Source: Candidatus Moranbacteria bacterium GW2011_GWC2_40_12
GTDB taxonomy: Bacteria > Patescibacteriota > Minisyncoccia > Moranbacterales > UBA11712
Assembly (NCBI GenBank): GCA_000995965.1
Contig: LBYD01000001.1
Location: 76,923-140,922 of the forward strand
Length of the DNA stretch: 64,000 nt
Direction of reading: 5' to 3'
In this document: in pieces, positions 1 through 64,000 of the stretch
Layout of the letters: every line of letters begins with the position of its first letter
Numbering within the stretch: the stretch's first letter is position 1
Made by a program: the position numbers and the translations under genes
Notes under the pieces: generated by a model
What the model saw: only the letters and a program-made list of their open reading frames with translations
What the model was told of the DNA's origin: nothing
Databases searched by the model: none

Positions 1-9
1 TTTCCAAAA

Positions 10-1347
10 GTGAATTTTGATGCTTTTGTTCCGGTTGTCACTTTTGCCTGCGTGGCAACGCGCCATGATGTTTTTGATCGGTTCAAATTAAGCGAGAATT
101 TCCTCGAGGAATGCCAGGATACGGATTTTTGCCTGCGGCTTCAAGAATCCGGATTTAAAGTCCTTTATAATCCGGAATGTGAAATATATCATCTGGAAAG
201 CTCTTCGCGCGACTTCCGAAAAGGGGAGGCGGACAGACAGCTTTTGAAAAAAAGATGGGGAAAAAGAATTAATGAAATAATCACCGCCGGTAATCAAAGA
301 GTGAAATTCGAACCGGAAGAATACAAAAATTCCGTCACAATTGTCCGCGACGACGGAATTGGCGATCTTTTGATGGGAGTGAGCGCTTTCAAGAATTTTC
401 GCGAAACCCGCCTTCGCCAAGGCCCGCCTGCAACGATGTTGCAACTTCGGGCAGGCTTCGGCGGGCAAGAATATCCGGAAAGAAAATTGATCCTCGCAAC
501 CTATGAGCGCAACATCGAAATGATGGCGGGCTTTGGCATTTTTGACGAATTTATTCCGATTCCAAATGGGAAAAAATATTCCCCGCTTCCGATCCCGACA
601 GGAGAAGGAGGGAAAATATATAATTTCATTGACCTTGAAATGAGCTTCGGGCCGATTTGGGGCAATGTGAAAAATGACAACAAGATAAACCGCCATTTCG
701 TTTATTCACGAAGAATGGGGCTGGATGAGAATTTCAAGTTAGTCTCGATGCCGGATTATCCGGAGGCGAGAAAAAGAGTGGAGAAACTAATTACTAAAAT
801 AGGTGTTGATATATCCGCCAAAGGCGGATCCGCCTCTGGCGGAAATCAAAAGTTTGTCGTGTTCAATCTTGGTGCCTCCAACCCCGCCCGGAGCTGGTGG
901 GGGCCGTATTATCCGAAATTGATCGAAGCGGTTGAAAAAATGGGATTCACGCCGCTTATCCTGGGAACGAAAGACAGCGAATATTATAAAGGCGAAAAAG
1001 TAGTAAATCTGGTCGGGAAAACAAAAACAATCACGGAATTTATCGAAGCCCTGAAACTTGGAAAATACGTGATTTCCGCTGACACTAGCGCAACCCACAT
1101 CGCGGCTCTCGCCGGAATTCCGTTTCTGGCCATTTTCACCGGCGGAATGACACCGGAATCTCGTCTCAATCTTTACGAAAAATACGAAGTGCTGGCTCCG
1201 CCCAAGAGCCTCAAATGCTATCCCTGCTGGGATGAAGGCTGCAAAGATTTGTCGGTCCGATGGAAAAAAGACCCCTGCCGGCTTCTGATCAAACCGGAAG
1301 AAGTGATTGATAAATTCAAGAAGCTTGTCGAAAAATATCCAAGATAA
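10..1347 (+). CDS. Two-domain glycosyltransferase, 5-prime partial (continues upstream of window): C-terminal part of a GT2 domain fused to a GT9 (heptosyltransferase-like) domain
   Basis: The ORF is open to the window edge. Segment DTDFCLRLQESGFKVLYNPECEIYHLES looks like a GT2 C-terminus. Later, FVVFNLGASNPARSWW...GKTKTITEFIEALKLGKYVISADTSATHIAALAGIPFLAIFTGGMTPES matches the GT9 ADP-heptose transferase signature. It lies adjacent to the ADP-heptose genes. Confidence 0.6.
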   Translation: MNFDAFVPVVTFACVATRHDVFDRFKLSENFLEECQDTDFCLRLQESGFKVLYNPECEIYHLESSSRDFRKGEADRQLLKKRWGKRINEIITAGNQRVKFEPEEYKNSVTIVRDDGIGDLLMGVSAFKNFRETRLRQGPPATMLQLRAGFGGQEYPERKLILATYERNIEMMAGFGIFDEFIPIPNGKKYSPLPIPTGEGGKIYNFIDLEMSFGPIWGNVKNDNKINRHFVYSRRMGLDENFKLVSMPDYPEARKRVEKLITKIGVDISAKGGSASGGNQKFVVFNLGASNPARSWWGPYYPKLIEAVEKMGFTPLILGTKDSEYYKGEKVVNLVGKTKTITEFIEALKLGKYVISADTSATHIAALAGIPFLAIFTGGMTPESRLNLYEKYEVLAPPKSLKCYPCWDEGCKDLSVRWKKDPCRLLIKPEEVIDKFKKLVEKYPR

Positions 1348-1369
1348 TATAAAAATTAAAAAAATAAAA

Positions 1370-2275
1370 ATGTGTAACAAAAAAAAGTTGCTTATTCTTT
1401 TGGTAGCGGCTTTTTCTTTCGTGCTTTTCTCAAATAAATCATTTGCCGTCACATTTGCCGTTATGGGCGATACACAAAGTTTCGAAGCTGGAAATGCGAA
1501 TGGTGCTCTGCAAAAGGCGGCAAAAAAGATAAAAAGAAAGAAAATCCGGGCGGCAATTGTAATGGGGGATTTGAAAAGTGACTGCTATAATGACACTACT
1601 TGCCTTTCATATTTCAACAACTGGAAAAGCGCGATATCTCCGATTTATAGAAAAACATATCCGGTGATGGGGAATCATGACAGGACGTATTCCGGGGCTG
1701 ACGCCATTTGGCAATCCGTTTTCAAGCTCCCGACCAATGGTCCAGAAAACTACTCCGAATTGTCATATGCTTTCAACAAGGGCAATTCTCATTTCGTTGT
1801 TCTGAACAGCTCCAAACCGGATAGCTATATCATTGATTCAAATCAGCGCAATTGGCTGGAGCAAGATCTTTCAAGAAATAGAAAAAAGAATATATTTGTT
1901 TTTTATCACATGCCGGCATTCCCGGTAAGTTCGCATATTGGGAGCGCGCTCGATCTATATCCAGAAGAACGAGATGCGCTGTGGAAAATTTTAGACCGAC
2001 ATAAGGTAACAGCTGTTTTTTCCGGACACGAACATCTTTTTGTTAGAAAAAAAATTGATTCGTCCGTTTTTTTGAGCGCGTCAAATTCAATTTATCAGTT
2101 CACGGTTGGGAACACAGACACATCAGCCTATCCTCCGCCACAAGAGGGCTCAAGTGAATACTATTATCTCGACAAACATTTCTTGATCGTAAAAGCGAAA
2201 AACAAAAAAATAACTACCGAACTATATTCAGCGGTTACTGGAAAAAAAATCAACACTTTTTCGTTCAAGAGATGA
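1370..2275 (+). CDS. Secreted calcineurin-like metallophosphoesterase
   Basis: ATG at 1370 follows an A-rich leader. N-terminal hydrophobic signal is KKLLILLVAAFSFVLF. Motifs GDTQ, GDL, GNHD and GHEH are typical of the metallophosphatase fold. Confidence 0.65.
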   Translation: MCNKKKLLILLVAAFSFVLFSNKSFAVTFAVMGDTQSFEAGNANGALQKAAKKIKRKKIRAAIVMGDLKSDCYNDTTCLSYFNNWKSAISPIYRKTYPVMGNHDRTYSGADAIWQSVFKLPTNGPENYSELSYAFNKGNSHFVVLNSSKPDSYIIDSNQRNWLEQDLSRNRKKNIFVFYHMPAFPVSSHIGSALDLYPEERDALWKILDRHKVTAVFSGHEHLFVRKKIDSSVFLSASNSIYQFTVGNTDTSAYPPPQEGSSEYYYLDKHFLIVKAKNKKITTELYSAVTGKKINTFSFKR

Positions 2276-2761
2276 TTATTTCTCTGCTTTTATTTTTTCT
2301 TCGATAAGCGAAGTCGAAAGGGGAATATCTTCTTTGGGAACGAGGAAAAGCTCTCCGCCATACTGGTCGAGGACTTCCGTTTCGACGCATTTTGTTCCGT
2401 ATTCGGCGCTGTTGGCGTGGACATCCGGGCGGATTTTTTCGAGCCACGAGTTGGGGATGAGGTCGTCGAAAAGAAAAACATAGTCCACATACATTATCGC
2501 CGCTAGAAGCTCTGCCCGGTATTTGTCGGGAATGATGGGCCGTCCCGGCTTTTTTTTGTATTCTTTCACGGACTTGTCGCTGTTCACGCCGACAATCAGA
2601 AGATCTCCTCTTTCTTTCGCTTTTTTGAGAAGGTCGATATGTCCGGCGTGAAAAAGGTCAAAAGAGCCGTTGGTTGTGACAATTTTTTTGCCTTCCTTTT
2701 TCGCTTCAGCGGCGATTTGCAGAATTTCGTCAAGCGATTTTATTTTTTCTTTGTGATTCAT
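2276..2761 (-). CDS. hldC: D-beta-D-heptose 1-phosphate adenylyltransferase (stand-alone HldE domain II / RfaE2)
   Basis: TNGSFDLFHAGHIDLL is the HxGH nucleotidyltransferase motif of the cytidylyltransferase-like family. Size is 161 aa. It sits in a cluster with gmhA, gmhB and the heptose kinase. Confidence 0.75.
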   Translation of the reverse strand: MNHKEKIKSLDEILQIAAEAKKEGKKIVTTNGSFDLFHAGHIDLLKKAKERGDLLIVGVNSDKSVKEYKKKPGRPIIPDKYRAELLAAIMYVDYVFLFDDLIPNSWLEKIRPDVHANSAEYGTKCVETEVLDQYGGELFLVPKEDIPLSTSLIEEKIKAEK

Positions 2762-2768
2762 ATGCTTT

Positions 2769-2801
2769 TACGAATTACGAATCAATTACGAATATACGAA
2801 T
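2769..2801. repeat. (TACGAAT)4 tandem heptamers in the 5-prime leader of hldC
   Basis: tTACGAATTACGAATcaatTACGAATaTACGAATtat begins 7 nt upstream of the hldC start codon (minus strand). It is a member of the window-wide ATTCGTAAT motif family. Confidence 0.6.
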
Positions 2802-2803
2802 TA

Positions 2804-3352
2804 TTATTTTTGCACAATAAATTTGGCCGCGTCGAGCAGGTCTTCGGCGATATATTCTACGTCCGTCTTGTGCTTTTCATCCGAGCCGCCCTTACCCGTT
2901 TTGACGAGGATTGATCTGATCCCGAAATTTTTTCCGCACTTCACGTCGGCCCATTTGTCTCCGATCATCCAGGAATTCGCATTGTCAATTTCAAAATCTT
3001 TTTCGGCCTGTTCAAGCATTCCAGGAGCAGGCTTTCGGCAATTTGAAGTTTTCTTGTATTTTCCAATTCCTTCGGGATGGTAGGGGGAAAAGTATGTTTT
3101 CAGAATTTCTATTCCGTTTTTTTTGAGTTCTTTTTCAACGTGGTTGTTGAAATTCCAAAAATCTTTCTCCGCATAATAGCCCCGGCCGATGCCTGACTGG
3201 TTGGTGATGATAATGAAATGAAATCCGTTTTGTTCAAGAATTTTCAGGCCGGGAATCACGTTTTTTTCAAATTCAAAATCTTCTATTTTATAAACATAAT
3301 TATGGTCGACATTGATCACCCCGTCGCGGTCGAGGAAAATTATTTTTTTCAT
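2804..3352 (-). CDS. gmhB: D-glycero-D-manno-heptose 1,7-bisphosphate phosphatase (HAD superfamily)
   Basis: HAD motif I is IIFLDRDGVIN. NCRKPAPGM and GDKWADVKCG are the GmhB/histidinol-phosphatase-like motifs. Confidence 0.75.
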   Translation of the reverse strand: MKKIIFLDRDGVINVDHNYVYKIEDFEFEKNVIPGLKILEQNGFHFIIITNQSGIGRGYYAEKDFWNFNNHVEKELKKNGIEILKTYFSPYHPEGIGKYKKTSNCRKPAPGMLEQAEKDFEIDNANSWMIGDKWADVKCGKNFGIRSILVKTGKGGSDEKHKTDVEYIAEDLLDAAKFIVQK

Positions 3353-3397
3353 AAGTTATCTGAAATTCAATGCCGGGGGAACCCCAACATTGAAAGT

Positions 3398-4435
3398 TTA
3401 CTCTCCGATCCAATCCAGAAGTTCTTCTTTCGTCACCACTGAAGTCCCGAATTTGCGGATGGCGACCTGCGAAGCGGCAGTGGCAAGCTCCAATGCTTCG
3501 TGCATTTTCGCGCCGCCGGCATAGGAAGCGATGAGCAATGCGGCGACTGTGTCTCCGGCTCCGGCGATGTCGAATTGCTCTTCGACTTCCCGGGGCCGGA
3601 CGAAATAGGGTTCTTTTCGGGGTTCGAAATAAACCGTTCCTTTTTTTCCTCGGGTGATGAAAATATGGATCGGAATTTCTTTCTGAATTATGCTCGCGAT
3701 CTCGATGATTTCGCTGTCCGTGGTTCCGTCTTTGTCAAAACCACTCATTATTTTGGCCGTTTCAACTGATTCCACCCGGTTGGGTTTCAGGAAGAACAGT
3801 TCGGGATTTTTGATGAAGCTTTTGAATTTCACGAAGGTGTTTTGTTTGAGATCGGCGAAAATTGGAATATTTTTTTCGCTTGAAATGTCAATAATTTTCT
3901 TGAAAACTTTTTCCGTGAGAAATCCCTTTGCGTAATCATGGACGGAAATAACAGCCGGGTTCATTTCTTTGGCAAGGCTTTCGAGATATGCCGATATCTC
4001 ATTTTCTTTTTCCTTGTTCAAGGGGCGGGTATCCTCCATATCTACCCGGGCAACATGCTGGGTAGTGGTTTTTATCGCCTTCACCCTCAATTTGAGGGTT
4101 GTTTTGCGGTCCGCATCAAGGCTGAAATGGGTGATTATTCCGCATTTTTTGTATTCTTCTTCCATCACTTCTGTATATCTTATTCTTCCTTTTTCACCAA
4201 TGACACCAACGAGGTGCGGCGTGAGGCCAATCGCTGCCATGCAATTCGCCGCGTTTCCGGCGCCCCCCGGAAAAAATTGCTCATCCTCCACCGCGATCAC
4301 GGGAACAGGAGCTTCCTGGGAAAATCTTTCGACGGGGCCGGTGAGATAAGCGTCAAGCATCACGTCGCCGCAGGCCAATACTGGCGCGTCTTTAGCATTT
4401 TTCAGGATTTTTTTGGCTCTTTCTATTGTTAGCAT
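3398..4435 (-). CDS. hldA: D-beta-D-heptose 7-phosphate kinase (PfkB/ribokinase family; stand-alone HldE domain I / RfaE1)
   Basis: PfkB signatures are GGAGNAAN and DIAGAGDTVAA (DTxGAGD). Length is 345 aa. It lies in the heptose cluster between gmhB and gmhA. Confidence 0.7.
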   Translation of the reverse strand: MLTIERAKKILKNAKDAPVLACGDVMLDAYLTGPVERFSQEAPVPVIAVEDEQFFPGGAGNAANCMAAIGLTPHLVGVIGEKGRIRYTEVMEEEYKKCGIITHFSLDADRKTTLKLRVKAIKTTTQHVARVDMEDTRPLNKEKENEISAYLESLAKEMNPAVISVHDYAKGFLTEKVFKKIIDISSEKNIPIFADLKQNTFVKFKSFIKNPELFFLKPNRVESVETAKIMSGFDKDGTTDSEIIEIASIIQKEIPIHIFITRGKKGTVYFEPRKEPYFVRPREVEEQFDIAGAGDTVAALLIASYAGGAKMHEALELATAASQVAIRKFGTSVVTKEELLDWIGE

Positions 4436-4549
4436 AAAAATGGAACGAAAATTCTAAACCCCAAGCTCAAAATTCTAAACAATTTCAAAATTAAAACGGA
4501 CGAAATTCAAAAGAGTATTGAAAACTTAGATTCTGGCATTTGGAGTTAT

Positions 4550-5125
4550 TTAGGATTTACTGAAGAAATATTTCTCAACTTCTTCGCAGATCCAGTGGAT
4601 TGCCATCAAGTGGATTTCCTGAATAAGGGGTATATCCCTTGACGGAATAATAATCGCGGCATCAGCCAAATTTTTCATTTTCCCCCCGTCATTTCCAAGG
4701 AGGGCTATGTTCTTGACCCCTTTCTTTTTAGCAGATTCCATGGCTTTTAGGCAATTGCCTGAATTTCCGCTGGTGCTGATAGAAAACAGGACATCATTTT
4801 CCCCTCCCAAACTTTCGACGAAGCGGAAAAATATGCCCTCGTAGCCGTAATCATTTCCGACGGCGGTCGTCGTTGCCAGATCGTACAAAGATATCGCGGG
4901 CAAAGCCGGCCGGTCAAAAGCAAAGCGTCCGACAAATTCTCCGACCATATGCGAGGCTTGTGTTGCGCTTCCTCCGTTCCCGCAGGTCATCAACTTTCCT
5001 CTGTTTTCTAGCGATTTGACAATAGTATTGCGCGCAGATTCGAGAGAATCCAGAAAAACTTTGTCTTTTGCCAGCAAATTTTGCAATTCGGCCGATTGCT
5101 TGAGCTTATTTTGCATTGATTTCAT
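4550..5125 (-). CDS. gmhA: Phosphoheptose isomerase (SIS domain)
   Basis: SIS-domain motifs are CGNGGSATQASH and ISTSGNS. Size is 191 aa. Confidence 0.8.
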   Translation of the reverse strand: MKSMQNKLKQSAELQNLLAKDKVFLDSLESARNTIVKSLENRGKLMTCGNGGSATQASHMVGEFVGRFAFDRPALPAISLYDLATTTAVGNDYGYEGIFFRFVESLGGENDVLFSISTSGNSGNCLKAMESAKKKGVKNIALLGNDGGKMKNLADAAIIIPSRDIPLIQEIHLMAIHWICEEVEKYFFSKS

Positions 5126-5175
5126 ATTTACTGTATAATTATATCAGCCAAACATAGCTTTATTAAAACAAAAAA

Positions 5176-5925
5176 ATGGACAAAAGACAAATCAGCAGCG
5201 TGATTATTGTCGCGCTGGCGATCACTTTCATCGGAGCTTCAGTCGCGAGCTCGAAAATCAAGACGCTGAAGAAAATAAAGGCGGGAAGCATCACGAATCC
5301 CTATATTGCCGACGGTGCGGTGAATTCCGCCAAAATCCAGGATGGGACAGTTTCGAACGCCGATTATTCCGACAATTCCGTCACAACCGGGAAAATAGCG
5401 GATGGAGAGGTCAGCACGGACGATCTCGCGAATAATGCGGTAACAACAGGAAAAATTTCGGATGGGACGATCGCGGCAGGGGATTTGGCTGATAGCTCGG
5501 TGACTTCGGCAAAAATTTCGGACGGAGCTATTGTCAACACGGATATAAATTCCTCGGCGGCCATCGCCGGAACGAAAATTTCGCCAAATTTTGGAAGCCA
5601 GGATGTGACAACAACGGAAGATGTTAACGCGACAAACGGTGCCGGTAATTTCTTAAGAGTAACAGTCGGAGATACCCTTGCTGGAACAGGTGGCGGACTG
5701 TATGTCGATGACGAGCTTACCGCTAACGGACTTCAAATAAATCCTTCTGATGCGTCAACAGGTGACGCAGATTCAGCAACTACGCCAACCGATGAAACAT
5801 GCAATAGTAATAATTGGGGAACTTATGAATTTGTGGATGACACGGACAGTCCCGCTGGATGGCTGTGGATTTGCCAGCGATCCGGTCCCGATACCTATGC
5901 ATGGGTGAGAGTAAGCGGCCCTTGA
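5176..5925 (+). CDS. Membrane-anchored surface protein with about 9 tandem decapeptide repeats (consensus xSVTTGKIxDGxV), Ser/Thr/Asp-rich; candidate glycoprotein
   Basis: N-terminal TM anchor is VIIVALAITFIGASVA. Repeats of the form GAVNSAKIQDGTV, NSVTTGKIADGEV, NAVTTGKISDGTI and SSVTSAKISDGAI are visible. A strong terminator follows the gene. Confidence 0.6.
   Translation: MDKRQISSVIIVALAITFIGASVASSKIKTLKKIKAGSITNPYIADGAVNSAKIQDGTVSNADYSDNSVTTGKIADGEVSTDDLANNAVTTGKISDGTIAAGDLADSSVTSAKISDGAIVNTDINSSAAIAGTKISPNFGSQDVTTTEDVNATNGAGNFLRVTVGDTLAGTGGGLYVDDELTANGLQINPSDASTGDADSATTPTDETCNSNNWGTYEFVDDTDSPAGWLWICQRSGPDTYAWVRVSGP
5300..5580 (+). repeat. In-frame ~30-33 bp tandem coding repeats (about 9 copies) inside the surface-protein gene
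   Basis: The DNA repeats aaaaatttcggatgggacg / aaaaatttcggacggagct and similar units, encoding the KIxDGxV decapeptide. Confidence 0.5.
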
Positions 5926-5970
5926 TTTGTTTGATTTAATTCGATTGGAATTGGCTTGGTTATTCAAAAT

Positions 5971-6004
5971 AAAAAAGGCCCGATGCTTTATCGGGTCTTT
6001 TTTG
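5971..6004. terminator. Bidirectional rho-independent terminator between convergent genes
   Basis: aaaaaaGGCCCGAtgctttaTCGGGTCtttttt is a GC hairpin with an A-run on one side and a T-run on the other. Confidence 0.6.
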
Positions 6005-6005
6005 A

Positions 6006-6938
6006 CTATTTGTTATTGTTTTTCTGAAACCACTCGTATGTTTTCCTAATTCCCGTTTTGAAGTCGGTTTTTGGCGTCCATCTAAAATTCTCTTTTATTT
6101 TCGCGTAGGAAAGGCAGCTGGTTTTTTGCTCGCCGATTTTGGCTGGTCCGTGAACTTCTTTGAATTTTTTTCCGAAATACTTGTTTATTTCTCGGAATAT
6201 GCCGTTTACACTCGTTTCTTTGCCGGTGCTGGCATTATATATTCCTACTTTGTCGAATTTTTCAAGCGCCTGCAGATTTGCCGAAGTTATATCGTCAATG
6301 AAAATGAAGTCCCTCGTTTGTTTTCCACTTCCGTTGATTACGGGTTGCTTTCCATTCATCATCATGTGGAGAAAAATCGCAATTACATTTACTTCTCCAT
6401 GGGGGTTTTGCCGCGGTCCATACACATTCGGATAGCGAAGAGCGGCAAATTTCAGCCCGTGGACCTTGTTGGCATAATGCAAGAATTTTTCAACGGAAAG
6501 CTTTCCAACTCCGTAGGGAGAGACGGGCCAAGGCTCGACGGTTTCCGGAGTGGGGAGGACGCGCGTGTCGCCGTAGAGGGCACCGCCGGTTGACGAAAAT
6601 ATGAATTTTTTGACTTTGTATCGGCAGGCGAGTTCAATAAGATTCATGCTTGCCAAAATATTATTATTCCCTTCGAAAAGGGGATCGGCGACGGATTTTC
6701 GAAGGTCTATTTGCGCCGCGAGATGGAAAATGACCTCCGGTTTTTCTTTTTTGACGGTAGCTTCAGTTTTTTTGTGATTGGTGAGGTCAGCTTTGAAAAA
6801 TTTTGCCTCGGGATTGATATTTTTCTCAAATCCGGTGGAAAGATTATCAATCACCAAAACCCGATGCTTCTTTTCAACAAGAGCATCGACCAGATGCGAA
6901 CCAATGAATCCCGCGCCTCCCGTGACCAAGATTTTCAT
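6006..6938 (-). CDS. NAD-dependent sugar-nucleotide epimerase/dehydratase (extended SDR; GalE/UXS-like, HldD-like not excluded)
   Basis: The Rossmann motif VTGGAGFIGSHL is present. The catalytic YGVGK (YxxxK) and NVYGPRQ motifs are present. Confidence 0.8.
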   Translation of the reverse strand: MKILVTGGAGFIGSHLVDALVEKKHRVLVIDNLSTGFEKNINPEAKFFKADLTNHKKTEATVKKEKPEVIFHLAAQIDLRKSVADPLFEGNNNILASMNLIELACRYKVKKFIFSSTGGALYGDTRVLPTPETVEPWPVSPYGVGKLSVEKFLHYANKVHGLKFAALRYPNVYGPRQNPHGEVNVIAIFLHMMMNGKQPVINGSGKQTRDFIFIDDITSANLQALEKFDKVGIYNASTGKETSVNGIFREINKYFGKKFKEVHGPAKIGEQKTSCLSYAKIKENFRWTPKTDFKTGIRKTYEWFQKNNNK

Positions 6939-6989
6939 AGTGTTTTTTCCAAAGCTAAGCTTTCGGATTTTCCTAAAGCTCAGCTTTTT

Positions 6990-8582
6990 TTATTTTATCT
7001 TCCAAATGATTGAAATGGTTTTCGACTCGATATTTTGCGCGAGACCCCATTTTTTTTCAGACGGTTCCAGAAAATTGTTATCTATTTCAATTACATCGAA
7101 AGTCCTGCTTTTGACCAGATCGGTATACCAAGTTTTTTCTTCAGCGACGGGTCCCAGGATAAAGATGTTCTCATAGCCATTCTGGTCGATGTATTTCAGG
7201 TCATCTGCGTTAAAAAAATAGACGGCTTTTTTGCCAAAAAGAGATGTCATGGGATCGCTAAGAAGCGAGAATCCGCTGCCAGTGGCCATTCGATCGACCA
7301 AAATCAGATCATTCGGGCCGAATTTTTCGGCTATTTTTTCAATTTGGGGCAAAAGATCTCTATTTTCCGAAAGAGTGAGAAAGCGCCAGCTCACGACGAC
7401 GTTTGCCGTGATAAGGGCCGCAAGGGTGATATAGAGAAATATTTTGTGATAGAAAAACCGGTTGAGAAAATATATCGAGTAAAAAATCAGGATTGGAAAA
7501 ACGGCAAAAACGAACCGGCGCAGCATCCACGGGTCATCAAGAGAAATCATCGGTGAAATAAGATAGAAAAAAGCCGGAAAAGTGAGGAGTATTGGAATAT
7601 ATTCCGGCTTTAGCCAGTTTTTTTTCACTTTTTTTGCGAGCCAGCCGATTCCAGCGAGACCAAGAATGAGATAAGCCAAAATGTTATAGCTCAAAAACAC
7701 AGTCGCGAGATGCGAATACAGGCCAGATGAGGGTGCGGAATCTTTGGTTGAGTCGGGCAGAAAAGCTTTTGTGAAATTTTTGGCGCTGTCAGTCAGATCA
7801 TGATAATTCAGAAAAATATAGAGGGCAGAGAGCAACAATGTGGAAATTAGCAGATATTTTATGAAATTTTTTGAAAGCGGGATTGTATTTTTTCTGTTAA
7901 GGAAATAAATATAGCCGGCGGCAAGGAGATAAAAAACTATTCCCTCGATTCTGGTGAGCGCCGAAAGAGCGAAAAAGAGCAAAGAAATTTGCAGAAAGCG
8001 GTTATCCATATTTTTAGACGTTGGACGTCTAAAAGAAAGCAGAAAATAAATTCCCGCCCAGACGAGAAAAAGCATGAAGATTTCCGTGAGCGCGTATTTG
8101 GCAAACCAAGGGAAAGGAAAAAAAGTCGCGGCGATGAGAAACCCGAGAAGGGAAACTTTCTCGGAAAAAAACTGGCGAAGTGCGAGCCAAAATAATACCA
8201 GAAACAAAGCCAGGTGGAGGAAGTTGGCATACTGGATTCCCTTCAATCCCAACGCGGCATAAAAAACGGCCAGATAGGCGATAAAAGCTTTTGGGAAGCG
8301 GGTTATCAGCTTTCCATCCTTGGTATAGTCAAAACCGGGGAAGTTGAGGGCTCTGCCTTGCCCGTATTTTTGAAATAAGTCGTTTGATGAGGGAGCGGAG
8401 AAAACAAATGATTTGTGTTTTACGAGATCGATCGCGGCGGTTGCGATGGCGCCCTGATCTCGCCCCCCGAAAACAGTTGGAGTCGCGAAATAGCAAGTCG
8501 TGAAAGAAATAGCAAGAGAAATTGCGATGACTACGAGAAAATAATTCCTGTTTCCCTTTTTTTTGGGAGATTGGTGTTCCAT
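6990..8582 (-). CDS. Polytopic GT-C-type glycosyltransferase (PMT/ArnT-like, GT39/GT83-like) with C-terminal extracytoplasmic domain
   Basis: The start is placed at the ATG giving MEHQSPKKKGNRNYFLVVIAISL, since the longer ORF extends into a promoter-like region. More than 10 predicted TM helices. A GGRDQGAIATAAIDL loop-1 motif follows TM1. The gene is divergent from a GtrB-like GT2. Confidence 0.6.
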   Translation of the reverse strand: MEHQSPKKKGNRNYFLVVIAISLAISFTTCYFATPTVFGGRDQGAIATAAIDLVKHKSFVFSAPSSNDLFQKYGQGRALNFPGFDYTKDGKLITRFPKAFIAYLAVFYAALGLKGIQYANFLHLALFLVLFWLALRQFFSEKVSLLGFLIAATFFPFPWFAKYALTEIFMLFLVWAGIYFLLSFRRPTSKNMDNRFLQISLLFFALSALTRIEGIVFYLLAAGYIYFLNRKNTIPLSKNFIKYLLISTLLLSALYIFLNYHDLTDSAKNFTKAFLPDSTKDSAPSSGLYSHLATVFLSYNILAYLILGLAGIGWLAKKVKKNWLKPEYIPILLTFPAFFYLISPMISLDDPWMLRRFVFAVFPILIFYSIYFLNRFFYHKIFLYITLAALITANVVVSWRFLTLSENRDLLPQIEKIAEKFGPNDLILVDRMATGSGFSLLSDPMTSLFGKKAVYFFNADDLKYIDQNGYENIFILGPVAEEKTWYTDLVKSRTFDVIEIDNNFLEPSEKKWGLAQNIESKTISIIWKIK

Positions 8583-8593
8583 TGTATTTCTTA

Positions 8594-8622
8594 TTGACAA
8601 AAGTATAGTAATGTTATAGAAT
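8594..8622 (+). promoter_or_regulatory. Sigma-70-like promoter TTGACA-N17-TAGAAT
   Basis: ttattGACAaaagtatagtaatgttaTAGAATat gives a consensus -35 with exact 17-bp spacing to a good -10. It lies in the divergent region between the GT-C gene and the + strand operon. Confidence 0.45.
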
Positions 8623-8676
8623 ATAGTTTCAAAATTAACAAAAAAACAATAAATGAAAAGGGAGGCAGGCCGGTCA

Positions 8677-9111
8677 ATGAAAATAAAATATTCAATGAAA
8701 AGTTTGAAAAAGTTTCTGGCCAACGCTTTTTCCGGGGGAAATCCGGAAAAAATCCTCGAGGATGTCCATTGCGAGCTCACCCGGAGAAATTTCGCGGTTG
8801 AGAGGTATGAGGACGTTTCCGGGATGGGGATTCGGGGCAGTTTGGACATCTACCCATCGGTTCAGGTCAATGTCTATATTCCCTTCACTTCCGCGTGGGA
8901 GCTGCAGGCGCTTCTCTTCTTCGAGGAGGATGACCAGCTCGAATTGGTGAGCCAGGTCCCCGATTTCAAGGAAAAAATCCTTTTGAGGCGCTATTCCCTG
9001 CCAATTAATCCCCGGGAAATCGCCAGAGCTTTGAGCACGGACGCCCTGCTTCTTGGCGCATTGCTGGCAACTATTCTCAAGCGCCAGGAAATTGAGGCAC
9101 GGCATGAATAG
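8677..9111 (+). CDS. Hypothetical protein (144 aa)
   Basis: aagGGAGGcaggccggtcaATG is an SD-like site 10 nt upstream of the ATG. It follows the promoter above. The alternative reverse-strand ORF 8692..9150 is less protein-like. Confidence 0.3.
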   Translation: MKIKYSMKSLKKFLANAFSGGNPEKILEDVHCELTRRNFAVERYEDVSGMGIRGSLDIYPSVQVNVYIPFTSAWELQALLFFEEDDQLELVSQVPDFKEKILLRRYSLPINPREIARALSTDALLLGALLATILKRQEIEARHE

Positions 9112-9202
9112 GGAGCGGGGCGGAGCGCCATTGGCGTCTTTGCCCCCCAATTTTCAATCAACATTTTTTGCTATAATCCTGACTTTACGTTAACATAAAT
9201 AC

Positions 9203-10150
9203 ATGAATGAATCCAGTCAGAAACCATATATATCCGTGATTGTTCCGCTTTATGACGAAGAGGGGAATGTGAGAGAATTGCACCAGAAAATAGTCGAAGC
9301 CTGCCGGGGACTTGGCAAGACTCTCGAAATTATTTTCATCGACGATGGAAGCACGGACAAGACGAATGAAATTTGCCGCGCATTGAGCCCCCTGAAGCTC
9401 ATCACCTTTCGAAAAAATTTCGGGCAGACAGCCGCCTTTGACGCGGGGATCAAAAATTCTTCGGGCGAAATCATTATCACAATGGACGGCGATCTTCAGA
9501 ATGATCCGGCGGACATCAAGCTGCTATTGGATAAATTAAGCGAAGGATACGACGTTGTTGCCGGCTGGCGGAAAAATAGGCAGGATTCCTTTATGAAGAA
9601 TCTTGCCTCGCGCGCGGCCAATATTGCCCGAAAATTTCTCATCAACGACGGAATTCATGACAGCGGGTGCAGTCTCAAGGCTTTCAAAAGGGAATGTTTT
9701 GACGATCTGGATTTGTATGGCGAGATGCACCGCTTTATCCCGGCACTCCTCAAGGTGCAGGGGTTCAAAGTGGCGGAAGTTCCAGTCAGCCATCATTCGC
9801 GCAAGAGCGGGGTGACGAAATACAACTGGAAGCGGGGAGTAAAGGGAATCGTTGATATGATCTCGGTCTGGTTCTGGAAAAAATACGCCAATCGGCCTTT
9901 GCATCTTTTTGGAGCGGGGGGTCTTGGGATATTTTTCCTGGGAATTTTGTCGGGAGCGGCGCTGGTCACGGCGCGCGTTTTCTATGCCGTCCCGATGTCG
10001 AACAAAATCTGGCCGCTCATCGCTGTTTTCCTGGTCCTGATGGGAATCCAACTCTTCATTTTCGGTCTTCTGGCTGATATCGCGGTCAAGAATTATTATA
10101 AAACGCAGGGGAAGATGAATTATAAAATAAGAGAGATTATCGAGAATTAA
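9203..10150 (+). CDS. GT2 polyprenyl-phosphate sugar synthase (GtrB/ArnC/DPM1-like undecaprenyl-phosphate glycosyltransferase) with C-terminal TM helices
   Basis: The N-terminus begins ISVIVPLYDEEGN. The DxD motif IFIDDGSTD is present. GQTAAFDAG and ITMDGDLQNDP are characteristic motifs. Two C-terminal TM segments are predicted. Confidence 0.8.
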   Translation: MNESSQKPYISVIVPLYDEEGNVRELHQKIVEACRGLGKTLEIIFIDDGSTDKTNEICRALSPLKLITFRKNFGQTAAFDAGIKNSSGEIIITMDGDLQNDPADIKLLLDKLSEGYDVVAGWRKNRQDSFMKNLASRAANIARKFLINDGIHDSGCSLKAFKRECFDDLDLYGEMHRFIPALLKVQGFKVAEVPVSHHSRKSGVTKYNWKRGVKGIVDMISVWFWKKYANRPLHLFGAGGLGIFFLGILSGAALVTARVFYAVPMSNKIWPLIAVFLVLMGIQLFIFGLLADIAVKNYYKTQGKMNYKIREIIEN

Positions 10151-11334
10151 TGAAAATTCTCACCATCGCCGCGACGCCTTTTTTTTCTGACCGGGGCGCT
10201 CATATGCGGATACTTAACGAAGCGAAATATCTCAAAAAATTGGGCGCCGAGGTGCGCCTTTGCGCTTATCATATTGGGGAAAATGTGCCGGGACTTGATA
10301 TCGAGCGTATCAAGGGCCCGAATAGCTACAAAAAAACATCTCCCGGTTTTTCCTGGGGAAAAATATGGCTGGACTGGAAACTCCTTTTTTTGGTTCGGCG
10401 GGAAATTAAAACATTTCAACCCGACGCGATCCACGCGCATCTTTGGGAGGGACTGGCTATCGGATATTTGGCGAAAAAATTGGCTTTTTGCGGAAAAATT
10501 CCGATAGTATTTGATTTGCAGGGGAATATCGATGAGGAATTTCAAAGTTACAGCCGAAAAAAATCAATCGCGCGGAAATTCTTTGTTTGGTTTTCAAAGA
10601 GAGTTATCAATTGGGCCGATAAAATTGTTGTCAGCAGTGAGAATGTCAAACTTCATCGTAGCGGTTTAATCGCTACGATCGTGCGGGATGGGATTGATTT
10701 GGATTTATTTCAAAATCTGCAAGACTTATCTAAAGTAGAATCGGATAAAATCGATAAAATTAAAAAGTGGGCTGGAGATAGTAAATTGCTGGTCTATATC
10801 GGAGGTTTGAGCGATAATAAGGGAGTCGGGGAGCTTTTGGAAGTTTTTGGAAAACTTGGCTTTGAGAAATTCCCCGACGAAAAGTCGGGGAAGGAAAAAG
10901 CCGAGCTTTGGGAAAAGAATAATTGGAAACTTCTATTGGGCGGATTTGGAAGTGACGAGGAAAAATACAAAAAATATATTACTGAAAAAAAACTGGAAAA
11001 ATCCGTGTATTTTGCCGGAAAAATTCCGTATTTTTCTTTGGCGCGCTATCTGGCATTGGCGGACGCTGGAATCGATCCCAAGAGCGGTTCGACCGAATCG
11101 AGCGGAAAGATAGCCAATCTTATGGCGGCGGGACTGCCAATAATTTGCTTCGGCACCAAATTTAATCGGGCGAGATTGGGCGAAAAGGGAATTTATTTGA
11201 AAAATATGAATGAATTGGCCGAAAAAATGAATACTTTTCAGGATACGGGAAAAATAGAATATGACATTGAAAATTTTAGCGAGGAAAAAGAAGCTCGGAA
11301 ATTGCTTGAAATTTTCCTATTACTTGTCAAATGA
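10150..11334 (+). CDS. GT4 (GT-B fold) glycosyltransferase
   Basis: TAATG stop/start overlap with the upstream gene. N-terminal MKILTIAATPFFSDRGAH. The C-terminal half carries the GT4 EX7E-like region. Confidence 0.7.
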   Translation: MKILTIAATPFFSDRGAHMRILNEAKYLKKLGAEVRLCAYHIGENVPGLDIERIKGPNSYKKTSPGFSWGKIWLDWKLLFLVRREIKTFQPDAIHAHLWEGLAIGYLAKKLAFCGKIPIVFDLQGNIDEEFQSYSRKKSIARKFFVWFSKRVINWADKIVVSSENVKLHRSGLIATIVRDGIDLDLFQNLQDLSKVESDKIDKIKKWAGDSKLLVYIGGLSDNKGVGELLEVFGKLGFEKFPDEKSGKEKAELWEKNNWKLLLGGFGSDEEKYKKYITEKKLEKSVYFAGKIPYFSLARYLALADAGIDPKSGSTESSGKIANLMAAGLPIICFGTKFNRARLGEKGIYLKNMNELAEKMNTFQDTGKIEYDIENFSEEKEARKLLEIFLLLVK

Positions 11335-12518
11335 AAACACTTCTCATAAAAACCGGAAAAGCGCTGAACGCCTTGAAGCAAGAAGGGCTGGTCCGCGGCG
11401 GAAAAAGGGTGGCAAAATCTTTTATAGCGCAATTTGGCCGGGTGCGGCCGGGGGATATTTTGTTTGTGACGCCGGGAGTGGGAGACAGCGCGATGTTTCG
11501 AGCGCATAACCAGGCTGAAGAGATGCGCCTTCATGAGTTCAAATGCAGTGTGACGATTCAGGATAATCCTTTTTTGCCGCGCTACGCGGATAAATTCAAA
11601 ATTTTCATTTTCCATCGGCCGGTTTGGACGAAAAATGTCGCAAAACTTTTTGAAAACGCCAAAAAACTTGGAAAGGAAATTATTTTCGAAACAGACGACC
11701 TGGTTTTCGACCCGAAACATGTTCAGGCGACGGAGCATTACAAAAAAATGAATATTTTTGAGCGTAAGCAATATGAAAAGGGAGCAGGAGAGGAGATCCT
11801 GAGGGATACGTATGTCAAGGCCTGCGCGACAACAACAAGCTTTCTCGCGAAAATTTTGGAAAAATACGGCAAAAAAGTCTTCATCTCGAAAAATAAGCTG
11901 TCGCTCAAAGATCTTGAAATCGCAGAAAATCTCTTGACGAAGGCTAAGCCTTCGTCAGATAATATTGGCTTGAGAATAGGATATTTTTCCGGAACCAAAG
12001 GGCATGATAAGAATTTTGCGACGATAGAAAATGCCCTGGTCAGGATTCTCGAAAAATACCCCGATATAAAATTATTTTTAGCCGGTCCGCTCAACATCAG
12101 TGAAAAATTCGGGAAGTTTCAAAGCCGGATCGAAAAATTTCCATTTGCGTTGCGCGAGGAGCACTTCAAAAATATCTCTGGAGTTGATATCAACATTATT
12201 CCTCTGGAAAAAAACAATGATTTTTGTGAGGCGAAATCGGAACTCAAATTTTTTGAAGCTGGGATTTTGGGAGTGCCCTCGGTGGCGGTAGACAATCAGA
12301 CTTATCGAGACGCGATTGATGATGGCGTTGACAGCTTTTTGGCCGGGAGTGAAAATGAGTGGGAAGAAAAAATTGAAAGGCTGATAGTTGACGGAGATCT
12401 TCGAAAAAATATGGGAAAAGAAGCGAGAGAAAAAACTATCCGCGAATATACGACAAAAAATAGCCACAGCAGCGAATATTATGATTATCTGCGGCTGAAA
12501 TTGAAAATGCAAAAGTAA
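11331..12518 (+). CDS. GT4 (GT-B fold) glycosyltransferase
   Basis: ATGA overlap with the upstream gene. C-terminal FFEAGILGVPSVAVDNQTYRDAIDDGVDSFL is a GT4 nucleotide-sugar binding motif. Confidence 0.7.
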   Translation: MKTLLIKTGKALNALKQEGLVRGGKRVAKSFIAQFGRVRPGDILFVTPGVGDSAMFRAHNQAEEMRLHEFKCSVTIQDNPFLPRYADKFKIFIFHRPVWTKNVAKLFENAKKLGKEIIFETDDLVFDPKHVQATEHYKKMNIFERKQYEKGAGEEILRDTYVKACATTTSFLAKILEKYGKKVFISKNKLSLKDLEIAENLLTKAKPSSDNIGLRIGYFSGTKGHDKNFATIENALVRILEKYPDIKLFLAGPLNISEKFGKFQSRIEKFPFALREEHFKNISGVDINIIPLEKNNDFCEAKSELKFFEAGILGVPSVAVDNQTYRDAIDDGVDSFLAGSENEWEEKIERLIVDGDLRKNMGKEAREKTIREYTTKNSHSSEYYDYLRLKLKMQK

Positions 12519-12610
12519 AAATTGTTATTTTTCGAATAGTCTGTCTTCGCACGAATGTGCGGACAAACGCGATACCTGCTTAATCGCCTTACACTTTTCA
12601 GATCAGATTT

Positions 12611-13606
12611 ATGGAAAATACCGCCATTGTCATTGTCAACTGGAACGGAAAGAAGTATCTCAAGGACTGCTTCGATTCGCTCCAAAAACAAACCTATGAA
12701 AATTTCAGGGTTATTTTTGTGGACAACGGGTCAACAGACGATTCAGTCAATTTTGTAAAAAATAACTACTTGGAAACTAAGTTTCCAAGTGTAAAAATAG
12801 TTCGATTAGAAAGGAATACCGGTTTCTGTTTTGGATATAACGTGGGCATCAAGTCGGCGCTTGAAGATCCTAAGATAAAATACGTAATTGTTCTCAATAA
12901 TGACACCAGACTGGATGAAAAATACGTCGAAGAATTGGCAAGATGCGCGAAAAAATATCCGGGTACAGGTTCCGTCCAGCCGAAAGTTTTGAATTTTTTT
13001 GAAAGGGAAAAAATTGATTGCGCCGGAATTTATATCACTCGCGACGGGACGGCCCATAACAGGGGATACGGAAGAGATGCAAGAAGATATAGTGAAGAAA
13101 AAGAAATTTTCGGCGCGAACGGGACAGCCTCGCTTTTTACCCGGGAGGCGCTTGAGAAAACAGCCCTTCTGGAGCATAATTATTTCGACAATGACCATTT
13201 TGTTTTCTATGAAGACGTGGATCTGGCCTGGCGGATGAAAAACGCGGGATTTAAGTCGTATTTTTGCCCGCAGGCGGTCGTATATCACGTCCACAGCGGA
13301 ACTGCCGGAAAAGGTTCGCTGATGAAAGCATATTATCTCCACCGAAACTATTTCTTCACTGTCATAAAAAATTATCCTTTTGGAAAAATGGCAAAAACGT
13401 TTTTTTGGCGATTTTTCAGCTATCTGAAGCTGGTCGCGAATATATTCAATAAAAAGAAACGGGAGACGGAATTCGTAAAAGGGCGGAGCAAAGCTGAAGT
13501 CGCCCTTGTGATTCTCAAGGCATGGGGGAGCGTCTTATGCAATTTATCGAGAATGATGAGAAAAAGAATGTTTATCAGAAAAAAGATTCATGAAAATCAA
13601 ATTTGA
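12611..13606 (+). CDS. GT2 glycosyltransferase (rhamnosyl/WbbL-like)
   Basis: IVIVNWNGKKYLKDCFDSL, VDNGSTDDS and YEDVDLAWR motifs are present. Confidence 0.75.
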   Translation: MENTAIVIVNWNGKKYLKDCFDSLQKQTYENFRVIFVDNGSTDDSVNFVKNNYLETKFPSVKIVRLERNTGFCFGYNVGIKSALEDPKIKYVIVLNNDTRLDEKYVEELARCAKKYPGTGSVQPKVLNFFEREKIDCAGIYITRDGTAHNRGYGRDARRYSEEKEIFGANGTASLFTREALEKTALLEHNYFDNDHFVFYEDVDLAWRMKNAGFKSYFCPQAVVYHVHSGTAGKGSLMKAYYLHRNYFFTVIKNYPFGKMAKTFFWRFFSYLKLVANIFNKKKRETEFVKGRSKAEVALVILKAWGSVLCNLSRMMRKRMFIRKKIHENQI

Positions 13607-15248
13607 CTGGAAAATAGTTTTGTTTTCGCTTGTCATCGCCCTCGCAATTTTTCTTCGCGTTTGGCATTTTTCGGACTGGCTTTTTTTCAAAATGGACCAG
13701 GCGCGGGATGCGTCAATTATAAAACAGGCCTTTGAGCTGGGCCCTGGCTGGCTTCCGCTTCTCGGTCCCAAAGCCGGCGGAACGGACCTGAACCTCGGGC
13801 CGGCCTTTTACTATTTCCAATATTTGGCGGCATCGCTTTTCCAAAGCGTCCATCCGGCAGTGCTGGCTTTTCCTGACCTCTTATTCGGAATACTTTCCAT
13901 ACCGCTTTTCTTCATATTTGCCAAAAAATATTTTTCCCGAAACTGGTCAATGATTCTGGCAAGCCTTTTTGCCGTTTCCTTTCTGGGAATCCAATATTCG
14001 CGTTTTTCCTGGAATCCAAACGGGCTCGTATTTTTCAATCTTCTGTTTTTTCTGTCGCTTCTAAATGTATTTGATAAAAATATAAAATACCATCTTCGCT
14101 GGGTGATTCTCGCCGGGATTTCCTTTGCAGTTTCGACCCAGCTTCACTTCCTTTCTTTTCTTACTTTGCCGGTGATTGCGGCGATATTTATAATATTCAA
14201 TTGGAAAGAGTCGAGAAAGGCGCTAAATTGGAGATACGTACTCTTTTTTTTGGCTATCATTCTTCTTATATATCTGCCGGTGATTCTGAATGAAATTGTT
14301 TCCAAGGGGGAAAATACCCATCAATTCATGTTGGCGCTCAAAGAAAAGCCGTCGGAGCACAGTTTTTGGAAAAACATAAAACGAGATATCCGCTATTGGG
14401 GTCAGAATTGGTTTTTGATTCTCACCAGTTGGATCAGCCGCAAGGGCGGAATAAACGGCGCGATTTTGTCATGGCTCGGCGCGATTTTTCCGGCCATTTA
14501 TCTCGGATACAAATCTTTTCGACGGGAGGAAAACGCCGTAAAGAAGAATTTTGTGCTGATTTCGCTTCTCTGGTTTTCTATATATTTTCTCGCTTATATC
14601 CCGATTGCCTATCAAATCCGGCCAAGATTTTTCCTGCCGCTTCTGGTGCTGCCTTTTATTTTCATCGGATATTTGGCGGTGTTTTTTTGGGAAAAAAAGC
14701 ATAAATTTTGGAAAATTTGCGTCTCTGCGGCCATTCTTTTGATTTTTTTGGGGAATTTGACCGGGACCTATTTTTGGTTTGAGGAAATAAGATCAGCCCA
14801 AAAAAAGGGGACTTACCCTTGGCGGACAATCATTCTAAAGGCCAAGGACGGAGTTGTGCTTTGGCACTTGGAGAAGGCGGCAAATTATATGAAAGAAAAT
14901 TGCCAGGCGAAGATAATATATTTTGACGCCCCTTCCGAATATAAAAGGCCGGTAAAATATTTGTTGAATCTGCGGGGAACAGAAGCCGCTTCGATTGAGA
15001 ATCTCAAAACAGGAGAACAAAAACAGTGTGTTTTCTCTTTGGGATTAACTCGGGCGAAAAAATTGTCCACGAGAGAGAAACTGGAAGCCGAATTCGATGT
15101 TGGCGAACAGCAAAAAATCGGCGCGCTGAGTGTCTATAAGCTTTCCCTCAAAGAAAATATTTCAGGCCAAACCTTGCCGTCTTACAAAGCAGGTGCGGAA
15201 GAGAATGAGAAATCGAATCGTATTTTTTGGAAAGATTTGTGGAAATAA
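13590..15248 (+). CDS. GT-C glycosyltransferase, ArnT/PMT family (GT83/GT39-like)
   Basis: Overlaps the upstream gene by 17 nt. The FFKMDQARDASII motif matches ArnT-type loop-1 DxxRDA. About 11 TM helices. It has a C-terminal soluble domain. Confidence 0.7.
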   Translation: MKIKFDWKIVLFSLVIALAIFLRVWHFSDWLFFKMDQARDASIIKQAFELGPGWLPLLGPKAGGTDLNLGPAFYYFQYLAASLFQSVHPAVLAFPDLLFGILSIPLFFIFAKKYFSRNWSMILASLFAVSFLGIQYSRFSWNPNGLVFFNLLFFLSLLNVFDKNIKYHLRWVILAGISFAVSTQLHFLSFLTLPVIAAIFIIFNWKESRKALNWRYVLFFLAIILLIYLPVILNEIVSKGENTHQFMLALKEKPSEHSFWKNIKRDIRYWGQNWFLILTSWISRKGGINGAILSWLGAIFPAIYLGYKSFRREENAVKKNFVLISLLWFSIYFLAYIPIAYQIRPRFFLPLLVLPFIFIGYLAVFFWEKKHKFWKICVSAAILLIFLGNLTGTYFWFEEIRSAQKKGTYPWRTIILKAKDGVVLWHLEKAANYMKENCQAKIIYFDAPSEYKRPVKYLLNLRGTEAASIENLKTGEQKQCVFSLGLTRAKKLSTREKLEAEFDVGEQQKIGALSVYKLSLKENISGQTLPSYKAGAEENEKSNRIFWKDLWK

Positions 15249-15314
15249 AACGGATTTTGATGTAAAATTAATCAGCCTGGATTCAAGTCTGGAAATTTTG
15301 AATTCTTGTTTTTT

Positions 15315-16043
15315 ATGAAAAATAAAGCAATTTCAGTTGTCATTCCCTGTTACAACGAGGAAAAGACAATCCAAAAAAATTTGTTGAAGGTTCACAATTA
15401 TCTCAAGGACCGTTTTGGGGTTTTCGAGATAATTGTCGTAAACGATGGCAGCAATGACGGGACGCTCAAGGAAATAAAAAAAATGGAGGACGATCTGCAT
15501 CTTCGCATAATTGATAATCAGGAAAATAAAGGAAAAGGCAAAGTTGTCAAGCAGGGGATTTTGGAGAGTTCCTGTGATCTTGTTATGTTTTTGGATGCTG
15601 ATCTGGGAATTCCCATAGAAGAGCTTCAAAAGTTTGTGCCTGAATTTGATCGCGGATATGATATCATTATTGCCTCAAGATTTGTTCCCGGTCTTCGCGT
15701 CATAAGGCCGGTTCTTTGGCACCGGCAGACCATGGAAAAAATTTTTCGTTTGCTCCGGTTGGCGATAATATGTGACCGGAACGTCAAGGATACGCAGTGC
15801 GGATTCAAGGTTTTTCAGAGGAAGGCAGCTATGGATATTTTTTCCCGAGTGACGGTCGGAAGGTTTGCTTTTGACGCAGAGGTAATCTTCATTGCCAATA
15901 AATTGAAATATAAAATCAAAGAGCTTCCTATTTCGCTTCAAAATCCGCCTAACAGCCATATCAGACTTTTTCGCGATCCCCTGAATATGGCGCTGGACCT
16001 GCTCAAAATCCGCTTGAATGCCTGGAGGGGAAAATACAAATAA
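15315..16043 (+). CDS. Soluble GT2 dolichyl/undecaprenyl-phosphate hexose synthase (DPM1/CsbB-like)
   Basis: SVVIPCYNEE, DxD-type IVVNDGSNDGT, FLDADLGIP and QCGFKVF motifs are present. No TM segments. Immediately followed by a GT-C-like membrane protein. Confidence 0.75.
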   Translation: MKNKAISVVIPCYNEEKTIQKNLLKVHNYLKDRFGVFEIIVVNDGSNDGTLKEIKKMEDDLHLRIIDNQENKGKGKVVKQGILESSCDLVMFLDADLGIPIEELQKFVPEFDRGYDIIIASRFVPGLRVIRPVLWHRQTMEKIFRLLRLAIICDRNVKDTQCGFKVFQRKAAMDIFSRVTVGRFAFDAEVIFIANKLKYKIKELPISLQNPPNSHIRLFRDPLNMALDLLKIRLNAWRGKYK

Positions 16044-18281
16044 ATGACGAAGGGAAAAAATCAAATGAAAAAACTCTGGAGCAACGAAAAAATCAGAATT
16101 ATTTTCTTCTACGCGCTTTTGACGGTAATTTTAACCTGGCCCTTTGCCTGGAATTTTTTCTCTTCTGTTCCGAGTCTTGGATCTGATACGATGCAGGTGA
16201 TCGGTGTAGCCGGGGAAAGAATGAATGTTCTCAAAGATCTGGGTGTTTTCAAAGGATCTGTTGAGCTTATGAAGCGATCGGAATTCAATATAGTCACTCT
16301 TTATGCCTTTTTTCAGCTCATTTTCGGCCGGATTGCCGGATATAATCTACTATTTTTCGCATCGTTTGTCCTTTCTGGTTTTGGAATGTATCTTCTTGCC
16401 TATTATTTCACCAAAAGCAAGCCGGCCTCGCTCATTGCCGGAATTATTTTCGCTTTTTTGCCGTTCCATGTCCACAATTCTTTGAGCACCAATGTTGGAA
16501 CAATGCATCAGGAGTGGCTGCCGTTTTTTGCGTTGTATCTTTTCCGGTTTTTCGATAATCTCAAGGCGAAAAACTTTCTATTGGCCGGTCTTTTTCTGGG
16601 ACTGATTGCCTTTACCGAACACCAACTTTTTGCTTTCACACTTATTTTTGTGTCTTTTTTTGTCGTATTCAAAATTTTCACCCAGCCGAGGATATTTCTC
16701 AAAAGAAAATTCTGGCTGTATGCAGTTGTCAGTTTCGTGGTCCTTTCGGCTGTTTCTCTTTTTATGTTCCGTTCACTTTTTGAGATCGCTTTTTCGGGCA
16801 ATAACTATCTTGATCCCGGATTCAAAGCGGCCGTGAAATATTCAAATGACGCCCTGAGTGTTTTCGTTCCGCCGAATTTCCATTCCTTTTGGCCCGGAGC
16901 CTTTTCGGGCTTGCGGGAAACATTCGAGCGGCGGACAGACAGCTCATTTTCGGCTTATGTCGGATTTCTGGTTCTTCTCTTGTCTGCCGCCGCATTTTTC
17001 AGGGACAGAGTATCCAAGAAATGGTTTTGGCTGGCGGTGGCAATCGGTTTTTATGTCCTTTCGCTCGGTCCGCATCTGCATTTCAAAGGAGAACTAGACC
17101 CGCCAGTCAAAATGCCATATCTTCTCGCCTATGAATATCTGCCGTTTTTCAACAACATTCGGACAGTTGGCAGATTGTTTGTGTTTTCGGCAGTGGCATT
17201 TTCGGTTTTGGCGGCGTGGGGAAGCGCGTATGTGATATTAAAAATAAGAAATAAAAGGGAAGAAATAAAAAATGAATTATTAAACGGCGATATCTCAAAA
17301 AGCGAACAAGTCGATATTTTTGGATCTAATCGCGGGCAAAAAATTTTATTTTTTGCGGTCAGCGCAGTTATCATTCTTGAATTTCTCGCAATTCCTGTCA
17401 AAACAAACTCACTCTTGCACTCCTCATTTTATGAAAAACTCGGCCAGGAAAAAGAAGATTATAACATTCTGGAGGTTCCCGGGAGCACGGATTATGACTT
17501 TGCCTCGCGCGATTTGGTTTGGAAGAGCATCCATCGAAAAAACACTATCAATGGTTATGATTTTGCCCGGGTGATTGACGATCACTACACATTTCAACGC
17601 GGAACCCCTGTCATTCGGACGCTGCTTTATGATATTCCGGAAGGGAACGAGAAACAAAATGACCGTGACATCATGAAGGATTCATATTACAAAATTTCAA
17701 ATGAAATCTTGAATTATTATAATATCCGATACGTTGTCTTGGACAAAGAGGGCCTCAAGGGAAATCCGGAAAAGGGAGACGCGGACCAGTTTTATTCCGC
17801 AAGGGCATACGCGCAAAATGTCTTGAAATGCAAAAGTGAATTCGAGGATGACTTTTTATTCGCTTGCGAGGTGAGCCGGGACGCCGCACCAAGGCATATG
17901 TTTGTGGCAATGGACTATTCCAACAAGCATTGGGTTGGAAAAGACAAAGGAAAAGACGGAATCCGGCGCTGGGCCGAGTCCGGTGCGGGAGTGAAAATTG
18001 TGAACATGTCGCCGGAGCCCCAAGAGGGAAAATTTAATTTTAAAGTAAAACTATATAAGCCGATACGGGTGATTGCGCTTCTGAACGGCGCGCCTGTTTT
18101 CGACAAATATATCACTCAATTTTCTGAAAAAACATACGTATCGGTTGATATTTCCGGCATAAAGTCCGGAGAAAATGAAATTATTTTTGAAGTCCGCGCC
18201 GCAAACGGTTTGGAAATTCGCTCTGAAAAAAAGTCAGACGTAGCGACGATATATGACGTGGAAGTGGAAGCGAAGAAATAG
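16044..18281 (+). CDS. Large polytopic membrane protein with C-terminal extracytoplasmic domain, YfhO/GT-C-like candidate glycosyltransferase
   Basis: 745 aa with at least 12 TM helices in the N-terminal 430 aa and a roughly 300-aa soluble C-terminus. Start codon abuts the stop of the DPM1-like gene. The arrangement recalls CsbB-YfhO and GtrB-GtrC pairs. Confidence 0.55.
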   Translation: MTKGKNQMKKLWSNEKIRIIFFYALLTVILTWPFAWNFFSSVPSLGSDTMQVIGVAGERMNVLKDLGVFKGSVELMKRSEFNIVTLYAFFQLIFGRIAGYNLLFFASFVLSGFGMYLLAYYFTKSKPASLIAGIIFAFLPFHVHNSLSTNVGTMHQEWLPFFALYLFRFFDNLKAKNFLLAGLFLGLIAFTEHQLFAFTLIFVSFFVVFKIFTQPRIFLKRKFWLYAVVSFVVLSAVSLFMFRSLFEIAFSGNNYLDPGFKAAVKYSNDALSVFVPPNFHSFWPGAFSGLRETFERRTDSSFSAYVGFLVLLLSAAAFFRDRVSKKWFWLAVAIGFYVLSLGPHLHFKGELDPPVKMPYLLAYEYLPFFNNIRTVGRLFVFSAVAFSVLAAWGSAYVILKIRNKREEIKNELLNGDISKSEQVDIFGSNRGQKILFFAVSAVIILEFLAIPVKTNSLLHSSFYEKLGQEKEDYNILEVPGSTDYDFASRDLVWKSIHRKNTINGYDFARVIDDHYTFQRGTPVIRTLLYDIPEGNEKQNDRDIMKDSYYKISNEILNYYNIRYVVLDKEGLKGNPEKGDADQFYSARAYAQNVLKCKSEFEDDFLFACEVSRDAAPRHMFVAMDYSNKHWVGKDKGKDGIRRWAESGAGVKIVNMSPEPQEGKFNFKVKLYKPIRVIALLNGAPVFDKYITQFSEKTYVSVDISGIKSGENEIIFEVRAANGLEIRSEKKSDVATIYDVEVEAKK

Positions 18282-18317
18282 CTTGAAAATTGGGTGAGAA
18301 AATGCTATACTTTATTC

Positions 18318-18863
18318 ATGCAAAAGCGCTTGTTTGTTGCAATAAGCCTTCCCGAGGATATAAGAAAGCGCCTGTTTCGGTTTGCCGAAAAAGAATACAA
18401 AAACTTGCCCGTAAAGTGGATCCGGCAGGAAAATATTCATCTGACGCTGAACTTTTTGGGATACATCCTGGATGAAAATGTCTTGGATATCTGCCAGTCC
18501 GTTCAAAATGCCGCTGAAAATATCAACTCTTTTGAGATGCGATTTACTGGCGCAGAATTGGGGCCAAACAGCAAGTCAAAAAAAATGATCTGGGTAACGG
18601 GAGAGAAAAGCAGAGAACTTTCGAAGCTCAAAAATGAATTGGACAAGTCATTGGGATTTTTCGAGAGAGAAATGAAAGATTTCAAGCCTCATATTACGAT
18701 TGGAAGAGTCCGGAAAAAGGAGTGGAAAAAAATCCATCCCGAGCCTTCGGTGGACAGGAACTTCAGGTTTTCAATTCCGGTTTCATCGGTTGAAATTTTT
18801 GAAAGCAGATTTGAAAAGGGAAAAAGAGTTTATTATAAATTGGAATCGTTTTCGCTAAGGTGA
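18318..18863 (+). CDS. thpR: RNA 2-prime,3-prime-cyclic phosphodiesterase / 2-prime-5-prime RNA ligase (2H family, ThpR/LigT)
   Basis: Two H-x-T/S-x motifs are present: HLTLNFLG and HITIGRV. Start is the ATG at 18318, preceded 9 nt upstream by tatact. Confidence 0.7.
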   Translation: MQKRLFVAISLPEDIRKRLFRFAEKEYKNLPVKWIRQENIHLTLNFLGYILDENVLDICQSVQNAAENINSFEMRFTGAELGPNSKSKKMIWVTGEKSRELSKLKNELDKSLGFFEREMKDFKPHITIGRVRKKEWKKIHPEPSVDRNFRFSIPVSSVEIFESRFEKGKRVYYKLESFSLR

Positions 18864-18881
18864 AAATGCGAATTATCCCGA

Positions 18882-19619
18882 ATGCAAAAAAGAATGAGCG
18901 CGACAGCAAAATTATTAGGCATGAAGATTAGCAATCTTTCAGCGGCTGAAATAAACGATTGGATAAAAATTATCCTGAGTAATCCGCCTGAACAGCGATT
19001 CGTGGTTTCGCTCAATCCGGAAATCATTCTGAAGGGGCATTGCGACGAAGGTTATAAAAAAATACTAAGCAGCGCCGATTTGGCGCTTTGCGACGGATTC
19101 GGAGTGAAGTGCGCGGCTTGGCTCAAGGGCGAAAAAATTAAAACAAGGTACACCGGAGTTGATCTGGTCGAACGCTCTCTGAAATTGGCAAAAGAAAACA
19201 ATATCAGCGCGCTGGTTGTTGTTTCGAAAAACAGTCTGAGCAGTCCCGAAGAGATAGAGAAGGGGATAAGAGACAAATATGATTTCGGGGCGCGGGCAAA
19301 ATATTGGGATGACGAAAGGTTTTTTGAATGCGAAGACGCGAAGAAAGCAGAAATAGTTTTTGTGAATTTTGGCGCTCCCCATCAGGAAAAATTCATTTTT
19401 GAAAATAAAAGGAATTTTCCGAAAGCAAAATTTTTGGCGGGAGTGGGAGGGACGTTTGATTTTCTCACAGGAAAAATCAGGCGGGCTCCACAGTGGATGA
19501 GAAAGGCGGGTCTGGAATGGTTTTGGCGAATGCTCCAGGAGCCCAAGAGACTAAAGCGCATTATAAATGCAGTCGTTGTGTTTCCTTGGGTTGTTCTAAT
19601 AAATAAAAAAAATAAATGA
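18882..19619 (+). CDS. WecB/TagA/CpsF family glycosyltransferase (GT26)
   Basis: VSLNPEIIL, FVNFGAPHQEKF and GLEWFWRMLQEPKRLKR are signature motifs of the TagA/WecG family. Confidence 0.7.
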   Translation: MQKRMSATAKLLGMKISNLSAAEINDWIKIILSNPPEQRFVVSLNPEIILKGHCDEGYKKILSSADLALCDGFGVKCAAWLKGEKIKTRYTGVDLVERSLKLAKENNISALVVVSKNSLSSPEEIEKGIRDKYDFGARAKYWDDERFFECEDAKKAEIVFVNFGAPHQEKFIFENKRNFPKAKFLAGVGGTFDFLTGKIRRAPQWMRKAGLEWFWRMLQEPKRLKRIINAVVVFPWVVLINKKNK

Positions 19620-20137
19620 CGAGACAGAGAATATTTTCATTATCCATTTCCACGTTCCTTTGCATAATTTTGGGTTTTTTTGTGATGAGAGGAGGCGTCG
19701 ATTGGGATGAAAAACTGGCTTATTTTTTGCATACCGCCTTATTTGTATATTTTTTGGCGGTTCTCATCTCTAATCAGCAGTATGAGGAAGATACAATGGC
19801 CAAAATCGAAAGGATTTTCAGCTCGGCGCTCGTTTCTTTCACTTTTTTTTTCCAGATGATATATGCTCCGATGGCCCGATATTTTTTTGGAAATATGATC
19901 CATAAGGCGGCTTTTTTTTCCGACACCCTGGCGCTTTTCCTGTTTCTTTTTTTCGCTTTCATATTTGTTATAGCGGCGGCGGCGGCGAGCAGTTTTTCGA
20001 GCACCGGATTCCTCTCCGGCTGGAAATTTTTCAACAATCCAACAGCCTATTTCGTCCTTCGCAATCTCTGGCTGGCAGCTGTTTTGATGGCGGTTTTCCT
20101 GTATTGGAAAAATCCTTTCCTAATTATAACAGTCTGA
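19616..20137 (+). CDS. Hypothetical integral membrane protein (4-5 TM)
   Basis: Hydrophobic segments throughout. ATGA overlap with the upstream gene. Confidence 0.45.
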   Translation: MTRQRIFSLSISTFLCIILGFFVMRGGVDWDEKLAYFLHTALFVYFLAVLISNQQYEEDTMAKIERIFSSALVSFTFFFQMIYAPMARYFFGNMIHKAAFFSDTLALFLFLFFAFIFVIAAAAASSFSSTGFLSGWKFFNNPTAYFVLRNLWLAAVLMAVFLYWKNPFLIITV

Positions 20138-20144
20138 ATTATAT

Positions 20145-21650
20145 ATGAGTAAAAAACCCCGGGTGCGGTTTGCGCCCAGTCCAACCGGATATTTGCATAT
20201 CGGAGGCCTGCGGACGGCTCTCTATAATTTTCTTTATGCCAAAAAATACAAGGGTGATTATTTTTTGCGGATTGAGGATACGGACCAAAAAAGAATTGTA
20301 TCAGACGCTATCGGAAAATTAATAGAATCGCTTGAATGGGCAAATATAATGCACAGCGAAGGTGTATATTTGGGCGAAGAGGGCGAAATCATCGAGAGAG
20401 GGAAATACGGGCCGTATGTCCAGTCAAGGAGACTCGATATATACCAAAAATACGCCCACGAACTTGTCGAGAAGGGGAAAGCCTATTATTGCTTCTGCAC
20501 TCCCGAGCGGCTTGACACATTGCGGGCCGTCCAAGAAAAAGCGAAACTGGCTCCCGCGTATGATAAATTGTGTCTCAAGGAGCTTTCGATGGAAGACGCA
20601 AAAAAAAGAATCGCGTCCGGGGAGAAATATGTCATCCGCTTCGATGTTCCCGAAACAGGGGAGACCGAATTTCACGACGCGGTGCGCGGGAAAATAAAAT
20701 TCGTGAACAAAAATCTTGACGACTTTGTTATTTTGAAATCGGACGGATATCCGACATACCATCTGGCACACGTCGTGGACGACCATCTTATGAAAACAAC
20801 ACTTGTTTTCAGGGGAGAGGAGTGGCTGCCGAGCACCCCAAAACATATTTTGATGTTCCGGGCTTTTGGATGGGAGGCGCCGGAATACGCACATCTGTGC
20901 GTCATTCTCAACAAAAATACGAAAAAGAAACTGTCAAAGAGGGACGGAGACGCAAGTGTCGAAGACTTTATGAAAAAAGGGTATCTTCCCGAAGCAGTCG
21001 TGAATTTCATCGCGCTTTTGGGATGGAATCCGAAAACGGAGCAGGAAATATTTTCGCTTTCCGATCTCGCAAAAGAATTTGATGTGGCAAAACTGAACCG
21101 GGCTGGAGCGATTTTAGACACGGAAAAACTCGACTGGATGAACGGGATGTATATTCGCCAGAAAAATATCAAGGACTTGGCCCAACTGTGCCGGCCTTAT
21201 CTCGAAATCGTCTCATCGGCGATCCGCCGAAAAGGCGGAAACCAAATATTATCAGATGAATATCTTGAAAAAATCGTTACAGTTGAGAGGGAGAGAATGT
21301 GTAAACTCTCGGACATCGCGGACGGGTCGGAAATATATTTTGAGAGGCCCGAATACAAAAAACAACTGCTGGCCTGGAAAAAAATGCTCGAAAAAGAAAT
21401 TCTGGATTCGCTTCAAAAATCTCTTGAGATAGTGGGGGAGATAGAAGAAAAAAAATGGGAACTGGGGAATTTGAAAAATAAATTGCTGGGAGAAGCGGAT
21501 CCGAAGAACAGGGGAATACTTTTCTGGCCGCTCCGGGTGGCGCTGACCGGAAAAGAAAAAAGCCCGTCACCTTGGGAAGTGGCGTGGGTGATAGGACGCG
21601 GTGAGAGCATGGAGAGGATTCACGCAGCCATAAAGCTGATAAAAAATTAG
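20145..21650 (+). CDS. gltX: Glutamyl-tRNA synthetase
   Basis: The HIGH motif appears as PTGYLHIGG. The KMSKS motif appears as KLSKR. Length is 501 aa. Confidence 0.9.
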   Translation: MSKKPRVRFAPSPTGYLHIGGLRTALYNFLYAKKYKGDYFLRIEDTDQKRIVSDAIGKLIESLEWANIMHSEGVYLGEEGEIIERGKYGPYVQSRRLDIYQKYAHELVEKGKAYYCFCTPERLDTLRAVQEKAKLAPAYDKLCLKELSMEDAKKRIASGEKYVIRFDVPETGETEFHDAVRGKIKFVNKNLDDFVILKSDGYPTYHLAHVVDDHLMKTTLVFRGEEWLPSTPKHILMFRAFGWEAPEYAHLCVILNKNTKKKLSKRDGDASVEDFMKKGYLPEAVVNFIALLGWNPKTEQEIFSLSDLAKEFDVAKLNRAGAILDTEKLDWMNGMYIRQKNIKDLAQLCRPYLEIVSSAIRRKGGNQILSDEYLEKIVTVERERMCKLSDIADGSEIYFERPEYKKQLLAWKKMLEKEILDSLQKSLEIVGEIEEKKWELGNLKNKLLGEADPKNRGILFWPLRVALTGKEKSPSPWEVAWVIGRGESMERIHAAIKLIKN

Positions 21651-21674
21651 ATCCTTACGTTCATATAATTCAAA

Positions 21675-23003
21675 ATGCAAAAATCAAAATTAAAAATAAC
21701 AATTCAAAATGCAAAAATATTTCTTTTTTCTCTGGGATTATTTTTTGCTGTTGGAATGGCCAATAAGATAATTGCCCAAAACACGATAAACAGCACGAAC
21801 AGCGAAAACCAGGAACTTATTGAGGATAAACAGCAACAAATCGAGGATCTCCAAAAAAAGGCTGAGAGCTACCGCCAGATGATTGAAATGAAGCAGAGCA
21901 AGGCTCAGACACTCCAAAATCAGATTACCCTTATGGAGAGCCAAATCGCTAGCCTTTCGGGTGATATAGCTCTGCTTCAGCGGGATATTGACAAAACAGG
22001 CGGTGAAATTGGCAGCCTTTCGCTTCAAATCGAAGGAAAAGAAAAAGATATTGAAAACAAAAAGAAAATACTGGCTGGCGTTATCCAGTCTTATTATGAA
22101 ACAAACCATGATTCCTTGGTGGAATTTTTCCTTCGAAACACCAACCTTTCCGATTTCCTAAGCCAGTCGGACTACGCGGCACAAACAAGCGCGAAAGTTG
22201 ATGAAGTTCTCACCACAGTGATCATAGCGAGGGATGAACTCAGCAGTGACAGGAAGGATCTTCAAAAAAAGAATGACGAGCAAAGGGAAAGGCAAGGCAA
22301 GATAATGGAAAAGAAGCGCAGCCTTGACAATGAGCAAGTTTCAAAGGAAGATCTCTTGAGCCAAACGCAGGGAGAGGAACAGAAATACCAGGATCTTCTG
22401 GTGAGGGTAGAGGAGCAAAAGCAGGAACTTTTGGGAGACATTTCGGAGCTGTCGCAGGAGAGAAGCTCGGAGCTGGCTGCTGTTGAAGCGACTCTTGAAA
22501 AACCGAAATCGGGGCTCGCCTCGACAAGCTGGTATTTTTCGCAGAGAGACTCGCGCTGGGGTGACCAGCACATTGGTTTTTCAAATACGCTTATGAAGAG
22601 CTACGGATGCGCGGTTACGGCAGTGTCGATGGTTTTCCGTTTTCATGGAATAGACATCAATCCAGGCTCTCTTGCCCAGCAGCCAATTTTTTATCATGAC
22701 CTAATTGTTTGGCCGCAATCTTGGAAAGGCGTGAATCTGGTTTCTTCGACCGGGCACGGCAACATAGATTGGGATGTTATCGATAAAGAATTGAAAGATG
22801 AAAACCCGGTCATCGTTTTCGTGAAATCAGCCAAGAGGGGAGCGGGGCATTATGTGGTTATACATGGAAAGGATAAAAAGGGAGAGTACGTTGTGCATGA
22901 TCCTTATTGGGGAAGCAATATTTTCTTGAGTTCGACGAAAGCCTATGTAGGCGCGCTGTACGGAAGCGGGACGGTTGTCGACCAGATGATAATTTATCAT
23001 TAA
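21675..23003 (+). CDS. Secreted coiled-coil protein with C-terminal C39-like cysteine peptidase domain (putative cell-wall hydrolase)
   Basis: N-terminal signal/TM followed by about 250 aa of heptad-rich Q/E/K coiled coil. C-terminal YGCAVTAVSMV (Cys) and GHYVVIHG (His) resemble a C39-like papain-fold peptidase. The layout is like CwlO/EnvC. Confidence 0.5.
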   Translation: MQKSKLKITIQNAKIFLFSLGLFFAVGMANKIIAQNTINSTNSENQELIEDKQQQIEDLQKKAESYRQMIEMKQSKAQTLQNQITLMESQIASLSGDIALLQRDIDKTGGEIGSLSLQIEGKEKDIENKKKILAGVIQSYYETNHDSLVEFFLRNTNLSDFLSQSDYAAQTSAKVDEVLTTVIIARDELSSDRKDLQKKNDEQRERQGKIMEKKRSLDNEQVSKEDLLSQTQGEEQKYQDLLVRVEEQKQELLGDISELSQERSSELAAVEATLEKPKSGLASTSWYFSQRDSRWGDQHIGFSNTLMKSYGCAVTAVSMVFRFHGIDINPGSLAQQPIFYHDLIVWPQSWKGVNLVSSTGHGNIDWDVIDKELKDENPVIVFVKSAKRGAGHYVVIHGKDKKGEYVVHDPYWGSNIFLSSTKAYVGALYGSGTVVDQMIIYH

Positions 23004-23036
23004 TTTTATTTATATTAAACATTAACCCCAAATATT

Positions 23037-23312
23037 ATGGCGAATTTTATAGAAAAAATTTTCGGAGGAAAAATGATAGCTGAAGAAGCATCGACAATAA
23101 AGGATTCAACCTTTGATGAATTGTGCAATTCTTTGCCGGAAGATCTAAGAAAGGAGCTGTGCGAGCTGGCAAAGGAAGTAAGCGGAGAAGCAGGACCGCC
23201 GACAAAGTATTTTGAGGGTAACAATGACGATCTATCACCGAAGCAGCGGAGGTTTAATGAGTTACTGTCACAAGCAAAACACGCGCACTCAGAATCAGGC
23301 GAAAGAATGTAA
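23037..23312 (+). CDS. Hypothetical small acidic protein (91 aa)
   Basis: ORF only. It is followed by a strong terminator. Confidence 0.35.
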   Translation: MANFIEKIFGGKMIAEEASTIKDSTFDELCNSLPEDLRKELCELAKEVSGEAGPPTKYFEGNNDDLSPKQRRFNELLSQAKHAHSESGERM

Positions 23313-23421
23313 GATGTCGCATAAGCTACATTGTGCGACATAGTATACCAATCCCGGCTGCCACTTCCCCGCTGTTTTATTGAAAAAAATACATTTAAGA
23401 ATATAACATTTTTTCTTATAG

Positions 23422-23461
23422 CAAAGCCCCCGATCTTCAAATGCGGGGGCTTATCTTTTTT
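23422..23461. terminator. Rho-independent terminator (GCCCCCG stem), likely bidirectional
   Basis: aaaGCCCCCGatcttcaaatGCGGGGGCttatcttttttaag. It lies between the + gene ending at 23312 and the - gene ending at 23484. Confidence 0.65.
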
Positions 23462-23483
23462 AAGTCACTATATAAGGAAAAAA

Positions 23484-23927
23484 TCATTTCTTTCTTCTGG
23501 TCCGCCGAAGCTTTCGCGGCGGCAGATTCTTCTTTTCTGTCTGCTTCCCTGATTTGGATATATAATCTTCAATAGCCCGCCTCAAGGCGTCGGCGGCCAG
23601 ATTAGAGCAATGCATTTTTGCCGGCGGCAGGCCAGAAAGGTTGTCGGCGATATCGCCGCGCGTGATTTTGAACGCGTCATTCAAAATCTTTCCCTTGGCT
23701 AATTGTGTCACCATGGACGATGTCGCGATCGCGGCGGCGCATCCCAAGGTCTCGAATTTGATGTCGGAAATGACATCTTTATTTCTTGAACGCTTCACTT
23801 TTATATAAACCGTCATAATATCACCGCAAGCCGGATTTCCGACCATGCCGACACCGTCCGGATTTTTGAGCCGTCCTTGGTTTTTCGGGTTCGTGAAATG
23901 TTTCAAAACCAGTTTTGAATATTGCAT
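23484..23927 (-). CDS. iscU: Fe-S cluster assembly scaffold, IscU/NifU-like with basic C-terminal tail
   Basis: GNPACGD, GCAAAIATS and MHCSNLA provide the three conserved Cys. Confidence 0.85.
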   Translation of the reverse strand: MQYSKLVLKHFTNPKNQGRLKNPDGVGMVGNPACGDIMTVYIKVKRSRNKDVISDIKFETLGCAAAIATSSMVTQLAKGKILNDAFKITRGDIADNLSGLPPAKMHCSNLAADALRRAIEDYISKSGKQTEKKNLPPRKLRRTRRKK

Positions 23928-23992
23928 ATGAAAAAAATTTAATTATTAATAGATTTTCCTGGTGCAATTGAAAAGATTCCGACAAGAAAGAA

Positions 23993-25192
23993 TTATTTCC
24001 CCGCTATTTTTCGAAGCCTGGCTATCGCTTCTTTGAAAGAGTTGAAAAAATAATCAATTTCCTGTTTCGTAGTAAATTTGCCGAGTGTAACTCGAAGGCT
24101 GCCGTGGCTTTCTTCCTCGCTGATGCCAATCGCCGTGAGGACATGCGACGGGCGAAGATCACCGGCGGAACATGCGCTTCCAGTGGAAACAGCTATCCCT
24201 TTCATGTCAAGCTCCAGAAGCATTCCCTCTCCCTCAACGTCCTTGACAGTGAGATTTGTGTTGTTTGGAACTCTTTTAATTTTCGATCCGTTGAGTTTCA
24301 CTCCTTGAATCTCTTTTAGTATCCTTGCGATCAGATAATCACGCATCTTTTCGACTATTTTATAATTTCTCTTCCTCTCTTTTTCGGCGATCTCGAGGGC
24401 GGTTCCGAATCCCACAATGCCAGGAACGTTCAATGTTCCCGCCCGAAAGCCAAATTCATGGCTGCCCCCGTCCTGAATGCTAAGAATAGGCGTATTTTTG
24501 CGAATGTAGAGGCATCCAATGCCCTTGGGGCCGTATATCTTGTGGCCCGAGGCCGTGAGGAGGTCAATTCCGAGATTTTGCACATTGCAGTCAAGATAAT
24601 TCACAGCCTGCACGGCGTCAGTATGGAATAAAATTTTTGGAAGATTTTTCCTTTCCCTGGCAGCATTGACTGTCCCAACAAGCTTCCCGATTTCTTTTAT
24701 GGGCTGGATTGTTCCGATTTCATTATTCACATACATCACCGAAACAAGAATTGTGTTGTTCCTTATTTCTTTCAAAACATCCGCTGCCGAAACAATCCCT
24801 TCTTTGGAAACAGGGACATAGGAAACATCGGCCATCCCCCGCTCTTCCAATTTTTTTGAAGCCTCAAGAACGCAGGAATGCTCAAATTGCGTAGTAATGA
24901 TGTGGGGCTTGGTTTTTCTTCCCGAACGCGAGGCGAGGGCAACTCCTTTGATGGCGAAATTATTGCTTTCTGTTGCTCCGGACGTAAAAATTATTTCGCC
25001 GGAATCACACCCAAAAAAATCACCCGCGATTTTCCGCGACTTTTCAACCGCCTCTTTGGCTTCTTTTCCAAAAGAGTGAAGAGACATCGGATTTCCAAAT
25101 TTTTGCGAAAAATACGGTTTCATCGCAGAAAAAACCCGCGGATCAAGCGGAGTGGTCGAAGCGTAGTCAAGATAAACTTTTTTCTTTGTCAT
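23993..25192 (-). CDS. iscS: Cysteine desulfurase (class V aminotransferase, NifS/IscS)
   Basis: YLDYASTTP is near the N-terminus. SGHKIYGPKGIGCLYIRK is the PLP-lysine region. A catalytic Cys loop is present. Confidence 0.85.
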   Translation of the reverse strand: MTKKKVYLDYASTTPLDPRVFSAMKPYFSQKFGNPMSLHSFGKEAKEAVEKSRKIAGDFFGCDSGEIIFTSGATESNNFAIKGVALASRSGRKTKPHIITTQFEHSCVLEASKKLEERGMADVSYVPVSKEGIVSAADVLKEIRNNTILVSVMYVNNEIGTIQPIKEIGKLVGTVNAARERKNLPKILFHTDAVQAVNYLDCNVQNLGIDLLTASGHKIYGPKGIGCLYIRKNTPILSIQDGGSHEFGFRAGTLNVPGIVGFGTALEIAEKERKRNYKIVEKMRDYLIARILKEIQGVKLNGSKIKRVPNNTNLTVKDVEGEGMLLELDMKGIAVSTGSACSAGDLRPSHVLTAIGISEEESHGSLRVTLGKFTTKQEIDYFFNSFKEAIARLRKIAGK

Positions 25193-25295
25193 GCAATATT
25201 ATACTATATCTTGTGGCATTTTCTTGCAAGAAAGGCAGCTTTGTTTACGATTTGCGAATTTTGAACTATGATTCAATTGTTCAAACCCGTGAATC

Positions 25296-25311
25296 ATGAA
25301 TAATTATTCAT
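25296..25311. promoter_or_regulatory. Perfect 16-bp palindrome ATGAATAATTATTCAT in divergent promoter region (candidate operator)
   Basis: It is read directly from the sequence. It lies 11 nt upstream of the nuclease ATG and about 100 nt upstream of iscS. Confidence 0.4.
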
Positions 25312-25322
25312 AATCATTTCTG

Positions 25323-26444
25323 ATGAACACATCTTATTCCGCTCTCGATACGTTTCTTACGTGTCCGCGGAAATACAAATATTCCCAGATTGATCGAATC
25401 AAAACTCCCAAATCAAAAGAGCAGTTTTTCGGAACTTTGCTTCACAGCACTTTGAAGATTGTTCATACCCCGGGAATACTTTCCCCTACTCTTGAGCAGG
25501 CGCTGGATTTTTATTCAAAAAACTGGAACGCGGAAGTTTTTGCGGACGAAACGGAGGAGCGGGCGGCTTTTGCCCAGGGAGTGGCAATGCTTCAAGACTA
25601 TTACAAAAAAAACGACCCGGCGAAAACAAACATCATTGATCTCGAATCCCGCTTTCAGGTTGAAATTGGGGAAAATGCGGAGAAACATATAGTAAGCGGA
25701 ATTATCGATCGAATTGACAAAACCGAAGACGGATATGAAATTATTGACTACAAAACCACCCGAAAGCTTCCGAGCCAGGAAAAAGTGGACAATGACCTTC
25801 AGCTTTCGATATACCTCGCCGGATTCTTGAAGCGTTATCCCAAGGAAAAGGAAAATCTAGACAAGATAAAAGTGAGTCTTTATTACCTCAAGCACGGAGT
25901 GAAACTTTCTTCTCGCAGGACGCTTGATCAAGTGAAACAAAGCGAAGAATTGATGCTCGACCTCATCGATCAGATAAGTCGGTCAAAATTCGAGCCGACA
26001 ATCTCTGGGCTGTGCGACTGGTGCGGATACCAGAACATCTGTCCGATGTGGAAGCATAAGTTCAAAGAAAAAGGACAAAAGGATATTGATACGGCAAAGA
26101 TTATTGAAGAATATATCTCTCTCAAAGACGAAGTGAAATCAAAAACGGACCGAATCGGCGAGCTGCAGGAAATATTATCCGGTTATATGGACCAGGAAAA
26201 CATCGACCAAGTTTTTTCGGACGCCGGGCGAATTTTGCGGACGCTTCGGAAGACGTATAAATACGACAAAGAGAAATTGCGCGCGATATTGGAACCGCTT
26301 GATAAATGGGAAGAAGTTCTCAAAGTTGACGGTGTCTCACTGAGAAATATTCTCGGCGTCCTGCCCTTCGAGACAAAAAATGAAGTTGAAAAAGCCAAAG
26401 TTTTGGATAAAGAATCAAAAAGCTATATTGTCAAAAAAGGGTAG
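25323..26444 (+). CDS. PD-(D/E)XK nuclease, Cas4/RecB-like with 4-Cys Fe-S cluster
   Basis: N-terminal LTCPRKYKY plus C-terminal CDWCGYQNIC form an AddB/Cas4-type 4Cys arrangement. IIDRID...YEIIDYKTT matches the D/E-x-K core. No CRISPR or cas genes are nearby. Confidence 0.6.
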   Translation: MNTSYSALDTFLTCPRKYKYSQIDRIKTPKSKEQFFGTLLHSTLKIVHTPGILSPTLEQALDFYSKNWNAEVFADETEERAAFAQGVAMLQDYYKKNDPAKTNIIDLESRFQVEIGENAEKHIVSGIIDRIDKTEDGYEIIDYKTTRKLPSQEKVDNDLQLSIYLAGFLKRYPKEKENLDKIKVSLYYLKHGVKLSSRRTLDQVKQSEELMLDLIDQISRSKFEPTISGLCDWCGYQNICPMWKHKFKEKGQKDIDTAKIIEEYISLKDEVKSKTDRIGELQEILSGYMDQENIDQVFSDAGRILRTLRKTYKYDKEKLRAILEPLDKWEEVLKVDGVSLRNILGVLPFETKNEVEKAKVLDKESKSYIVKKG

Positions 26445-26466
26445 CCTATGCGGATTGCGAATCTCA

Positions 26467-26985
26467 ATGAATACAGGAATTGATTCCATCTATTTTTTTA
26501 TGAGACGTAAAATAAAAAACTATATAAAACGATTCTTTTTGATTGACGATACGCCGCACAAAGTCGCGGCAGGGGCGGCGATGGGAATTTTTCTTGGAAT
26601 TGTTCCGGGAGAAGGAGTTCTCGCGACGCTTTTTCTTTCTTCTCTTTTTCGCTTCAATCGCTTGGCGGCATTGGCGGGTGTTCTGGCCGTCAATATGTGG
26701 ACTACTTTTTTGGTTTTGCCGCTCGCGGCTGCCGCCGGCGCTCTTATTTTCGAAAAGAATTATGCCGATTTGGTCACTCAATTTCATGGAGCTGGCGCTG
26801 GCTATTCAAAAATGTTTTTCAGCAAAATATTTTTCTTCGATGTTACGCTGCCTATTTTTGCTGGTTTTTTTATTACAGCCGGAATAATCTCATCCGCCAT
26901 TTATTTCATTTTGCTGTTGCTCCTCAATTTCAAAAAGGGAAAAAAGAAGATTCATTTGCTGCACAAGGAAGATTTGGGTGATTGA
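26467..26985 (+). CDS. DUF2062-like small membrane protein
   Basis: Motif DDTPHKVAAGAAMGIFLGIVPG is characteristic of this family. 4 TM helices. Start could be the ATG at 26467 or 26500. Confidence 0.45.
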   Translation: MNTGIDSIYFFMRRKIKNYIKRFFLIDDTPHKVAAGAAMGIFLGIVPGEGVLATLFLSSLFRFNRLAALAGVLAVNMWTTFLVLPLAAAAGALIFEKNYADLVTQFHGAGAGYSKMFFSKIFFFDVTLPIFAGFFITAGIISSAIYFILLLLLNFKKGKKKIHLLHKEDLGD

Positions 26986-27005
26986 TGTTTCAATTTGTCA
27001 GAGAA

Positions 27006-27410
27006 CTACTTTACACAGCATTTGGCGGCTTGGTATCCCCTGCCAAGCGCCTCTTCGGCGGAAGAAAAGCAAATTTTGTTTTCCGGTTTTATTTTCGCTG
27101 CCAACTGGCAAGTTGAGAGGTGGTATTTGTTTGAGTTTTTGCTCGCGACGAACGCGCATTTTTGATTTTCCAAATTTGGCTGGTCGGTAGCGGTTTTATA
27201 CTGATTATTTTGCTCGAGATTCTGATTTGCGCCGGTAGTGCTGCTTTCGCCTCTTGGGCATGGCGCGCAGGCAAGCTGGTTCACCTCAACCGGTGTTTTT
27301 TGATTTTTCTGCCCTTTCAGGAATCCTGCTTCGAAAGAAAACAGCGCGATCAAGACAATGGCGACGGCAAGAATGACTTTTTCCCCATACTTTAGCCAAA
27401 AATGCCTCAT
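27006..27410 (-). CDS. Membrane-anchored protein with C-terminal Ada-type zinc-binding-like domain
   Basis: Start is at MRHFWLKYGEK; the longer ORF would run through the rpmA promoter. One TM. The C-terminus KYHLSTCQLAAKIKPENKICFSSAEEALGRGYQAAKCC fits the Ada Zn-binding pattern (YH..sC...F.s.eeA...GyrpC). Confidence 0.45.
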   Translation of the reverse strand: MRHFWLKYGEKVILAVAIVLIALFSFEAGFLKGQKNQKTPVEVNQLACAPCPRGESSTTGANQNLEQNNQYKTATDQPNLENQKCAFVASKNSNKYHLSTCQLAAKIKPENKICFSSAEEALGRGYQAAKCCVK

Positions 27411-27466
27411 TTTCTGGAGAAAAGACGGTTTCCCCGGGTTTTGGCTTTGGCTTAGGTGTTCAAATG

Positions 27467-27495
27467 TTGACATTTGCCATATTATAATATAAAAT
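27467..27495 (+). promoter_or_regulatory. Sigma-70-like promoter TTGACA-N17-TAAAAT upstream of rpmA
   Basis: gTTGACAtttgccatattataataTAAAATcc lies about 54 nt upstream of the rpmA ATG. Confidence 0.45.
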
Positions 27496-27548
27496 CCAAT
27501 AGTCTTCAAAATATCTCGTATCTTATATTTTATTCGTTATCTAACTTT

Positions 27549-27821
27549 ATGGCACATCGTAAAGCCGGAGGAAGCACTCAATTGGGCCGAGACTCAATTT
27601 CAAAGCGCCTGGGCGTCAAAAAATTCGGCGGAGAAAAAGTCCGGACCGGAAATATCATCATCCGCCAGCGCGGAACAAAATTCCGGGCCGGAAAAAACGT
27701 GAAGCGCGGCTCGGACGATACTCTTTTCGCAATGGCTGACGGCGCCGTCAAATTCACCGCCAAAAAAATCCGAAAATTCACAGGAAAGCTTGAAAGAGTT
27801 CAGTTTGTGAACGTGGAATAA
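27549..27821 (+). CDS. rpmA: 50S ribosomal protein L27
   Basis: [16 protein letters not shown]...[12 protein letters not shown] is a canonical L27 sequence. Confidence 0.9.
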
Positions 27822-27853
27822 TATATTTTCAGAAATATAAAAAAATGGAGGCG

Positions 27854-29494
27854 CTAGCGCTTCCATTTTTTGTTTATCGCGCTTTTGATAAATTCTTTGA
27901 AAAGCGGATGCGGGTGAAGCGGAGAAGATTTGAATTCGGGGTGGAATTGGGTTCCGAGGTGGAAAGGATGCGATTTTTTGGGAAGTTCGGCGATTTCCAT
28001 GAGGCGGCCGTTGGGCGAAGTGCCGGAAAATGCGAGGCCGGATTTTTCGAGCCGCGCGATGTATTCCGGATTCACCTCCCAGCGGTGGCGGTGGCGTTCG
28101 GAAATAGTTTGGCTTTTGTAAGCTCCAAAAGCGATGGTATTTTTCTTGAGCGTTGCCGGATAAGCTCCGAGCCGCATGGTCGCGCCAAAATTTTTGTCGG
28201 CGAGATTCTTTTTTTGCTCGGGCATAATATCAATCACAGGATATTTTGTATCGCGGTTTATTTCTGTGGTATTCGCGCCCTTGAGGCCAAGGACATTTCT
28301 CGCGAATTCAATCACAAGAAGCTGCATGCCATAGCAAAGGCCAAAATAAGGTATCCGGTTTTTGCGGCAAAATTCGATCGCTTTTATTTTTCCTTCCACT
28401 CCCCGCTCTCCGAATCCACCGGGGACGATTATTCCCGCGTATTTTTTTAGTTCACGGACTTTGGCTGGATTTCTTTGATATTCTTCCGAGTTGAGCCAGT
28501 CGATTACCGGTTTTCTTTTAAATGAATAGCAAGCGTGTTTTATTGCTTCGATGACAGAAATATATGCATCAGAAAGCACAAAATCACCTGTCCCGAAATA
28601 TTTTCCGACAATGCCGATCCTAAGCGGCTTTTTTGAAATGCGGATGTTTCTCGCCATGGCCCGCCACTTAACCAAATCCTTTTTCTTGGGCCGGAGCCCC
28701 ATTTTTTTGAGAATTGTCCGGCTCAGGCCGTCATTTTCAAAATTGACCGGAACCTCATATACAGAATCAATGTCCGGCGCGCTAATAACATCCTCTTCCC
28801 GAAGATTGCAATGATCGGCTAATTTTTCTTTTCTTTTCTTGTCGAGAGATATTTCGGAGCGGGCAATGATAATGTCGGGCTGGATGCCGGCGGCATTCAA
28901 GGACCGGACGGCATATTGGGTCGGTTTCGTTTTCATCTCTCCGATTTTGTTCGGTACGGGAAGATAGCTGACAAGGACAAAAAGCACATCGCCGCGGCTG
29001 GCAAGCCGGAGCATTCTGCCTGCCTCGAGAAACAAAAGCCCCTGATATTCGCCAAGCGTTCCGCCGATTTCAATGAGCATAATATCGGCTTTCGATTTTT
29101 TTTGCGCCTTTTGGATGCGGCGGATGATTTCTTTCGGAACATCCGGCACGACGTCGACGCAGCGGCCGCCATAGCCCATCGAGCGCTCACGGTCGATGAT
29201 CGTTTTATATACCATGCCGTTGGTCATATAGTTTTCTCTCGAGAGCTTCAGATTCAAAAATCTCTCATAATGGCCCATGTCCTGGTCTGTCTCGAGTCCA
29301 TCGTCCAAAACAAACACTTCTCCATGCTCGGTCGGGTTCATAGTTCCCGCGTCAACATTGAGATACGGGTCAATTTTCATGACGGTCACGCGAAAGCCTT
29401 TTGATTGCAAAATGTTCCCGATTGAAGCAGTAGCAATCCCCTTTCCGACTCCGCTCATCACTCCTCCAACGACAAAGATGTATTTTGGTTTCAT
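27854..29494 (-). CDS. pyrG: CTP synthase
   Basis: IFVVGGVMSGVGKG is near the N-terminus. The C-terminal glutamine amidotransferase domain carries GLCYGMQ. Length is 546 aa. Confidence 0.9.
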   Translation of the reverse strand: MKPKYIFVVGGVMSGVGKGIATASIGNILQSKGFRVTVMKIDPYLNVDAGTMNPTEHGEVFVLDDGLETDQDMGHYERFLNLKLSRENYMTNGMVYKTIIDRERSMGYGGRCVDVVPDVPKEIIRRIQKAQKKSKADIMLIEIGGTLGEYQGLLFLEAGRMLRLASRGDVLFVLVSYLPVPNKIGEMKTKPTQYAVRSLNAAGIQPDIIIARSEISLDKKRKEKLADHCNLREEDVISAPDIDSVYEVPVNFENDGLSRTILKKMGLRPKKKDLVKWRAMARNIRISKKPLRIGIVGKYFGTGDFVLSDAYISVIEAIKHACYSFKRKPVIDWLNSEEYQRNPAKVRELKKYAGIIVPGGFGERGVEGKIKAIEFCRKNRIPYFGLCYGMQLLVIEFARNVLGLKGANTTEINRDTKYPVIDIMPEQKKNLADKNFGATMRLGAYPATLKKNTIAFGAYKSQTISERHRHRWEVNPEYIARLEKSGLAFSGTSPNGRLMEIAELPKKSHPFHLGTQFHPEFKSSPLHPHPLFKEFIKSAINKKWKR

Positions 29495-29619
29495 GTTTTC
29501 TTTACGAACTACGAATTAATTACGAATGCGACAATGTCTATAAAAAAGAAATTATTTCAAGAAAATAAGGGTGATAAATTCACCCCTGCCAAAAATTATT
29601 AAAAAAGCGAAACGAAACA

Positions 29620-30072
29620 TTATTTCGTCTTCTCTTCTCCGACCAAAATTATCCTTATATTTGCCTCGAGACCGTGGTTCAGGCTGATCTGCGCGTCATA
29701 TTCTCCCATTTCCTTTATCGGTTCAAGCAGTTTAATATTTTCTGAATTAATCTCAATCCCCTCGTCTTTGAAGGTCTTTGCGATAGTTTTTTCGTTGACG
29801 GATCCGAAAAGTTTTCCTTCCGTTTCTTTCACTTTGACATAGAGTTCGCGTCCTTCGAGTTGTTCAGCCAGTTTCTGGGCTTCTTCAAGCTCGAGTTTCG
29901 CACTTTCAGCTTTTTTCTTCGTTTTATCCTCGGCATTTTTTATCGCTGCGTCTGTTGCCGGTTCGGCCATCTTTTTGGGAAACAAAAAATTTCTCGCAAA
30001 TCCGTCTGCCACTTCTTTTACTTCTCCCTCCTTGCCGAGATTATCGACATTTCTTGTTAGTATGACTTTCAT
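29620..30072 (-). CDS. rplI: 50S ribosomal protein L9
   Basis: MKVILTRNVDNLGKEGEVKEVADGFARNFLFP is the L9 N-terminal domain. Length is 150 aa. Confidence 0.85.
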   Translation of the reverse strand: MKVILTRNVDNLGKEGEVKEVADGFARNFLFPKKMAEPATDAAIKNAEDKTKKKAESAKLELEEAQKLAEQLEGRELYVKVKETEGKLFGSVNEKTIAKTFKDEGIEINSENIKLLEPIKEMGEYDAQISLNHGLEANIRIILVGEEKTK

Positions 30073-30137
30073 ATTATTTCTGCCCCCTTGCGATGATTAT
30101 ATAGAAAATTTTGACAACTGCCAATAGCCGAAATCGA

Positions 30138-31409
30138 TTAAATTTCTCCTTTCAAAATTTCGAGCGCCTTGTCCATCTGCGGATCGCGGCTGTTGTTGTA
30201 GTCATCATCGCTGATATCGATTATAACATCCGGTTCAATGCCTTTTTCCATTATATAATCTCCCTTTGGAGTAAGCCAGCGGGCAATGGTGATTCGCAGA
30301 TTTGATCCGCCTGTCATTTTTTCGAGTTGCTGGACAGAACCTTTTCCAAACGTCTTATTGCCGACCAGCTTGGCTCCGAGATCATCTCTCAAAGCTCCGG
30401 CCAATATTTCTGAAGCGCTGGCGCTGCCGCTGTTTACGAGGACGGTCACGGGGATTCCTCTGAGAATATCGCCTCCCTCGGCTTTATACTCATTCCGTTT
30501 CCCGCCCCGATCCTCTTCAGAAACCACCAAAACGTCCTTTGGAATGAATTTGGAAGCAGTCTTGACAGCTGTCTCCAGGTATCCCCCGGGATTATTTCGC
30601 AAGTCGAGTATAATGCCCGAAGACCCTCGGCCGATGACTTCATTCGCGGCTTTGCTGAATTCAAAACTTGTGTCGTCCCCGAATTTTGAAATTTTGATGA
30701 CCGCGATATTGTTTTCTTTGAATTCTACCTTAACGCTCTTGACGTTTATGGTGTCGCGGGTGATGGTTATTTCTATCGGACTTCCGTTTTTATCCCGAAG
30801 GACCGTCAGTTTCACCTCCGTGCCTTTCGGGCCGCGAATTTTTGATACTGCCTCGTCAACGGACATTTCAGTTGTCACCGTGTCGCCAATTTTCAAGATC
30901 ATATCTCCGGCTTTGAGTCCCGCCTGATCGGCCGGAGTCCCATCAATTGGGGCAATAACGGTCAGTATATCATTTTTTAGGCCGATTTCCGTTCCAATTC
31001 CTTCAAATGTTCCCTGCATATCGTTTGAAAATTGCTGGCTTTCATCCGGATTCATGAAGCTTGAAAACGGGTCGCCAAGCGATTTGACCATTCCGGAAAT
31101 AGCGCCATAAAGCATCTTATTTTTGTCAATCTTTGAGGGATCAACATATTTCTCATTGATAAGGTTCCAGGCCTCCCAAAAGAGATCAGAATCCACATCC
31201 TGCGGCTGGCTTTTGTCGTGGTTTTCAAGAAGAAGATTTTGAATCAAGTCAGTCTTGTTGGCTTTTGCGGATTTGTATTGGGAATAAAAAACTCCGCCAT
31301 AAAAACTGGCGCATACAAGCACGATGATCAGGAAAAAACGGAAATGTTTTCGGAAAGAATTCCTGGGCGGCTGGATATTTGCTTCTTCAGACGAGTTTGT
31401 TTCGTTCAT
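30138..31409 (-). CDS. ctpA: Carboxyl-terminal processing protease (S41 family) with PDZ domain
   Basis: PDZ segment GAGLKAGDMILKIGD is present. S41 motifs NSGSASASEILAGAL and TFGKGSVQ are present. N-terminal TM anchor. Confidence 0.8.
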   Translation of the reverse strand: MNETNSSEEANIQPPRNSFRKHFRFFLIIVLVCASFYGGVFYSQYKSAKANKTDLIQNLLLENHDKSQPQDVDSDLFWEAWNLINEKYVDPSKIDKNKMLYGAISGMVKSLGDPFSSFMNPDESQQFSNDMQGTFEGIGTEIGLKNDILTVIAPIDGTPADQAGLKAGDMILKIGDTVTTEMSVDEAVSKIRGPKGTEVKLTVLRDKNGSPIEITITRDTINVKSVKVEFKENNIAVIKISKFGDDTSFEFSKAANEVIGRGSSGIILDLRNNPGGYLETAVKTASKFIPKDVLVVSEEDRGGKRNEYKAEGGDILRGIPVTVLVNSGSASASEILAGALRDDLGAKLVGNKTFGKGSVQQLEKMTGGSNLRITIARWLTPKGDYIMEKGIEPDVIIDISDDDYNNSRDPQMDKALEILKGEI

Positions 31410-31416
31410 TGGTTTT

Positions 31417-32238
31417 TTATTTATCTATGTGCGGGTTTGGCATTCCGATGTACTTCCAAAAATATTTGAGAGCGCTTCTGATGTGTTCCCGAGTCAGTTT
31501 GTTCAAGAAAACGGCCCTGAGCGCGCTTTGGCTTGCTGATCCTTTTCCGTGATAATGGAACATTTTCGCGTGAGGATAGTAAACGACTCTGAGTCTTTTC
31601 TCCCAAAACCGGCGGCACCAATCTACGTCTTCAAAATACATAAAGCCAAAATTTTCTTCCATCAAACCGACTTTTTCGAAAGCTCTTCGGGTGGTCATCA
31701 TGGCGGATCCCATTACCCAGTCAACATCTTGCGGTTTTCCGAGGTCCTTGTCTTTATACAAGAATTTGTCAATTTTTCTTTTGGCGAAACGGAATTTCCC
31801 AAGAAAAGTCCGTCGATAGACGATAATAGGCGGCGTATAAAACCGGAAACAGGAAGGTTGCACCTTTCCGTCAAAATTCATGAGTTTTGGCCCGATAATT
31901 CCTATTTGAGGATCTTTTTTCAGTTCCTGAAGCAGTATGTCAGCGGATTTTTTTTCGATTATTATATCCGCGTTTAGTATGAGAATAAAATTACCTTTTG
32001 ATTTTCTTAGCCCGTTGTTCACTAGCCTGGCAAAACCCAAATTGTCCTTATGCGGAAAGAAACGGATATCCGGGAAATCTTCCCGCATCATCATTTCTGT
32101 CTCTTCTTCTGTGGCGCTGTCAAAAACAAGGATTTCGCGGTTTTCATTGAGTATATTCTTTCTAAGTGATTCCAGGCAAAGCCGAAGAACCGAGGGGTTT
32201 TTGTAGCTTGAAACGATAATGGATAACTCTTTTTTCAT
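31417..32238 (-). CDS. GT2 glycosyltransferase
   Basis: LSIIVSSYKNP, FDSATEEE, ILNADII and YFEDVDWCRR motifs are present. Confidence 0.7.
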   Translation of the reverse strand: MKKELSIIVSSYKNPSVLRLCLESLRKNILNENREILVFDSATEEETEMMMREDFPDIRFFPHKDNLGFARLVNNGLRKSKGNFILILNADIIIEKKSADILLQELKKDPQIGIIGPKLMNFDGKVQPSCFRFYTPPIIVYRRTFLGKFRFAKRKIDKFLYKDKDLGKPQDVDWVMGSAMMTTRRAFEKVGLMEENFGFMYFEDVDWCRRFWEKRLRVVYYPHAKMFHYHGKGSASQSALRAVFLNKLTREHIRSALKYFWKYIGMPNPHIDK

Positions 32239-32301
32239 CTCTCACATATTAATTTCCCATTTTCAGCTTCCAGCGCGTTTAGCCAGATTAACCGATTTCT
32301 T

Positions 32302-33360
32302 CTACTGGAAAATATTTCGGCATACTTCTCGAATCTTCTCATAATTTCCTCCGGTTGGCAAAAGCACGTAGGTTTTTCCTTCTGGCGTATCGGCGCGGGT
32401 CGAATAAAGCAATCCTTCATCTGATGTGTCGAATACTTTTTGGCTTATTTGCGGGTTCTGCGTCGTATTTGCCAGATTGAAAAACTTTTTCATTTCCGAA
32501 ATATCCATATCAGTGCGGACGTCTTCTCCGAGAACATTGAGGATATTGTTCACTTTTCCGAAATCGGCAAGTGTTCCGAGGCTCATCAGCTTATCCTTGA
32601 GGGCAAGCAAAACCTGCTGCTGCCGCCGAGCCCGTTCAAAGTCCGAAGAAGCGTATCGGGCACGGACAAAAAACAGGGCCTTTGAACCGTCGATGTGGTT
32701 TTTTCCGGATGGTAATGTGAAATTGAGTGCGTTTTCTCCTTCAAATTGAGTCGGCTCGGAAAAAGGGCTGTCAAGGTAGATATCAACTCCTCCGACCGTG
32801 TCAACCAACTCCTTAAAGCCGTTAAAATCTATCCGGACAGCGTAATGGATAGGAATGCCCGTTATGTCGCCGACAATTTGCTTCATGGCCTCCATGCCTT
32901 TTCCCTCTCCTTTTTCCTCATAAAGGGCATGGACAGAGTTGATTTTTCCTTGATTTGAGGTTCCGGGATAGTTTACCCAAATATCGCGGGGAATGGACAC
33001 AATCGCAACTTTGTTTTCTTTCGGCCTTGCCATCACTACCATGATGGAATCAGCCAAAAGTCCTCCGCCGAGCATGTTGTTTCCTCGCATGCCAAGCAGA
33101 AGGATATTGATTTGGCCCTCTTCTTCTCCCTGAAGCTGGTCAGAACCAATGCCCGGAATTGATTTCCAAAGCGATTTTATAAACCCGTCCCTGGTTGAAA
33201 TTTTGCTTAGGGTCGTTCCGGTCCGATACATCGCATATCCGCCAGTCGCGATCAAAAGAAGAAGAATGACCGCCAAAATCCTAAACCATCTTTTTTTCCA
33301 GAATCTTTTTTTTCTTGGCTTCGTGATTCCGTCTTCGTGTCTTGATCCGAAAATTCCCAT
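32302..33360 (-). CDS. LytR-CpsA-Psr (LCP) family cell-wall polymer phosphotransferase
   Basis: N-terminal TM. LLLGMRGNN...ADSIMVV, IPRD and RARY...RARRQQQVL are LCP hallmarks. Confidence 0.75.
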   Translation of the reverse strand: MGIFGSRHEDGITKPRKKRFWKKRWFRILAVILLLLIATGGYAMYRTGTTLSKISTRDGFIKSLWKSIPGIGSDQLQGEEEGQINILLLGMRGNNMLGGGLLADSIMVVMARPKENKVAIVSIPRDIWVNYPGTSNQGKINSVHALYEEKGEGKGMEAMKQIVGDITGIPIHYAVRIDFNGFKELVDTVGGVDIYLDSPFSEPTQFEGENALNFTLPSGKNHIDGSKALFFVRARYASSDFERARRQQQVLLALKDKLMSLGTLADFGKVNNILNVLGEDVRTDMDISEMKKFFNLANTTQNPQISQKVFDTSDEGLLYSTRADTPEGKTYVLLPTGGNYEKIREVCRNIFQ

Positions 33361-33508
33361 ATGTTTTTAATGCTGGTTAATTTGCGCACAAAATAAAAAT
33401 AATTAGCCTTGGAGGCATCATTCACGAGTATACTATAAAAAAATATTTATGGCAAAACAAATCGAGACATAAAATAATACGCGCCCAGGGAGATGTCCTT
33501 GGGCGCGG

Positions 33509-36091
33509 TTACGGCCTGGCTTGCAGGCTGTTGATTTTTTGGATTAAGTCCTGAATTTCGCTAAGAAGCACGGCAGGCGTTGTGTTCAATCTTTTGGCCG
33601 CTGCTATGCCAATTTTTAATTTTTCAAATCCGAGTATTGCAAGCAGTCTTATCTCAGATGGCTTTAGACGCTTGATCACTCCAGCGATTTCCGGTCTGAC
33701 GCCGTTCTTTTTCGGGTCTTTTTTTTCAAGCCTAAATTGAACAGCTCCAGAAAACTCGGGATCAAGGATTAAAGTATTGTCGTCTGCGAGCAACATAGGT
33801 TGCCACTTCTTGTTAATGCTCGGCGACCTTTCCGGTGGGACGCGAGGAATCGGCATTTCGGCTGCCGGAATAACCGGAGGCTCAATCGGGAAAATCGGCG
33901 TGCCGATCTCCGAAAAAAGCATCACAATCACTTGAGGCGGTTGGCCAAAAATAAACCTCCTTTCGCCGTCATTCCTTGTGTATGAGGTGCGAAGCGGCGG
34001 AACGCGCGGAACACGTATTTTGTCTTTCAGGATAACCGGAGGCTCAATCGGAAAAATCGGCGTGCCGATCTCCGAAAAAAGCATCTCGGTTATTCTTGGA
34101 GGATCACCGAAGACAAACCTTTTTTCTCCGATAATTTCCGTATCAGGAGATTTAGGCTTTTTGGATATGGCATTCTCCGAAACGACTTCCTTATCCTCAA
34201 AGGGTGGGTAATACCTTGGATAGCAAGCCGGCGGGCGCCGCGGCCTCGGACGATGATCCTGCGGATGCTCGCAGAGCGGAATTACAACATCCTCCACTTT
34301 TCCCGAACGCCAGTGTTTGGCGTTAAAAATTATTTCGAAATGTTGACGGTCAGGAAACGCGGGATAGTACGGATTTGAGCCCTTTTTCCTGCGATTTCCG
34401 TTAGCCGAACCCTCATCATAAAAGGATTTCAATCTTGTGACACGGGACGGATGCCGAAGTTTGCGCAGGGCTTTGGCTTCAATCTGCCGGATGCGTTCGC
34501 GCGTGACTTCGAAATCTTTATCATGCCCGACCTCCTCCAAAGTCATATCTTTTGCTTCCCCGATGCCGAAGCGCTTGCGAAGGACTTTTTCCTCGCGCGG
34601 CGTCAATGTGGTCAGCATCTTGCGGGTTTGGTCTGCCAGATTGAGACTGGCGACTGCCTCAAATGGAGTGGAAACTTTCTCATCTTTTATGAAATCGCCC
34701 AGAAAATCATTCTCATCTTCACCGACAGGAGTTTCGAAGGATATTGGTTCCTTCGCGATTTTGAGGACTTTCAGCACTTTCTCCAAAGGAAATTCCATCT
34801 TGTCGGCGATTTCTTCGGCAGTTGGCTCTCGCCCCATTTCCTGGACCAGATACCGCGAGGTCCGGATAAGCTTATTGATGGTTTCGATCATATGGACCGG
34901 TATGCGGATGGTGCGAGCTTGATCGGCGATGGCGCGGGTAATGGCCTGCCTGATCCACCAGGTGGCATATGTGCTGAATTTGTAGCCGCGCTCGTATTCG
35001 AACTTTTCCACGGCTTTCATGAGACCGACATTGCCTTCCTGGATGAGATCCAGGAATTGAAGCCCGCGGTTGGCGTATTTCTTGGCGATGCTCACCACCA
35101 GCCGCAGATTGGCTTCTACCATTTCCCGTTTGGCCTTGTGAGCTTTATACTCGCATTTTTCCAGTTTTTCCACAGTGGCCAGCAACTGGCCAGAAGGGAG
35201 ACCGATAATCTGTTCGTATCTTCGCAGTTCGTTGCGGGTTTTATTTTGCAGGTATTTCAGCTCTTCGAATCTCTCCGGTGCTAAGCCGGCCGGCAGCAGA
35301 ATTTCTGCTTCCTGTTTGGACTTCCGGACAATGTCCCTGAGCTTTGTTTCAGATATTTTGGCACAGGCGAACGCCGCATTTTTCTTGCGGATGAGATCGC
35401 GCGCCGCGGAGGCGATCACGCGCAAATCCTCGGCGATTGCCTGAAAATAAATCGGCTCGAGACGCAGTGCTTCGAAGCGATCAGCCAGACGCCGACGGGC
35501 CGCGACAATGGACCGCTGAATTTGATCAACTTCATCGCTGTCCGGCGGAAGGACTGCCAATCTTTCGCCCAGCAGGTTAATTTTTTGATATTCCGCCAAA
35601 AATCCGGAAATAATCCAAGAATTCCTGGATTTTCGATCTGCCGGATCCGTGTTCAGGTCTTCTTCGCCGAAGTCGTCGATTTTTTCTTCAGCCTTCGACA
35701 TTTTATAATTCGTTCCGTGTTTCAAGCCTTTGACGAAGTCGGCGACATTTCTCAATGAGTAAGGAATCTCAAAGAGGGTCGAAAAAAATTCTCTCTCGCC
35801 AGCTTCAATCCGTTTGGCAATCGCGACTTCCTGCTCGCGGGTAAGAAGAAGAGGAATTTCACACATATCTTTGAGATACAGGCGAACAGGATCGTCGAAT
35901 TTCATCGAAGCTTCTGTTTCAGCGTCTTTTTCTTGAAGTAGCGGACGTTCGTTAATCTCCCCTTCCTCGTTTGTTTCGTCGGCAAGATCCGATTCATAAG
36001 ATGATGAAAGCGTCCCGAAGTCTTCTACGGGTTCTCCGTTTGACAGTTGGTCAATCATAATATCCGTGACAGAATCGTCGTCGTAAGACAT
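33509..36091 (-). CDS. rpoD: RNA polymerase sigma-70 factor RpoD with ~300-aa C-terminal extension (tandem Pro-rich repeats plus a second region-4-like HTH)
   Basis: Acidic region 1.1 and [10 protein letters not shown] region 1.2 are present. Regions 2-4 are canonical ([27 protein letters not shown]; [31 protein letters not shown]). The reading frame stays open about 300 aa further. A strong SD aaGGAGGtga lies 7 nt upstream of the ATG. Confidence 0.85.
33790..34120 (-). repeat. 2 x 162-bp in-frame tandem direct repeat within rpoD 3-prime extension
   Basis: ccggaggctcaatcgg(g/a)aaaatcggcgtgccgatctccgaaaaaagcatc occurs at about 33874 and 34036, a period of 162 bp (54 aa). It encodes ...[30 protein letters not shown]... 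and ...[30 protein letters not shown].... Confidence 0.7.
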
Positions 36092-36220
36092 TCGGGATCA
36101 CCTCCTTTCCCTTTCGGGATATTTTTTTGTCAAAGGGCAGTTGCCTGTTTAAAAAACAGAGCCCTCCTGCTCCTTTGTATAAACTAAAATATTATGCGTT
36201 TTTTGGCAAATTTACGGCTG

Positions 36221-36249
36221 AAAATAAAAAAGGCGGCCAGTAGGCCGCC
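36221..36249 (-). terminator. Rho-independent terminator for the small minus-strand gene
   Basis: On the + strand the hairpin is GGCGGCCagtaGGCCGCC, preceded by aaaataaaaaa. That gives a T-run after the hairpin on the - strand. Confidence 0.6.
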
Positions 36250-36269
36250 CGAGTCCGGGATAAAATTGA

Positions 36270-36455
36270 TTAACACGGGGATTGTTTCCCGGTCGAGGAA
36301 CAATCGGCGGTAGCGGTCGGTCTTATTCCGTTCAAAAAGTCCTTGGCTTCCTTAAGCGCCTGTTCGCTAATCACAGGCGGGCCGACTTTTTTGACTTGAG
36401 GACGACCGAACGGATGGTGTTTTTCGTGGACGTAATTTTTTCCGCTCCTTGACAT
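36270..36455 (-). CDS. Hypothetical small protein (61 aa)
   Basis: Strong SD GGGAGGAGGG lies 5 nt upstream of the ATG (MSRSGKNYVHEKHH...). A terminator follows the gene. Confidence 0.4.
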   Translation of the reverse strand: MSRSGKNYVHEKHHPFGRPQVKKVGPPVISEQALKEAKDFLNGIRPTATADCSSTGKQSPC

Positions 36456-36527
36456 GGTTTCCCTCCTCCCAAAAAATATTGAAATCATGAAACTTTAGCA
36501 CACTCCAATTGATAAGTCAATGACCGT

Positions 36528-37679
36528 TCAACCCAGTAAAGATGAGTATATGTGAAGCGTTTTTTGCGCGGTTTTTTGCCAGGTGAATTTTTGGGCGGTA
36601 TTTCGTCCTTTTTCGATCAAATTGTTCCTTAGGTTTGCATTATCCAATATTTTTTGAATATTTTCAGCGAATGCGGCGCTGTTTTTCGGGTCGCAAAAAA
36701 GTGCTGAATCTTCACCTATTTCACGAAAAACTGGAATGTCCGAGCAGACAACCGGCGTGCCGGCGGCCATGGATTCGATAGCTGGAATTCCAAAGCCTTC
36801 ATAAAGTGAAGGAAAAACGAGGCACTCGGCCGTTTGAATCAAGGCGGGCTTGTCTTCTTCTTCAATCCAGCCCGGGAAAATCACTTTATCTTTAAGGTTA
36901 TTTTTGTCAATTGACTCATCAATTTTTTTGTCGAAATTATGGGCTTCCCTGTTTCCGGCCAGGATCAATTTTATGTCAAGATTTTTTATCGATTCAATAA
37001 GAACCGGAATATTTTTTCTTGGCTGCAAAGTGCCGATATGGAGGATGAATTTAGCGCCAGGTATCTGATATTTGGCCTTTACGCCATCAATTTCTCCAAG
37101 AGAAAATTTTTGGCTGAATTTTTCAAAATCAACGCCGTTATGCGTAAATTCCATTTTTTCCAGAGGGATTTTATAAAAATCAATGATATTTTTTTTCTCA
37201 CTTTCGGAAACAGTGATTATTTTGTCCGCCCGTTGAATGCTTCGCGGGAGGAGCGTTTTTAGGAAAAACAAATCGGATTTTTTGATATGCTGCGGGAAAA
37301 AATTGAATGAAATATCGTGAATCGTAAGGACTAATTTTATATTTTTCGGCAGCCAAAAGGGCGCGATATATTGGGTATGAAAAATATCCACCGGATTTTT
37401 TTTGAGATAATTCGGCAGATCCCAAAAATTCCACCAAAAGCGATTTAGCGAGTTTATGAAGATAACTCTGAAACTATCATCCAATTTTAGTTTATCAATC
37501 TCTATTTTCAGAGTACTGTCTTTTTCCGGATCGCGATCAGTGAAAAGAACATACTTGTTATCCGCAGCGGTCGAACCGCTACGATTGATTTTCGCGAGAT
37601 TTTTCACCAAATTTAAAAAATATACTTCATCACCAGTGCGTTTTTTGCCTATTGTCCGTATATCTATGCCAATTTTCAT
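36528..37679 (-). CDS. GT4 (GT-B fold) glycosyltransferase
   Basis: C-terminal LVFPSLYEGFGIPAIESMAAGTPVVCSDIPVFREI is a GT4 motif. Confidence 0.75.
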   Translation of the reverse strand: MKIGIDIRTIGKKRTGDEVYFLNLVKNLAKINRSGSTAADNKYVLFTDRDPEKDSTLKIEIDKLKLDDSFRVIFINSLNRFWWNFWDLPNYLKKNPVDIFHTQYIAPFWLPKNIKLVLTIHDISFNFFPQHIKKSDLFFLKTLLPRSIQRADKIITVSESEKKNIIDFYKIPLEKMEFTHNGVDFEKFSQKFSLGEIDGVKAKYQIPGAKFILHIGTLQPRKNIPVLIESIKNLDIKLILAGNREAHNFDKKIDESIDKNNLKDKVIFPGWIEEEDKPALIQTAECLVFPSLYEGFGIPAIESMAAGTPVVCSDIPVFREIGEDSALFCDPKNSAAFAENIQKILDNANLRNNLIEKGRNTAQKFTWQKTAQKTLHIYSSLLG

Positions 37680-37701
37680 AAACTCGCGAATTTAGAACGA
37701 A

Positions 37702-39360
37702 TTAAAACGAATCAGAACGGATGTTTCTTGTGCTTACAATTATTGCCAGTCCAAACCAAAATATTCCCATAAAAAGTCCCGCGTTAAATAAATTCGGGAC
37801 GATCAAAGAAGTGATTCCTAAAACCGTGAAGACACTCATCGCTTTTTCGAAATCATCTTTCACTACTGGACAGCCGAAAAACCGGTTCATCGGACAAATC
37901 GGCGAGATGCGCCGGAAAGCATAAATAAAAAGGTAGCCAAAAACAGCTATAAACGCCATCAATCCCAAAATCCCGCTTCCCGCCCAAATCTGAAGAAAAA
38001 CGTTGCTTTCGTTGAGGCCGGCTCCCCGCTGGTCAACGCCTATTTTTTCGGTAATCGTTCCGTATCCTATGCCCAAGAGCGGCGATTTTTTGAGGATATT
38101 CCATGACTCTCGATAAATTTCGCTTCGAGTTCTCACGTTCGGGTCTTTTCGGAAAGTTTCGGCGACAATTTTTCCCCGCAATTTATAGAAATTTATTTCT
38201 TCCAGATTGATATGCCGGCAATTATATTTTGGAAGTTCGCCAATATCTTCAATTGAATCGGGAATATCCGCGCTGTTTTCGCAAGCAATCGTGATTTTCT
38301 GCTCGCTGGTGGCGGTTGAGCGCGCCCGGTCAAAAATATCGAATTTTGAAAGTTTGCCGAAATGAACCGCCAATAAGGATGCAATTATAATCGAAAATAT
38401 TATCGCCGATTCCCTCAAGAATCCTTTCCAGCCGCCGACATATTTGCTGACGGCGCCTGTCTTGCGCGACGGCGCTAGCGCGAGAAAATAAAAAGTTATG
38501 ACAACGGCCGCTCCGATCCAAGCTGAACGCGAAAGGGTCAATATGAGCAGCGTTATATCGAAAAAAATAAAAACATCCAAAAACAAAACAATGTATTGTC
38601 TCGAAATAAGCAGCATCCTCTTTGACCGGAGGAAATAAAATATCAACGCGAGAAAAACCGCCAGCGCGAAAACAAGATATATTCCCAGCCAGTCTGGTTC
38701 GGCAAATGTGGAATTTGGCCGTCCGAACATTATCTCGAAAGATTTCGCGCCCAATTTGTCGGAAAAAACCTGATAAAATCCGAATAATATTGTCGTCAGG
38801 AATGAGATCATCAAAAAAGCGGATGTTTTCGCGAGGTCTTCGCAGTTTCTCAAGAAATTGCGGACCAAAAAATATAAAGCGATAAAAGAAATCAAAATAA
38901 GATTATTTTTGAGGGAAATAGATTTGTTCGAAGCGCCTATCAGCGCCAAAAAACTGAGAGGAACCAATGTCAAAATCAGCCAATCGATCCAGTTTGGCTT
39001 CAAGAATTTGAAACCTATCCGTTTGGAGATAAAAAGGATTATCATTGCCAAAATCAATATTCCTGCCAAAAATTGATATGGCCGCAGTTGAAACGGAATA
39101 TAGTTTCCGGTCAGGATCACATTTTCAAGAGAAATGCTGCCCACGAAAAGAAAAAATATCCAGCGGGGGCGGTAGAGCGCGATTAGGAGAGCCACCAGAG
39201 ACAAAAAAACAAAGTCCCCTTTTCCGAGCGGCAATTTGTTTCCTGCCGAAAGGGCTGCGGCAACCAGGCTCAAGACAAAACCAAAAACCCAAACCCAGGC
39301 GAGTTCTCTTTTGAATATATTTTTTAAAATTTTTACTGTATTTTTCGTGTTAACCATCAT
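37702..39360 (-). CDS. O-antigen ligase / O-antigen polymerase-like membrane protein (Wzy_C domain)
   Basis: At least 11 TM helices. The motif LTLSRSAWIGAAVVITFYFLA is typical of the WaaL/Wzy_C periplasmic loop. Length is 552 aa. Confidence 0.6.
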   Translation of the reverse strand: MMVNTKNTVKILKNIFKRELAWVWVFGFVLSLVAAALSAGNKLPLGKGDFVFLSLVALLIALYRPRWIFFLFVGSISLENVILTGNYIPFQLRPYQFLAGILILAMIILFISKRIGFKFLKPNWIDWLILTLVPLSFLALIGASNKSISLKNNLILISFIALYFLVRNFLRNCEDLAKTSAFLMISFLTTILFGFYQVFSDKLGAKSFEIMFGRPNSTFAEPDWLGIYLVFALAVFLALIFYFLRSKRMLLISRQYIVLFLDVFIFFDITLLILTLSRSAWIGAAVVITFYFLALAPSRKTGAVSKYVGGWKGFLRESAIIFSIIIASLLAVHFGKLSKFDIFDRARSTATSEQKITIACENSADIPDSIEDIGELPKYNCRHINLEEINFYKLRGKIVAETFRKDPNVRTRSEIYRESWNILKKSPLLGIGYGTITEKIGVDQRGAGLNESNVFLQIWAGSGILGLMAFIAVFGYLFIYAFRRISPICPMNRFFGCPVVKDDFEKAMSVFTVLGITSLIVPNLFNAGLFMGIFWFGLAIIVSTRNIRSDSF

Positions 39361-39673
39361 TTTTTGAAATTCTCATTTCTAATCCTTCCATATTCTTCAG
39401 AAATGATTTCTCCAAGTCAATACCATAATTATTAGCTAGAACAAGAATACTCCACAAACAATCAGCTAACTCGTGTTCTAATTTTTCGTTTATATTTTTA
39501 ATATCTCGAATCCCCTCTTTAGCCATAACTAATTTCATGAGATCGCCAATGTCGCCCACGAATCCTTGGGCTATCTGGGCATTTGTCCATTTCTTGCCGT
39601 ATTTTTTCATTTCTAATTCTCCGTATTTTTCTCGAACTTCGACAGCTTTTTGAATAAGATCATTAAGTTCCAT
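39350..39673 (-). CDS. MazG-like nucleotide pyrophosphohydrolase (small all-alpha NTP-PPase)
   Basis: FVGDIGDL and EHELADCLWSILVLAN motifs are present. Length is 107 aa. Confidence 0.55.
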   Translation of the reverse strand: MELNDLIQKAVEVREKYGELEMKKYGKKWTNAQIAQGFVGDIGDLMKLVMAKEGIRDIKNINEKLEHELADCLWSILVLANNYGIDLEKSFLKNMEGLEMRISKNDG

Positions 39674-39684
39674 AAATTTCTAAA

Positions 39685-40812
39685 TCATTTCAAAATTATA
39701 TTCATAAATTTTTTCCAGCTGAATTTTTTGGACCGCTTTTTTCCTTTTTCCGAAAGATGGTGCTTGAGTTTGGGATTTTGGAGGATTTTTCCCATCACCC
39801 GGGCCATCTCTTCTTCGTCATACGGATTGAAATAGAGAACGGCGTCGCCTCCCACTTCCGGAAGTGATGACGTTTTGGAAACGGCTGCCGGTGTGCCCGA
39901 AGCCATCGCTTCAAGCGCCATAAGGCCGAAGCCTTCATAAAGGGACGGCAGGACGAACAATTCGCTTTGGCGATACAGCGCCGGCAGATCTTTTTGCTCG
40001 CAAAAACCGGTCAATACCGCGTCATTTTCAAGCCCCAGATCCTCGATTTCTTTTTTGACGTTTGTGAAAAGGGGGCTGTATTTTGATTTATCTTCTCCTC
40101 CCAGCACCATTTTCACGTCGTTTATTTCATATCTTTCTGTCAGCCTTTTATATGCTTTCAAAAGTCCGGAAACATTTTTCCGAAAATCAAATCCGCCGAC
40201 ATAGAAAATATAGCGGCCGAAAATTCCGTATTTTTCAAGAATTTTGTTGTCTTCGTCATGGTTTCCAGTCTGGAAAAATTCTTCATTGACGCTTGGGTGT
40301 GCTACTTTTATCTTTTTCTCCGGAACTTCAAGATATTTGTGAATATCTTTCTTCGACCACTCAGAAACAGTAAGTACTTCATCGGCGTGCCGAATAGATT
40401 GGTTTGAAAGATAAAAATATAATTTCTTGCGCCAGTTGTTGAGATATTCCGGGAAGACTTTCAAAATGAGATCGTGAACCAGCATTTTGTGGCGGATATT
40501 TTTCGAGAAATTCGTTGGGCATTGATAAAGCGAAATGAAGACATCACATCCGTCTTTTTTGGCCTTCCGAGGCAGAAGAAATTTTTCCCACCATATTTTT
40601 CGGAACAGATCGTCACGCCGCCAAAGCATCGGCAGAAAAACCCGCTTATGGAAATTTTTTGGAAGCTTCAAATCAATATCCTTTTCGAGATACAAAAAAT
40701 ACTCGTTTTTTTTCGAGCGGGATTTCAAAAGTTCTTGGATAAATCCATCGGTCACTTGACCAATACCGGTATCAATTTTTCTCAAAAATGAGGCGTTTAT
40801 CCCAATTTTCAT
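39685..40812 (-). CDS. GT4 (GT-B fold) glycosyltransferase
   Basis: LFVLPSLYEGFGLMALEAMASGTPAAVSKTSSLPEV is present. Start is at MKIGINASF. Confidence 0.75.
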   Translation of the reverse strand: MKIGINASFLRKIDTGIGQVTDGFIQELLKSRSKKNEYFLYLEKDIDLKLPKNFHKRVFLPMLWRRDDLFRKIWWEKFLLPRKAKKDGCDVFISLYQCPTNFSKNIRHKMLVHDLILKVFPEYLNNWRKKLYFYLSNQSIRHADEVLTVSEWSKKDIHKYLEVPEKKIKVAHPSVNEEFFQTGNHDEDNKILEKYGIFGRYIFYVGGFDFRKNVSGLLKAYKRLTERYEINDVKMVLGGEDKSKYSPLFTNVKKEIEDLGLENDAVLTGFCEQKDLPALYRQSELFVLPSLYEGFGLMALEAMASGTPAAVSKTSSLPEVGGDAVLYFNPYDEEEMARVMGKILQNPKLKHHLSEKGKKRSKKFSWKKFMNIILK

Positions 40813-40905
40813 ACCATAATTATCATACGACAAATATGGCATCAAGGCAAACTAAAAGCTCGATTTTTTCGGCCGGCTGTGGTATAGTGATTTTGTGGTT
40901 TTTTT

Positions 40906-42018
40906 ATGAAAATACTCTTTATTTCCCGGGCCTATCCCCCAATTCTAGGCGGGATAGAAAACCAGAATTTTGGAATCGGCAAAGCGCTTTCCGAAATTGC
41001 GACAACCAGGACAATTGCCAATAAATCAGGCAAAAAGAACCTGCCGTTTTTTTTGCCTTGGGTGGCTTTGAAAGTCCTTTTCATTCTTCCGGGGCACGAG
41101 GTTGTTCTTCTCGGAGACGGAGTTCTTTCGCCGCTGGCAGTTTTTTGGAAAATGTTTCACCGAAAAAAAAAATATATTTCGATTGTGCACGGGCTTGATA
41201 TCACTTTTGCGCACAAAAAATCGATTCTCGGAAGAATATACAGGGCGGTCAATATCCCCGCGCTCAAGAAACTCGATAGGCTAATCATGGTCGGCCAGGA
41301 AACGATTGCTGAAGCGCAGAAATTGGGAATCCCAGAGGAAAAATGCAAGTTTATTCCGAATGGATTCGATGCGGATGAAATAATCGCAAAAAAAACCAAA
41401 GAAGATTTGGAGAGATTGCTTGGGATGAATCTCAGCGGGAAAAAAGTAATATTTCGCGGCGGAAGATTCACGAAACATAAAGGCGTGGAATGGTTTATCC
41501 GGAATGTAATGCCGAAATTGCCGGAAAATTGTCTTTTTGTCGCAGCGGGCGGCGGAATCGCGAAAAAAACCGCGGGCGATGAAAATTATTTTCCAAAATG
41601 CGAAAAAGCCGTTCAGGATCTGGGACTGGAAAATCGGGTGAAACTGATGCTTAATCTGCCAAGGCCGCAAATAAAAATTCTTTTTAACGCGTGCGATTTG
41701 TATATTTCCCCGAATATAAAAGTCCCGGGATCTCTCGAAGGCTTTGGCATTACCGCCATTGAAGCGGCTGCTTGCGGAAGAGTCGTATTGGCGGCTGATC
41801 TTGAGGGACTCAAAGACGCCATAAAAAATGAGCAAAACGGATTTCTTCTCGAATCCGGGAAGGCCGATATGTGGGCGGATAAAATAAAAGATATTCTAGC
41901 AGATGATGATTTTCGCAATGATTTTGGGAAAAAAGCCAGCCAATTCACGATTGAAAATTATAGCTGGAACAAAATTGCTAAAAAATATCTGGAGGTTATT
42001 GAAAATACTTTTTCCTAA
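40906..42018 (+). CDS. GT4 (GT-B fold) glycosyltransferase
   Basis: MKILFISRAYPPILGGIEN is at the N-terminus. The later motif is ISPNIKVPGSLEGFGITAIEAAACGRVVLA. An extended -10 tgtgGTATAGT lies upstream. Confidence 0.75.
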   Translation: MKILFISRAYPPILGGIENQNFGIGKALSEIATTRTIANKSGKKNLPFFLPWVALKVLFILPGHEVVLLGDGVLSPLAVFWKMFHRKKKYISIVHGLDITFAHKKSILGRIYRAVNIPALKKLDRLIMVGQETIAEAQKLGIPEEKCKFIPNGFDADEIIAKKTKEDLERLLGMNLSGKKVIFRGGRFTKHKGVEWFIRNVMPKLPENCLFVAAGGGIAKKTAGDENYFPKCEKAVQDLGLENRVKLMLNLPRPQIKILFNACDLYISPNIKVPGSLEGFGITAIEAAACGRVVLAADLEGLKDAIKNEQNGFLLESGKADMWADKIKDILADDDFRNDFGKKASQFTIENYSWNKIAKKYLEVIENTFS

Positions 42019-42044
42019 TCTTCGAGATTAGGAATCGCCAACGT

Positions 42045-43928
42045 ATGATTTTAGACTTGACAAAACTTGTTCTGACTTTGCCGTTTGTCTTCGTTCTGCC
42101 CGGCTTTTTCCTTTTGCTGGCGATTTTTGGCTGGAAGTCAGCCTCTGGCGGATCAAAAATTTCCTTCTTCGAAAAAGCCGCTTTGGCAGTCCCAATGAGC
42201 GTGATCGCGGTTGATTTTCTGGTTCTGGCGCTCAACAGGCTGCGTATTTTTTTGAACGGGCCGGTGCTGATTGGGGCTATCATTGCTTTTTCGCTTCTTT
42301 GTTATATTGTTTTCCAATGGCGATTCGGGAAAAAAGCAAAAGCAAAGGATAAAAAGGAAGAAGATGCGGCCCAGAATTTTTTTGATTTTTCTTATTGGCA
42401 AGCCATATTCATCCTTCTTTCTCTTTTTTTGGCAATATTCATGCGGACGACTTATCTCTCCGACACGATTGTTCCGTCGTCGACTGACCTTGGCCATCAT
42501 ATGTTTTGGGTCCAGAAAATTGTTGACGCGGGAAGCCTTCCCGACTACGGGATGCCCGACTTTATTATTGGTGAGCATATTATTTTCGCGGTGATAAATC
42601 TCTTGAGCGGCGCGAGCCCGATGGGAGCCATGCCCGCCATTGTTCTTCTGCTTTTGAACATCATTGGAATTTTCACTTTGTCAATATTGGCCGGAAGAGT
42701 TTTTCGAAACCCGAAAACGGCGGCGATGATTTTCTTTGTCACGGGCGTTCTCTACGCAATCAATGCTCCCCAAGGGAAATACGTGAGCGGCGGCGTGGTT
42801 GGGAACATTATCGGCAATATGCTGATTCCGGTTGCTTTGTATTTTTTATATCGGGCGCTTTCCGAGAAAGATTCCGTCTTTGCCGGACTATTTCTTTTTT
42901 CGGCGGCCGGGCTTCTTTTCACCCATCATTTGTCCGCTTTTATCCTGATTTATTCGGTTGCCGCGATTGTTTTGGCATATCTCGCGCTCAATTTCACCAA
43001 ATCTTTCAAAATTGTTGGCGGCTGGTTCAGGATATTCCTGAAACCTTTTCCCATAGCGGTTTTTCTGCTGGTTATTTTTTATTTCCTGTTTGTTTTTACC
43101 CCTTCTTATTTCAACCCGGAGGCAGTTGCTCAAGCAACCGGCGAGCCGACAAAAATCACGAGATTCGGTCTCGGACTCGACCAATTGGAAACCAACGCTG
43201 GAAGCGCAAGGCTGATTCTCGGGACATTTGGCTTCGCACTTTTTTTTCTGGCGGCCAGGAGAAAAGAATACAAATTTAGCTTCGCTCTGTCTTGGGCCAT
43301 TGTGTTGCTTCTTATGAGCTGGAAGCCGGGGTGGCTTTATGTAAATATTCCGAGCGACCGGATCGGAAACTATCTTTTCCTTCCTTTCTCCCTGCTTGCG
43401 GCTTTTGGCATAGTCGAGCTGATGAAGCTCTTCAGAAAATCATCGACAAATTTTTTCTCAACCGCCTTGCTCTTTATTTTGCTGTTTTTCGCAATTACTG
43501 ACGGGCTCTCAGACAGCGCTGAGGCTTTCAAGTCGCGGCCTCAATTTCAGGAAGCGATGCAGACTTTTCATTCGGCCGACTATCTCGCCGAAAAATTAGA
43601 TTCTTCGCAGGATATATTGCTCAAGGATCATGTGAACATATACGGCGATTCGTGGTATAAATTATTCTTTATGAAAGATTATAAATACCCCTTGAGCCGC
43701 GGGAATTTGTCACGCTATGCTGATCCAACGAAGCCTAGGGAAACCTGTACGCGGGATATGATTTCCGAACCAGACTCCCTGGAAGGCCAGGCTTGTTTTT
43801 CCGAAACCGGAGTGAACTATGTCGCCCTCAACGCCCAGCTTGAAGGAAACAGTTTTGAAAAATATCCGGATTTTTCGAAAATATACAGTTCAAATTATTT
43901 ATCTATATTCAAAAGAAATATTCAATGA
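42045..43928 (+). CDS. Large polytopic membrane protein (about 14 TM), candidate GT-C-type glycosyltransferase or glycan polymerase of unknown family
   Basis: 627 aa with hydrophobic helices throughout. A conserved-looking loop TDLGHHMFWVQKIVDAGSLPDYGMPDFIIGEH is present. It is embedded among GT4 genes. Confidence 0.5.
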   Translation: MILDLTKLVLTLPFVFVLPGFFLLLAIFGWKSASGGSKISFFEKAALAVPMSVIAVDFLVLALNRLRIFLNGPVLIGAIIAFSLLCYIVFQWRFGKKAKAKDKKEEDAAQNFFDFSYWQAIFILLSLFLAIFMRTTYLSDTIVPSSTDLGHHMFWVQKIVDAGSLPDYGMPDFIIGEHIIFAVINLLSGASPMGAMPAIVLLLLNIIGIFTLSILAGRVFRNPKTAAMIFFVTGVLYAINAPQGKYVSGGVVGNIIGNMLIPVALYFLYRALSEKDSVFAGLFLFSAAGLLFTHHLSAFILIYSVAAIVLAYLALNFTKSFKIVGGWFRIFLKPFPIAVFLLVIFYFLFVFTPSYFNPEAVAQATGEPTKITRFGLGLDQLETNAGSARLILGTFGFALFFLAARRKEYKFSFALSWAIVLLLMSWKPGWLYVNIPSDRIGNYLFLPFSLLAAFGIVELMKLFRKSSTNFFSTALLFILLFFAITDGLSDSAEAFKSRPQFQEAMQTFHSADYLAEKLDSSQDILLKDHVNIYGDSWYKLFFMKDYKYPLSRGNLSRYADPTKPRETCTRDMISEPDSLEGQACFSETGVNYVALNAQLEGNSFEKYPDFSKIYSSNYLSIFKRNIQ

Positions 43929-43944
43929 GCGAAGCGAATACCAA

Positions 43945-43979
43945 ATTTTTGATTTTTGATTTTTGATTTTTGATTTTTG
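43945..43979 (+). repeat. Heptanucleotide microsatellite (ATTTTTG)5
   Basis: gATTTTTGATTTTTGATTTTTGATTTTTGATTTTTGc lies immediately upstream of tattataat and the ATG at 43991. Confidence 0.7.
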
Positions 43980-43990
43980 CATTTATTATA

Positions 43991-44353
43991 ATGTCCAGCA
44001 AAATAATCATCATCGCCACAATTATATTTCTCATCGTCAGTTTCTCGGTGCTTTTTGTCATCGAAACGAAAAATCACGACTATGATTACAAAAAATCGTG
44101 GAGCGTGGTTTATTTCGAAAATCCGCGGGATAATTCGCTTGATTTCACGATTGAAAACCACGAAGGCGAAAAATCAGAATATAACTATGAAATATCGATT
44201 GACGAAAAAAAAATATCCGACAACAAAATTGAAATTGAAAAGGGCGCCGTGCAGAAAATCTATCCGATTATAGATTTAGAAAAATCCGCTAGAGTCACAA
44301 TCGAAGTAACCGCGGATGATTTGAAGTATAGGATATATAAGAATATTCAATGA
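43991..44353 (+). CDS. Small N-terminally membrane-anchored protein (120 aa)
   Basis: TM is SKIIIIATIIFLIVSFSVLFVI, followed by a hydrophilic domain. The -10-like tattataat lies just upstream. Confidence 0.4.
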   Translation: MSSKIIIIATIIFLIVSFSVLFVIETKNHDYDYKKSWSVVYFENPRDNSLDFTIENHEGEKSEYNYEISIDEKKISDNKIEIEKGAVQKIYPIIDLEKSARVTIEVTADDLKYRIYKNIQ

Positions 44354-45486
44354 AACGAATTCTACTCCTCACCCGCCCGATTTGCCCGCCGTGGGACGAG
44401 GGCTCCAAAGATTTTGCCTACACTCTGGCGAAGCACGCCCGTGATTTTGAAGTGCACCTTTTGACTTTTGGGAAAGTAGCGGATCTTCCAGAAAGTGTGG
44501 TCCAACATTCGATTTATACGTCACCGAAGTGGGATTTTGGGCAAAAAGTGCGGGCGTACCTGTTTCTTGTCAGGGAATTTCTGATCAAGGGCGGAAAGGA
44601 CTATGATATTCTCCATTCTTTTTTCACGCCGACAAAACTGAATGTTTTCGCGCTGAAACTATGCCTTCGGAATAAAAAATTGAAAACCATCCAGACTCTG
44701 GCCACGCTTCGAGACGATATTTATAGCGACGAGCAAATAAAGAAAATTATCCACGCCGATCTTATCATCGCCTACTCCGACTACGCCAAAGAAAAGCTGG
44801 AAAAAATGGGATTCGGAAATGTGAAGCGAATCTATCCGGGAATTGACATCAATTTATTTTCCCCCGCTCCGAAAAATCCGGAACTGATGAAAAAATATGA
44901 GACAAGTGAAAGCGATTTTGTGATAAACTACACGGGAGAATACTTGCGGCTCGGGGATATGGACGACATCGCTCCCGTTTTTTCAGAGTTGTCGAAAGAA
45001 AACAAAAATTTCAAACTGCATCTGGCTGTCCGGGTGAAGAATCAGGCTGACGCGGAAAAAAAGGAAGAGGTGAAAAAAGAATTCAAAAAAGAAGGCGTGC
45101 TGGACAGGGTGGCTTTTCTGGATGACGGCGGATACACGATGGAGCAAATATATAATCTCTGCGACATTTCAATTTTTCCCGCCCGGACGATGGCCGGAAA
45201 ATTTGACATTCCTCTGGTTGTTCCGGAGGCGATGGCATGCGGGAAACCGGTGATCACCAGCAATATCCCAAGGCTCCGATATTTTTTGAATGATGAAAAC
45301 AGCCTTTTGATTGAACCGGGCGACCGAAGAGCGCTCAAAGACAATATCTTGTACCTTCATTCAAGTCCTGAAGCGCGCCGCGAGCTGGGCGACAAGGGAA
45401 TGGAATTTGCAAGGGAAAATTTTGACATAAAAAAAATAGTGAAAGAATACGAAGAAGTTTATGAAAATGTAATTAGTAATTCGTAA
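44350..45486 (+). CDS. GT4 (GT-B fold) glycosyltransferase
   Basis: GT-B C-terminal motif VVPEAMACGKPVITSNIPRLRYF is present. ATGA overlap with the upstream gene. Confidence 0.75.
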   Translation: MKRILLLTRPICPPWDEGSKDFAYTLAKHARDFEVHLLTFGKVADLPESVVQHSIYTSPKWDFGQKVRAYLFLVREFLIKGGKDYDILHSFFTPTKLNVFALKLCLRNKKLKTIQTLATLRDDIYSDEQIKKIIHADLIIAYSDYAKEKLEKMGFGNVKRIYPGIDINLFSPAPKNPELMKKYETSESDFVINYTGEYLRLGDMDDIAPVFSELSKENKNFKLHLAVRVKNQADAEKKEEVKKEFKKEGVLDRVAFLDDGGYTMEQIYNLCDISIFPARTMAGKFDIPLVVPEAMACGKPVITSNIPRLRYFLNDENSLLIEPGDRRALKDNILYLHSSPEARRELGDKGMEFARENFDIKKIVKEYEEVYENVISNS

Positions 45487-45487
45487 T

Positions 45488-46996
45488 TTGAAATGCGGAT
45501 ATTTGCGTTGTCTTGGTCACAGACTTATAATTGTTAATTGCTTTATGCAGGGTATCGAATCGCTATCAAAACACAAGAAAAAATTCCAGACGGACAAAAT
45601 GAAGGTCCCGGCGATTTTGCATTGTTCAGACGACCTTTTGCCAAATGAAAAAACTTTGCGGCAGCTTGAGAATACAGCTTCTCAAGAATATGTTTTTCAC
45701 CATGTCGCGGCCCTTTCCGACGTGCACGATAAAAAAGGACGCAAAAATCCGACCGGGACAGTCGTAGCCAGCGAAAAATACCTTTTACCGCAAATCAACG
45801 ATACGGCGCCCAATTGCGGTATGAGGCTTCTGAAAACCAATCTTACAGACTCGGATCTTTCGCCCGAAAATATTGATAAGTTGTTTAATGGCTTAATAAA
45901 AACAATCCCGACAAAGGCGTATGTCGGTACTCCAGTTCCCTATTCCCTTGTGGTCGACATTTGCCGAAACGGGCTTAGGTCAGTCACAAAATATTTCAAA
46001 ACACGAACAAAAAATGAAATTGAAAATACGTTCAAAAACGGAAATTTTTTCGACCAGGAAATAAGCAAAAAAGAAATAACCGACGCGATTCCGGAGCTAT
46101 TTTTGTGGATTGGGAAATTTCGTCTTGGAATTTTGGGAGCGGCGGGAAACCATTTTTTGGATCTCATGAAAATAACAGACATTATCGATAGTGACGTGGC
46201 GAGAAGATTCGGGCTTCAAAATGGACAATATATTTTCATGATGCACACGGGTTCGGGTCTTCTCGGGCAATATGCCTCATATCTCTATACTCCCAAAAAA
46301 AAGGAACATCTGAGCCAGCGAATTATTCTTGAACTTGGAAAATTATTTTGGCGTTCGGAGAAGAAAAAAATATATCGCGAGATTGCGAAAAAAATCTCTG
46401 CTTACAAAAATAAGGATGAATTTTTCGCCTATGATGCGGAAACTCCCGAAGGAAAAATGTTTTTGACGGCGCATCAAGCGGCGGGAAATCAGGGATTTGC
46501 AAATCGCAGCATTCTTACCCACAATCTTGACCAAACCATTGAAAAAGTTTTGGGGAAAAATCCAGAATTCGAACTCCTTTATGATTCCCCTCATATTTTT
46601 ATAAACCGGGAAAATCATTTTGGAAAAGATGTCAGGGTCCATCGCAACGGTGCTGTTCGGGCAATCGCCGGTGAGCCCGTTTTCATCCCTTCCTCAATGA
46701 GTACGCCGATGTATCTTGGCGTCGGCACAAACGAGAACGAATCAACTTTTTTTTCCGCGGGTCACGGCACCGGACGGCGCAAGAATCCCGAAAACGACAA
46801 GGCTGGCACAAAAGAAGAATTGTTTGCGAAAATGCAGAAGAGAAAAGTGAAATTGTATAACGCAAAATCAAAAGGTGTGGTTTTCCAGGACGCAAGTTAT
46901 TATAAGGATGTTGAGGAAGTGATCGCCGGCATGGAAGAAAACAAAATCGTGAAAAAAGTGGCGAAGATGGAGCCGGTGGCGGTGTTGATGTATTGA
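45488..46996 (+). CDS. rtcB: RtcB-family RNA 3-prime-phosphate ligase
   Basis: AALSDVHDKKG (PDxH), DTAPNCGMRL (CGM) and SAGHGTGR (HGAGR) are present. The start is uncertain: TTG at 45488 directly after the ATTCGTAAT motif, or ATG at 45545 or 45596. Confidence 0.7.
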   Translation: MKCGYLRCLGHRLIIVNCFMQGIESLSKHKKKFQTDKMKVPAILHCSDDLLPNEKTLRQLENTASQEYVFHHVAALSDVHDKKGRKNPTGTVVASEKYLLPQINDTAPNCGMRLLKTNLTDSDLSPENIDKLFNGLIKTIPTKAYVGTPVPYSLVVDICRNGLRSVTKYFKTRTKNEIENTFKNGNFFDQEISKKEITDAIPELFLWIGKFRLGILGAAGNHFLDLMKITDIIDSDVARRFGLQNGQYIFMMHTGSGLLGQYASYLYTPKKKEHLSQRIILELGKLFWRSEKKKIYREIAKKISAYKNKDEFFAYDAETPEGKMFLTAHQAAGNQGFANRSILTHNLDQTIEKVLGKNPEFELLYDSPHIFINRENHFGKDVRVHRNGAVRAIAGEPVFIPSSMSTPMYLGVGTNENESTFFSAGHGTGRRKNPENDKAGTKEELFAKMQKRKVKLYNAKSKGVVFQDASYYKDVEEVIAGMEENKIVKKVAKMEPVAVLMY

Positions 46997-47088
46997 AAAA
47001 TGTCTTGTATCCGGTTTTAGTATTTTTAAAAAAAGAGCCATGCAGACGGATTTATGCGCGTGGCATGGCTTCTAGGCGAAAGATGACA

Positions 47089-47322
47089 TTAAAATAATTG
47101 TGTCTGTTTGTGGGCTGCACGCGTCAGACTCTTGTGCAGATCCGGATGATATTCAAGCCTTCGGGCTAATTTAGCCGCTGCTTTCAGCTTGCAGATGCTT
47201 GGATGGTCGACGGCTTCCTTGATTTGCCTGAGAATGGCAAGTCTTGCCATATTATCCTCATGTTGTATGGCACCCTCGATAAACCGATTGATATTCTCAC
47301 TCAGACATTCAACAATTTTCAC
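47089..47322 (-). CDS. Hypothetical small protein (77 aa), GTG start
   Basis: Strong SD AGGAGGG lies 7 nt upstream of the GTG. Confidence 0.4.
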   Translation of the reverse strand: MKIVECLSENINRFIEGAIQHEDNMARLAILRQIKEAVDHPSICKLKAAAKLARRLEYHPDLHKSLTRAAHKQTQLF

Positions 47323-47393
47323 TTGATGTCCCTCCTGAATTATTTGATGTTATCTTTGATTAACAAGAATAAAATAATTTATTTTATTTGTCA

Positions 47394-47972
47394 ATGCCAA
47401 AATTCATCACCTTCTCCGGACTTGACGGCTCCGGGAAATCGACCCAAATTGAACTTTTGAAGAAATATCTTGAAGAACAAGGCAAGACTTTTTTCTATTT
47501 CCACGCGGTGGAGTTTTCAATCGGCAAAGTAACCTGTCGAGGTTTCACCTCGACAAAAAATAAAAGTGTGATAAAGGCCAATTGGCTGCAAATTCAGTTG
47601 CGCAAAATCGCGCTTTTGATTGATATGTTTAGGTTTTTTAGGTTGCTTAAGATACTCAGGGTTGATTATATCATTTCCGACCGGTATTTTTTTGACAGCG
47701 TAGTGAATATTCTGTTTTTAGAAAAGCGTAGACATCCGACGTCTAAGAATTTATGCGCGGAAAAATATATTCCCAAACCCGATTTCGCTTTCTATATCGA
47801 GGTTAAACCGGAAGCGATCATGCAGCGCGAGCGAAAACCGGATCAGGGAATTGAATATTTGGTAGCGAAAGAGAAAATATTTGCTGATAAAATCAAAGAC
47901 TGGAATTTGATTGTAATCAACGGGGAGAAAGATAAAGAAGAAATCCATCAGCAAGTAATTAGTAATTTGTAA
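47394..47972 (+). CDS. tmk: Thymidylate kinase
   Basis: The P-loop is FSGLDGSGKST. The DRY motif appears as ISDRYFFDS. Confidence 0.75.
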   Translation: MPKFITFSGLDGSGKSTQIELLKKYLEEQGKTFFYFHAVEFSIGKVTCRGFTSTKNKSVIKANWLQIQLRKIALLIDMFRFFRLLKILRVDYIISDRYFFDSVVNILFLEKRRHPTSKNLCAEKYIPKPDFAFYIEVKPEAIMQRERKPDQGIEYLVAKEKIFADKIKDWNLIVINGEKDKEEIHQQVISNL

Positions 47973-48033
47973 TTGGTAATTAGGATTTTATTTTTTTATC
48001 CCAATTACTAATTGCTAGTTACAAATTACAAAA

Positions 48034-49530
48034 ATGTCAAAATTTCTCGTAAAATCTTTTTTTTGGGTCGCTCTTAGCGAGGTGATTTACAATCTCTCCG
48101 CATACGTCATTCATTCCGGGATGGGGCGGATTTTGGGACCGGCGGAATACGGGCGTTTTGGAATTGTTGTCACTCTCACGACAATGATTGTGGTCCTCAT
48201 CGGACAGGGAGTGCCGACGGCCATGGCAAAATATTTGGGGGAAATATACGACACGAATCTGGGTCTGATTCCGACCATCAAGCGGCAAACGGCGAAAATT
48301 CAATTTGCGCTCATCGGCAGCGTCACGGTTATATTTTTTTTGTTATCCCCGGTCATTTCCAACATTTTAGGCGATCCGTCGCTAACGAACTTATTCAGGC
48401 TATCTTCGCTCGTGATCCCCGCCTTTGCGCTCGCGTCTTTTTATTTCTACTATTACACCGGTCTTCACGAGTTCAGCACTCAAGCCTGGCTCAAGACTAT
48501 CCGGTCGGTGGCACGGCTTGGTTTTATATTGGGGCTGGCCTATTATTTGAAATCCAAAGGCCTGGCTCTTGAAGGAGCGATTGTCGGCTATGTCTTTGCT
48601 CCTTTTTTCGTGTTTCTCGCGGCGACACTTTTTGATCCGTATAGAAAACTCAAGCCCGAAGGATCTTTCGACTGGCGAAAACTCTTGCATTACGCCTGGC
48701 CGATGACGCTTTTTCTCATCGCCTATGAATTTTTGATTACGATCGATCTCTATCTCGTGAAAGGGATCTTGCGCGACGACGCTTTGACGGGGCTATACAA
48801 CGGCGCGATCACTGTCGGACGGATCCCCTATTTCTTGTTTTATGCCCTGACAATTATTATCCTCCCCGCAGTTTCGAAATCCACGTCAAGCGAAAATCAC
48901 AGTGAAACAAAGAAGTTGATCAGCCAGTCTTTGCGCTTGATGACGATGTTTCTTCTCCCTATCGCGATTTTGATGTCCGTCTATTCCGAGCCGATTCTCG
49001 AGATTTTCTACGGCCAAAAATTTCTGGGAGCGGCCGGACCGATGTCGATTCTCATGAGCGGTGTCACTTTTCTGACTATTTTCTATGTCATGGCCTTTGC
49101 CTTGAACGGCGCGGGGAAAGTGAAAGCGCCGATGATGATTGCTTTTGCGGGACTTGCGACAAATATAGCCCTTAGCTATTTTTTTATCCATCAGTACGGC
49201 ATCACGGGCGCGGCCGTAGCCACATCAATCACCTCTTTTGTTTCAATGGCGTTGGTTCTTGCATATTCTTACCGATTTTTCGGCTATCTGTTCAAGTTTT
49301 CGAGTTTTTTGAAAATCTTGCTTGCTTCGGCGATCATGTATTTTGCCTCAATATTTTTCCCGGAAGGGAAATACGTTTTCATTCTCTGGTCGGCGATTTT
49401 GTTCGCCGTCTATATCTTTATTTTATATATCTTTCGCGAATTCGGCGCGTCAGATCTCGAGATTCTGAAGCAGCTTATCGCCAAAAAGAAGCTGAAAACC
49501 GCATCCGACGTGGAAGAAGAGGTTTTATAG
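48034..49530 (+). CDS. Wzx-like polysaccharide/oligosaccharide flippase (MOP superfamily)
   Basis: 498 aa with 12-14 TM helices. N-terminal VALSEVIYNLSAYVIHSGMGRILGPAEYGRFGIV is typical of polysaccharide biosynthesis protein (RfbX/Wzx) families. Confidence 0.7.
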   Translation: MSKFLVKSFFWVALSEVIYNLSAYVIHSGMGRILGPAEYGRFGIVVTLTTMIVVLIGQGVPTAMAKYLGEIYDTNLGLIPTIKRQTAKIQFALIGSVTVIFFLLSPVISNILGDPSLTNLFRLSSLVIPAFALASFYFYYYTGLHEFSTQAWLKTIRSVARLGFILGLAYYLKSKGLALEGAIVGYVFAPFFVFLAATLFDPYRKLKPEGSFDWRKLLHYAWPMTLFLIAYEFLITIDLYLVKGILRDDALTGLYNGAITVGRIPYFLFYALTIIILPAVSKSTSSENHSETKKLISQSLRLMTMFLLPIAILMSVYSEPILEIFYGQKFLGAAGPMSILMSGVTFLTIFYVMAFALNGAGKVKAPMMIAFAGLATNIALSYFFIHQYGITGAAVATSITSFVSMALVLAYSYRFFGYLFKFSSFLKILLASAIMYFASIFFPEGKYVFILWSAILFAVYIFILYIFREFGASDLEILKQLIAKKKLKTASDVEEEVL

Positions 49531-49581
49531 AAAACACAAAAAACTATCCGAAGAGGAGTTGCTATATCAAAACATTTTTGA

Positions 49582-50415
49582 TTATTTCTGCGCCAATCTC
49601 ACTGTGTTCCAAAGCAACATCGCAATCGTGATCGGGCCGACGCCGCCGGGGACGGGGGTGATGAAGGAGGCTTTTTTGGAAACTGACGCGAAATCCACAT
49701 CACCAAATATTCTTTTACCTTTGCGGTTCACTCCGACGTCAATCACGACAACCCCCTTTTGCACCATATCAGCCTTGATCAAATTCATTTTTCCAACAGC
49801 CACGACCAGAATGTCGGCCTTCTGGGTATAGCTTTTGAGGTTTTTAGTATGCCGATGGCAGACTGTGACCGTCGCACCTCGATTCAAAAGAAACTGGGCC
49901 ATCGGTTTTCCCACGATATTCGAGCGGCCGACAACAACCGCGTTTTTGCCTTCGATTTTTATTTTATTTTCCTTCAGCAATTTGATTATTCCCAGAGGTG
50001 TAGCGGGCGCGACAATGGAATATTCTTCGCCGTTCTGGACGAACCTTCCAAAATTTAGCGGGTGAAGGCAATCAGCGTCTTTTTGGGGATCAATCGCTTC
50101 AATAATCTTATTCTTATCCATATGCTTCGGCAGAGGCAGTTGGACCATTATCGCCGAAATATTCCCGTTTGCATTTAGACTAGAAATGATTTCAAGAATT
50201 TCTCTCTCCGAAGTTTTTTCAGGAAAAGTGAATACTCGTGACCCGATTCCCGCTTTCGCGCAAAATATTTTTTTTCGGTCCACGTATATCTTTGAAGCCG
50301 GATCATTGCCGACCAGGATCATCGCCAAAACAGGCTTCTTTTTCCGGCGAGAAACCTGTTTCTTCAGGTCAAGAATAATTTTTCCGGACAATTTTTTTCC
50401 GTCGAGGAGCTGCAT
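49582..50415 (-). CDS. folD: Bifunctional methylenetetrahydrofolate dehydrogenase/cyclohydrolase
   Basis: MQLLDGKKLSGKI, AIMVQLPLP, VVVGRSNIVGKP and PVPGGVGPITIAML are all present. Confidence 0.85.
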   Translation of the reverse strand: MQLLDGKKLSGKIILDLKKQVSRRKKKPVLAMILVGNDPASKIYVDRKKIFCAKAGIGSRVFTFPEKTSEREILEIISSLNANGNISAIMVQLPLPKHMDKNKIIEAIDPQKDADCLHPLNFGRFVQNGEEYSIVAPATPLGIIKLLKENKIKIEGKNAVVVGRSNIVGKPMAQFLLNRGATVTVCHRHTKNLKSYTQKADILVVAVGKMNLIKADMVQKGVVVIDVGVNRKGKRIFGDVDFASVSKKASFITPVPGGVGPITIAMLLWNTVRLAQK

Positions 50416-50473
50416 TTCTTCGGAATGATTTCTTATGCTAGAATTGTAATAGAGAATTGAGCGAAAGGCAACT

Positions 50474-51271
50474 ATGATACGCTTTGCCGCGATTACTCCT
50501 CATCCGCCAATTATTATTCCGACTATCGGTCGGAGTAATTTGAATTTGAGCAGAAAAACCGTGAATGCGATGAAGGCGGCTGGAGAAAAATTCCGTTCCG
50601 TAAAAGCGAATACGATTGTTCTGATTTCACCCCATGGTCCGGTGCAATACGATAAATTCATTATCAACTATTCTCCCACTCTTCGCGGAGATTTGTCCTC
50701 TTTCGGCGATCATCGCCGGTTTATTTTCGAAAATGACCGCGAACTCATTGACGAGATTATGGAAAGTAGCCGGATGGCCCGATTGCCGATTGGCCTAGCG
50801 AGGGAACTCGAACTTGATCATGGAGCCCTGGTGCCTCTTTATTATTTGATGAATGAAAAGGATTTGGGCTATAATCCGCGGCTGATCCATATGTCATATT
50901 CAATGCTGCCTTTGGATTATCATTTCCGATTTGGAGAAATTTTGGGGAGTGTCTTGCAAGGCAGCCCAAAACTGATCTCTTTCATTGCGAGTGGAGATTT
51001 GTCGCACCGGGTTTCGCTTGATGCTCCGGCCGGATACTCCCCCCAAGGAAGAGTGTTTGACAGGATGCTCATTGATTTAATCCAGCAAAAAAACACCAAA
51101 GGCGTTCTGAATATCGACCCATATCTCATTGAAGAATCCGGAGAATGCGGTTTGCGTTCGATTATCATGCTCTTGGGTGCTCTCAAGAACACGAGATGGG
51201 AAGTGAAGAATTTGAGTTATGAAGCTCCTTTCGGAGTGGGATACATGGTGGCGAGCCTTAATATCAAATAA
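50474..51271 (+). CDS. Class III extradiol dioxygenase subunit B-like protein (LigB/YgiD family)
   Basis: AAITPHPPII, ISPHGP, LDHGALVPL and SGDLSHR match the LigB-type metal-binding motifs. Confidence 0.55.
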   Translation: MIRFAAITPHPPIIIPTIGRSNLNLSRKTVNAMKAAGEKFRSVKANTIVLISPHGPVQYDKFIINYSPTLRGDLSSFGDHRRFIFENDRELIDEIMESSRMARLPIGLARELELDHGALVPLYYLMNEKDLGYNPRLIHMSYSMLPLDYHFRFGEILGSVLQGSPKLISFIASGDLSHRVSLDAPAGYSPQGRVFDRMLIDLIQQKNTKGVLNIDPYLIEESGECGLRSIIMLLGALKNTRWEVKNLSYEAPFGVGYMVASLNIK

Positions 51272-51355
51272 TTAGATAATCAAAAAACGCAAAGCGAGGA
51301 ACGAAAATCATTAGTATCGCTTCGCAATTAATCACTATTCTTTCCCCGAAAAAAA

Positions 51356-53290
51356 ATGAAAGGCAATTATATAATAAAAATCGCTCCGCTCATTCGCTTG
51401 CCAATCGCGAGAACGCAGGTTTTCTCGTATTTATTCCGGAAGCCGATAAAAAGCGGGAGCCTGGTGGAAATACCTTTCTATAATCGCGTCATTTCAGGGA
51501 TCGCATTGGACAGCCGAGAGGATTTTCCCCGAAAAGGAAATTTTGAACTGAAGAATGTGAAAAACATCGTGGAAGAAGAAATGCTTACCGAAAAACAAAT
51601 CAAATTTGCAAAAAAAATGGCGGATTTCTATCTTTCTCCGCTTGGGATAATTTTGAAGATGATGGTTCCGAAAATCTCGGAAATGAAGAAAAAAAAACGA
51701 ATGAATGCGGCGAAGATTGAGATAATAAAAAAAAGCGGTCGGACGAAGGAAATAACAGGCGCAAAAAGCAAAGAAGTCGTCTTGGTCGGTCCCGAAGATG
51801 AAAGAGATAAGGATATATTTTCAGCCATGAAGCAGGCAATTGCAGAAAATAAGCAATTATTGTATCTTATTTCTGAGATATTTCCTGCAGCTGCTTTTTT
51901 TGAAAATCTCAAAAAACATTTTCAAACAGAAGAAATTGCCCTGATTCACGGATCGGTCTCAAAAGGAAATTTCTTTGACGTTTGGGAAAAAATCAAAAAT
52001 GGAGAAATCAAGATAGTCGTCGCTACGAAAACGGGCCTATTTCTCCCCTTTTGCGGGCTTGGGACGATCGCGGTCGAGGAATCCGGTGAAATTTCACACA
52101 AGCAATGGGACATGAACCCGAGATACAACGCGGCTCGAGCCGCCAAGTTGCTGGCCGATATCCATGGTGCGAAAATAATATATTCAAATTCCGTTCCAAC
52201 TGTTGAAATGTGGAAAAGAAAAAAAGAGAAGTTTGTTCAAGCATCGGATTTGGGTGAAGATAATTCAAACCGGAGCGAAATCAGAATATCGAACATCTTC
52301 AGAGAAAAAAAGAGCGCTGACTTTCCGATTGCAAAGGAGCTTTACAAGTCGCTCTCAAGCATAATAGACAGAAAAGAAAAGGCGCTGCTGGTCGTGAACC
52401 GAAAAGGATTTTCAAGTTATTCGATTTGCCGAAGCTGCAAAACAGTTTTGCGCTGTCCAGAATGCAACCGGGCGCTGGTCTATTTTGAAGAAAAAGAAAA
52501 ATACAGATGCCTTCATTGCAGCCATAAAATGGATCTTTTTTGCGCCTGTCCTTCTTGCGGGGCATGCCAATTTTCACATCAGGGAATAGGTATCCAGCTG
52601 GTCGAGAAAAAAATCAGAAGGCTTTTCCCGTCAGCGCGAATACTGCGTCTTGAAGCTGACGCTTCGAAATCGAAAAAGAAAAGCGAAAAAATGTTGAAAG
52701 ATTTGTCGGATGAAAATTTCGACATTCTCATCGGCACGCAAGTCGCCTTGAAAATTGGCAGACTTTGCAAATTCAACCTAGTTGCTTTTCCCAGCTTTGA
52801 CGATTTGGGAAGCATTCCCGATTTCAACTCGAGAGAAATGGTCTTTGCGATTCTTGGCCAAGCTGAGGGCCTTCTGAAAAAAAGCGGCATTTTGATCGTT
52901 CAAACGGTTTATCCCGACAGTTTTTTGCTGGGCTCGTTCAAAAACCGAAATTGGGCTGAGTTTTTCGAAAAAGAGCTGAAGGAAAGAAAAAAAACCATGA
53001 ATCCCCCGTTTTCAAGGATAATCAAAATTATTTTTAGAGATAAAAACAAAATAAAAGCGAAAAATGAGGCTAACAAGGTATATGGCTTGCTCGAAGCGCT
53101 TGCGGATAGTAATATTGATATAGGCGAACCATACGATCCCTTTGCGGCCAAAAGAAGAGGATACTATCATAAAAATATACTGATCAAAGCCGTGCCAGGA
53201 ACCGAAATGCGCAAATTACCTTTTTTTTCCGTGATTAGCGGCCTGCGAAAGGGCTGGGTGGTTGATGTTGATCCGATAAGCACGCTTTAG
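51356..53290 (+). CDS. priA: Primosomal protein N-prime (PriA) with C-terminal 4-Cys zinc-binding region; Walker A/B appear degenerate
   Basis: N-terminal 3-prime-BD-like RLPIARTQVFSYL...SGSLVEIPFYNRVISGIAL is present. SVSKGNFFDVWEKIKNGEIKIVVATKTGLFLP and AVEESGEISHKQWDMNPRYNARAAA align with the PriA helicase core. CRSCK...CPECN...CLHCSHK...CPSCG is the Zn ribbon. Where E. coli PriA has GVTGSGKT, this sequence has VGPEDERDKD. Confidence 0.7.
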   Translation: MKGNYIIKIAPLIRLPIARTQVFSYLFRKPIKSGSLVEIPFYNRVISGIALDSREDFPRKGNFELKNVKNIVEEEMLTEKQIKFAKKMADFYLSPLGIILKMMVPKISEMKKKKRMNAAKIEIIKKSGRTKEITGAKSKEVVLVGPEDERDKDIFSAMKQAIAENKQLLYLISEIFPAAAFFENLKKHFQTEEIALIHGSVSKGNFFDVWEKIKNGEIKIVVATKTGLFLPFCGLGTIAVEESGEISHKQWDMNPRYNAARAAKLLADIHGAKIIYSNSVPTVEMWKRKKEKFVQASDLGEDNSNRSEIRISNIFREKKSADFPIAKELYKSLSSIIDRKEKALLVVNRKGFSSYSICRSCKTVLRCPECNRALVYFEEKEKYRCLHCSHKMDLFCACPSCGACQFSHQGIGIQLVEKKIRRLFPSARILRLEADASKSKKKSEKMLKDLSDENFDILIGTQVALKIGRLCKFNLVAFPSFDDLGSIPDFNSREMVFAILGQAEGLLKKSGILIVQTVYPDSFLLGSFKNRNWAEFFEKELKERKKTMNPPFSRIIKIIFRDKNKIKAKNEANKVYGLLEALADSNIDIGEPYDPFAAKRRGYYHKNILIKAVPGTEMRKLPFFSVISGLRKGWVVDVDPISTL

Positions 53291-53376
53291 CTGTACGAAT
53301 CTCTCTCGAATCCGAAAAAATGAAGTTCGAAATTCGTATAAGCATGCAACGTCGCGAATTAGTAATTCGTAATGTT

Positions 53377-53817
53377 ATGCTGAAGATTATAAAATATCCT
53401 GATGATTTTCTCCGCAAAAAGTCGGAAGAAGTGAAAGATTTCAAAGACCCGCAGATCGCGAAGCTGGTTTCAGATATGTTGAAAACAATGGAAGCGGAAA
53501 AAGGAATTGGACTTGCCGCGCCGCAGGTCAATTCCAGCCTTCGAATTTGCGTCGTCCGGGTTGACAACACAGCGCATATATTAATCAATCCAAAAATAAA
53601 ATCTTTTTCCCGAAAAAAAGAAGTTTTCGAAGAGGGGTGCCTGAGCTTTCCGGGAAAGTTTTTTCCGGTTGAACGGCCGGTAAAGGTGAAAATAAAAGCA
53701 AAAGATCTTGATGGCAGGAAAATAAAGATCAAAGCTGAAGGGCTTTTGGCGCGCGTGCTTCAGCATGAAATAGATCATCTTGACGGAGTTTTGATAATTG
53801 ACAGAATTGTAAAATGA
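53377..53817 (+). CDS. def: Peptide deformylase
   Basis: GIGLAAPQV, EGCLSFPG and QHEIDHLDG are the three PDF motifs. Confidence 0.85.
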   Translation: MLKIIKYPDDFLRKKSEEVKDFKDPQIAKLVSDMLKTMEAEKGIGLAAPQVNSSLRICVVRVDNTAHILINPKIKSFSRKKEVFEEGCLSFPGKFFPVERPVKVKIKAKDLDGRKIKIKAEGLLARVLQHEIDHLDGVLIIDRIVK

Positions 53818-54812
53818 TGATTGGGATTTCTCCCAAGATCCGATCTTGGGAAAGTTTGAGGAAAGAGAATATCAAGATTATTTTTTTTGGAACTCCGCAT
53901 TTTGCGGAAAAAATTCTCAAGGAAATAATCACGGCTGGCTATAGTGTCGTGGCCGTCTTCACCCAGCCGGATAAAAAATTTGGGAGGTCGCGGATGATGA
54001 AAAAATCAGCTGTCAAAGAACTGGCCGAAAAAAAAACCATTCCCGTTTTTGAGTCGCAGAATCTCAGGCAAGAAAAGGCAGTCAAGGAAATTATGAAACT
54101 GCGCCCGGATCTTATCGTCGTCGCCGCGTATGGAAAGATTCTTCCCAAATCAATTCTTGAAATTCCGAAATACGGGGCAATAAATATTCATGCTTCGCTT
54201 CTTCCAAAATTCCGCGGCGCCTCCCCCGTTCAAGAGGCCATACTTTCAGGGGAAAATAAAACGGGGATCACTTTGATGCTGATGAACGAAAAATTAGATG
54301 CCGGAGAGATCATAAACCAGGAATCGATTTCAATCAAAAAAAAAGACACCACTCACAGTTTGAGCGAAAAATTGGCTGACGTCGGAGGAAGAGCTTTGCT
54401 CGAAACCATTCCCCTTTGGATTAGCGGATCAATCAAGCCAACTTTGCAAAATGAAAAAGAAGCCACTTTTTGCCGAACAGTAAAAAAAGAAGATGGAAAA
54501 ATCGATTGGAATGATCCGGCGGAAACAATTTTTAGGAAATGGAGAGCATATAAAGTTTGGCCGGGAATATTTGCTTATTTTACCTTAAGAATGGGGAAAA
54601 AAAGGCTGAAGCTGGCGGAGATAGAGATGGAAGAAAAGGAGGATATTGGAGAATTGCCCGGAAAAGTGATAAAATATAAAGACAAGATAGCCGTTCAAGC
54701 AAAAAAAGGATTAATAGTGCTGGAGAGAGTCCAACTCGAGGGGAAAAAAGAAATGACAGTCGAGGAGTTTTTGAAAGGACACAAAGATTTTTTAGGCAAT
54801 GTCTTGGTTTAA
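53814..54812 (+). CDS. fmt: Methionyl-tRNA formyltransferase
   Basis: IIFFGTP, INIHASLLPKFRGASPVQ and a C-terminal domain are present. ATGA overlap with def. Confidence 0.85.
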   Translation: MMIGISPKIRSWESLRKENIKIIFFGTPHFAEKILKEIITAGYSVVAVFTQPDKKFGRSRMMKKSAVKELAEKKTIPVFESQNLRQEKAVKEIMKLRPDLIVVAAYGKILPKSILEIPKYGAINIHASLLPKFRGASPVQEAILSGENKTGITLMLMNEKLDAGEIINQESISIKKKDTTHSLSEKLADVGGRALLETIPLWISGSIKPTLQNEKEATFCRTVKKEDGKIDWNDPAETIFRKWRAYKVWPGIFAYFTLRMGKKRLKLAEIEMEEKEDIGELPGKVIKYKDKIAVQAKKGLIVLERVQLEGKKEMTVEEFLKGHKDFLGNVLV

Positions 54813-54824
54813 TAAAACAAAAAA

Positions 54825-55664
54825 ATGCAAAAAGAAAATCCGGAATTTTATCGGAAAAATCAAAACAAAATTTTTATTCTGGGGTTTGTCCTGATTTTAG
54901 CCGTGATCAGCTGGTCTTTAGTCCGGCCGATTATCTTCAAAAATACCCAAAAAGAAGAAAAAGATTCAAAAATAAATGAAGAGATTCTCAAAGCTCCATT
55001 GATTACTTTGAAAGAATTTTCCGAAAAAATTAGGGACAACGAAAAACTGTTCATCGTCGATCTCCGAAACGCCGGTGATTTTTCCGCGGGGCATATAGCC
55101 GGTGCAATAAATTTTCTGCCCGGAACAGGCCTGGCAGATCAAATCAAAAAGGCCGGTGCTGAAAATACGACCAACATTGTTATCGTGAATAAAGGCGAAA
55201 ATGTTTTTGAGGCTGCCGAAGCGGCTAATGATATCATTGCCGCGGGTTTCGTGAATGCGAAATATCTTCGCGGGGGAATAACGGACTGGCGCAATGAAGG
55301 TTATACTTTGGTTTCAGGAGGAAATTCTCCAGGCGATCAAAGCAAAATAAAAAAAATAACAGTTGAAAAATTAGCCAGTGAACTTTCAGGCGGAGACGAA
55401 CTTGTCCAATTTATTGATATAAGAGACAAAGAAAAATTCAATCAAGGCCACATACCAAGGTCAATCAATCTTCCGCTTCCCCATCTTGAATCAAACCAGA
55501 AAGCCATTTCTCCCGTAAAAAAAGCAGTTGTTTATGGTGAAAACGAGGAAGAAGCGAGCAAGGCGGCAGTGATTCTATTCGACCTGAATTTTTTCAATGT
55601 CTATGTTCTTGACGGCGGATTGGCATCCTGGAAAAACAATAACGGAAAAATAGTGAGCGACTGA
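54825..55664 (+). CDS. Membrane-anchored tandem rhodanese-domain protein (sulfurtransferase-like)
   Basis: N-terminal TM. Two rhodanese-like modules carry LFIVDLRNAGDFSAGHIAGAINF and QFIDIRDKEKFNQGHIPRSINLP. Confidence 0.65.
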   Translation: MQKENPEFYRKNQNKIFILGFVLILAVISWSLVRPIIFKNTQKEEKDSKINEEILKAPLITLKEFSEKIRDNEKLFIVDLRNAGDFSAGHIAGAINFLPGTGLADQIKKAGAENTTNIVIVNKGENVFEAAEAANDIIAAGFVNAKYLRGGITDWRNEGYTLVSGGNSPGDQSKIKKITVEKLASELSGGDELVQFIDIRDKEKFNQGHIPRSINLPLPHLESNQKAISPVKKAVVYGENEEEASKAAVILFDLNFFNVYVLDGGLASWKNNNGKIVSD

Positions 55665-55735
55665 CAGTTTAAAGCCGAGCCTTAAAAAAAATCCCGCGGA
55701 AAGCGGGATTTCAAAATGCTTGGCTTTTGTTGTCT

Positions 55736-56011
55736 CTATTTTACTATTGCCAAAATGTCCTCGTTCTTGACCAAAAGATATTCAGCTTCCCCGATCTTGA
55801 TTTCATTTCCGGAATATTTCGAATAGATCACCTTTTGTCCGGCCTTCACTTTGATTTTTTTATCCATTCCGACGGCGATAACAACACCTTCCTGCGGCTT
55901 TTCTTCACTTGTGTCGGGAAGGACGATGCCGGAAGCGGTTTTCGAGTTTGATTTCGCGGGTTCAATCAGGACGTTCTCGCCTAGAGGTTCAATATTGGGT
56001 TTTTTTGCCAT
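55736..56011 (-). CDS. groES: Co-chaperonin GroES
   Basis: IEPLGENVLIEPAKSNSKTASGIVLPDTSEEKPQEGVVIAVG is canonical. Length is 91 aa. No groEL is adjacent. Confidence 0.85.
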   Translation of the reverse strand: MAKKPNIEPLGENVLIEPAKSNSKTASGIVLPDTSEEKPQEGVVIAVGMDKKIKVKAGQKVIYSKYSGNEIKIGEAEYLLVKNEDILAIVK

Positions 56012-56051
56012 GGCTTTGAAAAATTATGATTAGCTGTTTTGGAAAAATTAT

Positions 56052-56303
56052 TTAAACCATTCTTTTTTTCGTGAATTCTTCAATTTTCGCGTCGGGCTGG
56101 ATACCAACTGTTTTTTTTCTCTCAATAATGAATATATATATTATTTCAAGGATTCCGAGGGTGTTTAGGAGCAAAAGTGCTATAAACCAAATCATTTCGC
56201 CTTGTCTGGCCGATTTCCACAGTGCAATTCCTTTCCAGACAAGGGTCCAGATGATGAGCGGAATCAGAATCAAATAATTGTTGAGCAGCGATGTTAGATC
56301 CAC
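56052..56303 (-). CDS. Hypothetical small membrane protein (2 TM)
   Basis: ORF with two hydrophobic helices. Confidence 0.4.
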   Translation of the reverse strand: MDLTSLLNNYLILIPLIIWTLVWKGIALWKSARQGEMIWFIALLLLNTLGILEIIYIFIIERKKTVGIQPDAKIEEFTKKRMV

Positions 56304-56367
56304 AGAAAAAAATTAAACACGAGGGTTATATCTATTGCACCCCATTAGAGTACTTTTTGGATTCACT

Positions 56368-56625
56368 TTAGGCTTCTTTGACTTTAAAAACAGTGGCTCC
56401 TTCTTTTGTCGGACTTGGCACCTTGATCGCAATCTCTTCGCCCTTTTTTCCTTTGCTGACGGGCTCATGGTTGAGCTGGATCGAATCAGCTTTGAGCTCA
56501 AATTCATTGTCTCCTTTCACGAATTTGAGCGGATCCCCCGCCTTGACGACTTTCGACAGTTTCACGACAGCTACCATCGCCTTGTCAAAATAATGAACCA
56601 CTTTTCCGATTTCTTGATCGGCCAT
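56368..56625 (-). CDS. Hypothetical small protein (85 aa), beta-rich (EF-Tu domain-2-like?)
   Basis: ORF only. Sequence composition KVVHYFDKAMVAVVKLSK...GDPLKFVKG suggests a small beta-barrel. Function unknown. Confidence 0.4.
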   Translation of the reverse strand: MADQEIGKVVHYFDKAMVAVVKLSKVVKAGDPLKFVKGDNEFELKADSIQLNHEPVSKGKKGEEIAIKVPSPTKEGATVFKVKEA

Positions 56626-56681
56626 ATTTTTGTGGTTAACGTATTCCTAATACTAGCAAACTTTCATTTTTTTTTCAACCC

Positions 56682-56710
56682 TTGAAAAATTGGGCGAATT
56701 TCAGTAGAAT
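56682..56710 (+). promoter_or_regulatory. Sigma-70-like promoter TTGAAA-N17-TAGAAT driving the tRNA-Gln fragment, GIY-YIG gene and tRNA-Gln
   Basis: cTTGAAAaattgggcgaatttcagTAGAATatg. The predicted TSS is about 10 nt before the tRNA-like 5-prime end. Confidence 0.45.
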
Positions 56711-56726
56711 ATGAAGGTTGATATAT

Positions 56727-56772
56727 TCCGGGATCGTCTAATGGTAGGACGCCTGACTCTGGATCAGGTAAT
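56727..56772 (+). pseudogene. tRNA-Gln 5-prime half (46 nt identical to positions 1-46 of the downstream tRNA-Gln), followed by divergent GC-rich hairpins
   Basis: TCCGGGATCGTCTAATGGTAGGACGCCTGACTCTGGATCAGGTAAT is identical to 57104..57149. No matching 3-prime acceptor strand (TCCCGGA) follows. Confidence 0.6.
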
Positions 56773-56837
56773 TGGGGTTCGCCCGATCATCCGATCGGGC
56801 GGCCGGTCGTATGACCGGCCGAATCCCTCAAACATGA

Positions 56838-57098
56838 ATGCATTACATTTATATTCTTTCACTAGGAAATAATAGCTTGTATAAAGGCAGGACTGATAAT
56901 ATTAAAAGGAGAGTATCAGAGCATCAGGCCGGGAAAGTGGAAGCAACCAAATATAAACTTCCAGCCAGATTAATTCACTTTGAATGCTACGTTGTAAAGA
57001 GTGATTGTATACGGCGGGAGAAATATTTAAAAACTACTGAAGGCAGAAGATTTTTAAAACAACAGTTGAGAGATTTATTTAAAAAAATTGTTGGTTAA
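56838..57098 (+). CDS. GIY-YIG nuclease superfamily protein (YhbQ/UPF0213-like)
   Basis: HYIYILSLGNNSLYKGRTDNIKRRVSEHQAG contains the GIY, YIG, Arg and Glu core. The overall sequence is collinear with E. coli YhbQ ([30 protein letters not shown]...). Confidence 0.7.
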   Translation: MHYIYILSLGNNSLYKGRTDNIKRRVSEHQAGKVEATKYKLPARLIHFECYVVKSDCIRREKYLKTTEGRRFLKQQLRDLFKKIVG

Positions 57099-57103
57099 CA
57101 TAT

Positions 57104-57177
57104 TCCGGGATCGTCTAATGGTAGGACGCCTGACTCTGGATCAGGTAATCTTGGTTCGAATCCAAGTCCCGGAGCCA
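57104..57177 (+). tRNA. tRNA-Gln (anticodon CTG)
   Basis: Cloverleaf: acceptor TCCGGGA/TCCCGGA with U1-A72, discriminator G73 and encoded CCA. Anticodon arm is CCTGA-CTCTGGA-TCAGG. T arm is CTTGG-TTCGAAT-CCAAG. Confidence 0.75.
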
Positions 57178-57354
57178 CATTGTATGTTCAGCGTTTTCCA
57201 CTATGCCATTAAAGAGTGTTTAACCTCAAATAAAAGGTTATTGACTTGTAAAGAAAAATTCTGAAGTAAGAAACCCATCAGTTGGGTTTTTTTGGTTCGA
57301 AAATTTGGAATAAGTCCCAAGACTGTAGAACAATATTCTGGTATACTCATATAT

Positions 57355-58170
57355 ATGAAAAAAAACATTCTCATTGTCCTTGTTTTGGTTATTTTCATTG
57401 CTTTTGCATGGTGGCACTTCACTGCCACTGAAGACGAAAGAACTGGCTCGCAAAAAAACAATCAGCCAACGCTTTCCGACTATTCAACCGCGCCTGCCGA
57501 CAATGTCACTGCACCTGCAAAAAAAGTCAGGTGGAACTTTGATGGCGAAGAGTATGCTCCTTCCGGGACGCCCCGGGCATGCCCTGATCCGCTTGAGATC
57601 GAATCGCCCGTTGATGTTTCAAAAGCGTCTTCGATCCTGTATCCGGGCCAATACCGCGGTGATGATTTTAAGGCGCACGGCGGATTTAGGTTTGATGGGT
57701 ATCGGAGCGACGCCATAACCGTCACAGTGCCTCTGGATGCCCGGCTGCAAGACGCGAGCCGGTATATTGAGGATGGGCAGGTTCAATATTTATTTGATTT
57801 TATCCATGACTGCGGCATCATGTACCGATTTGATCATCTGGCAACCCTAACTCCGCGATTTGAGGCGTATGCCCGGCAATTGCCTGAAGCGAAAGTGAAT
57901 GATTCACGAACGACCCTGTTTCCCGATGATGTGTACGTCACGACGGGCGATGTCATCGCAACCAGCGTCAATCGGGAGGGTAATGTATTTGTCGATTTCG
58001 GCGTGTATGATCTGCGCCAAAAAAATGGCATAACCATTGATGAAAAAAATTCGTTGGCGAGACATGGCATCTGTTGGTTTGACCTGCTGCCCGCTTCAGA
58101 CGCGCAGAGAGTAAAATCATTACCTGCCAGCGATGAACGGTCAGGCGCGAAGAGTGAGTATTGCAGGTAA
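57355..58170 (+). CDS. Secreted/membrane-anchored hypothetical protein; GC-rich relative to surroundings
   Basis: Start at MKKNILIVLVLVIFIAFAWW (signal/TM). -10 tatact lies 7 nt upstream. Codon composition is visibly GC-richer (about 50%). Confidence 0.5.
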   Translation: MKKNILIVLVLVIFIAFAWWHFTATEDERTGSQKNNQPTLSDYSTAPADNVTAPAKKVRWNFDGEEYAPSGTPRACPDPLEIESPVDVSKASSILYPGQYRGDDFKAHGGFRFDGYRSDAITVTVPLDARLQDASRYIEDGQVQYLFDFIHDCGIMYRFDHLATLTPRFEAYARQLPEAKVNDSRTTLFPDDVYVTTGDVIATSVNREGNVFVDFGVYDLRQKNGITIDEKNSLARHGICWFDLLPASDAQRVKSLPASDERSGAKSEYCR

Positions 58171-58190
58171 ACCACCGTAACATTCGATTT

Positions 58191-59027
58191 ATGAAAAAAA
58201 CAAAACAACCAAAAATCGGTCTGGCTTTGGGTAGCGGAGCGGCGAGGGGTCTCGCCCACATTGGCGTGATAAAAGTCTTGGAAGAGAATAACATTCCAAT
58301 CGACTGCGTTGCCGGCTCCAGTATCGGCGCCGTGATTGGCGGCCTTTGGGCGTCAGGGCTGGGCATAGCAGAAATTGAAAAAATTGTTTTGGATATGACC
58401 AATCGGGATGTGTTCTCTTTGGTCGATCCTCGCATGGGGAAAGGATTTATAAAGGGAGAAAGGATAAAATCTTTCATTGAAAGCAACTTGGTGGCCAAAA
58501 ACTTCGAGGATTGCCGGGTGCCGTTTGCGGCCACCGCGACTGACATAAAAACAGGCGAAATCGTGGTTCTTCGCAGCGGGAATATAGCCGATGCCATTCG
58601 AGCCAGCATTTCCATGCCATTGGTTTTTCAACCGGTGGAAAAGGACGGAAAAACATTGGTTGATGGAGGAGTGGGAGCGCCGGTTCCGGTTGAAATTGTG
58701 CGAAAAATGGGCGCGGATATTGTTATTGCCGTCAATTTAGACAAACACTATGTGGATGATAATTGGCGATCCGGCCTGTTGGACATCGCCCATGATTCGA
58801 TGAATATCATGCGCCATTATTTATCCTTTTATCAATCAAAAGAAGCGGATATCGTCATAAATTTAGATTTGGGATCCAACAAATGGTATGATTTTGTGAA
58901 CGGACAAAATAAAATTCTGGCCGGTGAAAAAATGATGAAAAAAGAAATACCTTCTCTCAAAGAACTTATTCGCTCGAAAAGGAAAAGCAATCTCGGAAAA
59001 TTGTTTGATTTTTTTAAGAATGTTTAA
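58191..59027 (+). CDS. Patatin-like phospholipase
   Basis: GLALGSGAARGLAHIGV is the oxyanion GxGxxG motif. AGSSIGA is the GxSxG nucleophile. VDGGV is the catalytic Asp. Confidence 0.7.
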   Translation: MKKTKQPKIGLALGSGAARGLAHIGVIKVLEENNIPIDCVAGSSIGAVIGGLWASGLGIAEIEKIVLDMTNRDVFSLVDPRMGKGFIKGERIKSFIESNLVAKNFEDCRVPFAATATDIKTGEIVVLRSGNIADAIRASISMPLVFQPVEKDGKTLVDGGVGAPVPVEIVRKMGADIVIAVNLDKHYVDDNWRSGLLDIAHDSMNIMRHYLSFYQSKEADIVINLDLGSNKWYDFVNGQNKILAGEKMMKKEIPSLKELIRSKRKSNLGKLFDFFKNV

Positions 59028-59260
59028 ATTTAAACAATTTTCCGTAAGGATACTTTTTGGAAATTGATTAAAAATTCAGACGGCGCGCCAGCTCCGCTGG
59101 CACGAAATTCGGCGACGGCGGAAAAGCGAAAGCAGGCAAAAATTCCTTCCCCCAACCCCTTTTCTTTTTGCCCGCCCGAGCGTAAAAGTTTTTCAAAATT
59201 CAGCGTTCGGATTTTCGCTAAAAAAAGTTCGGATTTCGTTCAGCGTTCGGAGCCAAATTT

Positions 59261-59818
59261 ATGAAATATAAATTCTGCCCAAAATGTGGAGGAAGATTGA
59301 AAATAAAGAAAGCTGCTTTTCCAAGGTTTTGGTGTTTGGATTGCGAATTTGTTTTCTACCAAAATTCGAAACCAACAGCAAGCGCCTTAATAATCGATGG
59401 AGATAAAGTGTTGCTTGGAAAAAGAAGGATCAATCCTTCAAAGGGAAAATGGGATATTATCGGCGGATTTTTGGAAGATGGAGAACATCCCGAAGCTGGA
59501 ATGAAAAGAGAAGTCCTGGAGGAAAGCGGTCTCAGAGTCCGTGTTATCGACAGACTTGATTTTATAATGGATACCTACGGAGCAGAAAAAGAATCAACTC
59601 TTAATATTACATACATTGTGAAAATTAGGAGCGGCAAAATGAAACCGGGCGACGATATTTCAGAACTGCGATGGTTCAGTATTGGAAAATATCCTAAAAA
59701 TATTGCATTCAAAAATGGGAAGCAAATGCTTCGGGATTTGAAAAGGTGGTATTCGAAAAGAAATATATATGTTCGAAGTTTTCCTCACAGCCCCAGAATA
59801 AAAAAATTACGTAACTAG
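59261..59818 (+). CDS. NUDIX hydrolase with N-terminal zinc ribbon (NudC-like architecture)
   Basis: CPKCGG...CLDCEF is the Zn ribbon. GGFLEDGEHPEAGMKREVLEESGL is the Nudix box. Confidence 0.7.
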   Translation: MKYKFCPKCGGRLKIKKAAFPRFWCLDCEFVFYQNSKPTASALIIDGDKVLLGKRRINPSKGKWDIIGGFLEDGEHPEAGMKREVLEESGLRVRVIDRLDFIMDTYGAEKESTLNITYIVKIRSGKMKPGDDISELRWFSIGKYPKNIAFKNGKQMLRDLKRWYSKRNIYVRSFPHSPRIKKLRN

Positions 59819-59828
59819 TTACGTAATT
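59805..59828. terminator. Perfect 24-bp palindrome AATTACGTAACTAGTTACGTAATT (hairpin terminator, likely for the convergent ftsEX transcript)
   Basis: The palindrome contains the NUDIX stop codon. It is flanked by an A7 run on the + strand, which is a T7 run on the - strand. Confidence 0.5.
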
Positions 59829-59853
59829 GGTGCTGCACGGCAAGATAATTTAT

Positions 59854-60765
59854 TTACACCTTCAAATATCTCCTGATCGCGAGGATACTGCTGATGATAC
59901 CCAAAAAAACACCCACAAAAAGCTGGGCAATGAAGATCAAAACGAAATATCTGATGAAATCAGCCTGAATGATCTGAACATACGCCGAACCGACGACGTA
60001 GGGAGTGACAACTTTCATGATCGGATAAAGAAGAATAATCGAAATAACAGCCGCGAAAATTCCATAAATTACGCCCTCGAAAACAAAGGGCAGGCGAATG
60101 AAATTGTTTGAAGCCCCGACGAGCCGCATTATTTCAATTTCCGTTCCGTGGTTGAAAATTGTCATCCGGATGACGTTGAAAGTGATGAGAATCGCGATAA
60201 GGGAAAATAAAACGAAAAGAAACGCCCCGGTCTTTCGGATCGTTTTGATGGTCGTATTGAAGCGGTCAATAACAAGCTTATATTGCTGGTAGTTGATGCT
60301 GGCTATATTGTCCCGATAGCTTGAATTCTCAACCGATTTGGCAATAATATCATATTGCTCCGGGTTTGCGGCTTTGATGTTCACGGAGGCAAGAAGCGGA
60401 TTTTCTTCGACGGCCTCGACAGCTTTCAGGATGTCGGGTTTTCCGGCATTGGCAGCCTTGAAATCATCGAGGGCTTTGTTCTTCGAAATATATTCGGCGG
60501 CCTTGACTTCCTTGTATTTTTGAATTTCGGAACGAAAAGCCATTATGTCCTGCTCCTCAACATTGCCTTTGAAATAAACTCGAATATCAATCTTATCCTG
60601 GACATACTTGAGTCCCATATTAGCACTGATAGAAATAACCAGGATAACGCTGATGATGAGAAGCGCCAGCGTCAGAATACTGACCGCCGCCACAGTCAAA
60701 GACCCATTTCGAAAGAAATTTTGAAAACCGGACTTGAAAGTTCTGGTGAGAGTCAAAATTATCAT
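59854..60765 (-). CDS. ftsX: Cell division ABC transporter permease FtsX
   Basis: Four TM helices with a large extracytoplasmic loop. Translationally coupled to ftsE by an ATGA overlap. Confidence 0.8.
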   Translation of the reverse strand: MIILTLTRTFKSGFQNFFRNGSLTVAAVSILTLALLIISVILVISISANMGLKYVQDKIDIRVYFKGNVEEQDIMAFRSEIQKYKEVKAAEYISKNKALDDFKAANAGKPDILKAVEAVEENPLLASVNIKAANPEQYDIIAKSVENSSYRDNIASINYQQYKLVIDRFNTTIKTIRKTGAFLFVLFSLIAILITFNVIRMTIFNHGTEIEIMRLVGASNNFIRLPFVFEGVIYGIFAAVISIILLYPIMKVVTPYVVGSAYVQIIQADFIRYFVLIFIAQLFVGVFLGIISSILAIRRYLKV

Positions 60766-61457
60766 ATGGCGTAGCGTCCTTTGCTATGATCCCTGATTAT
60801 TCTTCCTTGATCAAGGGTAATGACGCGTCTTTTGATATTATTGACGACTTCCTTGTCATGAGTGGCTAGAACCACTGTTGTTCCCAGTTTATTAATTTTC
60901 ATAAGCAGCTGGATAATTCCCCAAGCGCTGATCGGGTCAAGATTTCCAGTCGGCTCATCGGCGATAATGAGGGCCGGACGGTGAACAAGCGCCCGGGCGA
61001 TCGCCACCCGTTGCTTCTCACCGCCGGAAATTTCATGGGGATAGTTTTCCGCCTTGTTTGATAATCCCACAATTTCAAGAATTTGGGGAACGCTTTTCCG
61101 GATTTCGCTGTTTGGATAACCCGAAACTTCGAGTGCAAAAGCAACATTTTCAAAGACTGTCTTTTTTTGGAGGAGCTTATAATCCTGAAATACCGTTCCG
61201 ATACGGCGGCGATGGAGAGGCATCCCTTTCGGTTTTATGTGTGTTATGTCCTCCCCGTTGAACAATACTTCTCCCGACGAAGGTTTTTCTTCGGCATATA
61301 TCATTTTCAATATTGTTGACTTTCCCGCTCCGCTGTGGCCGACAAAAGAAACAAACTCTTTCTCATCAATGGAAAAACTGACATCATCAAGAGCGCAAGT
61401 GTTCATTATGCCGCCTGTGTATATTTTTTTTACGCTTTTAAATTCAATCATTGACAT
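60762..61457 (-). CDS. ftsE: Cell division ABC transporter ATP-binding protein FtsE
   Basis: GHSGAGKST is the Walker A. LSGGEKQRVAIARAL is the ABC signature. IIADEPTGNLD is the Walker B. Confidence 0.9.
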   Translation of the reverse strand: MSMIEFKSVKKIYTGGIMNTCALDDVSFSIDEKEFVSFVGHSGAGKSTILKMIYAEEKPSSGEVLFNGEDITHIKPKGMPLHRRRIGTVFQDYKLLQKKTVFENVAFALEVSGYPNSEIRKSVPQILEIVGLSNKAENYPHEISGGEKQRVAIARALVHRPALIIADEPTGNLDPISAWGIIQLLMKINKLGTTVVLATHDKEVVNNIKRRVITLDQGRIIRDHSKGRYAI

Positions 61458-62533
61458 TTTTCAGGTATGCTTCAATGAAATCTTCAATTTTCCCCTCAAG
61501 CACCTCGTTTGGATTTTTTGATTCGAATTTTGTGCGGTGGTCTTTGACGAGCTTGTAGGGATGCAGAATATAGGAACGAATCTGACTTCCCCACTGGACT
61601 TCGGCGTGTTTTCCTTTCAGTTTTTTTTCTTTGTCTTCTTGCTCTTTGAGATTTTTTTGATTCAGCTTGGCCTTGAGTATTTTCATCGCCTGCTCTCTGT
61701 TTTGCAGCTGGCTGCGTTCGCTTTGAGAACTGGAAGAGAGGCCAGTTGGAATATGGGTAATGCGAACCGCGCTTGAAGTTTTGTTCACATGCTGGCCACC
61801 GGCTCCTCCCGCTCTGAATGTGTCGATTCTCAAATCAGCGGGATTGATTTCGACATTTTCTATTTTATCAATTTCGGGCAAAATTTCAACTAGCGCAAAC
61901 GAAGTTTGCCGGAGATTATTGGAATTAAATGGCGACAAACGCACCAATCGGTGCACGCCCGCTTCTGCCTTGAGGTGTCCGTAGGCCGATATGCCGTCAA
62001 TCTCTATTGTCGCGCTTTTTATTCCCGCTTCCTGGCCTCGCGTTGAGGAAACAATCTTTGCTTTCCATTTTTTTCTTTCGGCGTAACGGAGATACATCCG
62101 AAGAAGCATCTCTGCCCAGTCCTGAGCGTCTGTCCCTCCTGTTCCGCTGTGGATAAATAGTATGGCATTGCGGCGATCATATTTGCCTTGAAACAGCTTT
62201 CTAATTTCGATTTTTTCAACTTTATTTTTGATTTCCGGCAGTTTTTTCAATATTTCTTCCTTAAGCTCGTCATCATCGCCGGCGATTTGGGCCATTTCCC
62301 AAAGATTGGTTATTTCCGCTTCCAGTTCATTTGCCTCGCGGGATTCATTTCGCAGAGTTTCGAGTTCCTGCATTATTTTTTTGGCTGTTTCGGCATCCTG
62401 CCAGAAATTTTTCCGCTTTGTTTGTTTTTCAAGCTCTTGAATTCTTTTGTTCTTTTCCAGCAAGTCAAAGACGGTCACCCGCGAGGATGATTTTATTTTT
62501 CAAATCTTCGATTATCGCAATAATTTCTTTCAT
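61444..62533 (-). CDS. prfB: Peptide chain release factor 2, with programmed +1 ribosomal frameshift
   Basis: The SPF and GGQ motifs are present. A 22-codon upstream ORF (MKEIIAIIEDLKNKIILAGDRL) ends at CTT TGA C (about 62464..62470). The main frame continues +1 as DLLEKNKRIQ.... Confidence 0.85.
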
Positions 62534-62603
62534 TGAAGTTATTTTAACACAATTGATATTATGTTGCCAGATTCACAATAGTTGGTATAATTTGTTTGTG
62601 CGC

Positions 62604-62674
62604 GCGGGTGTAGTATAGTGGTAATACACGACCTTCCCAAGGTTGAGTTGTGGGTTCGATTCCCATCACCCGCT
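62604..62674 (+). tRNA. tRNA-Gly (anticodon CCC)
   Basis: Acceptor is GCGGGTG/CACCCGC. Anticodon arm is CGACC-TTCCCAA-GGTTG. T arm is GTGGG-TTCGATT-CCCAT. CCA is not encoded. Confidence 0.7.
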
Positions 62675-62755
62675 TAATATTTTATACAAGCCGATGTAGC
62701 TCCCGCCGACGCTAAAGCTTTGGCGGGCAAGGCAGTTGGCGGAAAAATAAAATAA

Positions 62756-62827
62756 GCCGGAATAGCTCAGTGGTAGAGCAGCGCTTTCGTAAAGCGAAGG
62801 TCGCGAGTTCGACTCTCGCTTCCGGCT
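62756..62827 (+). tRNA. tRNA-Thr (anticodon CGT)
   Basis: Acceptor is GCCGGAA/TTCCGGC. D arm is GCTC-AGTGGTA-GAGC. Anticodon loop is TTCGTAA. T arm is GCGAG-TTCGACT-CTCGC. Confidence 0.7.
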
Positions 62828-62913
62828 CAAATGATGTGGGGGGTAAACTCTGGTCCGCGTTTTTTGCCTGCCGAAGCTTTAGCGGAGGAGGGCGATCCCG
62901 CGCATCGGCTCTA

Positions 62914-62947
62914 AAAAACTCGGTCGCGCAAAAACCGAGTTTTTTTG
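62914..62947. terminator. Bidirectional rho-independent terminator
   Basis: aaaaaACTCGGTcgcgcaaaaACCGAGTttttttt lies between the tRNA operon (+) and the convergent ppiC-like gene (-). Confidence 0.6.
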
Positions 62948-62966
62948 ACTTATTTTCACCAAGTGA

Positions 62967-63986
62967 TTAGAAGAAAACGGACGGATCCCCTTGCGAATTG
63001 ACATCCAAATTGCTTTCAAAATCAATCATATCTTTGTTTTTGAATTCAATTCTGGCCTTTTCCGCGTTCCATTGATAGTCCTTCAAAAAAACCGCCACGT
63101 CGTATTTTTTCATCTGATCCAGAAGCCAATCACCGAAAGTGACTGTTTTCACGAAAATTTGGCGTATGCGGACGAGATTTTCTCCTTCTTCAATTTTCTT
63201 TTCTTCCAGTTTTATAATGTGAAATCCGAGAGAACTTCTTATTACCGGACTAATCTCACCGACTTGCATAGAAAAAGCTTTCTCGGAAATTTCGGGAACA
63301 AGCTGGCTCTCAGTCGACCAACCAAGATCCCCGCCGTTTTTCGCGCTTTCTCCCTCTGAAGTTTCCGTTGCGACTTTGGCAAAATCTTCTTTTTTCGAGG
63401 CAACTCTTTCGCGGAGCGAATTTGCCTTCGCCTCTTGTTCGGCAATATCTATTTCATTTTTATAAATTTCGGACAGCTTGCCGGCATATAGTTCCGGCTT
63501 CACGACTTTTTTCTTGAAATCATCTAAGCTCCAGCCATAAAGACGGGCCAAATCACTCATCAGGTTCTGGCGGTTGCCGAATTCATCTATGCTTGAGTTT
63601 ACCTGCTGATCTACGATCGCATCTGTTATACTAATGTCCCTTTTTTCCGCCAAAGCAATAACAATCTTGTTTTCTACCAGCTTATTGATAATTCCCTTTT
63701 CCGTCACCTTAAGCCTTTTTTCGCCCTGTTCGGTGCTGAAATCAACGCGCATTCCGACTTTGTCAAAGTCTTGAGATTCATAGAATTTCCTTATCGCCTG
63801 ATTATCTTCCTTGATTTCATCAATATTTATAAAGCCAGCTCCCTTTATATATAAGGCTGGGAAAGGAATGGCGTTTTCCGCGGTTTTTAGGAGACGATTA
63901 TCCCAATCAGAGCGGTATACCCCAAAAATAAGAGCGGCTAAGGTCAAAAAAATAAGGAGTGCGGCGAGGAATATCCAAATCGCCAA
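62967..63986 (-). CDS. Membrane-anchored parvulin-type peptidyl-prolyl isomerase (PrsA/SurA-like)
   Basis: N-terminal TM. The parvulin domain carries GGDLGWSTESQLVPEISEKAFSMQVGEISPVIRSSLGFHIIKL. Confidence 0.65.
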   Translation of the reverse strand: MAIWIFLAALLIFLTLAALIFGVYRSDWDNRLLKTAENAIPFPALYIKGAGFINIDEIKEDNQAIRKFYESQDFDKVGMRVDFSTEQGEKRLKVTEKGIINKLVENKIVIALAEKRDISITDAIVDQQVNSSIDEFGNRQNLMSDLARLYGWSLDDFKKKVVKPELYAGKLSEIYKNEIDIAEQEAKANSLRERVASKKEDFAKVATETSEGESAKNGGDLGWSTESQLVPEISEKAFSMQVGEISPVIRSSLGFHIIKLEEKKIEEGENLVRIRQIFVKTVTFGDWLLDQMKKYDVAVFLKDYQWNAEKARIEFKNKDMIDFESNLDVNSQGDPSVFF

Positions 63987-64000
63987 ATTTTTTGATTTTT

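Follow-up and report, generated by a model that had tools for sequence, protein, structure and literature searches.

The stretch of DNA analysed here, a window of 64 kb, comes from a metagenome-assembled genome (MAG) of a groundwater Candidatus Moranbacteria bacterium, a member of the CPR. Between positions 2276 and 5125 its minus strand carries four contiguous genes separated by intergenic gaps of 42-114 nt. These encode GmhA, a sedoheptulose-7-phosphate isomerase of 191 aa (4550..5125), a stand-alone HldA-type heptose-7-phosphate 1-kinase with the PfkB fold (3398..4435, 345 aa), GmhB, the D-glycero-D-manno-heptose 1,7-bisphosphate 7-phosphatase (2804..3352, 182 aa), and a stand-alone HldC-type nucleotidyltransferase (2276..2761). 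A promoter-like site lies upstream of gmhA on the same strand (5138..5166), where a consensus scan found TTAATA-17-TGnTATAAT, a pattern match with 10/12 consensus positions and an extended -10 element. On the plus strand the cluster is faced by a calcineurin-like metallophosphoesterase (1325..2275), convergent with hldC, and by a glycosyltransferase in which a GT2 and a GT9 domain are fused (1..1347). All open reading frames of the first-pass annotation of this DNA are present at the positions it gave. The heptose genes are already named in GenBank, and the pathway has been noted in this CPR class by one paper.

Heptose-specific models score far ahead of generic ones. The kinase reaches 229 bits with TIGR02198 (rfaE_dom_I) and 43 bits with the ribokinase model, and its top PDB match is Burkholderia cenocepacia HldA (4e84, 2e-24), with ribokinase at 3e-4. 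It shares the block GDVMLDxY...EAPVPV with Escherichia coli HldE, and in a neighbor-joining tree it groups with HldA/HldE, apart from RbsK; in this comparison, set in advance, the enzyme is thus distinguished from a generic ribokinase. The nucleotidyltransferase, with its HAGH motif, likewise scores 137 bits with TIGR02199 (rfaE_dom_II) vs. 46 bits with glycerol-3-phosphate cytidylyltransferase (TagD), is best matched in the PDB by B. pseudomallei HldC (5x9q, 6e-22) and is 39% identical to domain II of E. coli HldE. Single-domain heptose nucleotidyltransferases form a recognised class. At its C-terminus the Moranbacteria protein has the motif KEDIPLSTS, without the Arg found in the NTP-promiscuous STTR5 motif. 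This Arg marks CTP/UTP-accepting nucleotidyltransferases, and its absence counts in favour of an ADP product. GmhB exceeds the TIGR00213 cutoff (165 bits, cutoff 149.6) and fits the beta-type model NF006506 (173 bits) better than the alpha-type NF050049 (144 bits), while GmhA matches Pfam SIS_2 and TIGR00441 (198.6 bits). The operon lies far beyond chance, since four consecutive same-strand genes each best match one step of a single pathway of four steps and their order is kept in dozens of related contigs. Sequence comparison confirms the four as real and conserved genes of a predicted ADP-heptose pathway with split hldA and hldC, as the first-pass annotation had proposed.

The predicted heptose enzymes of Moranbacteria nonetheless form a divergent clade. 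Three of the four miss their NCBIfam equivalog cutoffs (kinase, 229 vs. 345; nucleotidyltransferase, 137 vs. 181.5; GmhA, 198.6 vs. 209.5), and in the neighbor-joining tree the kinase clade sits on a long branch as sister to every HldA/HldE sequence sampled, not nested among them. Because the clade lies outside the sampled enzymes, a kinase with a shifted substrate is possible.

Several neighbouring genes accompany the cluster. The short-chain dehydrogenase/reductase (SDR) at 6006..6938 on the minus strand (310 aa) is indeed an epimerase, as first annotated, but of the GalE type. It scores 298 bits with the UDP-glucose 4-epimerase of Thermotoga maritima vs. ~80 bits with HldD, matches PDB 4zrm at 7e-88 and HldD at ~1e-22, reaches 201 bits with the GalE model and 137 bits with that of HldD, and has His where HldD has Lys178. 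On these scores and this residue a role as the heptose 6-epimerase HldD was rejected; no HldD-like protein was found among three of the four SDRs, the fourth being a 349-aa protein of the left flank. The GalE-like gene stands directly upstream of gmhA in most related loci, and its product probably supplies a UDP-sugar. Two further conserved neighbours are a GT-C-like polytopic membrane glycosyltransferase (6990..8582, minus strand, 530 aa as called; NCBIfam LA_3751/LA_3752 family, 61 bits) and an ArnC/PgfS-like polyprenol-phosphate glycosyltransferase of family GT2 (9203..10150, plus strand, 315 aa; NF007986, 169 bits; NF047588, 144 bits). Neither an initiating phosphoglycosyltransferase nor a dedicated exporter was identified beside the module. 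The metallophosphoesterase (PF00149, 52 bits; hydrophobic N-terminus) occurs in loci L010 and L044-L046, is absent from most others and is a variable passenger gene. The repeat protein at 5176-5925, earlier counted as a surface protein of the module, is a real open reading frame found only in contigs of the source strain. It resembles phage tail-fibre repeats and has relatives in unrelated contexts, and was rejected as a module member in favour of a strain-specific, tail-fibre-like insertion.

The wider region forms an extensive, mixed glycan locus in which numerous glycosyltransferases are accompanied by several sugar-nucleotide enzymes (UGDH, UXS-like and GalE-like). Genes for LCP, TagA, Wzx, Wzy-like and GT-C proteins all lie within the window. 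No match to lpx, kds, lpt or bam genes was obtained among window reading frames of at least 150 aa, and none of lpx, kds, waaA, lpt or bam was found in the window plus a 10-kb flank. CPR bacteria are treated as a monoderm clade, and cryo-TEM of their cells has revealed an S-layer and no outer membrane. The monoderm-like, non-LPS setting suggested by the first-pass annotation is thus borne out, and CPR cells are not expected to offer a Kdo2-lipid A acceptor. The same annotation had raised innate-immune sensing of ADP-heptose through ALPK1; the organism is from aquifer groundwater, and such sensing therefore has no plausible selective context.

The fusion is cut by the left window edge, with the first 638 nt of the gene, in its GT2 half, lying outside. 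The window holds the 3' 448 codons, about two-thirds, and the full 661-aa sequence was taken from identical contigs, in agreement with the fusion first annotated. It comprises a GT-A (GT2) domain followed by a GT-B (GT9) domain with a four-cysteine insertion. The GT9 domain matches Pfam PF01075 (43 bits, cutoff 22) and is highly divergent, falling far under the WaaC and WaaF equivalog cutoffs (30 bits with the WaaF model, cutoff 135); sequence searches of the PDB gave no significant match to solved heptosyltransferases. Structurally, the best matches of the AlphaFold2 model (moderately confident, pLDDT 72.9) in Foldseek are heptosyltransferases throughout, headed by WaaF, a Veillonella GT9, TibC and WaaC. 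Like the CAZy GT9 enzymes WaaC and WaaF, the domain has the GT-B fold and the conserved motifs GD (catalytic Asp), (K/R)xW and DT(G/S)xxH, kept relative to the E. coli enzymes as GD335, R510 and D574-T-S-x-x-H579. The WaaC motif residues with which conserved residues of the fusion align we take to be ADP-heptose contacts. It differs from WaaC/WaaF in its N-terminal GT2 domain and in the insertion, which is missing from the E. coli enzymes and sits just ahead of the last C-lobe helix. The insertion carries invariant cysteines C619, C622, C627 and C639 (CxxCx4Cx11C), and this region is modelled at pLDDT < 50. Donor specificity for heptose is suggested by fold, motifs and synteny.

Gene neighbourhood ties the fusion to the heptose genes. 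Of the kinase-anchored metagenome loci on Moranbacteria-type contigs, 19 were evaluable. In 17 of them fusion and hldC are no more than ~2 kb apart, an adjacency held across 52-100% sequence divergence; the other two carry the operon and no fusion. Heptose genes also flank the fusion in all seven Moranbacteria-type genome loci, and no other GT9 was seen in the loci. At 50-59% identity, members of this fusion family are also present in Chlorobiaceae and in deltaproteobacterial MAGs, where no heptose genes stand within 10 kb; the Chlorobiaceae fusion adjoins a SIS+CBS-domain protein (KpsF/GutQ-like) and a Wzx-like flippase. In most diderms the genes that provide ADP-heptose for LPS lie at other sites. 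Together these observations fit a dedicated supply operon in Moranbacteria.

Parallels exist among known heptose systems. The split HldA/HldC system, in which the closest solved structures are those of the Burkholderia enzymes, runs through four enzymes of matching type in an identical biochemical order, with kinase and nucleotidyltransferase separate. The Moranbacteria locus differs in having neither an HldD 6-epimerase nor an LPS context, and its HldC lacks the STTR5 arginine that Burkholderia HldC possesses; its enzymes are 30-39% identical to E. coli HldE. TibC and AAH resemble the predicted Moranbacteria system in their GT9-like fold, use of ADP-heptose, four-Cys insertion and non-LPS acceptor. 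The fusion differs in the spacing of its cysteines, which in TibC are C339, C342, C358 and C370, and in having no N-terminal beta-barrel and no demonstrated beta-hairpin thumb or dodecamer; no autotransporter substrate of the TibC/AAH kind is present at the locus. The S-layer glycan of Aneurinibacillus thermoaerophilus, a bacterium without LPS, consists of heptose-rhamnose disaccharide repeats, and a disaccharide repeat is a plausible product of a two-domain glycosyltransferase. The first-pass annotation had drawn this parallel; it fails for biosynthesis, since that glycan is built by a separate GDP-alpha-heptose route, whereas a PfkB-type kinase and an HldC-type transferase point to the beta/ADP route. 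In Aneurinibacillus the corresponding enzymes are the GHMP-type kinase HddA and the guanylyltransferase HddC. Gram-positive Streptomyces also has an ADP-heptose pathway without LPS and directs the sugar into septacidin and hygromycin B, both secondary metabolites; the Moranbacteria neighbours, however, are envelope glycan genes, with no natural-product genes.

The reading that we favour, and regard as reasonably probable, is that the operon and the fusion build a heptose-containing, non-LPS surface glycan. GmhA, the kinase, GmhB and the nucleotidyltransferase would convert sedoheptulose-7-phosphate to NDP-heptose in the cytoplasm. With no HldD epimerase in the locus, the heptose probably keeps its D,D configuration, as ADP-D,D-heptose. 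This nucleotide sugar would serve as donor for the GT9 domain of the adjacent fusion, and the GT2 domain would add another sugar, which may be Gal or GalNAc from the GalE-like epimerase. The acceptor would be a cell-surface glycan, probably with polyprenol as its carrier at the membrane's inner face, and the finished glycan would be exported and then fixed to the wall or S-layer.

It is unlikely that the GT9 domain is instead a protein O-heptosyltransferase like TibC or AAH, modifying a surface protein in the cytoplasm before export (candidate substrates being an S-layer protein, a pilin or the tail-fibre-like repeat protein). TibC, one of the best structural matches, shows the highest identity of the GT9 matches (17-18% vs. 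11-14%), it uses ADP-D,D-heptose, as would suit a locus without an epimerase, and a protein acceptor would accord with the lack of an expected lipid A-Kdo acceptor. The invariant cysteines also recall its four-Cys iron finger, likewise an insertion in the catalytic domain. The low model confidence of this region leaves the likeness putative. The top Foldseek matches are LPS-type WaaF and the Veillonella GT9, the GT2 domain takes the place of the TibC N-terminal beta-barrel, and the N-lobe is predicted with flanking helices. The fused second glycosyltransferase points to glycan-chain assembly, and none of the module's conserved neighbours is a candidate acceptor gene.

Equally doubtful is a neighbourhood without an enzyme-substrate relation, in which some other transferase consumes the NDP-heptose, or it is released, and another donor serves the GT9 domain. 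The divergence of that domain, the two loci with an operon and no fusion, and the mixed character of the region, in which clustering alone is weak evidence, speak for it; the immediate adjacency kept across such divergence, the conserved motif residues and the lack of another GT9 argue for a functional link. We think it quite improbable that the kinase and nucleotidyltransferase act on another sugar or polyol phosphate, for instance as a cytidylyltransferase for glycerol or ribitol phosphate in the making of teichoic acid, yielding no heptose nucleotide. The sub-cutoff scores, the long kinase branch and the presence of TagA and LCP, suggestive of teichoic-acid-like polymers, are outweighed by heptose models ahead 3- to 5-fold, by the PDB ranking and by the presence, interleaved in the same operon, of GmhA and GmhB, for which the synthesis of teichoic acid precursors has no use. 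Least credible of all is an ordinary LPS inner-core locus with its lipid A and Kdo genes elsewhere in the genome: the fusion family does occur in true diderms, in Chlorobiaceae beside the KpsF/GutQ-like protein, but the source belongs to a clade treated as monoderm, in which cryo-TEM shows no outer membrane, the surrounding DNA carries LCP and TagA with none of the LPS genes sought, and the fusion falls far short of the WaaC and WaaF cutoffs. The conserved adjacency of fusion and heptose genes in Moranbacteria-type contigs is new here, and a non-LPS surface glycan is the most likely use of the heptose.

The four putative heptose enzymes encoded on the minus strand of the window (2276-5125) were assigned to families by Pfam and NCBIfam scans judged against curated cutoffs, and every open reading frame listed in the first-pass annotation was present. 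The product of gmhA (4550-5125, minus strand) scores 198.6 bits against TIGR00441, narrowly under the cutoff of 209.45, with 82.6 bits against Pfam SIS_2 (cutoff 27) and 119 bits against DiaA. GmhB (2804-3352, minus strand) clears TIGR00213 (GmhB_yaeD; 165.2 bits, cutoff 149.6) and narrowly misses the beta-type equivalog NF006506 (172.8 bits, cutoff 178). The PfkB kinase (3398-4435, minus strand) falls under the cutoff of TIGR02198 (rfaE_dom_I; 229.3 bits, cutoff 345), yet this is by far its top family, with hexose kinase at 70 bits and ribokinase at 43 bits. Likewise, the 161-residue HxGH nucleotidyltransferase (2276-2761, minus strand) lies under the cutoff of TIGR02199 (rfaE_dom_II; 136.7 bits, cutoff 181.5), yet this is again the top family, glycerol-3-P cytidylyltransferase reaching 46 bits. 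With three of four enzymes under strict NCBIfam equivalog cutoffs, the set represents a divergent clade, and its function is assigned from best match and context.

Comparison with solved structures gives the same ranking. Among PDB entries the kinase matches Burkholderia cenocepacia HldA first (4e84, 2e-24, vs 3e-4 for ribokinase), and the nucleotidyltransferase matches Burkholderia pseudomallei HldC first (5x9q, 6e-22, vs 5e-9 for TagD). Identity to E. coli HldE is 30% for the kinase (domain I) and 39% for the nucleotidyltransferase (domain II, residues 325-475). The kinase has the PfkB fold; its GDVMLDAY...SQEAPVPV block and its DIAGAGDT block, with the GAGD anion-hole motif, align with those of E. 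coli HldE and B. cenocepacia HldA, and the N-terminal block GDxMxDxY...(S)xEAPVPV is a signature of the heptose kinase family. The nucleotidyltransferase carries FHAGH, its HxGH motif, and a C-terminal STT-type motif, PLSTS. In a rough neighbor-joining tree the Moranbacteria kinases form a long-branch clade beside all other sampled HldA and HldE sequences and far from E. coli RbsK. The first-pass annotation had named a generic ribokinase or PfkB enzyme and a glycerol-3-P cytidylyltransferase as the identities that would undo its heptose reading; on both counts the comparison favors heptose, and a generic ribokinase or TagD-like identity is ruled out by the NCBIfam scores, the PDB ranking, and the tree.

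The C-terminus of the HldC-type enzyme also bears on the nucleotide carried by its product. An arginine at position 5 of the motif (F/L)xxGRSTT (STTR5) marks promiscuous nucleotidyltransferases that make ADP-, CDP-, and UDP-heptose. The corresponding region reads FEHDRSTT in B. pseudomallei HldC, FEDGCSTT in E. coli, and KEDIPLSTS in the window, where the STTR5 arginine is missing; ADP-heptose is therefore the likeliest product predicted from the motif, and by the same rule CDP- or UDP-heptose would be unsupported. As for the isomer, the SDR beside the heptose genes (6006-6938, minus strand), considered as a possible HldD epimerase, proved to be of the GalE 4-epimerase type. It scores 201 bits against the NCBIfam GalE model vs 137 for HldD, its PDB match to Thermotoga maritima UDP-glucose 4-epimerase (4zrm) reaches 298 bits (7e-88) vs about 80 bits (about 1e-22) for HldD, and it has histidine at the alignment position of E. 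coli HldD Lys178, the second catalytic base of that enzyme. A 316-residue SDR in the left flank was also considered as HldD and instead resembles UXS/ArnA decarboxylases (UDP-glucuronate decarboxylase). No heptose 6-epimerase is apparent among the three SDRs tested, these two included; a further SDR, of 349 residues, lies more to the left. The product is thus probably the D,D isomer.

Contigs identical to the window supply the full 661-residue sequence of the GT2-GT9 fusion, whose 3' part lies at window 1-1347 (plus strand). It comprises a basic helical segment at the N-terminus, a GT2 domain (PF00535/PF13641), and a GT9 domain that is placed in its family by PF01075 (43.2 bits, gathering score 22). 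The equivalog models for WaaC (TIGR02193; 18.5 bits, cutoff 185.3) and WaaF (TIGR02195; 30.5 bits, cutoff 134.6) leave the fusion below their cutoffs, and searches of the GT9 half against solved structures with a single sequence, a full profile, or a GT9-only profile returned no sequence-level match. The domain has a GT-B fold, and its relation to solved structures emerged from fold comparison only: Foldseek of an AlphaFold2 model (pLDDT 72.9) against the PDB ranked E. coli WaaF first, followed by Veillonella GT9 3tov, TibC, and WaaC, with E-values of 1e-10 to 1e-8. Three GT9 motifs are conserved when the fusion is aligned with WaaC and WaaF of E. coli: the catalytic aspartate motif (GD335, corresponding to GD13 of WaaC), NPAR510SWW (K192-x-W of WaaC), and the donor motif D574-T-S-x-x-H (D261-T-G-x-x-H of WaaC). 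In the window strain the GT9 domain is interrupted by two stretches of low complexity, RLRQGPPATMLQLRAGFGGQEYPE (window about 100-180; fusion residues about 347-371) and SAKGGSASGGNQ (window about 510-560; fusion residues about 485-497), which are missing from all other aligned family members and are modeled with pLDDT below 50. At 47% identity or above the family falls into more than 100 clusters, and some of its members carry additional methyltransferase domains. A two-domain glycosyltransferase with a methyltransferase in some relatives brings to mind the polymerases that assemble disaccharide repeats, though only as a lead.

That the GT9 domain uses the heptose nucleotide as its donor is argued mainly from the conserved linkage between the fusion and the heptose genes. 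A scan anchored on the fusion, with one genome per species, gave 22 loci, of which five are labeled Moranbacteria or Patescibacteria, two are labeled Bdellovibrionales and carry a Moranbacteria-type module, and 15 come from Chlorobiaceae or deltaproteobacterial metagenome-assembled genomes (MAGs). Heptose genes adjoin the fusion in all seven Moranbacteria-type loci and are absent beside it in the other 15, except for one distant HldC-like match in a Chlorobiaceae locus. A search anchored on the kinase yielded 33 metagenome loci, and in 17 of the 19 with enough sequence the fusion and hldC are no more than about 2 kb apart. The genes recur in the order ArnC-like GT2, GT-C protein, GalE-like SDR, gmhA-hldA-gmhB-hldC, in some loci a metallophosphoesterase, the fusion, UXS-like SDR, and UDP-glucose dehydrogenase. 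In most diderms the ADP-heptose used for LPS is made from genes elsewhere; the Moranbacteria fusion travels with its own supply operon.

Beyond the Moranbacteria the fusion has other neighbors. In the Chlorobiaceae loci it adjoins a SIS and CBS domain protein (KpsF/GutQ-like) and a Wzx-like flippase, and genes for bacteriochlorophyll (Mg-chelatase) and for an OEP-family outer-membrane protein occur on another Chlorobi-like contig. The Moranbacteria fusion is 50-59% identical to those of Chlorobiaceae or deltaproteobacterial MAGs (L012-L018, L020-L024, and L026-L031), and the heptose kinase is 37% identical to its closest relatives beyond the Moranbacteria-type clade. This far greater similarity of the fusion across phyla suggests, from identity levels, that the transferase was horizontally transferred. 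The two 'uncultured Bdellovibrionales' MAGs (L019, CAZFIH010000039.1; L025, CAZIFD010000001.1) hold the complete Moranbacteria-type module at 56-75% identity, including the ArnC-like gene, which points either to a CPR genome that was mislabeled or misbinned or to whole-module transfer. In one Patescibacteria MAG (L008, 6046-7214) the adjacent hldC is accompanied by another, remotely related pair of GmhB-like and GmhA-like genes (33% and 29% identity), located some 3-4 kb upstream of the fusion.

The heptose module is surrounded by envelope-glycan genes. Scans of all window open reading frames of at least 150 residues revealed LCP, TagA/WecG, many GT2 and GT4 proteins, two GT-C proteins, a Wzy_C-like protein, and a Wzx-type flippase, and no lpx, kds, waaA, lpt, or bam genes in the 64-kb window (at that length) or in about 10 kb of flank. 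The non-LPS context first proposed from LCP, TagA, and the lack of visible lpx or kdo genes is thus supported within the window. The CPR are treated in the literature as part of a monoderm clade, and cryo-TEM work on them describes an S-layer and no outer membrane. Around the heptose module (window 6990-10150 and left flank, L004 15132-17438 and L001 17688-18645) lies an Arn-like set comprising UDP-glucose dehydrogenase, a UXS/ArnA-decarboxylase-like SDR, an ArnC-like polyprenol-P GT2, a GT-C membrane transferase, a second polyprenol-P-type GT2 of 199 residues (AglJ/PpgS-like), and a 115-residue ArnE/F-like EamA protein; no aminotransferase is present in the set. Its composition points to decoration with a polyprenol-P-linked pentose or uronate on the outer side of the membrane. 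A second envelope-glycan locus (window 36528-49530) holds four GT4 genes, a Wzy_C/O-antigen-ligase-like membrane protein, a Wzx/MurJ-type flippase, and a 627-residue protein weakly resembling DUF1616 (under the Pfam cutoff), with RtcB and thymidylate kinase genes interspersed. Elsewhere, an 860-residue sigma-70 protein (33509-36091, minus strand) has a region 4 ending near residue 547 and, beyond it, about 310 further residues without annotation up to the C-terminus; the stretch coincides with the G+C peak of the window (0.497). A weak fourth tRNA-like Rfam match (56729-56794, plus strand) scores 30.9 bits, just over the gathering score, and was not called by ARAGORN.

The repeat protein between the SDR and gmhA (5176-5925, plus strand), initially regarded as a surface-protein partner of the locus, is instead a separate cassette and not part of the module. 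It has 249 residues, with an N-terminal hydrophobic helix, repeats of about 11 residues (I-x-D-G-x-V) resembling phage tail-fiber proteins, and a C-terminal two-Cys domain; Tandem Repeats Finder detected no DNA-level tandem repeat in its gene. The gene has its own promoter-like site and is accompanied by a strong bidirectional terminator (5970-6004, 16-bp stem). Among kinase-anchored loci it occurs only in contigs of the window strain itself (L040), the SDR directly abutting gmhA in other strains, and its full-length relatives adjoin unrelated genes. Strain specificity, relatives elsewhere, and tail-fiber-like repeats together rule it out as a conserved heptosylation target within the module. 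On a metagenomic contig of a related strain (L068, Logan SRR22387926) a repeat protein of 76% identity is flanked by a GalE-like SDR on one side and by fragmented CTP_transf_like open reading frames on the other, with no gmhA, kinase, or gmhB called; the heptose operon there may have decayed or been replaced.

Taken as a pathway, GmhA would isomerize S7P, the HldA-type kinase would phosphorylate the product at O-1, GmhB would take off the 7-phosphate, and the HldC-type enzyme would add AMP, each step being predicted from homology. The GT9 domain of the fusion, a putative peripheral-membrane enzyme, would then transfer heptose, its link to the donor drawn from synteny, fold, and motifs. The GT2 domain would add a second sugar, plausibly from a UDP-sugar pool served by the adjoining GalE-like, UGDH, and UXS-like enzymes. 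A lipid-linked glycan is the presumed acceptor and would later be exported and anchored. The main rival is O-heptosylation of protein by the GT9 domain, in which Moranbacteria would modify a surface protein (an S-layer protein or pilin) rather than a lipid-linked glycan, using ADP-D,D-heptose and a Cys4-finger GT9. The supply of D,D-heptose favors it, as does a CxxCx4Cx11C insertion (C619, C622, C627, C639) that is invariant across the fusion family, is absent from E. coli WaaC and WaaF, and recalls the four-Cys iron finger of TibC; both are inserted in the catalytic domain, that of the fusion in a region modeled at low confidence. The BAHT family (TibC/AAH) combines its Cys4 iron finger with an N-terminal β-barrel, a β-hairpin thumb, and a dodecameric ring, and the fusion has a GT2 domain, not a β-barrel, in its N-terminal region. 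Protein heptosylation is regarded as unlikely. Under it, the diderm lineages with 50-59% identical fusions may be the source of the enzyme or may have it in common with Moranbacteria, and if true it would represent a monoderm counterpart of autotransporter hyper-heptosylation. A softer version, in which the glycan copies LPS-core sugars of the Gram-negative hosts of these episymbionts, shares the low probability of that reading as a whole.

A lipid-linked heptose-containing glycan, the preferred reading, has partial precedents. The parallel drawn at the outset with the Aneurinibacillus S-layer glycan holds as an analogy of use and fails for the pathway, since the Aneurinibacillus route relies on a GHMP kinase and a guanylyltransferase. 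The relevance of ALPK1, also raised in the first-pass annotation, falls away for an aquifer episymbiont without a vertebrate host. Heptose nucleotidyltransferases of the monodomain type have been described before, as have roles of heptose outside LPS. A protein of Candidatus Moranbacteria bacterium GW2011_GWC1_45_18 matches the kinase at 100% identity, and the kinase recurs on many groundwater metagenome contigs, including MFSI01000017.1 of GCA_001784895.1; the source is therefore a member of the Candidate Phyla Radiation (CPR; Patescibacteria) living in aquifer water. The GenBank names in use include 'RfaE bifunctional protein, domain I', 'Bifunctional protein HldE', 'D,D-heptose 1,7-bisphosphate phosphatase', and 'putative phosphoheptose isomerase'. 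Moranbacteria presumably belong to the Paceibacteria in GTDB. ADP-heptose biosynthesis in this CPR class has been noted in passing in one paper, the single mention found in the literature on heptose in CPR/Patescibacteria, where no study of its use was found. The heptose genes thus represent a known pathway, for the most part already annotated, in a host where it is unusual, and the advance over existing annotation lies mainly in context and corrections, the one modestly new element being the conserved linkage to an uncharacterized GT2-GT9 fusion. The analysis also identifies this fusion family as common to CPR, Chlorobiaceae, and deltaproteobacterial MAGs. The heptose operon itself would join the few known examples in which the ADP-heptose route serves something other than LPS, here a structural glycan. 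Little is known of the cell covering of CPR bacteria, although these tiny episymbionts attach to their hosts by way of the surface. Heptose is rare outside LPS and could therefore be traced by chemical probes or mass spectrometry, so that a dedicated, conserved supply operon tied to a bifunctional transferase would offer a concrete, testable marker sugar for the CPR surface.

Follow-up and report, generated by a model that had tools for sequence, protein, structure and literature searches.

A transmembrane glycosylation system of several components, consisting of three GT-C glycosyltransferases and two enzymes of the kind that charge a carrier lipid with sugars, is encoded in the 64-kb stretch of DNA analyzed here (hereafter the window), which comes from the genome of a tiny, uncultured Candidatus Moranbacteria (Patescibacteria/CPR) bacterium and in which the glycosylation genes are clustered and conserved in order. 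We put the probability at about 0.7 that this cluster is a conserved locus for assembling a cell-envelope glycan, in which the GT-Cs use lipid-phosphate-sugars outside the membrane. Decoration of the cell surface from outside is a well-known strategy, and the Moranbacteria cluster is an ordinary, uncharacterized example that adds a CPR case to the known GT-A/GT-C type of glycosylation. The preliminary description of this DNA had proposed three modules, each pairing a lipid-phosphate-sugar synthase with an extracytoplasmic GT-C. Its coordinates and gene calls stand, and the general logic is borne out by the GT-C folds, two GT2s of the ArnC/GtrB/DPM1 type and the synteny; the three GT-Cs, however, would be served by two predicted donor synthases.

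The three large membrane proteins are A (530 aa; 6990..8582, minus strand), B (552 aa; 13590..15248, plus strand) and C (745 aa; 16044..18281, plus strand), and the searches of their profiles against the PDB found no sequence-level relative. The open reading frame of A extends to 8849, and the start at 8582 agrees with the 530-aa NCBI protein and with the closest relatives. The AF2 model of A (pLDDT 91.4) yields, as the top Foldseek matches in the PDB, ALG12 (1e-7), ArnT (1e-6), ALG9, AglB, PglB and AftA, with TM-scores of at most 0.57; judging by this model, A is a GT-C glycosyltransferase. A Pfam PMT_2 match is present in 21 of the 61 homologs of A, and NCBIfam LA_3751/2 matches A at 7e-17, under the cut-off. 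The model of C (pLDDT 91.4, pTM 0.89) shows an N-terminal GT-C membrane module, an extracytoplasmic alpha/beta domain and a C-terminal, CBM-like beta-sandwich (about residues 600-745) that matches CBM4/6/29/35/36 in Foldseek. All 22 PDB matches of C with E<=1e-3 are GT-C enzymes (STT3, PglB, AftD, DPY19, Emb, ArnT), so that the modeled fold identifies C, too, as a GT-C glycosyltransferase. The C family is large (1,246 clusters at 50% identity with E<=1e-30) and barely covered by Pfam; a weak GT-C_AftD match was detected in only 1 of 28 C homologs. The earlier assignment of C to a YfhO/GtrC-like family finds no support: C has no YfhO match in Pfam, and a weak one was found in only 2 of 40 distant relatives. 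For B, the GT-C assignment comes through its homologs, which indicate a GT39/GT83-like enzyme: PMT_2 is matched by 38 and PMT by 12 of these 69 proteins, the source names are 'GT family 39' or 'ArnT-like', a database protein identical to B has a precomputed PF13231 match, and hhalign relates B to the A family with 94.8% probability.

In each of the three families, the alignment columns contain an invariant Asp directly after TM1, in the first loop. This residue is D42 in A (within 'GGRDQG') and D48 in C, and the invariant residues that follow TM1 in B are D36/R39/D40 ('MDQARD'); R211/E213 and D349/W352/R355/R356 are also invariant in A, as are R373/R377 in C. Because the N-terminal tails of all three proteins are rich in K/R, the loop carrying the Asp would be outside, in an approximate topology given that the TM segments produced by the hydropathy script overlapped.

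Two of the three GT2 proteins are predicted to be polyprenyl-phosphate-sugar synthases. The first is an ArnC/GtrB/PgfS-like GT2 of 315 aa (9203..10150, plus strand; Pfam GT2, 8.6e-31) with two C-terminal TM helices (hydrophobic segments at residues 241-290), the PDB matches of which are ArnC (6e-46, full length, residues 9-313), GtrB (1e-25) and DPMS (1e-19), in line with its earlier description as GtrB-like. The full-length NCBIfam matches, ArnC (1.2e-49) and PgfS (7e-42), both fall below the equivalog cut-offs (169 bits vs 529 and 144 bits vs 500, respectively). The second is a TM-less (by hydropathy) DPM1/PpgS-like GT2 of 242-245 aa (15315..16043, plus strand), for which starting from the ATG at 15315 yields 242 aa, the most frequent ortholog length. 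This protein matches Pfam GT2 (1e-30) and, in NCBIfam, PgfS (2e-21), ArnC (8e-17), Dol-P-hexose transferase (1e-14) and PpgS (1.4e-10); the seven best PDB matches of 15306-16043 are all DPMS, GtrB or ArnC (best 4e-19, 2.6e-14 and 5e-14, respectively), and the predicted synthase would need to associate with the membrane. The third protein, GT2_331 (331 aa; 12611..13606, plus strand), had been cast as the synthase partner of B, a role that the searches do not support: it shows no ArnC, GtrB or DPMS match in the PDB at E<=1e-3, the PDB matches being GalT1, TagF and chondroitin synthase, and no TM segment by hydropathy. With NCBIfam matches to the rhamnosyltransferase TIGR01556 (full-length, 1.9e-16), PgaC, EpsD and GlfT1, it resembles a classical soluble, WbbL/GlfT1-like cytoplasmic transferase. 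Lipid-phosphate specificity thus seems to apply to two of the GT2s and not to GT2_331. The NCBIfam equivalog scores are all far under the cut-offs and so allow neither a sugar nor an acceptor to be assigned to the enzymes of the cluster.

Downstream of A and co-directional with it (minus strand) is a gene for a GalE-like NAD-dependent sugar-nucleotide epimerase (6006..6938; Pfam Epimerase, 2.8e-58; under cut-off in NCBIfam, GalE at 1.5e-59 and heptose epimerase at 8.5e-40), which follows A in the window and in loci L005, L011, L020, L039 and L040. The Pgf system of Streptococcus mutans (PgfS, PgfM1, PgfE, PgfM2) and GtrB/PgtC2 carry out protein O-glycosylation, and the combination of a GT2, a GT-C and a GalE-like epimerase resembles the pgfS-pgfM1-pgfE-pgfM2 operon (PMC5856776, PMC12041528). 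The ArnC/PgfS-like GT2, which aligns with PgfS over the full length, the epimerase and A, possibly with B, might accordingly modify proteins rather than a polysaccharide, the targets being stretches rich in Ser/Thr within membrane or secreted proteins, for example pilins, S-layer proteins or the nearby repeat protein encoded at 5176-5925, which is anchored at its N terminus and rich in Ser/Thr/Asp; the naming of B homologs as GT39, the protein O-mannosyltransferase family, fits as well. A and C, for their part, appear unrelated in sequence to the named Pgf GT-Cs. We regard this possibility as tentative and on the whole unlikely: the PgfS score is far under the equivalog cut-off, A itself has no Pfam PMT match, the repeat protein is not seen beside the cluster in relatives, the CBM-like domain of C suggests a glycan acceptor, and the cluster also encodes builders of a lipid-linked glycan, namely WecG/TagA, the GT4s and the WbbL-like GT2.

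Among these builders, GT4a (10150..11334, plus strand; Pfam Glyco_transf_4 and Glycos_transf_1), a cytoplasmic GT-B enzyme, overlaps the stop of the ArnC-like GT2 gene by 1 nt, and GT4b (11331..12518, plus strand; Glycos_transf_1, 1.8e-9) overlaps GT4a by 4 nt; both are present in the orthologous loci. A WecG/TagA-family glycosyltransferase (18882..19619, plus strand; Pfam Glyco_tran_WecG, 1.3e-39), conserved downstream of C, scores 109 bits against the NCBIfam superfamily TIGR00696, over the cut-off of 69, and matches TarA (2.8e-32); the characterized homologs use an Und-PP-GlcNAc-type acceptor. The gene for a 173-aa polytopic membrane protein with no Pfam or NCBIfam match (19616..20137, plus strand) overlaps the WecG gene by 4 nt, and its ortholog follows WecG in 15 distinct loci; speculatively, this hydrophobic protein is a candidate flippase or membrane partner. 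Overlapping or abutting gene ends recur along the cluster (10150/10150, 11331/11334, 13590/13606, 16043/16044 and 19616/19619); nevertheless, the co-directional string is not a pure glycan operon because LigT and GluRS genes are interleaved with it.

The gene order is found again in 17 distinct Moranbacteria/Parcubacteria loci, so the co-localization is not due to chance. In 15 of the 16 orthologous loci, the gene immediately upstream of C is that of the DPM1-like GT2, which in the window ends with a stop codon abutting the start of C, so that the third of the pairings proposed earlier retains its gene arrangement if not its family label; GT2_331 comes before B in each of 14 loci; and A with the epimerase is divergent from the ArnC-like GT2 in 6 of 6, upholding the first pairing. 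At greater distance, the pairs that are kept among Moranbacteria dissolve: homologs of A retain the two GT4s and the epimerase (A, GT4a, GT4b and epimerase stay together in L004 and L041) but not the ArnC-like GT2, and paralogs of C occur in arrays of GT-C genes without the DPM1-like GT2. These losses make one-to-one pairing of donors and enzymes uncertain.

The persistence of GT4a, GT4b and the epimerase beside A could also reflect assembly of a lipoglycan, whereby GT4a and GT4b, on the cytoplasmic face, would make a glycolipid that is flipped and elongated by the GT-Cs with polyprenyl-P-sugars into a lipomannan-like surface product. A DPM1-like synthase with several GT-Cs fits the mycobacterial PIM/LM/LAM logic, in which the Ppm1 synthase acts with the GT-Cs PimE, MptA, MptB and EmbC; AftA, AftB, AftD, Emb and PimE are among the Foldseek matches of A or C, GT4a weakly matches monoglucosyl-diacylglycerol synthase (6.9e-8), and a Saccharibacterium has been proposed to carry genes of the PIM type (PMC6031116). 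This scenario appears improbable given that what the GT4s match is generic, and only weakly so, that the window showed no gene related to phosphatidylinositol, and that WecG/TagA and the LCP ligase point to a wall-attached, Und-PP-linked polymer. Still more doubtful is en bloc transfer, in which at least one GT-C would, like an oligosaccharyltransferase, move an Und-PP-linked oligosaccharide made by the GT4s, GT2_331 and WecG, with no need for lipid-P-monosaccharide synthases. STT3 and PglB are the top structural neighbors of C, AglB and PglB are among those of A, the gene with which B is translationally coupled encodes a cytoplasmic GT2 rather than a donor synthase, and the distant A homologs lack an adjoining ArnC-like GT2; yet the TM-scores to oligosaccharyltransferases are only 0.4-0.55, with every GT-C class matching similarly, no STT3 match was found in Pfam, B is related by sequence to PMT_2/ArnT enzymes, which use monosaccharide donors, and the tight linkage of the DPM1-like GT2 to C favors such a donor for C.

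Under the preferred reading, a cell-envelope glycan assembly locus, the WecG/TagA-like enzyme, the two GT4s and the WbbL-like GT2 would assemble a lipid-linked glycan on the cytoplasmic face, while the membrane-anchored and the TM-less synthase would each load single sugars onto polyprenyl (undecaprenyl) phosphate, one nucleotide sugar probably coming from the adjacent epimerase. No GtrA-type flippase was found in the 64-kb window, and the logic proposed in the preliminary description thus lacks this component there; the lipid-P-sugars would be flipped by a flippase encoded outside the cluster; relatives carry GtrA (PF04138) within their version of the cluster, and a Wzx-like protein is encoded at 48034-49530. 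A, B and C would then extend or decorate the acceptor outside the membrane via the conserved Asp of the first external loop. The acceptor is most likely a wall-linked secondary polysaccharide, which C would bind through its CBM-like domain and the LCP ligase (32302-33360) would link to peptidoglycan. The window further encodes a Wzy_C protein and additional GT4 and GT2 enzymes; no initiating phosphoglycosyltransferase of the WecA/TagO type was found in it.

The closest parallels are Gram-positive systems, such as CsbB/GtcA/YfhO, GtlA/GtcA/GtlB, CsdAB/CD/EF with CflA of Lactococcus lactis, where one flippase serves three GT-A/GT-C pairs, and GacI/GacJ/GacK/GacL of S. pyogenes; a carbohydrate-binding domain has been proposed for YfhO, and cooperation of a TM-less GT-A with a flippase of the Wzx type has a precedent (PMC8035078). 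Shared features include a GT-A (GT2) that resembles Und-P-sugar synthases and a polytopic GT-C, several such pairs per organism with both TM-anchored and TM-less GT-As, a large GT-C (here C) with an extracellular carbohydrate-binding-like domain, and a wall-polymer setting with TagA-like and LCP genes. Unlike these systems, the window has no GtrA/GtcA flippase, C is outside the YfhO family by sequence, two predicted synthases accompany three GT-Cs, and the host is a CPR bacterium. The combination of a lipid-P-sugar synthase with a GT-C is widespread among both Firmicutes and Proteobacteria (PMC8035078), so the eukaryote/actinobacteria-style framing adopted earlier is too narrow. The first synthase is nearest to solved ArnC and GtrB structures, and A superposes on ArnT (TM 0.57) with the EL1 Asp conserved; however, the window's annotated ORFs include no ArnA, ArnB or ArnD, the ArnC equivalog cut-off is missed, and the GtrA of the Shigella phage GtrA/GtrB/GtrC O-antigen glucosylation system is missing. 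In the general view, Patescibacteria have neither an outer membrane nor lipid A, the substrate of the ArnC/ArnT aminoarabinose pathway. Mycobacterial arabinogalactan and LM/LAM assembly (WbbL, GlfT1; Ppm1 or DPA donors; AftA-D, Emb, PimE, Mpt; Lcp1) is similar in the cytoplasmic WbbL/GlfT1-like GT2 with GT4s, the LCP ligase nearby, a TM-less synthase resembling the Ppm1 catalytic domain, and multiple GT-Cs, one of them (C) with a CBM-like domain as in AftD/Emb. It differs in that none of the GT-Cs here belongs by sequence to the Aft, Emb or Mpt families, DPA pathway genes are not seen, and the phylum is unrelated.

The 620-bp divergent 'intergenic' region between A and the ArnC-like GT2 contains a possible small gene (8653..9111, plus strand; 152 aa) with no Pfam match or assigned family. 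A homologous ORF occupies the matching position in L011 (phmmer, 7.8e-29, compared to only 2.6e-8 for the mirror frame) and is absent from L005, L039 and L040. The best promoter-like pair in this region is located at 8594-8632.

The open reading frames named in the preliminary description were all recovered, in place, by ORF calling. A co-directional string of plus-strand genes, several of which overlap or abut, spans positions 9203-23003 and encodes, in this order, a 315-aa GT2 of the ArnC/GtrB-like type (GT2_315; 9203-10150), two GT4 glycosyltransferases (GT4a, 10150-11334, and GT4b, 11331-12518), a 331-aa GT2 of the WbbL/GlfT1-like type (GT2_331; 12611-13606), the membrane protein B (13590-15248), a DPM1-like GT2 of 245 or 242 aa (15306 or 15315 to 16043), the membrane protein C (16044-18281), LigT (18294-18863), WecG/TagA (18882-19619), a 173-aa membrane protein (19616-20137), GluRS (20145-21650) and a C39-like peptidase (21675-23003). 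The genes for the membrane protein A (6990-8582) and a GalE-like epimerase (6006-6938) lie on the minus strand, divergent from this string. A, B and C are each 100% identical to proteins of Candidatus Moranbacteria bacterium GW2011_GWC1_45_18, where C is listed as a hypothetical protein; the window is accordingly a piece of a Patescibacteria (CPR) chromosome, and its G+C content is 41-50%.

Neither direct nor profile sequence searches identified a useful relative of A, B or C in the PDB, so the classification of the large membrane proteins had to rest on predicted structures. The AlphaFold (AF2) models of A and C, both with a pLDDT of 91.4, point in each case to the GT-C fold, in which a long first external loop with juxtamembrane helices follows the first transmembrane segment and leads into the conserved transmembrane core. 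All Foldseek matches of A in the PDB with E<=1e-3 are GT-C enzymes, the best being ALG12, ArnT, ALG9, AglB, PglB and AftA, with TM-scores of at most 0.57; for C, the same holds for 22 of the 22 matches at this threshold (STT3/PglB, AftD, DPY19, EmbA/B/C and ArnT), and its C-terminal beta-sandwich separately matches CBM4/6/29/35/36. B appears to be tied to the GT-C enzymes through the PMT_2 (PF13231) and PMT (PF02366) matches of its homologues (38/69 and 12/69, respectively), which are labelled GT39 or ArnT-like in public sources, and through profile-profile comparison with the A family. In this comparison (hhalign), performed on family alignments built from the collected homologues (two for C and one each for A and B), the probabilities over the transmembrane core are 94.8% for A-B, 88% for C-A and 68% for C-B. 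The direct domain matches of the three proteins are faint. A has no Pfam match, and weak PMT_2 matches are found in 21 of its 61 homologues; its match to the LA_3751/2 putative glycosyltransferases in NCBIfam is sub-threshold, and with 61.4 bits for A and 22.7 bits for B against a cut-off of 200 bits, neither belongs to the LA_3751/LA_3752 family (NF047440). The Pfam scan of B itself yielded no PMT_2 match at E<=0.01 and marginal matches to a TMEM260-like family (0.0047) and to Agl23; a database protein identical to B carries a precomputed PF13231 (PMT_2) match. The PMT_2 match of C is marginal (19.3 bits against a cut-off of 26.1).

All three families have a conserved acidic residue, a candidate catalytic one, in the predicted first extracytoplasmic loop. 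Directly after the first transmembrane segment, A contains the invariant D42 in the motif GGRDQG (61 sequences), B contains the invariant D36 and D40 in MDQARD (69 sequences), and C contains D48 in GSDTMQ; this Asp is present in at least 90% of 75 sequences and does not vary in the sets of 28 and of 40 sequences, being kept down to 21% identity. Beyond this loop, conserved Arg residues are found in each family. The N-terminal tails are rich in Lys and Arg (4 of 14, 3 of 8 and 5 of 16 residues) and, by the positive-inside rule, the loop-1 Asp residues are predicted to face outside; the hydropathy topology script, which gave overlapping segments, was used solely to call the presence or absence of transmembrane segments. 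The assignment of A, B and C to transporters or polymerases without GT-C motifs, an alternative named in the preliminary description, is rejected because the fold searches with A and C give GT-C enzymes. Searches with the HMMs of the three families detected no further paralogues in the window.

Each of the three membrane proteins had been proposed to receive its sugar from a GT2 synthase encoded nearby, and for two of these GT2 proteins the assignment as a synthase is supported. GT2_315 aligns end to end with the solved structures of ArnC (6e-46, through residue 313), GtrB (1e-25) and DPMS (1e-19), ends in hydrophobic helices typical of the ArnC/GtrB architecture, and has ArnC and PgfS as its top NCBIfam models, both far under the equivalog cut-offs. 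The seven top PDB matches of the DPM1-like GT2 (15306-16043) are all DPMS (4e-19), GtrB (2.6e-14) or ArnC (5e-14), and its NCBIfam matches are PgfS, ArnC, Dol-P-hexose transferase and PpgS; all equivalog scores fall far under the cut-off. Both proteins are accordingly annotated here as predicted polyprenyl-phosphate-sugar synthases. The DPM1-like GT2 has no transmembrane segment, and the conserved 173-aa membrane protein is a candidate partner for it. The third GT2, the GT2_331 that precedes B, shows no ArnC/GtrB/DPMS-type match in the PDB or NCBIfam, its nearest relatives being WbbL-type rhamnosyltransferases, GlfT1, GalT1 and TagF; lacking a lipid-phosphate-transferase relative, it is rejected as a donor synthase and, to judge from these relatives, is a GT2 of the classical cytoplasmic kind, with an acceptor that may be lipid-linked or of another type. 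Thus, two predicted donor synthases would serve three GT-C enzymes.

The family placement of C also had to be revised. C was initially described as YfhO/GtrC-like, but it does not match YfhO (PF09586) at E<=0.01, and such matches are found in none of its 28 close relatives and in only two of 40 distant ones (best 3.8e-5); one remote homologue, P0106, carries PF09586. Hence membership in the YfhO family is rejected, and C, by analogy, probably works like YfhO without being one. The family of C is large, with 1,246 clusters at 50% identity for E<=1e-30 and 5,817 for E<=1e-10; the copy of Pfam used here barely covers it, although a few homologues show precomputed DUF6311 matches.

A scan of species-representative genomes produced 34 loci, nearly all from Moranbacteria/Parcubacteria, and their ORFs were labelled by comparison with the proteins of the window and the HMMs of the A, B and C families. 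Seventeen distinct loci, with C at 57-81% identity, form an orthologous group with a shared gene order: the epimerase and A on the opposite strand, where present, followed by GT2_315, GtrA in some loci, GT4a, GT4b, zero to two extra B-like GT-C genes, GT2_331, B, the DPM1-like GT2, C, LigT in part of the loci, WecG, the 173-aa membrane protein, GluRS and C39. Of the 16 loci that have upstream sequence, 15 have the DPM1-like GT2 immediately 5' of C; GT2_331 precedes B in 14/14 loci, and A followed by the epimerase is divergent from the ArnC-like GT2 in 6/6 (the window, L005, L011, L020, L039 and L040). Accordingly, the co-occurrence of the pairs in related genomes, suggested as a check in the preliminary description, is borne out in the orthologous lineage. 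In the single exception, L020 (CAZIWW010000002.1, from an uncultured MAG labelled 'Bdellovibrionales'), C directly follows GT4b, and none of the labelled genes is GT2_331, B or the DPM1-like GT2. The records of several MAGs with the cluster name Bdellovibrionales, Bathyarchaeia or Fimivivens, which looks like mis-binning or mislabelling.

A second, paralogous group comprises 17 loci in which the C-like proteins show 32-40% identity and the C-like gene is surrounded by B-like GT-C genes in arrays (as many as nine genes, in the 18.7-kb array of L033, and eight each in L023 and L024), usually preceded by a gene for a 590-aa B-like GT-C; none of these loci encodes a DPM1-like GT2 within 10 kb. In distant A homologues (34-38% identity; L004 and L041), GT4a, GT4b and the epimerase are adjacent and the ArnC-like GT2 is not. 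The GT2/GT-C pairings are thus genuine in the orthologous lineage, yet their absence from the paralogous group and from distant A homologues shows that they are no universal rule. Around the C paralogue, six of the loci (L003, L023, L024, L033, L036 and L038) contain six to nine successive PMT_2-like GT-C genes within 11-19 kb. In L002 and L003, genes for thymidylate kinase and a Wzx-like flippase adjoin the arrays; farther out, L002 has RtcB and L003 a Wzy_C gene. A trio of RtcB, thymidylate kinase and Wzx also occurs in the window, at 45488-49530, but no GT-C array adjoins it there.

Under the proposed mechanism, cytoplasmic enzymes would assemble a lipid-linked glycan, the two GT2 synthases would make monosaccharides linked to undecaprenyl phosphate (Und-P), these would be flipped across the membrane, and the three GT-C enzymes would transfer the sugars outside. 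By position, the candidate flippases or membrane recruiters are the 173-aa membrane protein (19616-20137, plus strand), a DUF2062 protein (26380-26985) and the Wzx-like protein (48034-49530). The first of these is a polytopic protein with no family match. Its gene and that for WecG/TagA overlap by 4 nt at the stop codon of the latter, an arrangement in which its position is conserved across 15 distinct orthologous loci, and it is possibly a flippase or the partner of the TM-less GT2. Two features of the scheme have direct precedents: in Lactococcus lactis, one flippase serves three GT-A/GT-C pairs, and in Streptococcus pyogenes, the TM-less GacI acts together with a Wzx-type flippase and a small partner protein in the membrane (PMC8035078). 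A GtrA-family gene (PF04138) is part of the orthologous cluster of L040 and, by phmmer, of those of L006, L007, L009, L012 and L013; in the window, a phmmer search with a relative's GtrA found none at E<=10 among ORFs of 70 aa or longer, and a GtrA gene could be present elsewhere in the genome. No WecA/TagO-type initiating enzyme was detected among the 50 largest window ORFs scanned. The locus is the same in kind as the CsbB/YfhO, Gtr, Arn, Pgf and mycobacterial Ppm1 + GT-C pathways. It belongs to none of these specific families: no equivalog threshold is reached, C is not YfhO, and GtrA, one of the three components of Gtr-type systems (GtrA, GtrB and GtrC), is missing in the window.

As for the acceptor, a wall-linked polysaccharide appears most likely, given that the window encodes a TagA-like enzyme and an LCP ligase and that C has a CBM-like domain. 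The LCP ligase (32302-33360) is part of a second glycan-assembly region (31417-49530) that also encodes a GT2 (31417-32238), four GT4s (36528-37679, 39685-40845, 40906-42018 and 44350-45486), a Wzy_C protein (37702-39360), the Wzx-like flippase and a 627-aa polytopic protein (42045-43928) with a weak DUF1616 match, which was considered as a fourth GT-C and found unsupported (hhalign probability 2-6%). The combination of GT2, GT-C and epimerase genes resembles the Pgf trio (PMC5856776, PMC12041528) and makes protein O-glycosylation a serious alternative to the wall-linked polysaccharide. A 249-aa protein (5176-5925, plus strand), which starts with a membrane anchor or signal and contains 'KIxDGxV...' repeats rich in Ser, Thr and Asp, is possibly a surface protein and a glycosylation target; it has no family match and was not found beside the cluster in relatives. 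Lipoglycan is another alternative acceptor, in that the association of the two GT4 genes with A recalls PIM/LM assembly. Upstream of the cluster, the window (10-5125) encodes a complete ADP-heptose-type pathway with the HldE domains as separate genes: GmhA (4550-5125), the HldE kinase domain (3398-4435), GmhB (2804-3352) and the HldE adenylyltransferase domain (2276-2761). The same stretch includes a GT9 heptosyltransferase-like gene (10-1347). Odd-looking in a bacterium of a type thought to lack LPS, these genes suggest that a surface glycan contains heptose.

The CPR/Patescibacteria, a group with very small genomes and a barely described envelope chemistry, are thought to live in attachment to other cells. 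In the literature library searched, there was no functional study of GT-C enzymes from these bacteria, only passing remarks on several copies of 'dolichol-phosphate mannosyltransferase'. The mechanism is well established in other bacteria. In this Moranbacteria lineage, three predicted extracytoplasmic GT-C transferases and two predicted lipid-sugar synthases are conserved together in about 12 kb, and its relatives have arrays of up to nine GT-C genes, the most notable by-product of this analysis; together, these imply that surface glycans are a major investment for these cells. It is conceivable, albeit improbable at roughly one chance in seven, that much of the surface glycan of Moranbacteria and related Patescibacteria is assembled outside the membrane by enlarged sets of GT-C enzymes, that C represents a large GT-C + CBM-like family barely present in Pfam and supplied with its donor by a TM-less DPM1-like synthase, and that the paralogous arrays, with as many as nine GT-C genes in some 19 kb, add variety to the surface glycan of these host-dependent cells, in a manner comparable to mycobacterial arabinogalactan/LAM assembly. 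More immediately, A and C, both 'hypothetical' in the source databases, gain an annotation, and a defined GT2 to GT-C pair (15315-18281) becomes available that is suited to heterologous testing.

Several further features of the window were observed. The 620-bp divergent region between A and GT2_315 (8583-9202), in which the best sigma-70-like promoter pair lies at 8594-8632, holds a 152-aa ORF (8653-9111, plus strand) that may be an unannotated gene; a homologue occupies the same position in L011 (7.8e-29) and is absent from the other relatives. The frame of A is open for 89 codons 5' of the accepted start (8583-8849, minus strand), and this stretch, weakly similar to an additional hydrophobic segment ('MKIFLGILVFFLAFGWL...') at the N terminus of homologues of about 580 aa, looks like a decayed relic; the nearest relatives of A also have no N-terminal extension. 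In an 860-aa sigma-70 family protein (33509-36091, minus strand), the sigma domains stop near residue 547 and are followed by about 310 aa with no family match. Finally, a marginal Rfam tRNA match at 56729-56794 (plus strand) scores 30.9 bits against a cut-off of 29 and is not called by ARAGORN.

What the first reader, a model, noticed from the sequence alone, without database searches (positions are those of the whole stretch)
33509..34450. Housekeeping sigma factor RpoD carries a ~300-aa C-terminal extension with a recent 162-bp tandem duplication and a second region-4-like helix-turn-helix
After the canonical sigma-70 end (...[14 protein letters not shown]) the ORF continues in frame. Next comes a Pro-rich linker with [14 protein letters not shown]. 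Then come two 54-aa tandem repeats, [30 protein letters not shown] and [30 protein letters not shown]; their DNA is about 95% identical over the 50-bp core, period 162 bp. The extension ends in [42 protein letters not shown]. That closing segment mirrors the bona fide region 4.2 of the same protein ([39 protein letters not shown]). An extra sigma4-like HTH appended to a primary sigma factor is not a standard architecture. It could act as an autoinhibitory anti-sigma-like module, a second DNA-reading head, or an RNAP or regulator docking domain. The near-identical DNA repeat indicates the extension is evolutionarily active.
Basis: seen in the sequence. Interest (0 to 1): 0.7.

Follow-up and report, generated by a model that had tools for sequence, protein, structure and literature searches.

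The report
Sigma factor with tethered extra HTH domain
A Candidatus Moranbacteria RpoD-type sigma factor really does carry a 300-residue tail, a floppy proline-rich linker ending in a small folded sigma-region-4-like domain, and this tail belongs to a rare, undescribed module family that relatives encode fused to different sigma cores or alone at the same locus.

Summary
ORF 33509..36091 (-) is a single 860-aa product: a complete RpoD-type sigma-70 (aa 1-560) plus a 300-aa extension. The identical protein is found on at least 24 independently assembled contigs, so it is not a frameshift artefact.

The extension has two parts:
- a roughly 200-aa Pro-rich, basic linker that is predicted disordered and holds two 54-aa repeats;

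- The duplication is old, not recent. Its flanks are 58-67% identical, and only a 54-nt core (52/54) stays alike, most simply through gene conversion.
- The terminal HTH shows no sequence similarity to the protein's own region 4 (shuffle p=0.25).

New findings:
- Syntenic orthologues carry 1-5 extra sigma-4-like modules in the same place.
- Other relatives encode the module set alone at the same locus, behind the same promoter and leader.
- One relative has an RpoH-like core there instead.
- The terminal domain has only 10 cluster representatives among 1.84 billion.

Function is untested. My best guess is a tethered auxiliary head acting next to sigma-4 at promoters. Whether this is the cell's housekeeping sigma is uncertain.

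The parts
33509..36091 (-). Complete ORF, 860 aa plus stop codon: RpoD-type sigma factor with C-terminal extension
   Evidence: identical protein P0121 on at least 24 contigs
34412..36091 (-). Sigma-70 core, aa 1-560 (region 1.2 aa 67-100, region 2 aa 324-394, region 3 aa 403-479, region 4 aa 493-547, canonical tail to ...LKSFYDE)
   Evidence: Pfam; NCBIfam RpoD equivalog NF004208 at 571 bits against a cut-off of 555; coordinates
34451..34606 (-). Genuine region 4 HTH (aa 496-547), with recognition helix [19 protein letters not shown] and a 2-aa insertion (HDKDFEV)
33797..34411 (-). Linker, aa 561-765: 17.5% Pro, pI 9.4, predicted disordered (pLDDT below 50)
   Evidence: AF2 of the whole extension; composition
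34199..34375 (-). Proximal motif conserved in part of the family (aa 573-631: [44 protein letters not shown])
   Evidence: alignments with P0003, P0004 and P0135; dN 0.43 with saturated dS against L002
33959..34120 (-). 54-aa repeat, copy 1 (aa 658-711)
33797..33958 (-). 54-aa repeat, copy 2 (aa 712-765)
34031..34084 (-). Repeat core 1 ([18 protein letters not shown]), 52/54 nt identical to core 2
33869..33922 (-). Repeat core 2. In variant L018 the 162 nt between the two cores are lost, giving an 806-aa protein
33512..33796 (-). Folded terminal domain, aa 766-860: beta-hairpin followed by five helices; basic (pI 10)
   Evidence: AF2 pLDDT 81.9, pTM 0.66; pLDDT 75-90 within the whole-extension model; dN 0.31 / dS ~1.5 against L002; charge
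33512..33694 (-). Sigma-domain-4/LuxR-like four-helix HTH part of the terminal domain (aa 800-860)
33471..33507 (-). Intrinsic terminator immediately after the stop codon (CGCGCCCA...TGGGCGCG then a T-rich run, -20.4 kcal/mol)
36092..36210 (-). Promoter-like TTGCCA-17-TAGTTT and a conserved 5' leader (AAAGGAGCAGGAGGGCTCTGTTTTTT ... AAAGGAGGTGATCCCGA-ATG), shared with fused, unfused and RpoH-like genes of relatives
34171..34235 (-). 65-nt segment missing in one otherwise identical contig (L001). The loss splits the gene into a 624-aa sigma (P0001) and a 191-aa ORF (P0123). Breakpoints are ambiguous by a 3-nt microhomology

Best explanation
**What it is (largely shown).** The gene encodes one 860-aa protein: a complete RpoD-type sigma-70 plus a lineage-specific tail.
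- The tail is the reduced form of a rare module set, called 'X' here.
- In syntenic orthologues of related Candidatus Moranbacteria, X contains one to five extra sigma-region-4-like HTH modules plus a conserved terminal domain.
- In other relatives X is encoded alone at the same locus, behind the same promoter, leader and ribosome-binding site.
- In the window copy the middle modules are gone. A ~200-aa proline-rich, basic, disordered linker stands in their place. The linker contains an old 54-aa duplication whose 54-nt core is kept alike, most simply by gene conversion.
- Only the ~95-aa terminal domain is folded. It is a beta-hairpin plus five helices, the last four forming a sigma-4/LuxR-like HTH. 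It is basic and under purifying selection.

**How it most likely works (inferred, not shown).** In the holoenzyme the C-terminus of sigma-4 sits at the upstream edge of the -35 element. The tail would therefore place a tethered, basic HTH domain within reach of upstream promoter DNA and of whatever binds there. I propose it acts as a built-in auxiliary head, analogous in logic to the alpha C-terminal domain or to an activator fused to sigma. It would modulate promoter affinity or choice rather than shut the sigma off.
For: **A real single product.**
- The identical 860-aa protein is on at least 24 contigs, in 32 index blocks.
- Orthologues of 896, 908, 1370 and 875 aa exist. For three of them (896, 908, 1370 aa) the gene neighbourhood was fetched and is the same: GT4, Wzy_C, GT4, sigma, LytR, GT2, S41 peptidase.
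- The gene has its own terminator.

**Anatomy.**
- AF2 gives pLDDT below 50 for aa ~561-760 and 75-90 for aa 761-860.
- The terminal domain modelled alone reaches pLDDT 81.9.

**Family.**
- Relatives' extensions repeatedly give Pfam Sigma70_r4 as the best hit: 2-4 stretches per protein, with isolated modules at E 6e-4 to 0.05.

**Selection.**
- Terminal domain dN 0.31 against dS ~1.5, compared with dN 0.12 for sigma regions 2-4.

**Stand-alone forms.**
- P0137 and P0138 lack a sigma core and sit in the same syntenic slot. P0134 also lacks a core, but its 1.8-kb contig shows no neighbouring genes; it has its own AT-rich upstream region and ribosome-binding site.
- They are homologous to the extensions (E 1e-32, 8e-21, 9e-7).
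- The leader is shared up to the first 2-3 codons.

**Charge.**
- The linker has net charge +6 and the terminal domain +7 (pI ~10). This fits nucleic-acid contact better than masking of the basic sigma-4 surface.
Against: - No functional data exist for any family member.
- The predicted recognition helix ([17 protein letters not shown], net charge -1) lacks the basic and polar residues that sigma-4.2 and LuxR-type domains use to read DNA (net +5 in the genuine helix). A protein-binding role is therefore about as plausible as a DNA-binding one.
- The window domain gives no Pfam, PDB-sequence or hhalign match. The fold assignment rests on one AF2 model built from a 9-sequence alignment.
- The relative position of the tail and the sigma core could not be examined, because no coordinates or PAE are returned.
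Confidence: 0.4

Rival explanations
1. The terminal sigma-4-like domain, and the extra modules in relatives, are protein-binding sigma-4 mimics. They would dock a partner that normally recognises sigma-4, such as the beta-flap tip, an anti-sigma or a regulator, possibly a phage-encoded sigma-4 binder. The domain would then act as a decoy, partner-switch or recruitment module rather than touching DNA.
For: - The conserved exposed positions of the predicted recognition helix are small or hydrophobic (T-P-A-V-L-I-S), and the helix is neutral or acidic across the family.
- Fusion in some genomes and separation in others is the classic signature of physically interacting partners.
- Module number varies from 1 to about 6 among close relatives, and structural variants occur within one population. 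This is a fast-evolving pattern.
Against: - The domain as a whole is strongly basic (pI 10).
- No partner gene is conserved next to the locus.
- There are no PADLOC hits for the tail and no relatives in viral contigs.
Confidence: 0.25
2. The tail is an autoinhibitory, anti-sigma-like module. It would fold back on sigma-2 or sigma-4 and keep the factor inactive until a signal releases it, as C-terminal extensions do in some ECF sigma factors.
For: - A long flexible tether allows fold-back.
- C-terminal extensions of ECF41/42-type sigma factors are known to regulate activity in cis (own knowledge; a search listed papers on ECF sigmas with C-terminal extensions, e.g. an ECF56-family sigma, titles and abstracts only).
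Against: - The domain is basic, like the sigma-4 DNA-binding face it would have to mask.
- Stand-alone homologues have no sigma to inhibit in cis.
- The tail is attached to sigma cores of two different classes.
- No sensor or ligand-binding domain is detectable.
Confidence: 0.12
3. The window tail is a decaying relic. The ancestral sigma-4-like array has eroded into a disordered linker, and what remains has little or no function.
For: - All middle modules seen in relatives are missing here.
- Two thirds of the tail is predicted disordered.
- Deletion variants of 162 nt and 65 nt exist in the same population.
Against: - The terminal domain is conserved at 45-56% identity with saturated synonymous sites (dN/dS about 0.2).
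- The reading frame is intact in at least 24 assemblies and in every orthologue.
Confidence: 0.1
4. The long ORF is an assembly or sequencing artefact: a lost stop codon or frameshift between rpoD and a downstream gene, or an expanded repeat.
For: - One contig (L001) has a 65-nt deletion that yields a 624-aa sigma plus a 191-aa ORF.
- One contig (L018) has a single repeat copy.
Against: - At least 24 contigs, in 32 index blocks, encode the identical 860-aa protein; four NCBI accessions carry that sequence and two Moranbacteria MAG names are shown for it.
- Both repeat copies have unique diverged flanks.
- Orthologues at 55-60% identity are also single long ORFs.
Confidence: 0.03

Closest known systems
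ECF (group 4) sigma factors with C-terminal extensions (e.g. ECF41, ECF42, ECF44, ECF56)
   Same: A sigma-70-family protein carries an extra domain fused directly after region 4, and that domain modulates the factor in cis.
   Different: - ECF sigmas are minimal two-domain factors. This one has regions 1.2, 2, 3 and 4 and passes the RpoD equivalog model.
- Known ECF extensions are SnoaL-like, TPR or Cys-rich domains, not sigma-4-like HTHs (own knowledge).
- No homology to them was detected.
Sigma-70 domain 4 / LuxR-GerE-NarL HTH effector domains and UPF0122 (YlxM)
   Different: - All Pfam hits are below the gathering scores, and the window domain gives none.
- The DNA-reading residues are not conserved.
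- The domain carries an extra N-terminal beta-hairpin and helix.
RNA polymerase alpha-subunit C-terminal domain
   Same: The working logic is the same: a small nucleic-acid-binding domain on a flexible linker, positioned just upstream of the -35 element. This is an inferred analogy only.
   Different: The subunit and the fold differ (helix-hairpin-helix in alpha). The linker here is ten times longer. Not homologous.
PhyR sigma-factor mimicry
   Different: PhyR is a response regulator with no working sigma attached. No NepR-like partner or receiver domain is present here.
MzaA, the sigma-70-family protein of the MZA anti-phage system
   Same: It is an atypically long sigma-70-family protein. 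It matches the core at 389 bits (NCBIfam) and E 3e-71 (PADLOC).
   Different: The score is far below the 800-bit cut-off. The match covers only the sigma core, the tail has no match, and no Mza partner genes are in the neighbourhood.

Membership tests
RpoD / group 1 sigma-70 | Regions 1.2, 2, 3 and 4 present in order | tested here: met
   Pfam Sigma70_r1_2, r2, r3 and r4 all score above their gathering cut-offs
RpoD / group 1 sigma-70 | Passes a curated RpoD equivalog model | tested here: met
   NF004208 at 571.1 bits against a cut-off of 555; TIGR02393 at 383.9 against 354
RpoD / group 1 sigma-70 | Protein ends a few residues after region 4.2 | tested here: not met
   300 further residues follow ...LKSFYDE
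RpoD / group 1 sigma-70 | It is the cell's essential housekeeping sigma | not testable with these tools
   It is the only sigma in the 64-kb window, and the rest of the genome is not available. Orthologous loci without a sigma core, or with an RpoH-like core, argue for caution
Sigma-70 region 4 (Pfam PF04545/PF08281), applied to the terminal domain | Sequence match at the gathering score | tested here: not met
   No hit for the window tail even at E<=10. Relatives' modules score 11.6-19.7 bits against a cut-off of 24.1
Sigma-70 region 4 (Pfam PF04545/PF08281), applied to the terminal domain | Four-helix domain-4 fold | tested here: met
Sigma-70 region 4 (Pfam PF04545/PF08281), applied to the terminal domain | Basic and polar recognition-helix residues that read the -35 element (TRERIRQ-type) | tested here: not met
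   The helix is [17 protein letters not shown], net charge -1 against +5 in the genuine helix
Sigma-70 region 4 (Pfam PF04545/PF08281), applied to the terminal domain | Detectable homology to the protein's own region 4 (internal duplication) | tested here: inconclusive
   Window domain: shuffle p=0.25 and hhalign E=0.11. Some relatives' middle modules are significant (p=0.0005 and 0.0045)
LuxR/GerE HTH (PF00196) | Sequence match at the gathering score | tested here: not met
   Only P0064's terminal domain hits, at 17.6 bits against a cut-off of 23.5; the window domain gives none
ECF sigma factor with C-terminal extension | Two-domain (sigma-2/sigma-4) ECF core | tested here: not met
   The core has regions 1.2 and 3 and is RpoD-type
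Recent tandem duplication | Near-identity over the whole repeat unit, synonymous sites included | tested here: not met
   Core 52/54 identical but flanks 21/36 and 24/36. Among amino-acid-identical codons, synonymous changes are 2 of 18 in the core against 7 of 11 in the flanks, Fisher p=0.010
Fusion/fission pair (fused in some genomes, separate in others) | The same module is encoded fused and stand-alone in related genomes | tested here: met
   Fused: window, P0002, P0003, P0004, P0064, P0133, P0135, L012. Stand-alone: P0134, P0137, P0138, L014

The most novel reading that the evidence does not exclude
This Moranbacteria locus may be a modular 'sigma plus X' cassette. Behind one conserved promoter and leader, interchangeable sigma cores (RpoD-type, RpoH-like, or none) are joined in frame to arrays of one to six sigma-4-like modules. 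The extra sigma-4-like heads would serve as alternative or auxiliary promoter-reading modules, or as decoys that protect sigma-4 from anti-sigma proteins. Either way this would be a previously unknown way to diversify or safeguard promoter recognition in a minimal genome.
Probability: 0.18. Interest if true: 0.85.

Novelty: new variant of a known kind. Interest (0 to 1): 0.6.

Why it matters
Primary-type sigma factors are among the most architecturally conserved bacterial proteins, and they normally stop right after region 4.2. That is the surface where activators and anti-sigma proteins act.

A natural family in which this end carries a long tether with one to several extra sigma-4-like domains would be a new handle on how promoter recognition can be extended or regulated. 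So would the fact that the same tail occurs alone, or on a different sigma class, at the same locus. This matters especially in Candidate Phyla Radiation bacteria, whose transcriptional regulation is almost unknown.

The family also offers a compact test case (an 860-aa protein with one extra domain) for biochemistry with heterologous RNA polymerase.

Tried and rejected
- **Word-indexed homologue search with the tail alone** found nothing. Its 90%-identity cluster is represented by the truncated 624-aa variant. A second search with a profile of eight whole tails returned only P0138.
- **Pfam, PDB-sequence and PADLOC scans of the window tail** gave no hits.
- **hhalign and shuffle tests** of the terminal HTH against the protein's own region 4 were not significant. 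I therefore dropped the claim that it is a recognisable copy of region 4.2.
- **An RNA hairpin inside the repeat core**, as a reason for its nucleotide conservation, was not supported (z -1.7 to -1.9, with 5-8% of shuffles folding as well).
- **The [E.]LPLF[SE]G motif** repeated in P0002, P0134 and P0137 was considered as the equivalent of the window core ([14 protein letters not shown]), and as a possible clamp-binding-like peptide. Only a loose match exists in the window, so this was not pursued.
- **Peptide-pattern scans** found only P0003's MAG in genome contigs and nothing in metagenome contigs or viral contigs. The first alignment I tried was too divergent to search with.
- **The afdb50 fold library** was unavailable.
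- **Literature searches** for a primary sigma with a C-terminal extension in CPR, Moranbacteria or Parcubacteria found nothing relevant.
- **The leader RNA structure:** RNAalifold gives a 12-bp helix but no compensatory changes, so no structural claim is made.
Full report
**1. The observation**

The minus-strand ORF 33509..36091 encodes 860 aa. Pfam finds sigma-70 regions 1.2, 2, 3 and 4 between aa 67 and 547, and nothing beyond. The canonical tail ...[18 protein letters not shown] ends at aa 560, and the frame then runs on for 300 codons.

The two 54-aa repeats lie at 33959-34120 and 33797-33958, with a period of 162 nt. Their 54-nt cores are 52/54 identical. A 32-nt piece of the core occurs exactly twice in the window and never in 100 shuffles. 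Tandem Repeats Finder does not report the array, because the whole unit is only 76% identical.

**2. Not an artefact**

The window protein is identical to P0121, which public sources name 'RNA polymerase sigma factor' of Candidatus Moranbacteria. Two MAG names are shown (GW2011_GWC1_45_18 and GWC2_40_12) and four NCBI accessions are listed for the sequence. It is recorded on at least 24 contigs in 32 index blocks, many of 0.2-1 Mb.

Two structural variants exist in otherwise identical DNA:
- L018 lacks exactly the 162 nt between the two cores, giving an 806-aa protein.
- L001 lacks 65 nt at about 34171-34235, which splits the gene into a 624-aa sigma and a 191-aa ORF.

Each variant is on a single contig. 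They may be real minority alleles or assembly errors. The 860-aa form is clearly the majority. A strong terminator follows the stop codon.

**3. Anatomy of the tail**

- AF2 on the whole extension gives pLDDT below 50 for its first ~200 residues (aa ~561-760) and 75-90 for the last 100.
- The low-confidence part is 17.5% proline, has pI 9.4 and a net charge of +6.
- The terminal domain modelled alone, from a 9-sequence family alignment, reaches pLDDT 81.9 and pTM 0.66. It forms a beta-hairpin followed by five helices.

It is not supported at sequence level:
- The tail has no Pfam or PDB-sequence hit.
- hhalign against the family's genuine region 4 gives E=0.11.
- A Smith-Waterman shuffle test against the protein's own region 4 gives p=0.25.

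The predicted recognition helix is [17 protein letters not shown], with net charge -1. The genuine [18 protein letters not shown] helix has +5. The domain as a whole is nevertheless basic, with pI 10.

**4. The repeat is old, with a homogenised core**

Outside the core the two copies are 21/36 and 24/36 identical. Among codons that encode the same amino acid, 2 of 18 differ in the core against 7 of 11 in the flanks (Fisher p=0.010). This is not a recent duplication of the whole unit. The simplest reading is gene conversion or unequal exchange between the cores, which fits the one-copy variant whose junction lies in the core. A hairpin in the core is not significantly stable.

**5. The tail is lineage-wide and modular**

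The closest relatives of the whole protein are also long: P0002 at 896 aa, P0003 at 908 aa, P0004 at 1370 aa and P0064 at 875 aa, with 55-60% identity in the core. For P0002, P0003 and P0004 the neighbourhood was fetched. They sit in the same gene order: GT4, Wzy_C, GT4, sigma, LytR, GT2, S41 peptidase, L9, CTP synthase.

Their tails share two elements with the window, the terminal domain and, in some members, the proximal motif.
- The terminal domain is 45-56% identical in P0002 and P0003, about 20% in P0064 and P0004, and 45% in the stand-alone P0134.
- The proximal motif reads NPYYP.FPD..IIFNP.HW..VED...P.

Between these two elements the relatives carry HTH modules whose best Pfam hit is repeatedly Sigma70_r4. 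P0004 shows 4 stretches, P0003 shows 3, and P0002 and P0064 show 2 each. Isolated modules score E 6e-4 to 0.05, always below the gathering score. Two such modules are significantly similar to genuine region 4 in shuffle tests (p=0.0005 and 0.0045). This suggests the arrays arose by duplication of region 4.

The window copy has none of these middle modules. It is the minimal member of the family. Its terminal domain evolves under purifying selection (dN 0.31 against dS ~1.5, compared with dN 0.12 for sigma regions 2-4).

**6. Rarity**

An exhaustive profile search of 1.84 billion cluster representatives with the terminal domain found 10 proteins at E<=1e-3 and 5 at E<=1e-10. Among GTDB species genomes, only P0003's MAG was found. 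Nothing was found in viral contigs.

**7. Stand-alone forms and a shared leader**

Three of the hits have no sigma core: P0134 (452 aa), P0137 (400 aa) and P0138 (643 aa).
- They are homologous to the tails: P0134 against P0002's tail E 1e-32, P0134 against the window terminal domain E 8e-21, and P0138 against P0004's tail E 9e-7.
- P0138 and P0137 sit in the same slot after GT4, Wzy_C, GT4.
- P0134 has its own AT-rich upstream region and ribosome-binding site.

The ~120 nt upstream of the fused and unfused genes are clearly homologous. They share TTGCCA-17-TAG(T/C)TT, then AAAGGAGCAGGAGGGCTCTGTTTTTT, then a ribosome-binding site of the form AAAGGnGGTGATC....ATG, and even the first two or three codons.

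Using that leader as a DNA probe in metagenome contigs recovered further members:
- another fused RpoD-X of 820 aa (L012);
- a fused N-terminal fragment (L017);
- a more distant unfused X (L014, 652 aa);
- L015, where the same leader precedes an RpoH-like sigma. It carries the QRKLFYNLK box, and its best NCBIfam hit is rpoH at 232 bits, below the cut-off. It also continues into a tail, which is homologous to L014's C-terminal part (E 4e-11).

L015's upstream 70 nt are identical to L012, but its hairpin is of the L002 type. The locus therefore looks mosaic.

Inference: the sigma core is an in-frame presence, absence or replacement between a conserved start and X. An internal deletion of the core from a fused ancestor is the simplest route to the unfused genes. 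That would imply these organisms have another sigma, so this copy may not be the housekeeping factor.

Two further points fit a horizontally acquired core, though I did not test this:
- The core passes the proteobacterial-type RpoD model NF004208 but not the SigA-type model NF006666.
- Its nearest relatives outside the family are Desulfobaccales and Thermodesulfobacteriota RpoD, at about 64% identity.

**8. Mechanism**

The following is shown:
- One polypeptide, with an intact and apparently canonical sigma core. Its region 4.2 helix is [19 protein letters not shown].
- A long disordered basic tether, ending in a conserved, basic sigma-4/LuxR-like domain.
- The same domain can exist on its own.

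The following is inferred. Sigma-4 sits on the -35 element with its C-terminus facing upstream (established knowledge of holoenzyme structure). The tail should therefore place the extra domain near upstream promoter DNA and the region where alpha-CTD and activators act.

I favour an auxiliary head that adds DNA contacts or partner contacts and tunes promoter use (about 0.4). A protein-binding sigma-4 mimic is nearly as likely (about 0.25), because the recognition helix lacks DNA-reading residues. Autoinhibition (about 0.12) fits poorly with the basic charge and with the stand-alone forms. A functionless relic (about 0.1) fits poorly with the purifying selection.

**9. Comparison with the known**

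C-terminal extensions are known in ECF sigma factors, but those have different cores and different extension folds. Sigma-like domains used as decoys are known from PhyR. Tethered upstream readers are known from alpha-CTD.

I found no description of a primary-type sigma with sigma-4-like C-terminal modules. The proteins are in public databases under generic names only. I therefore rate the finding as a new variant of a known kind. The interest is real but limited by the tiny, uncultivated clade and the absence of functional evidence.

Noticed in passing
window 36092-36210 (-); also L002 1270-1355, L003 1-140, L004 1290-1391, L012 ~90-224, L014 ~6055-6188, L015 ~3225-3359, L017: A conserved promoter-like TTGCCA-17-TAG(T/C)TT and 5' leader precede the gene. 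A short hairpin with AGGAGG in its loop is followed by a U-run, then by CTGCCCTTT, then by the ribosome-binding site. RNAalifold predicts a 12-bp helix (AAAGG.GCAGGAG with CUUCUGC.CCUUU) showing only one-sided changes and no compensatory pairs. This is a candidate cis-regulatory leader shared by the fused, unfused and RpoH-like genes.
   Followed up: partly
L015 3360-5014 (metagenome contig Ga0163199_1010536): At the orthologous locus and behind the same leader, the gene encodes an RpoH-like sigma (QRKLFYNLK box; best NCBIfam hit rpoH at 232 bits, below the cut-off). It also runs on into a long C-terminal tail related to the unfused protein of L014. The contig ends before the stop codon.
   Followed up: partly
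window 36270-36488 (-), with a terminator at 36231-36250: A small ORF of 72 aa (61 aa from the second Met, which has a strong ribosome-binding site) lies between the GT4 gene and the sigma promoter, followed by a strong intrinsic terminator. A gene of similar size is called at this position in L001, L018 and P0004's contig, but is absent in L002. It has no Pfam hit on record.
   Followed up: no
window 34451-34606 (-), region 4: The genuine region 4 has a 2-aa insertion in the turn before the recognition helix ([11 protein letters not shown] instead of EEVGRDFEV). P0004 shares a similar insertion.
   Followed up: no
sigma core, window 34412-36091 (-): Outside the small family, the closest cores in 5.8 billion proteins are Desulfobaccales and Thermodesulfobacteriota RpoD (~64% identity), not other Patescibacteria. 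The core passes the proteobacterial-type RpoD model but not the SigA-type one. This may point to a horizontal origin.
   Followed up: no
P0125 (ENA contig of 54,950 nt; protein of the same 90% cluster): A 590-aa protein joins the N-terminal 125 aa of a different, short sigma (MRQLKISKQITNRES...) to the window sigma at the conserved [16 protein letters not shown] stretch. It is either an assembly chimera or a recombinant.
   Followed up: no
window 56729-56794 (+): A weak Rfam tRNA match (30.9 bits, just above the gathering score of 29) that ARAGORN does not call. It lies ~300 nt upstream of tRNA-Gln.
   Followed up: no
window 33427-33455 (-): A good sigma-70-type promoter match (TTGCCA-17-TATACT, 10/12) lies in front of the LytR-family gene, directly downstream of the sigma terminator. 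It has the same -35 hexamer as the sigma gene's own promoter-like site.
   Followed up: no
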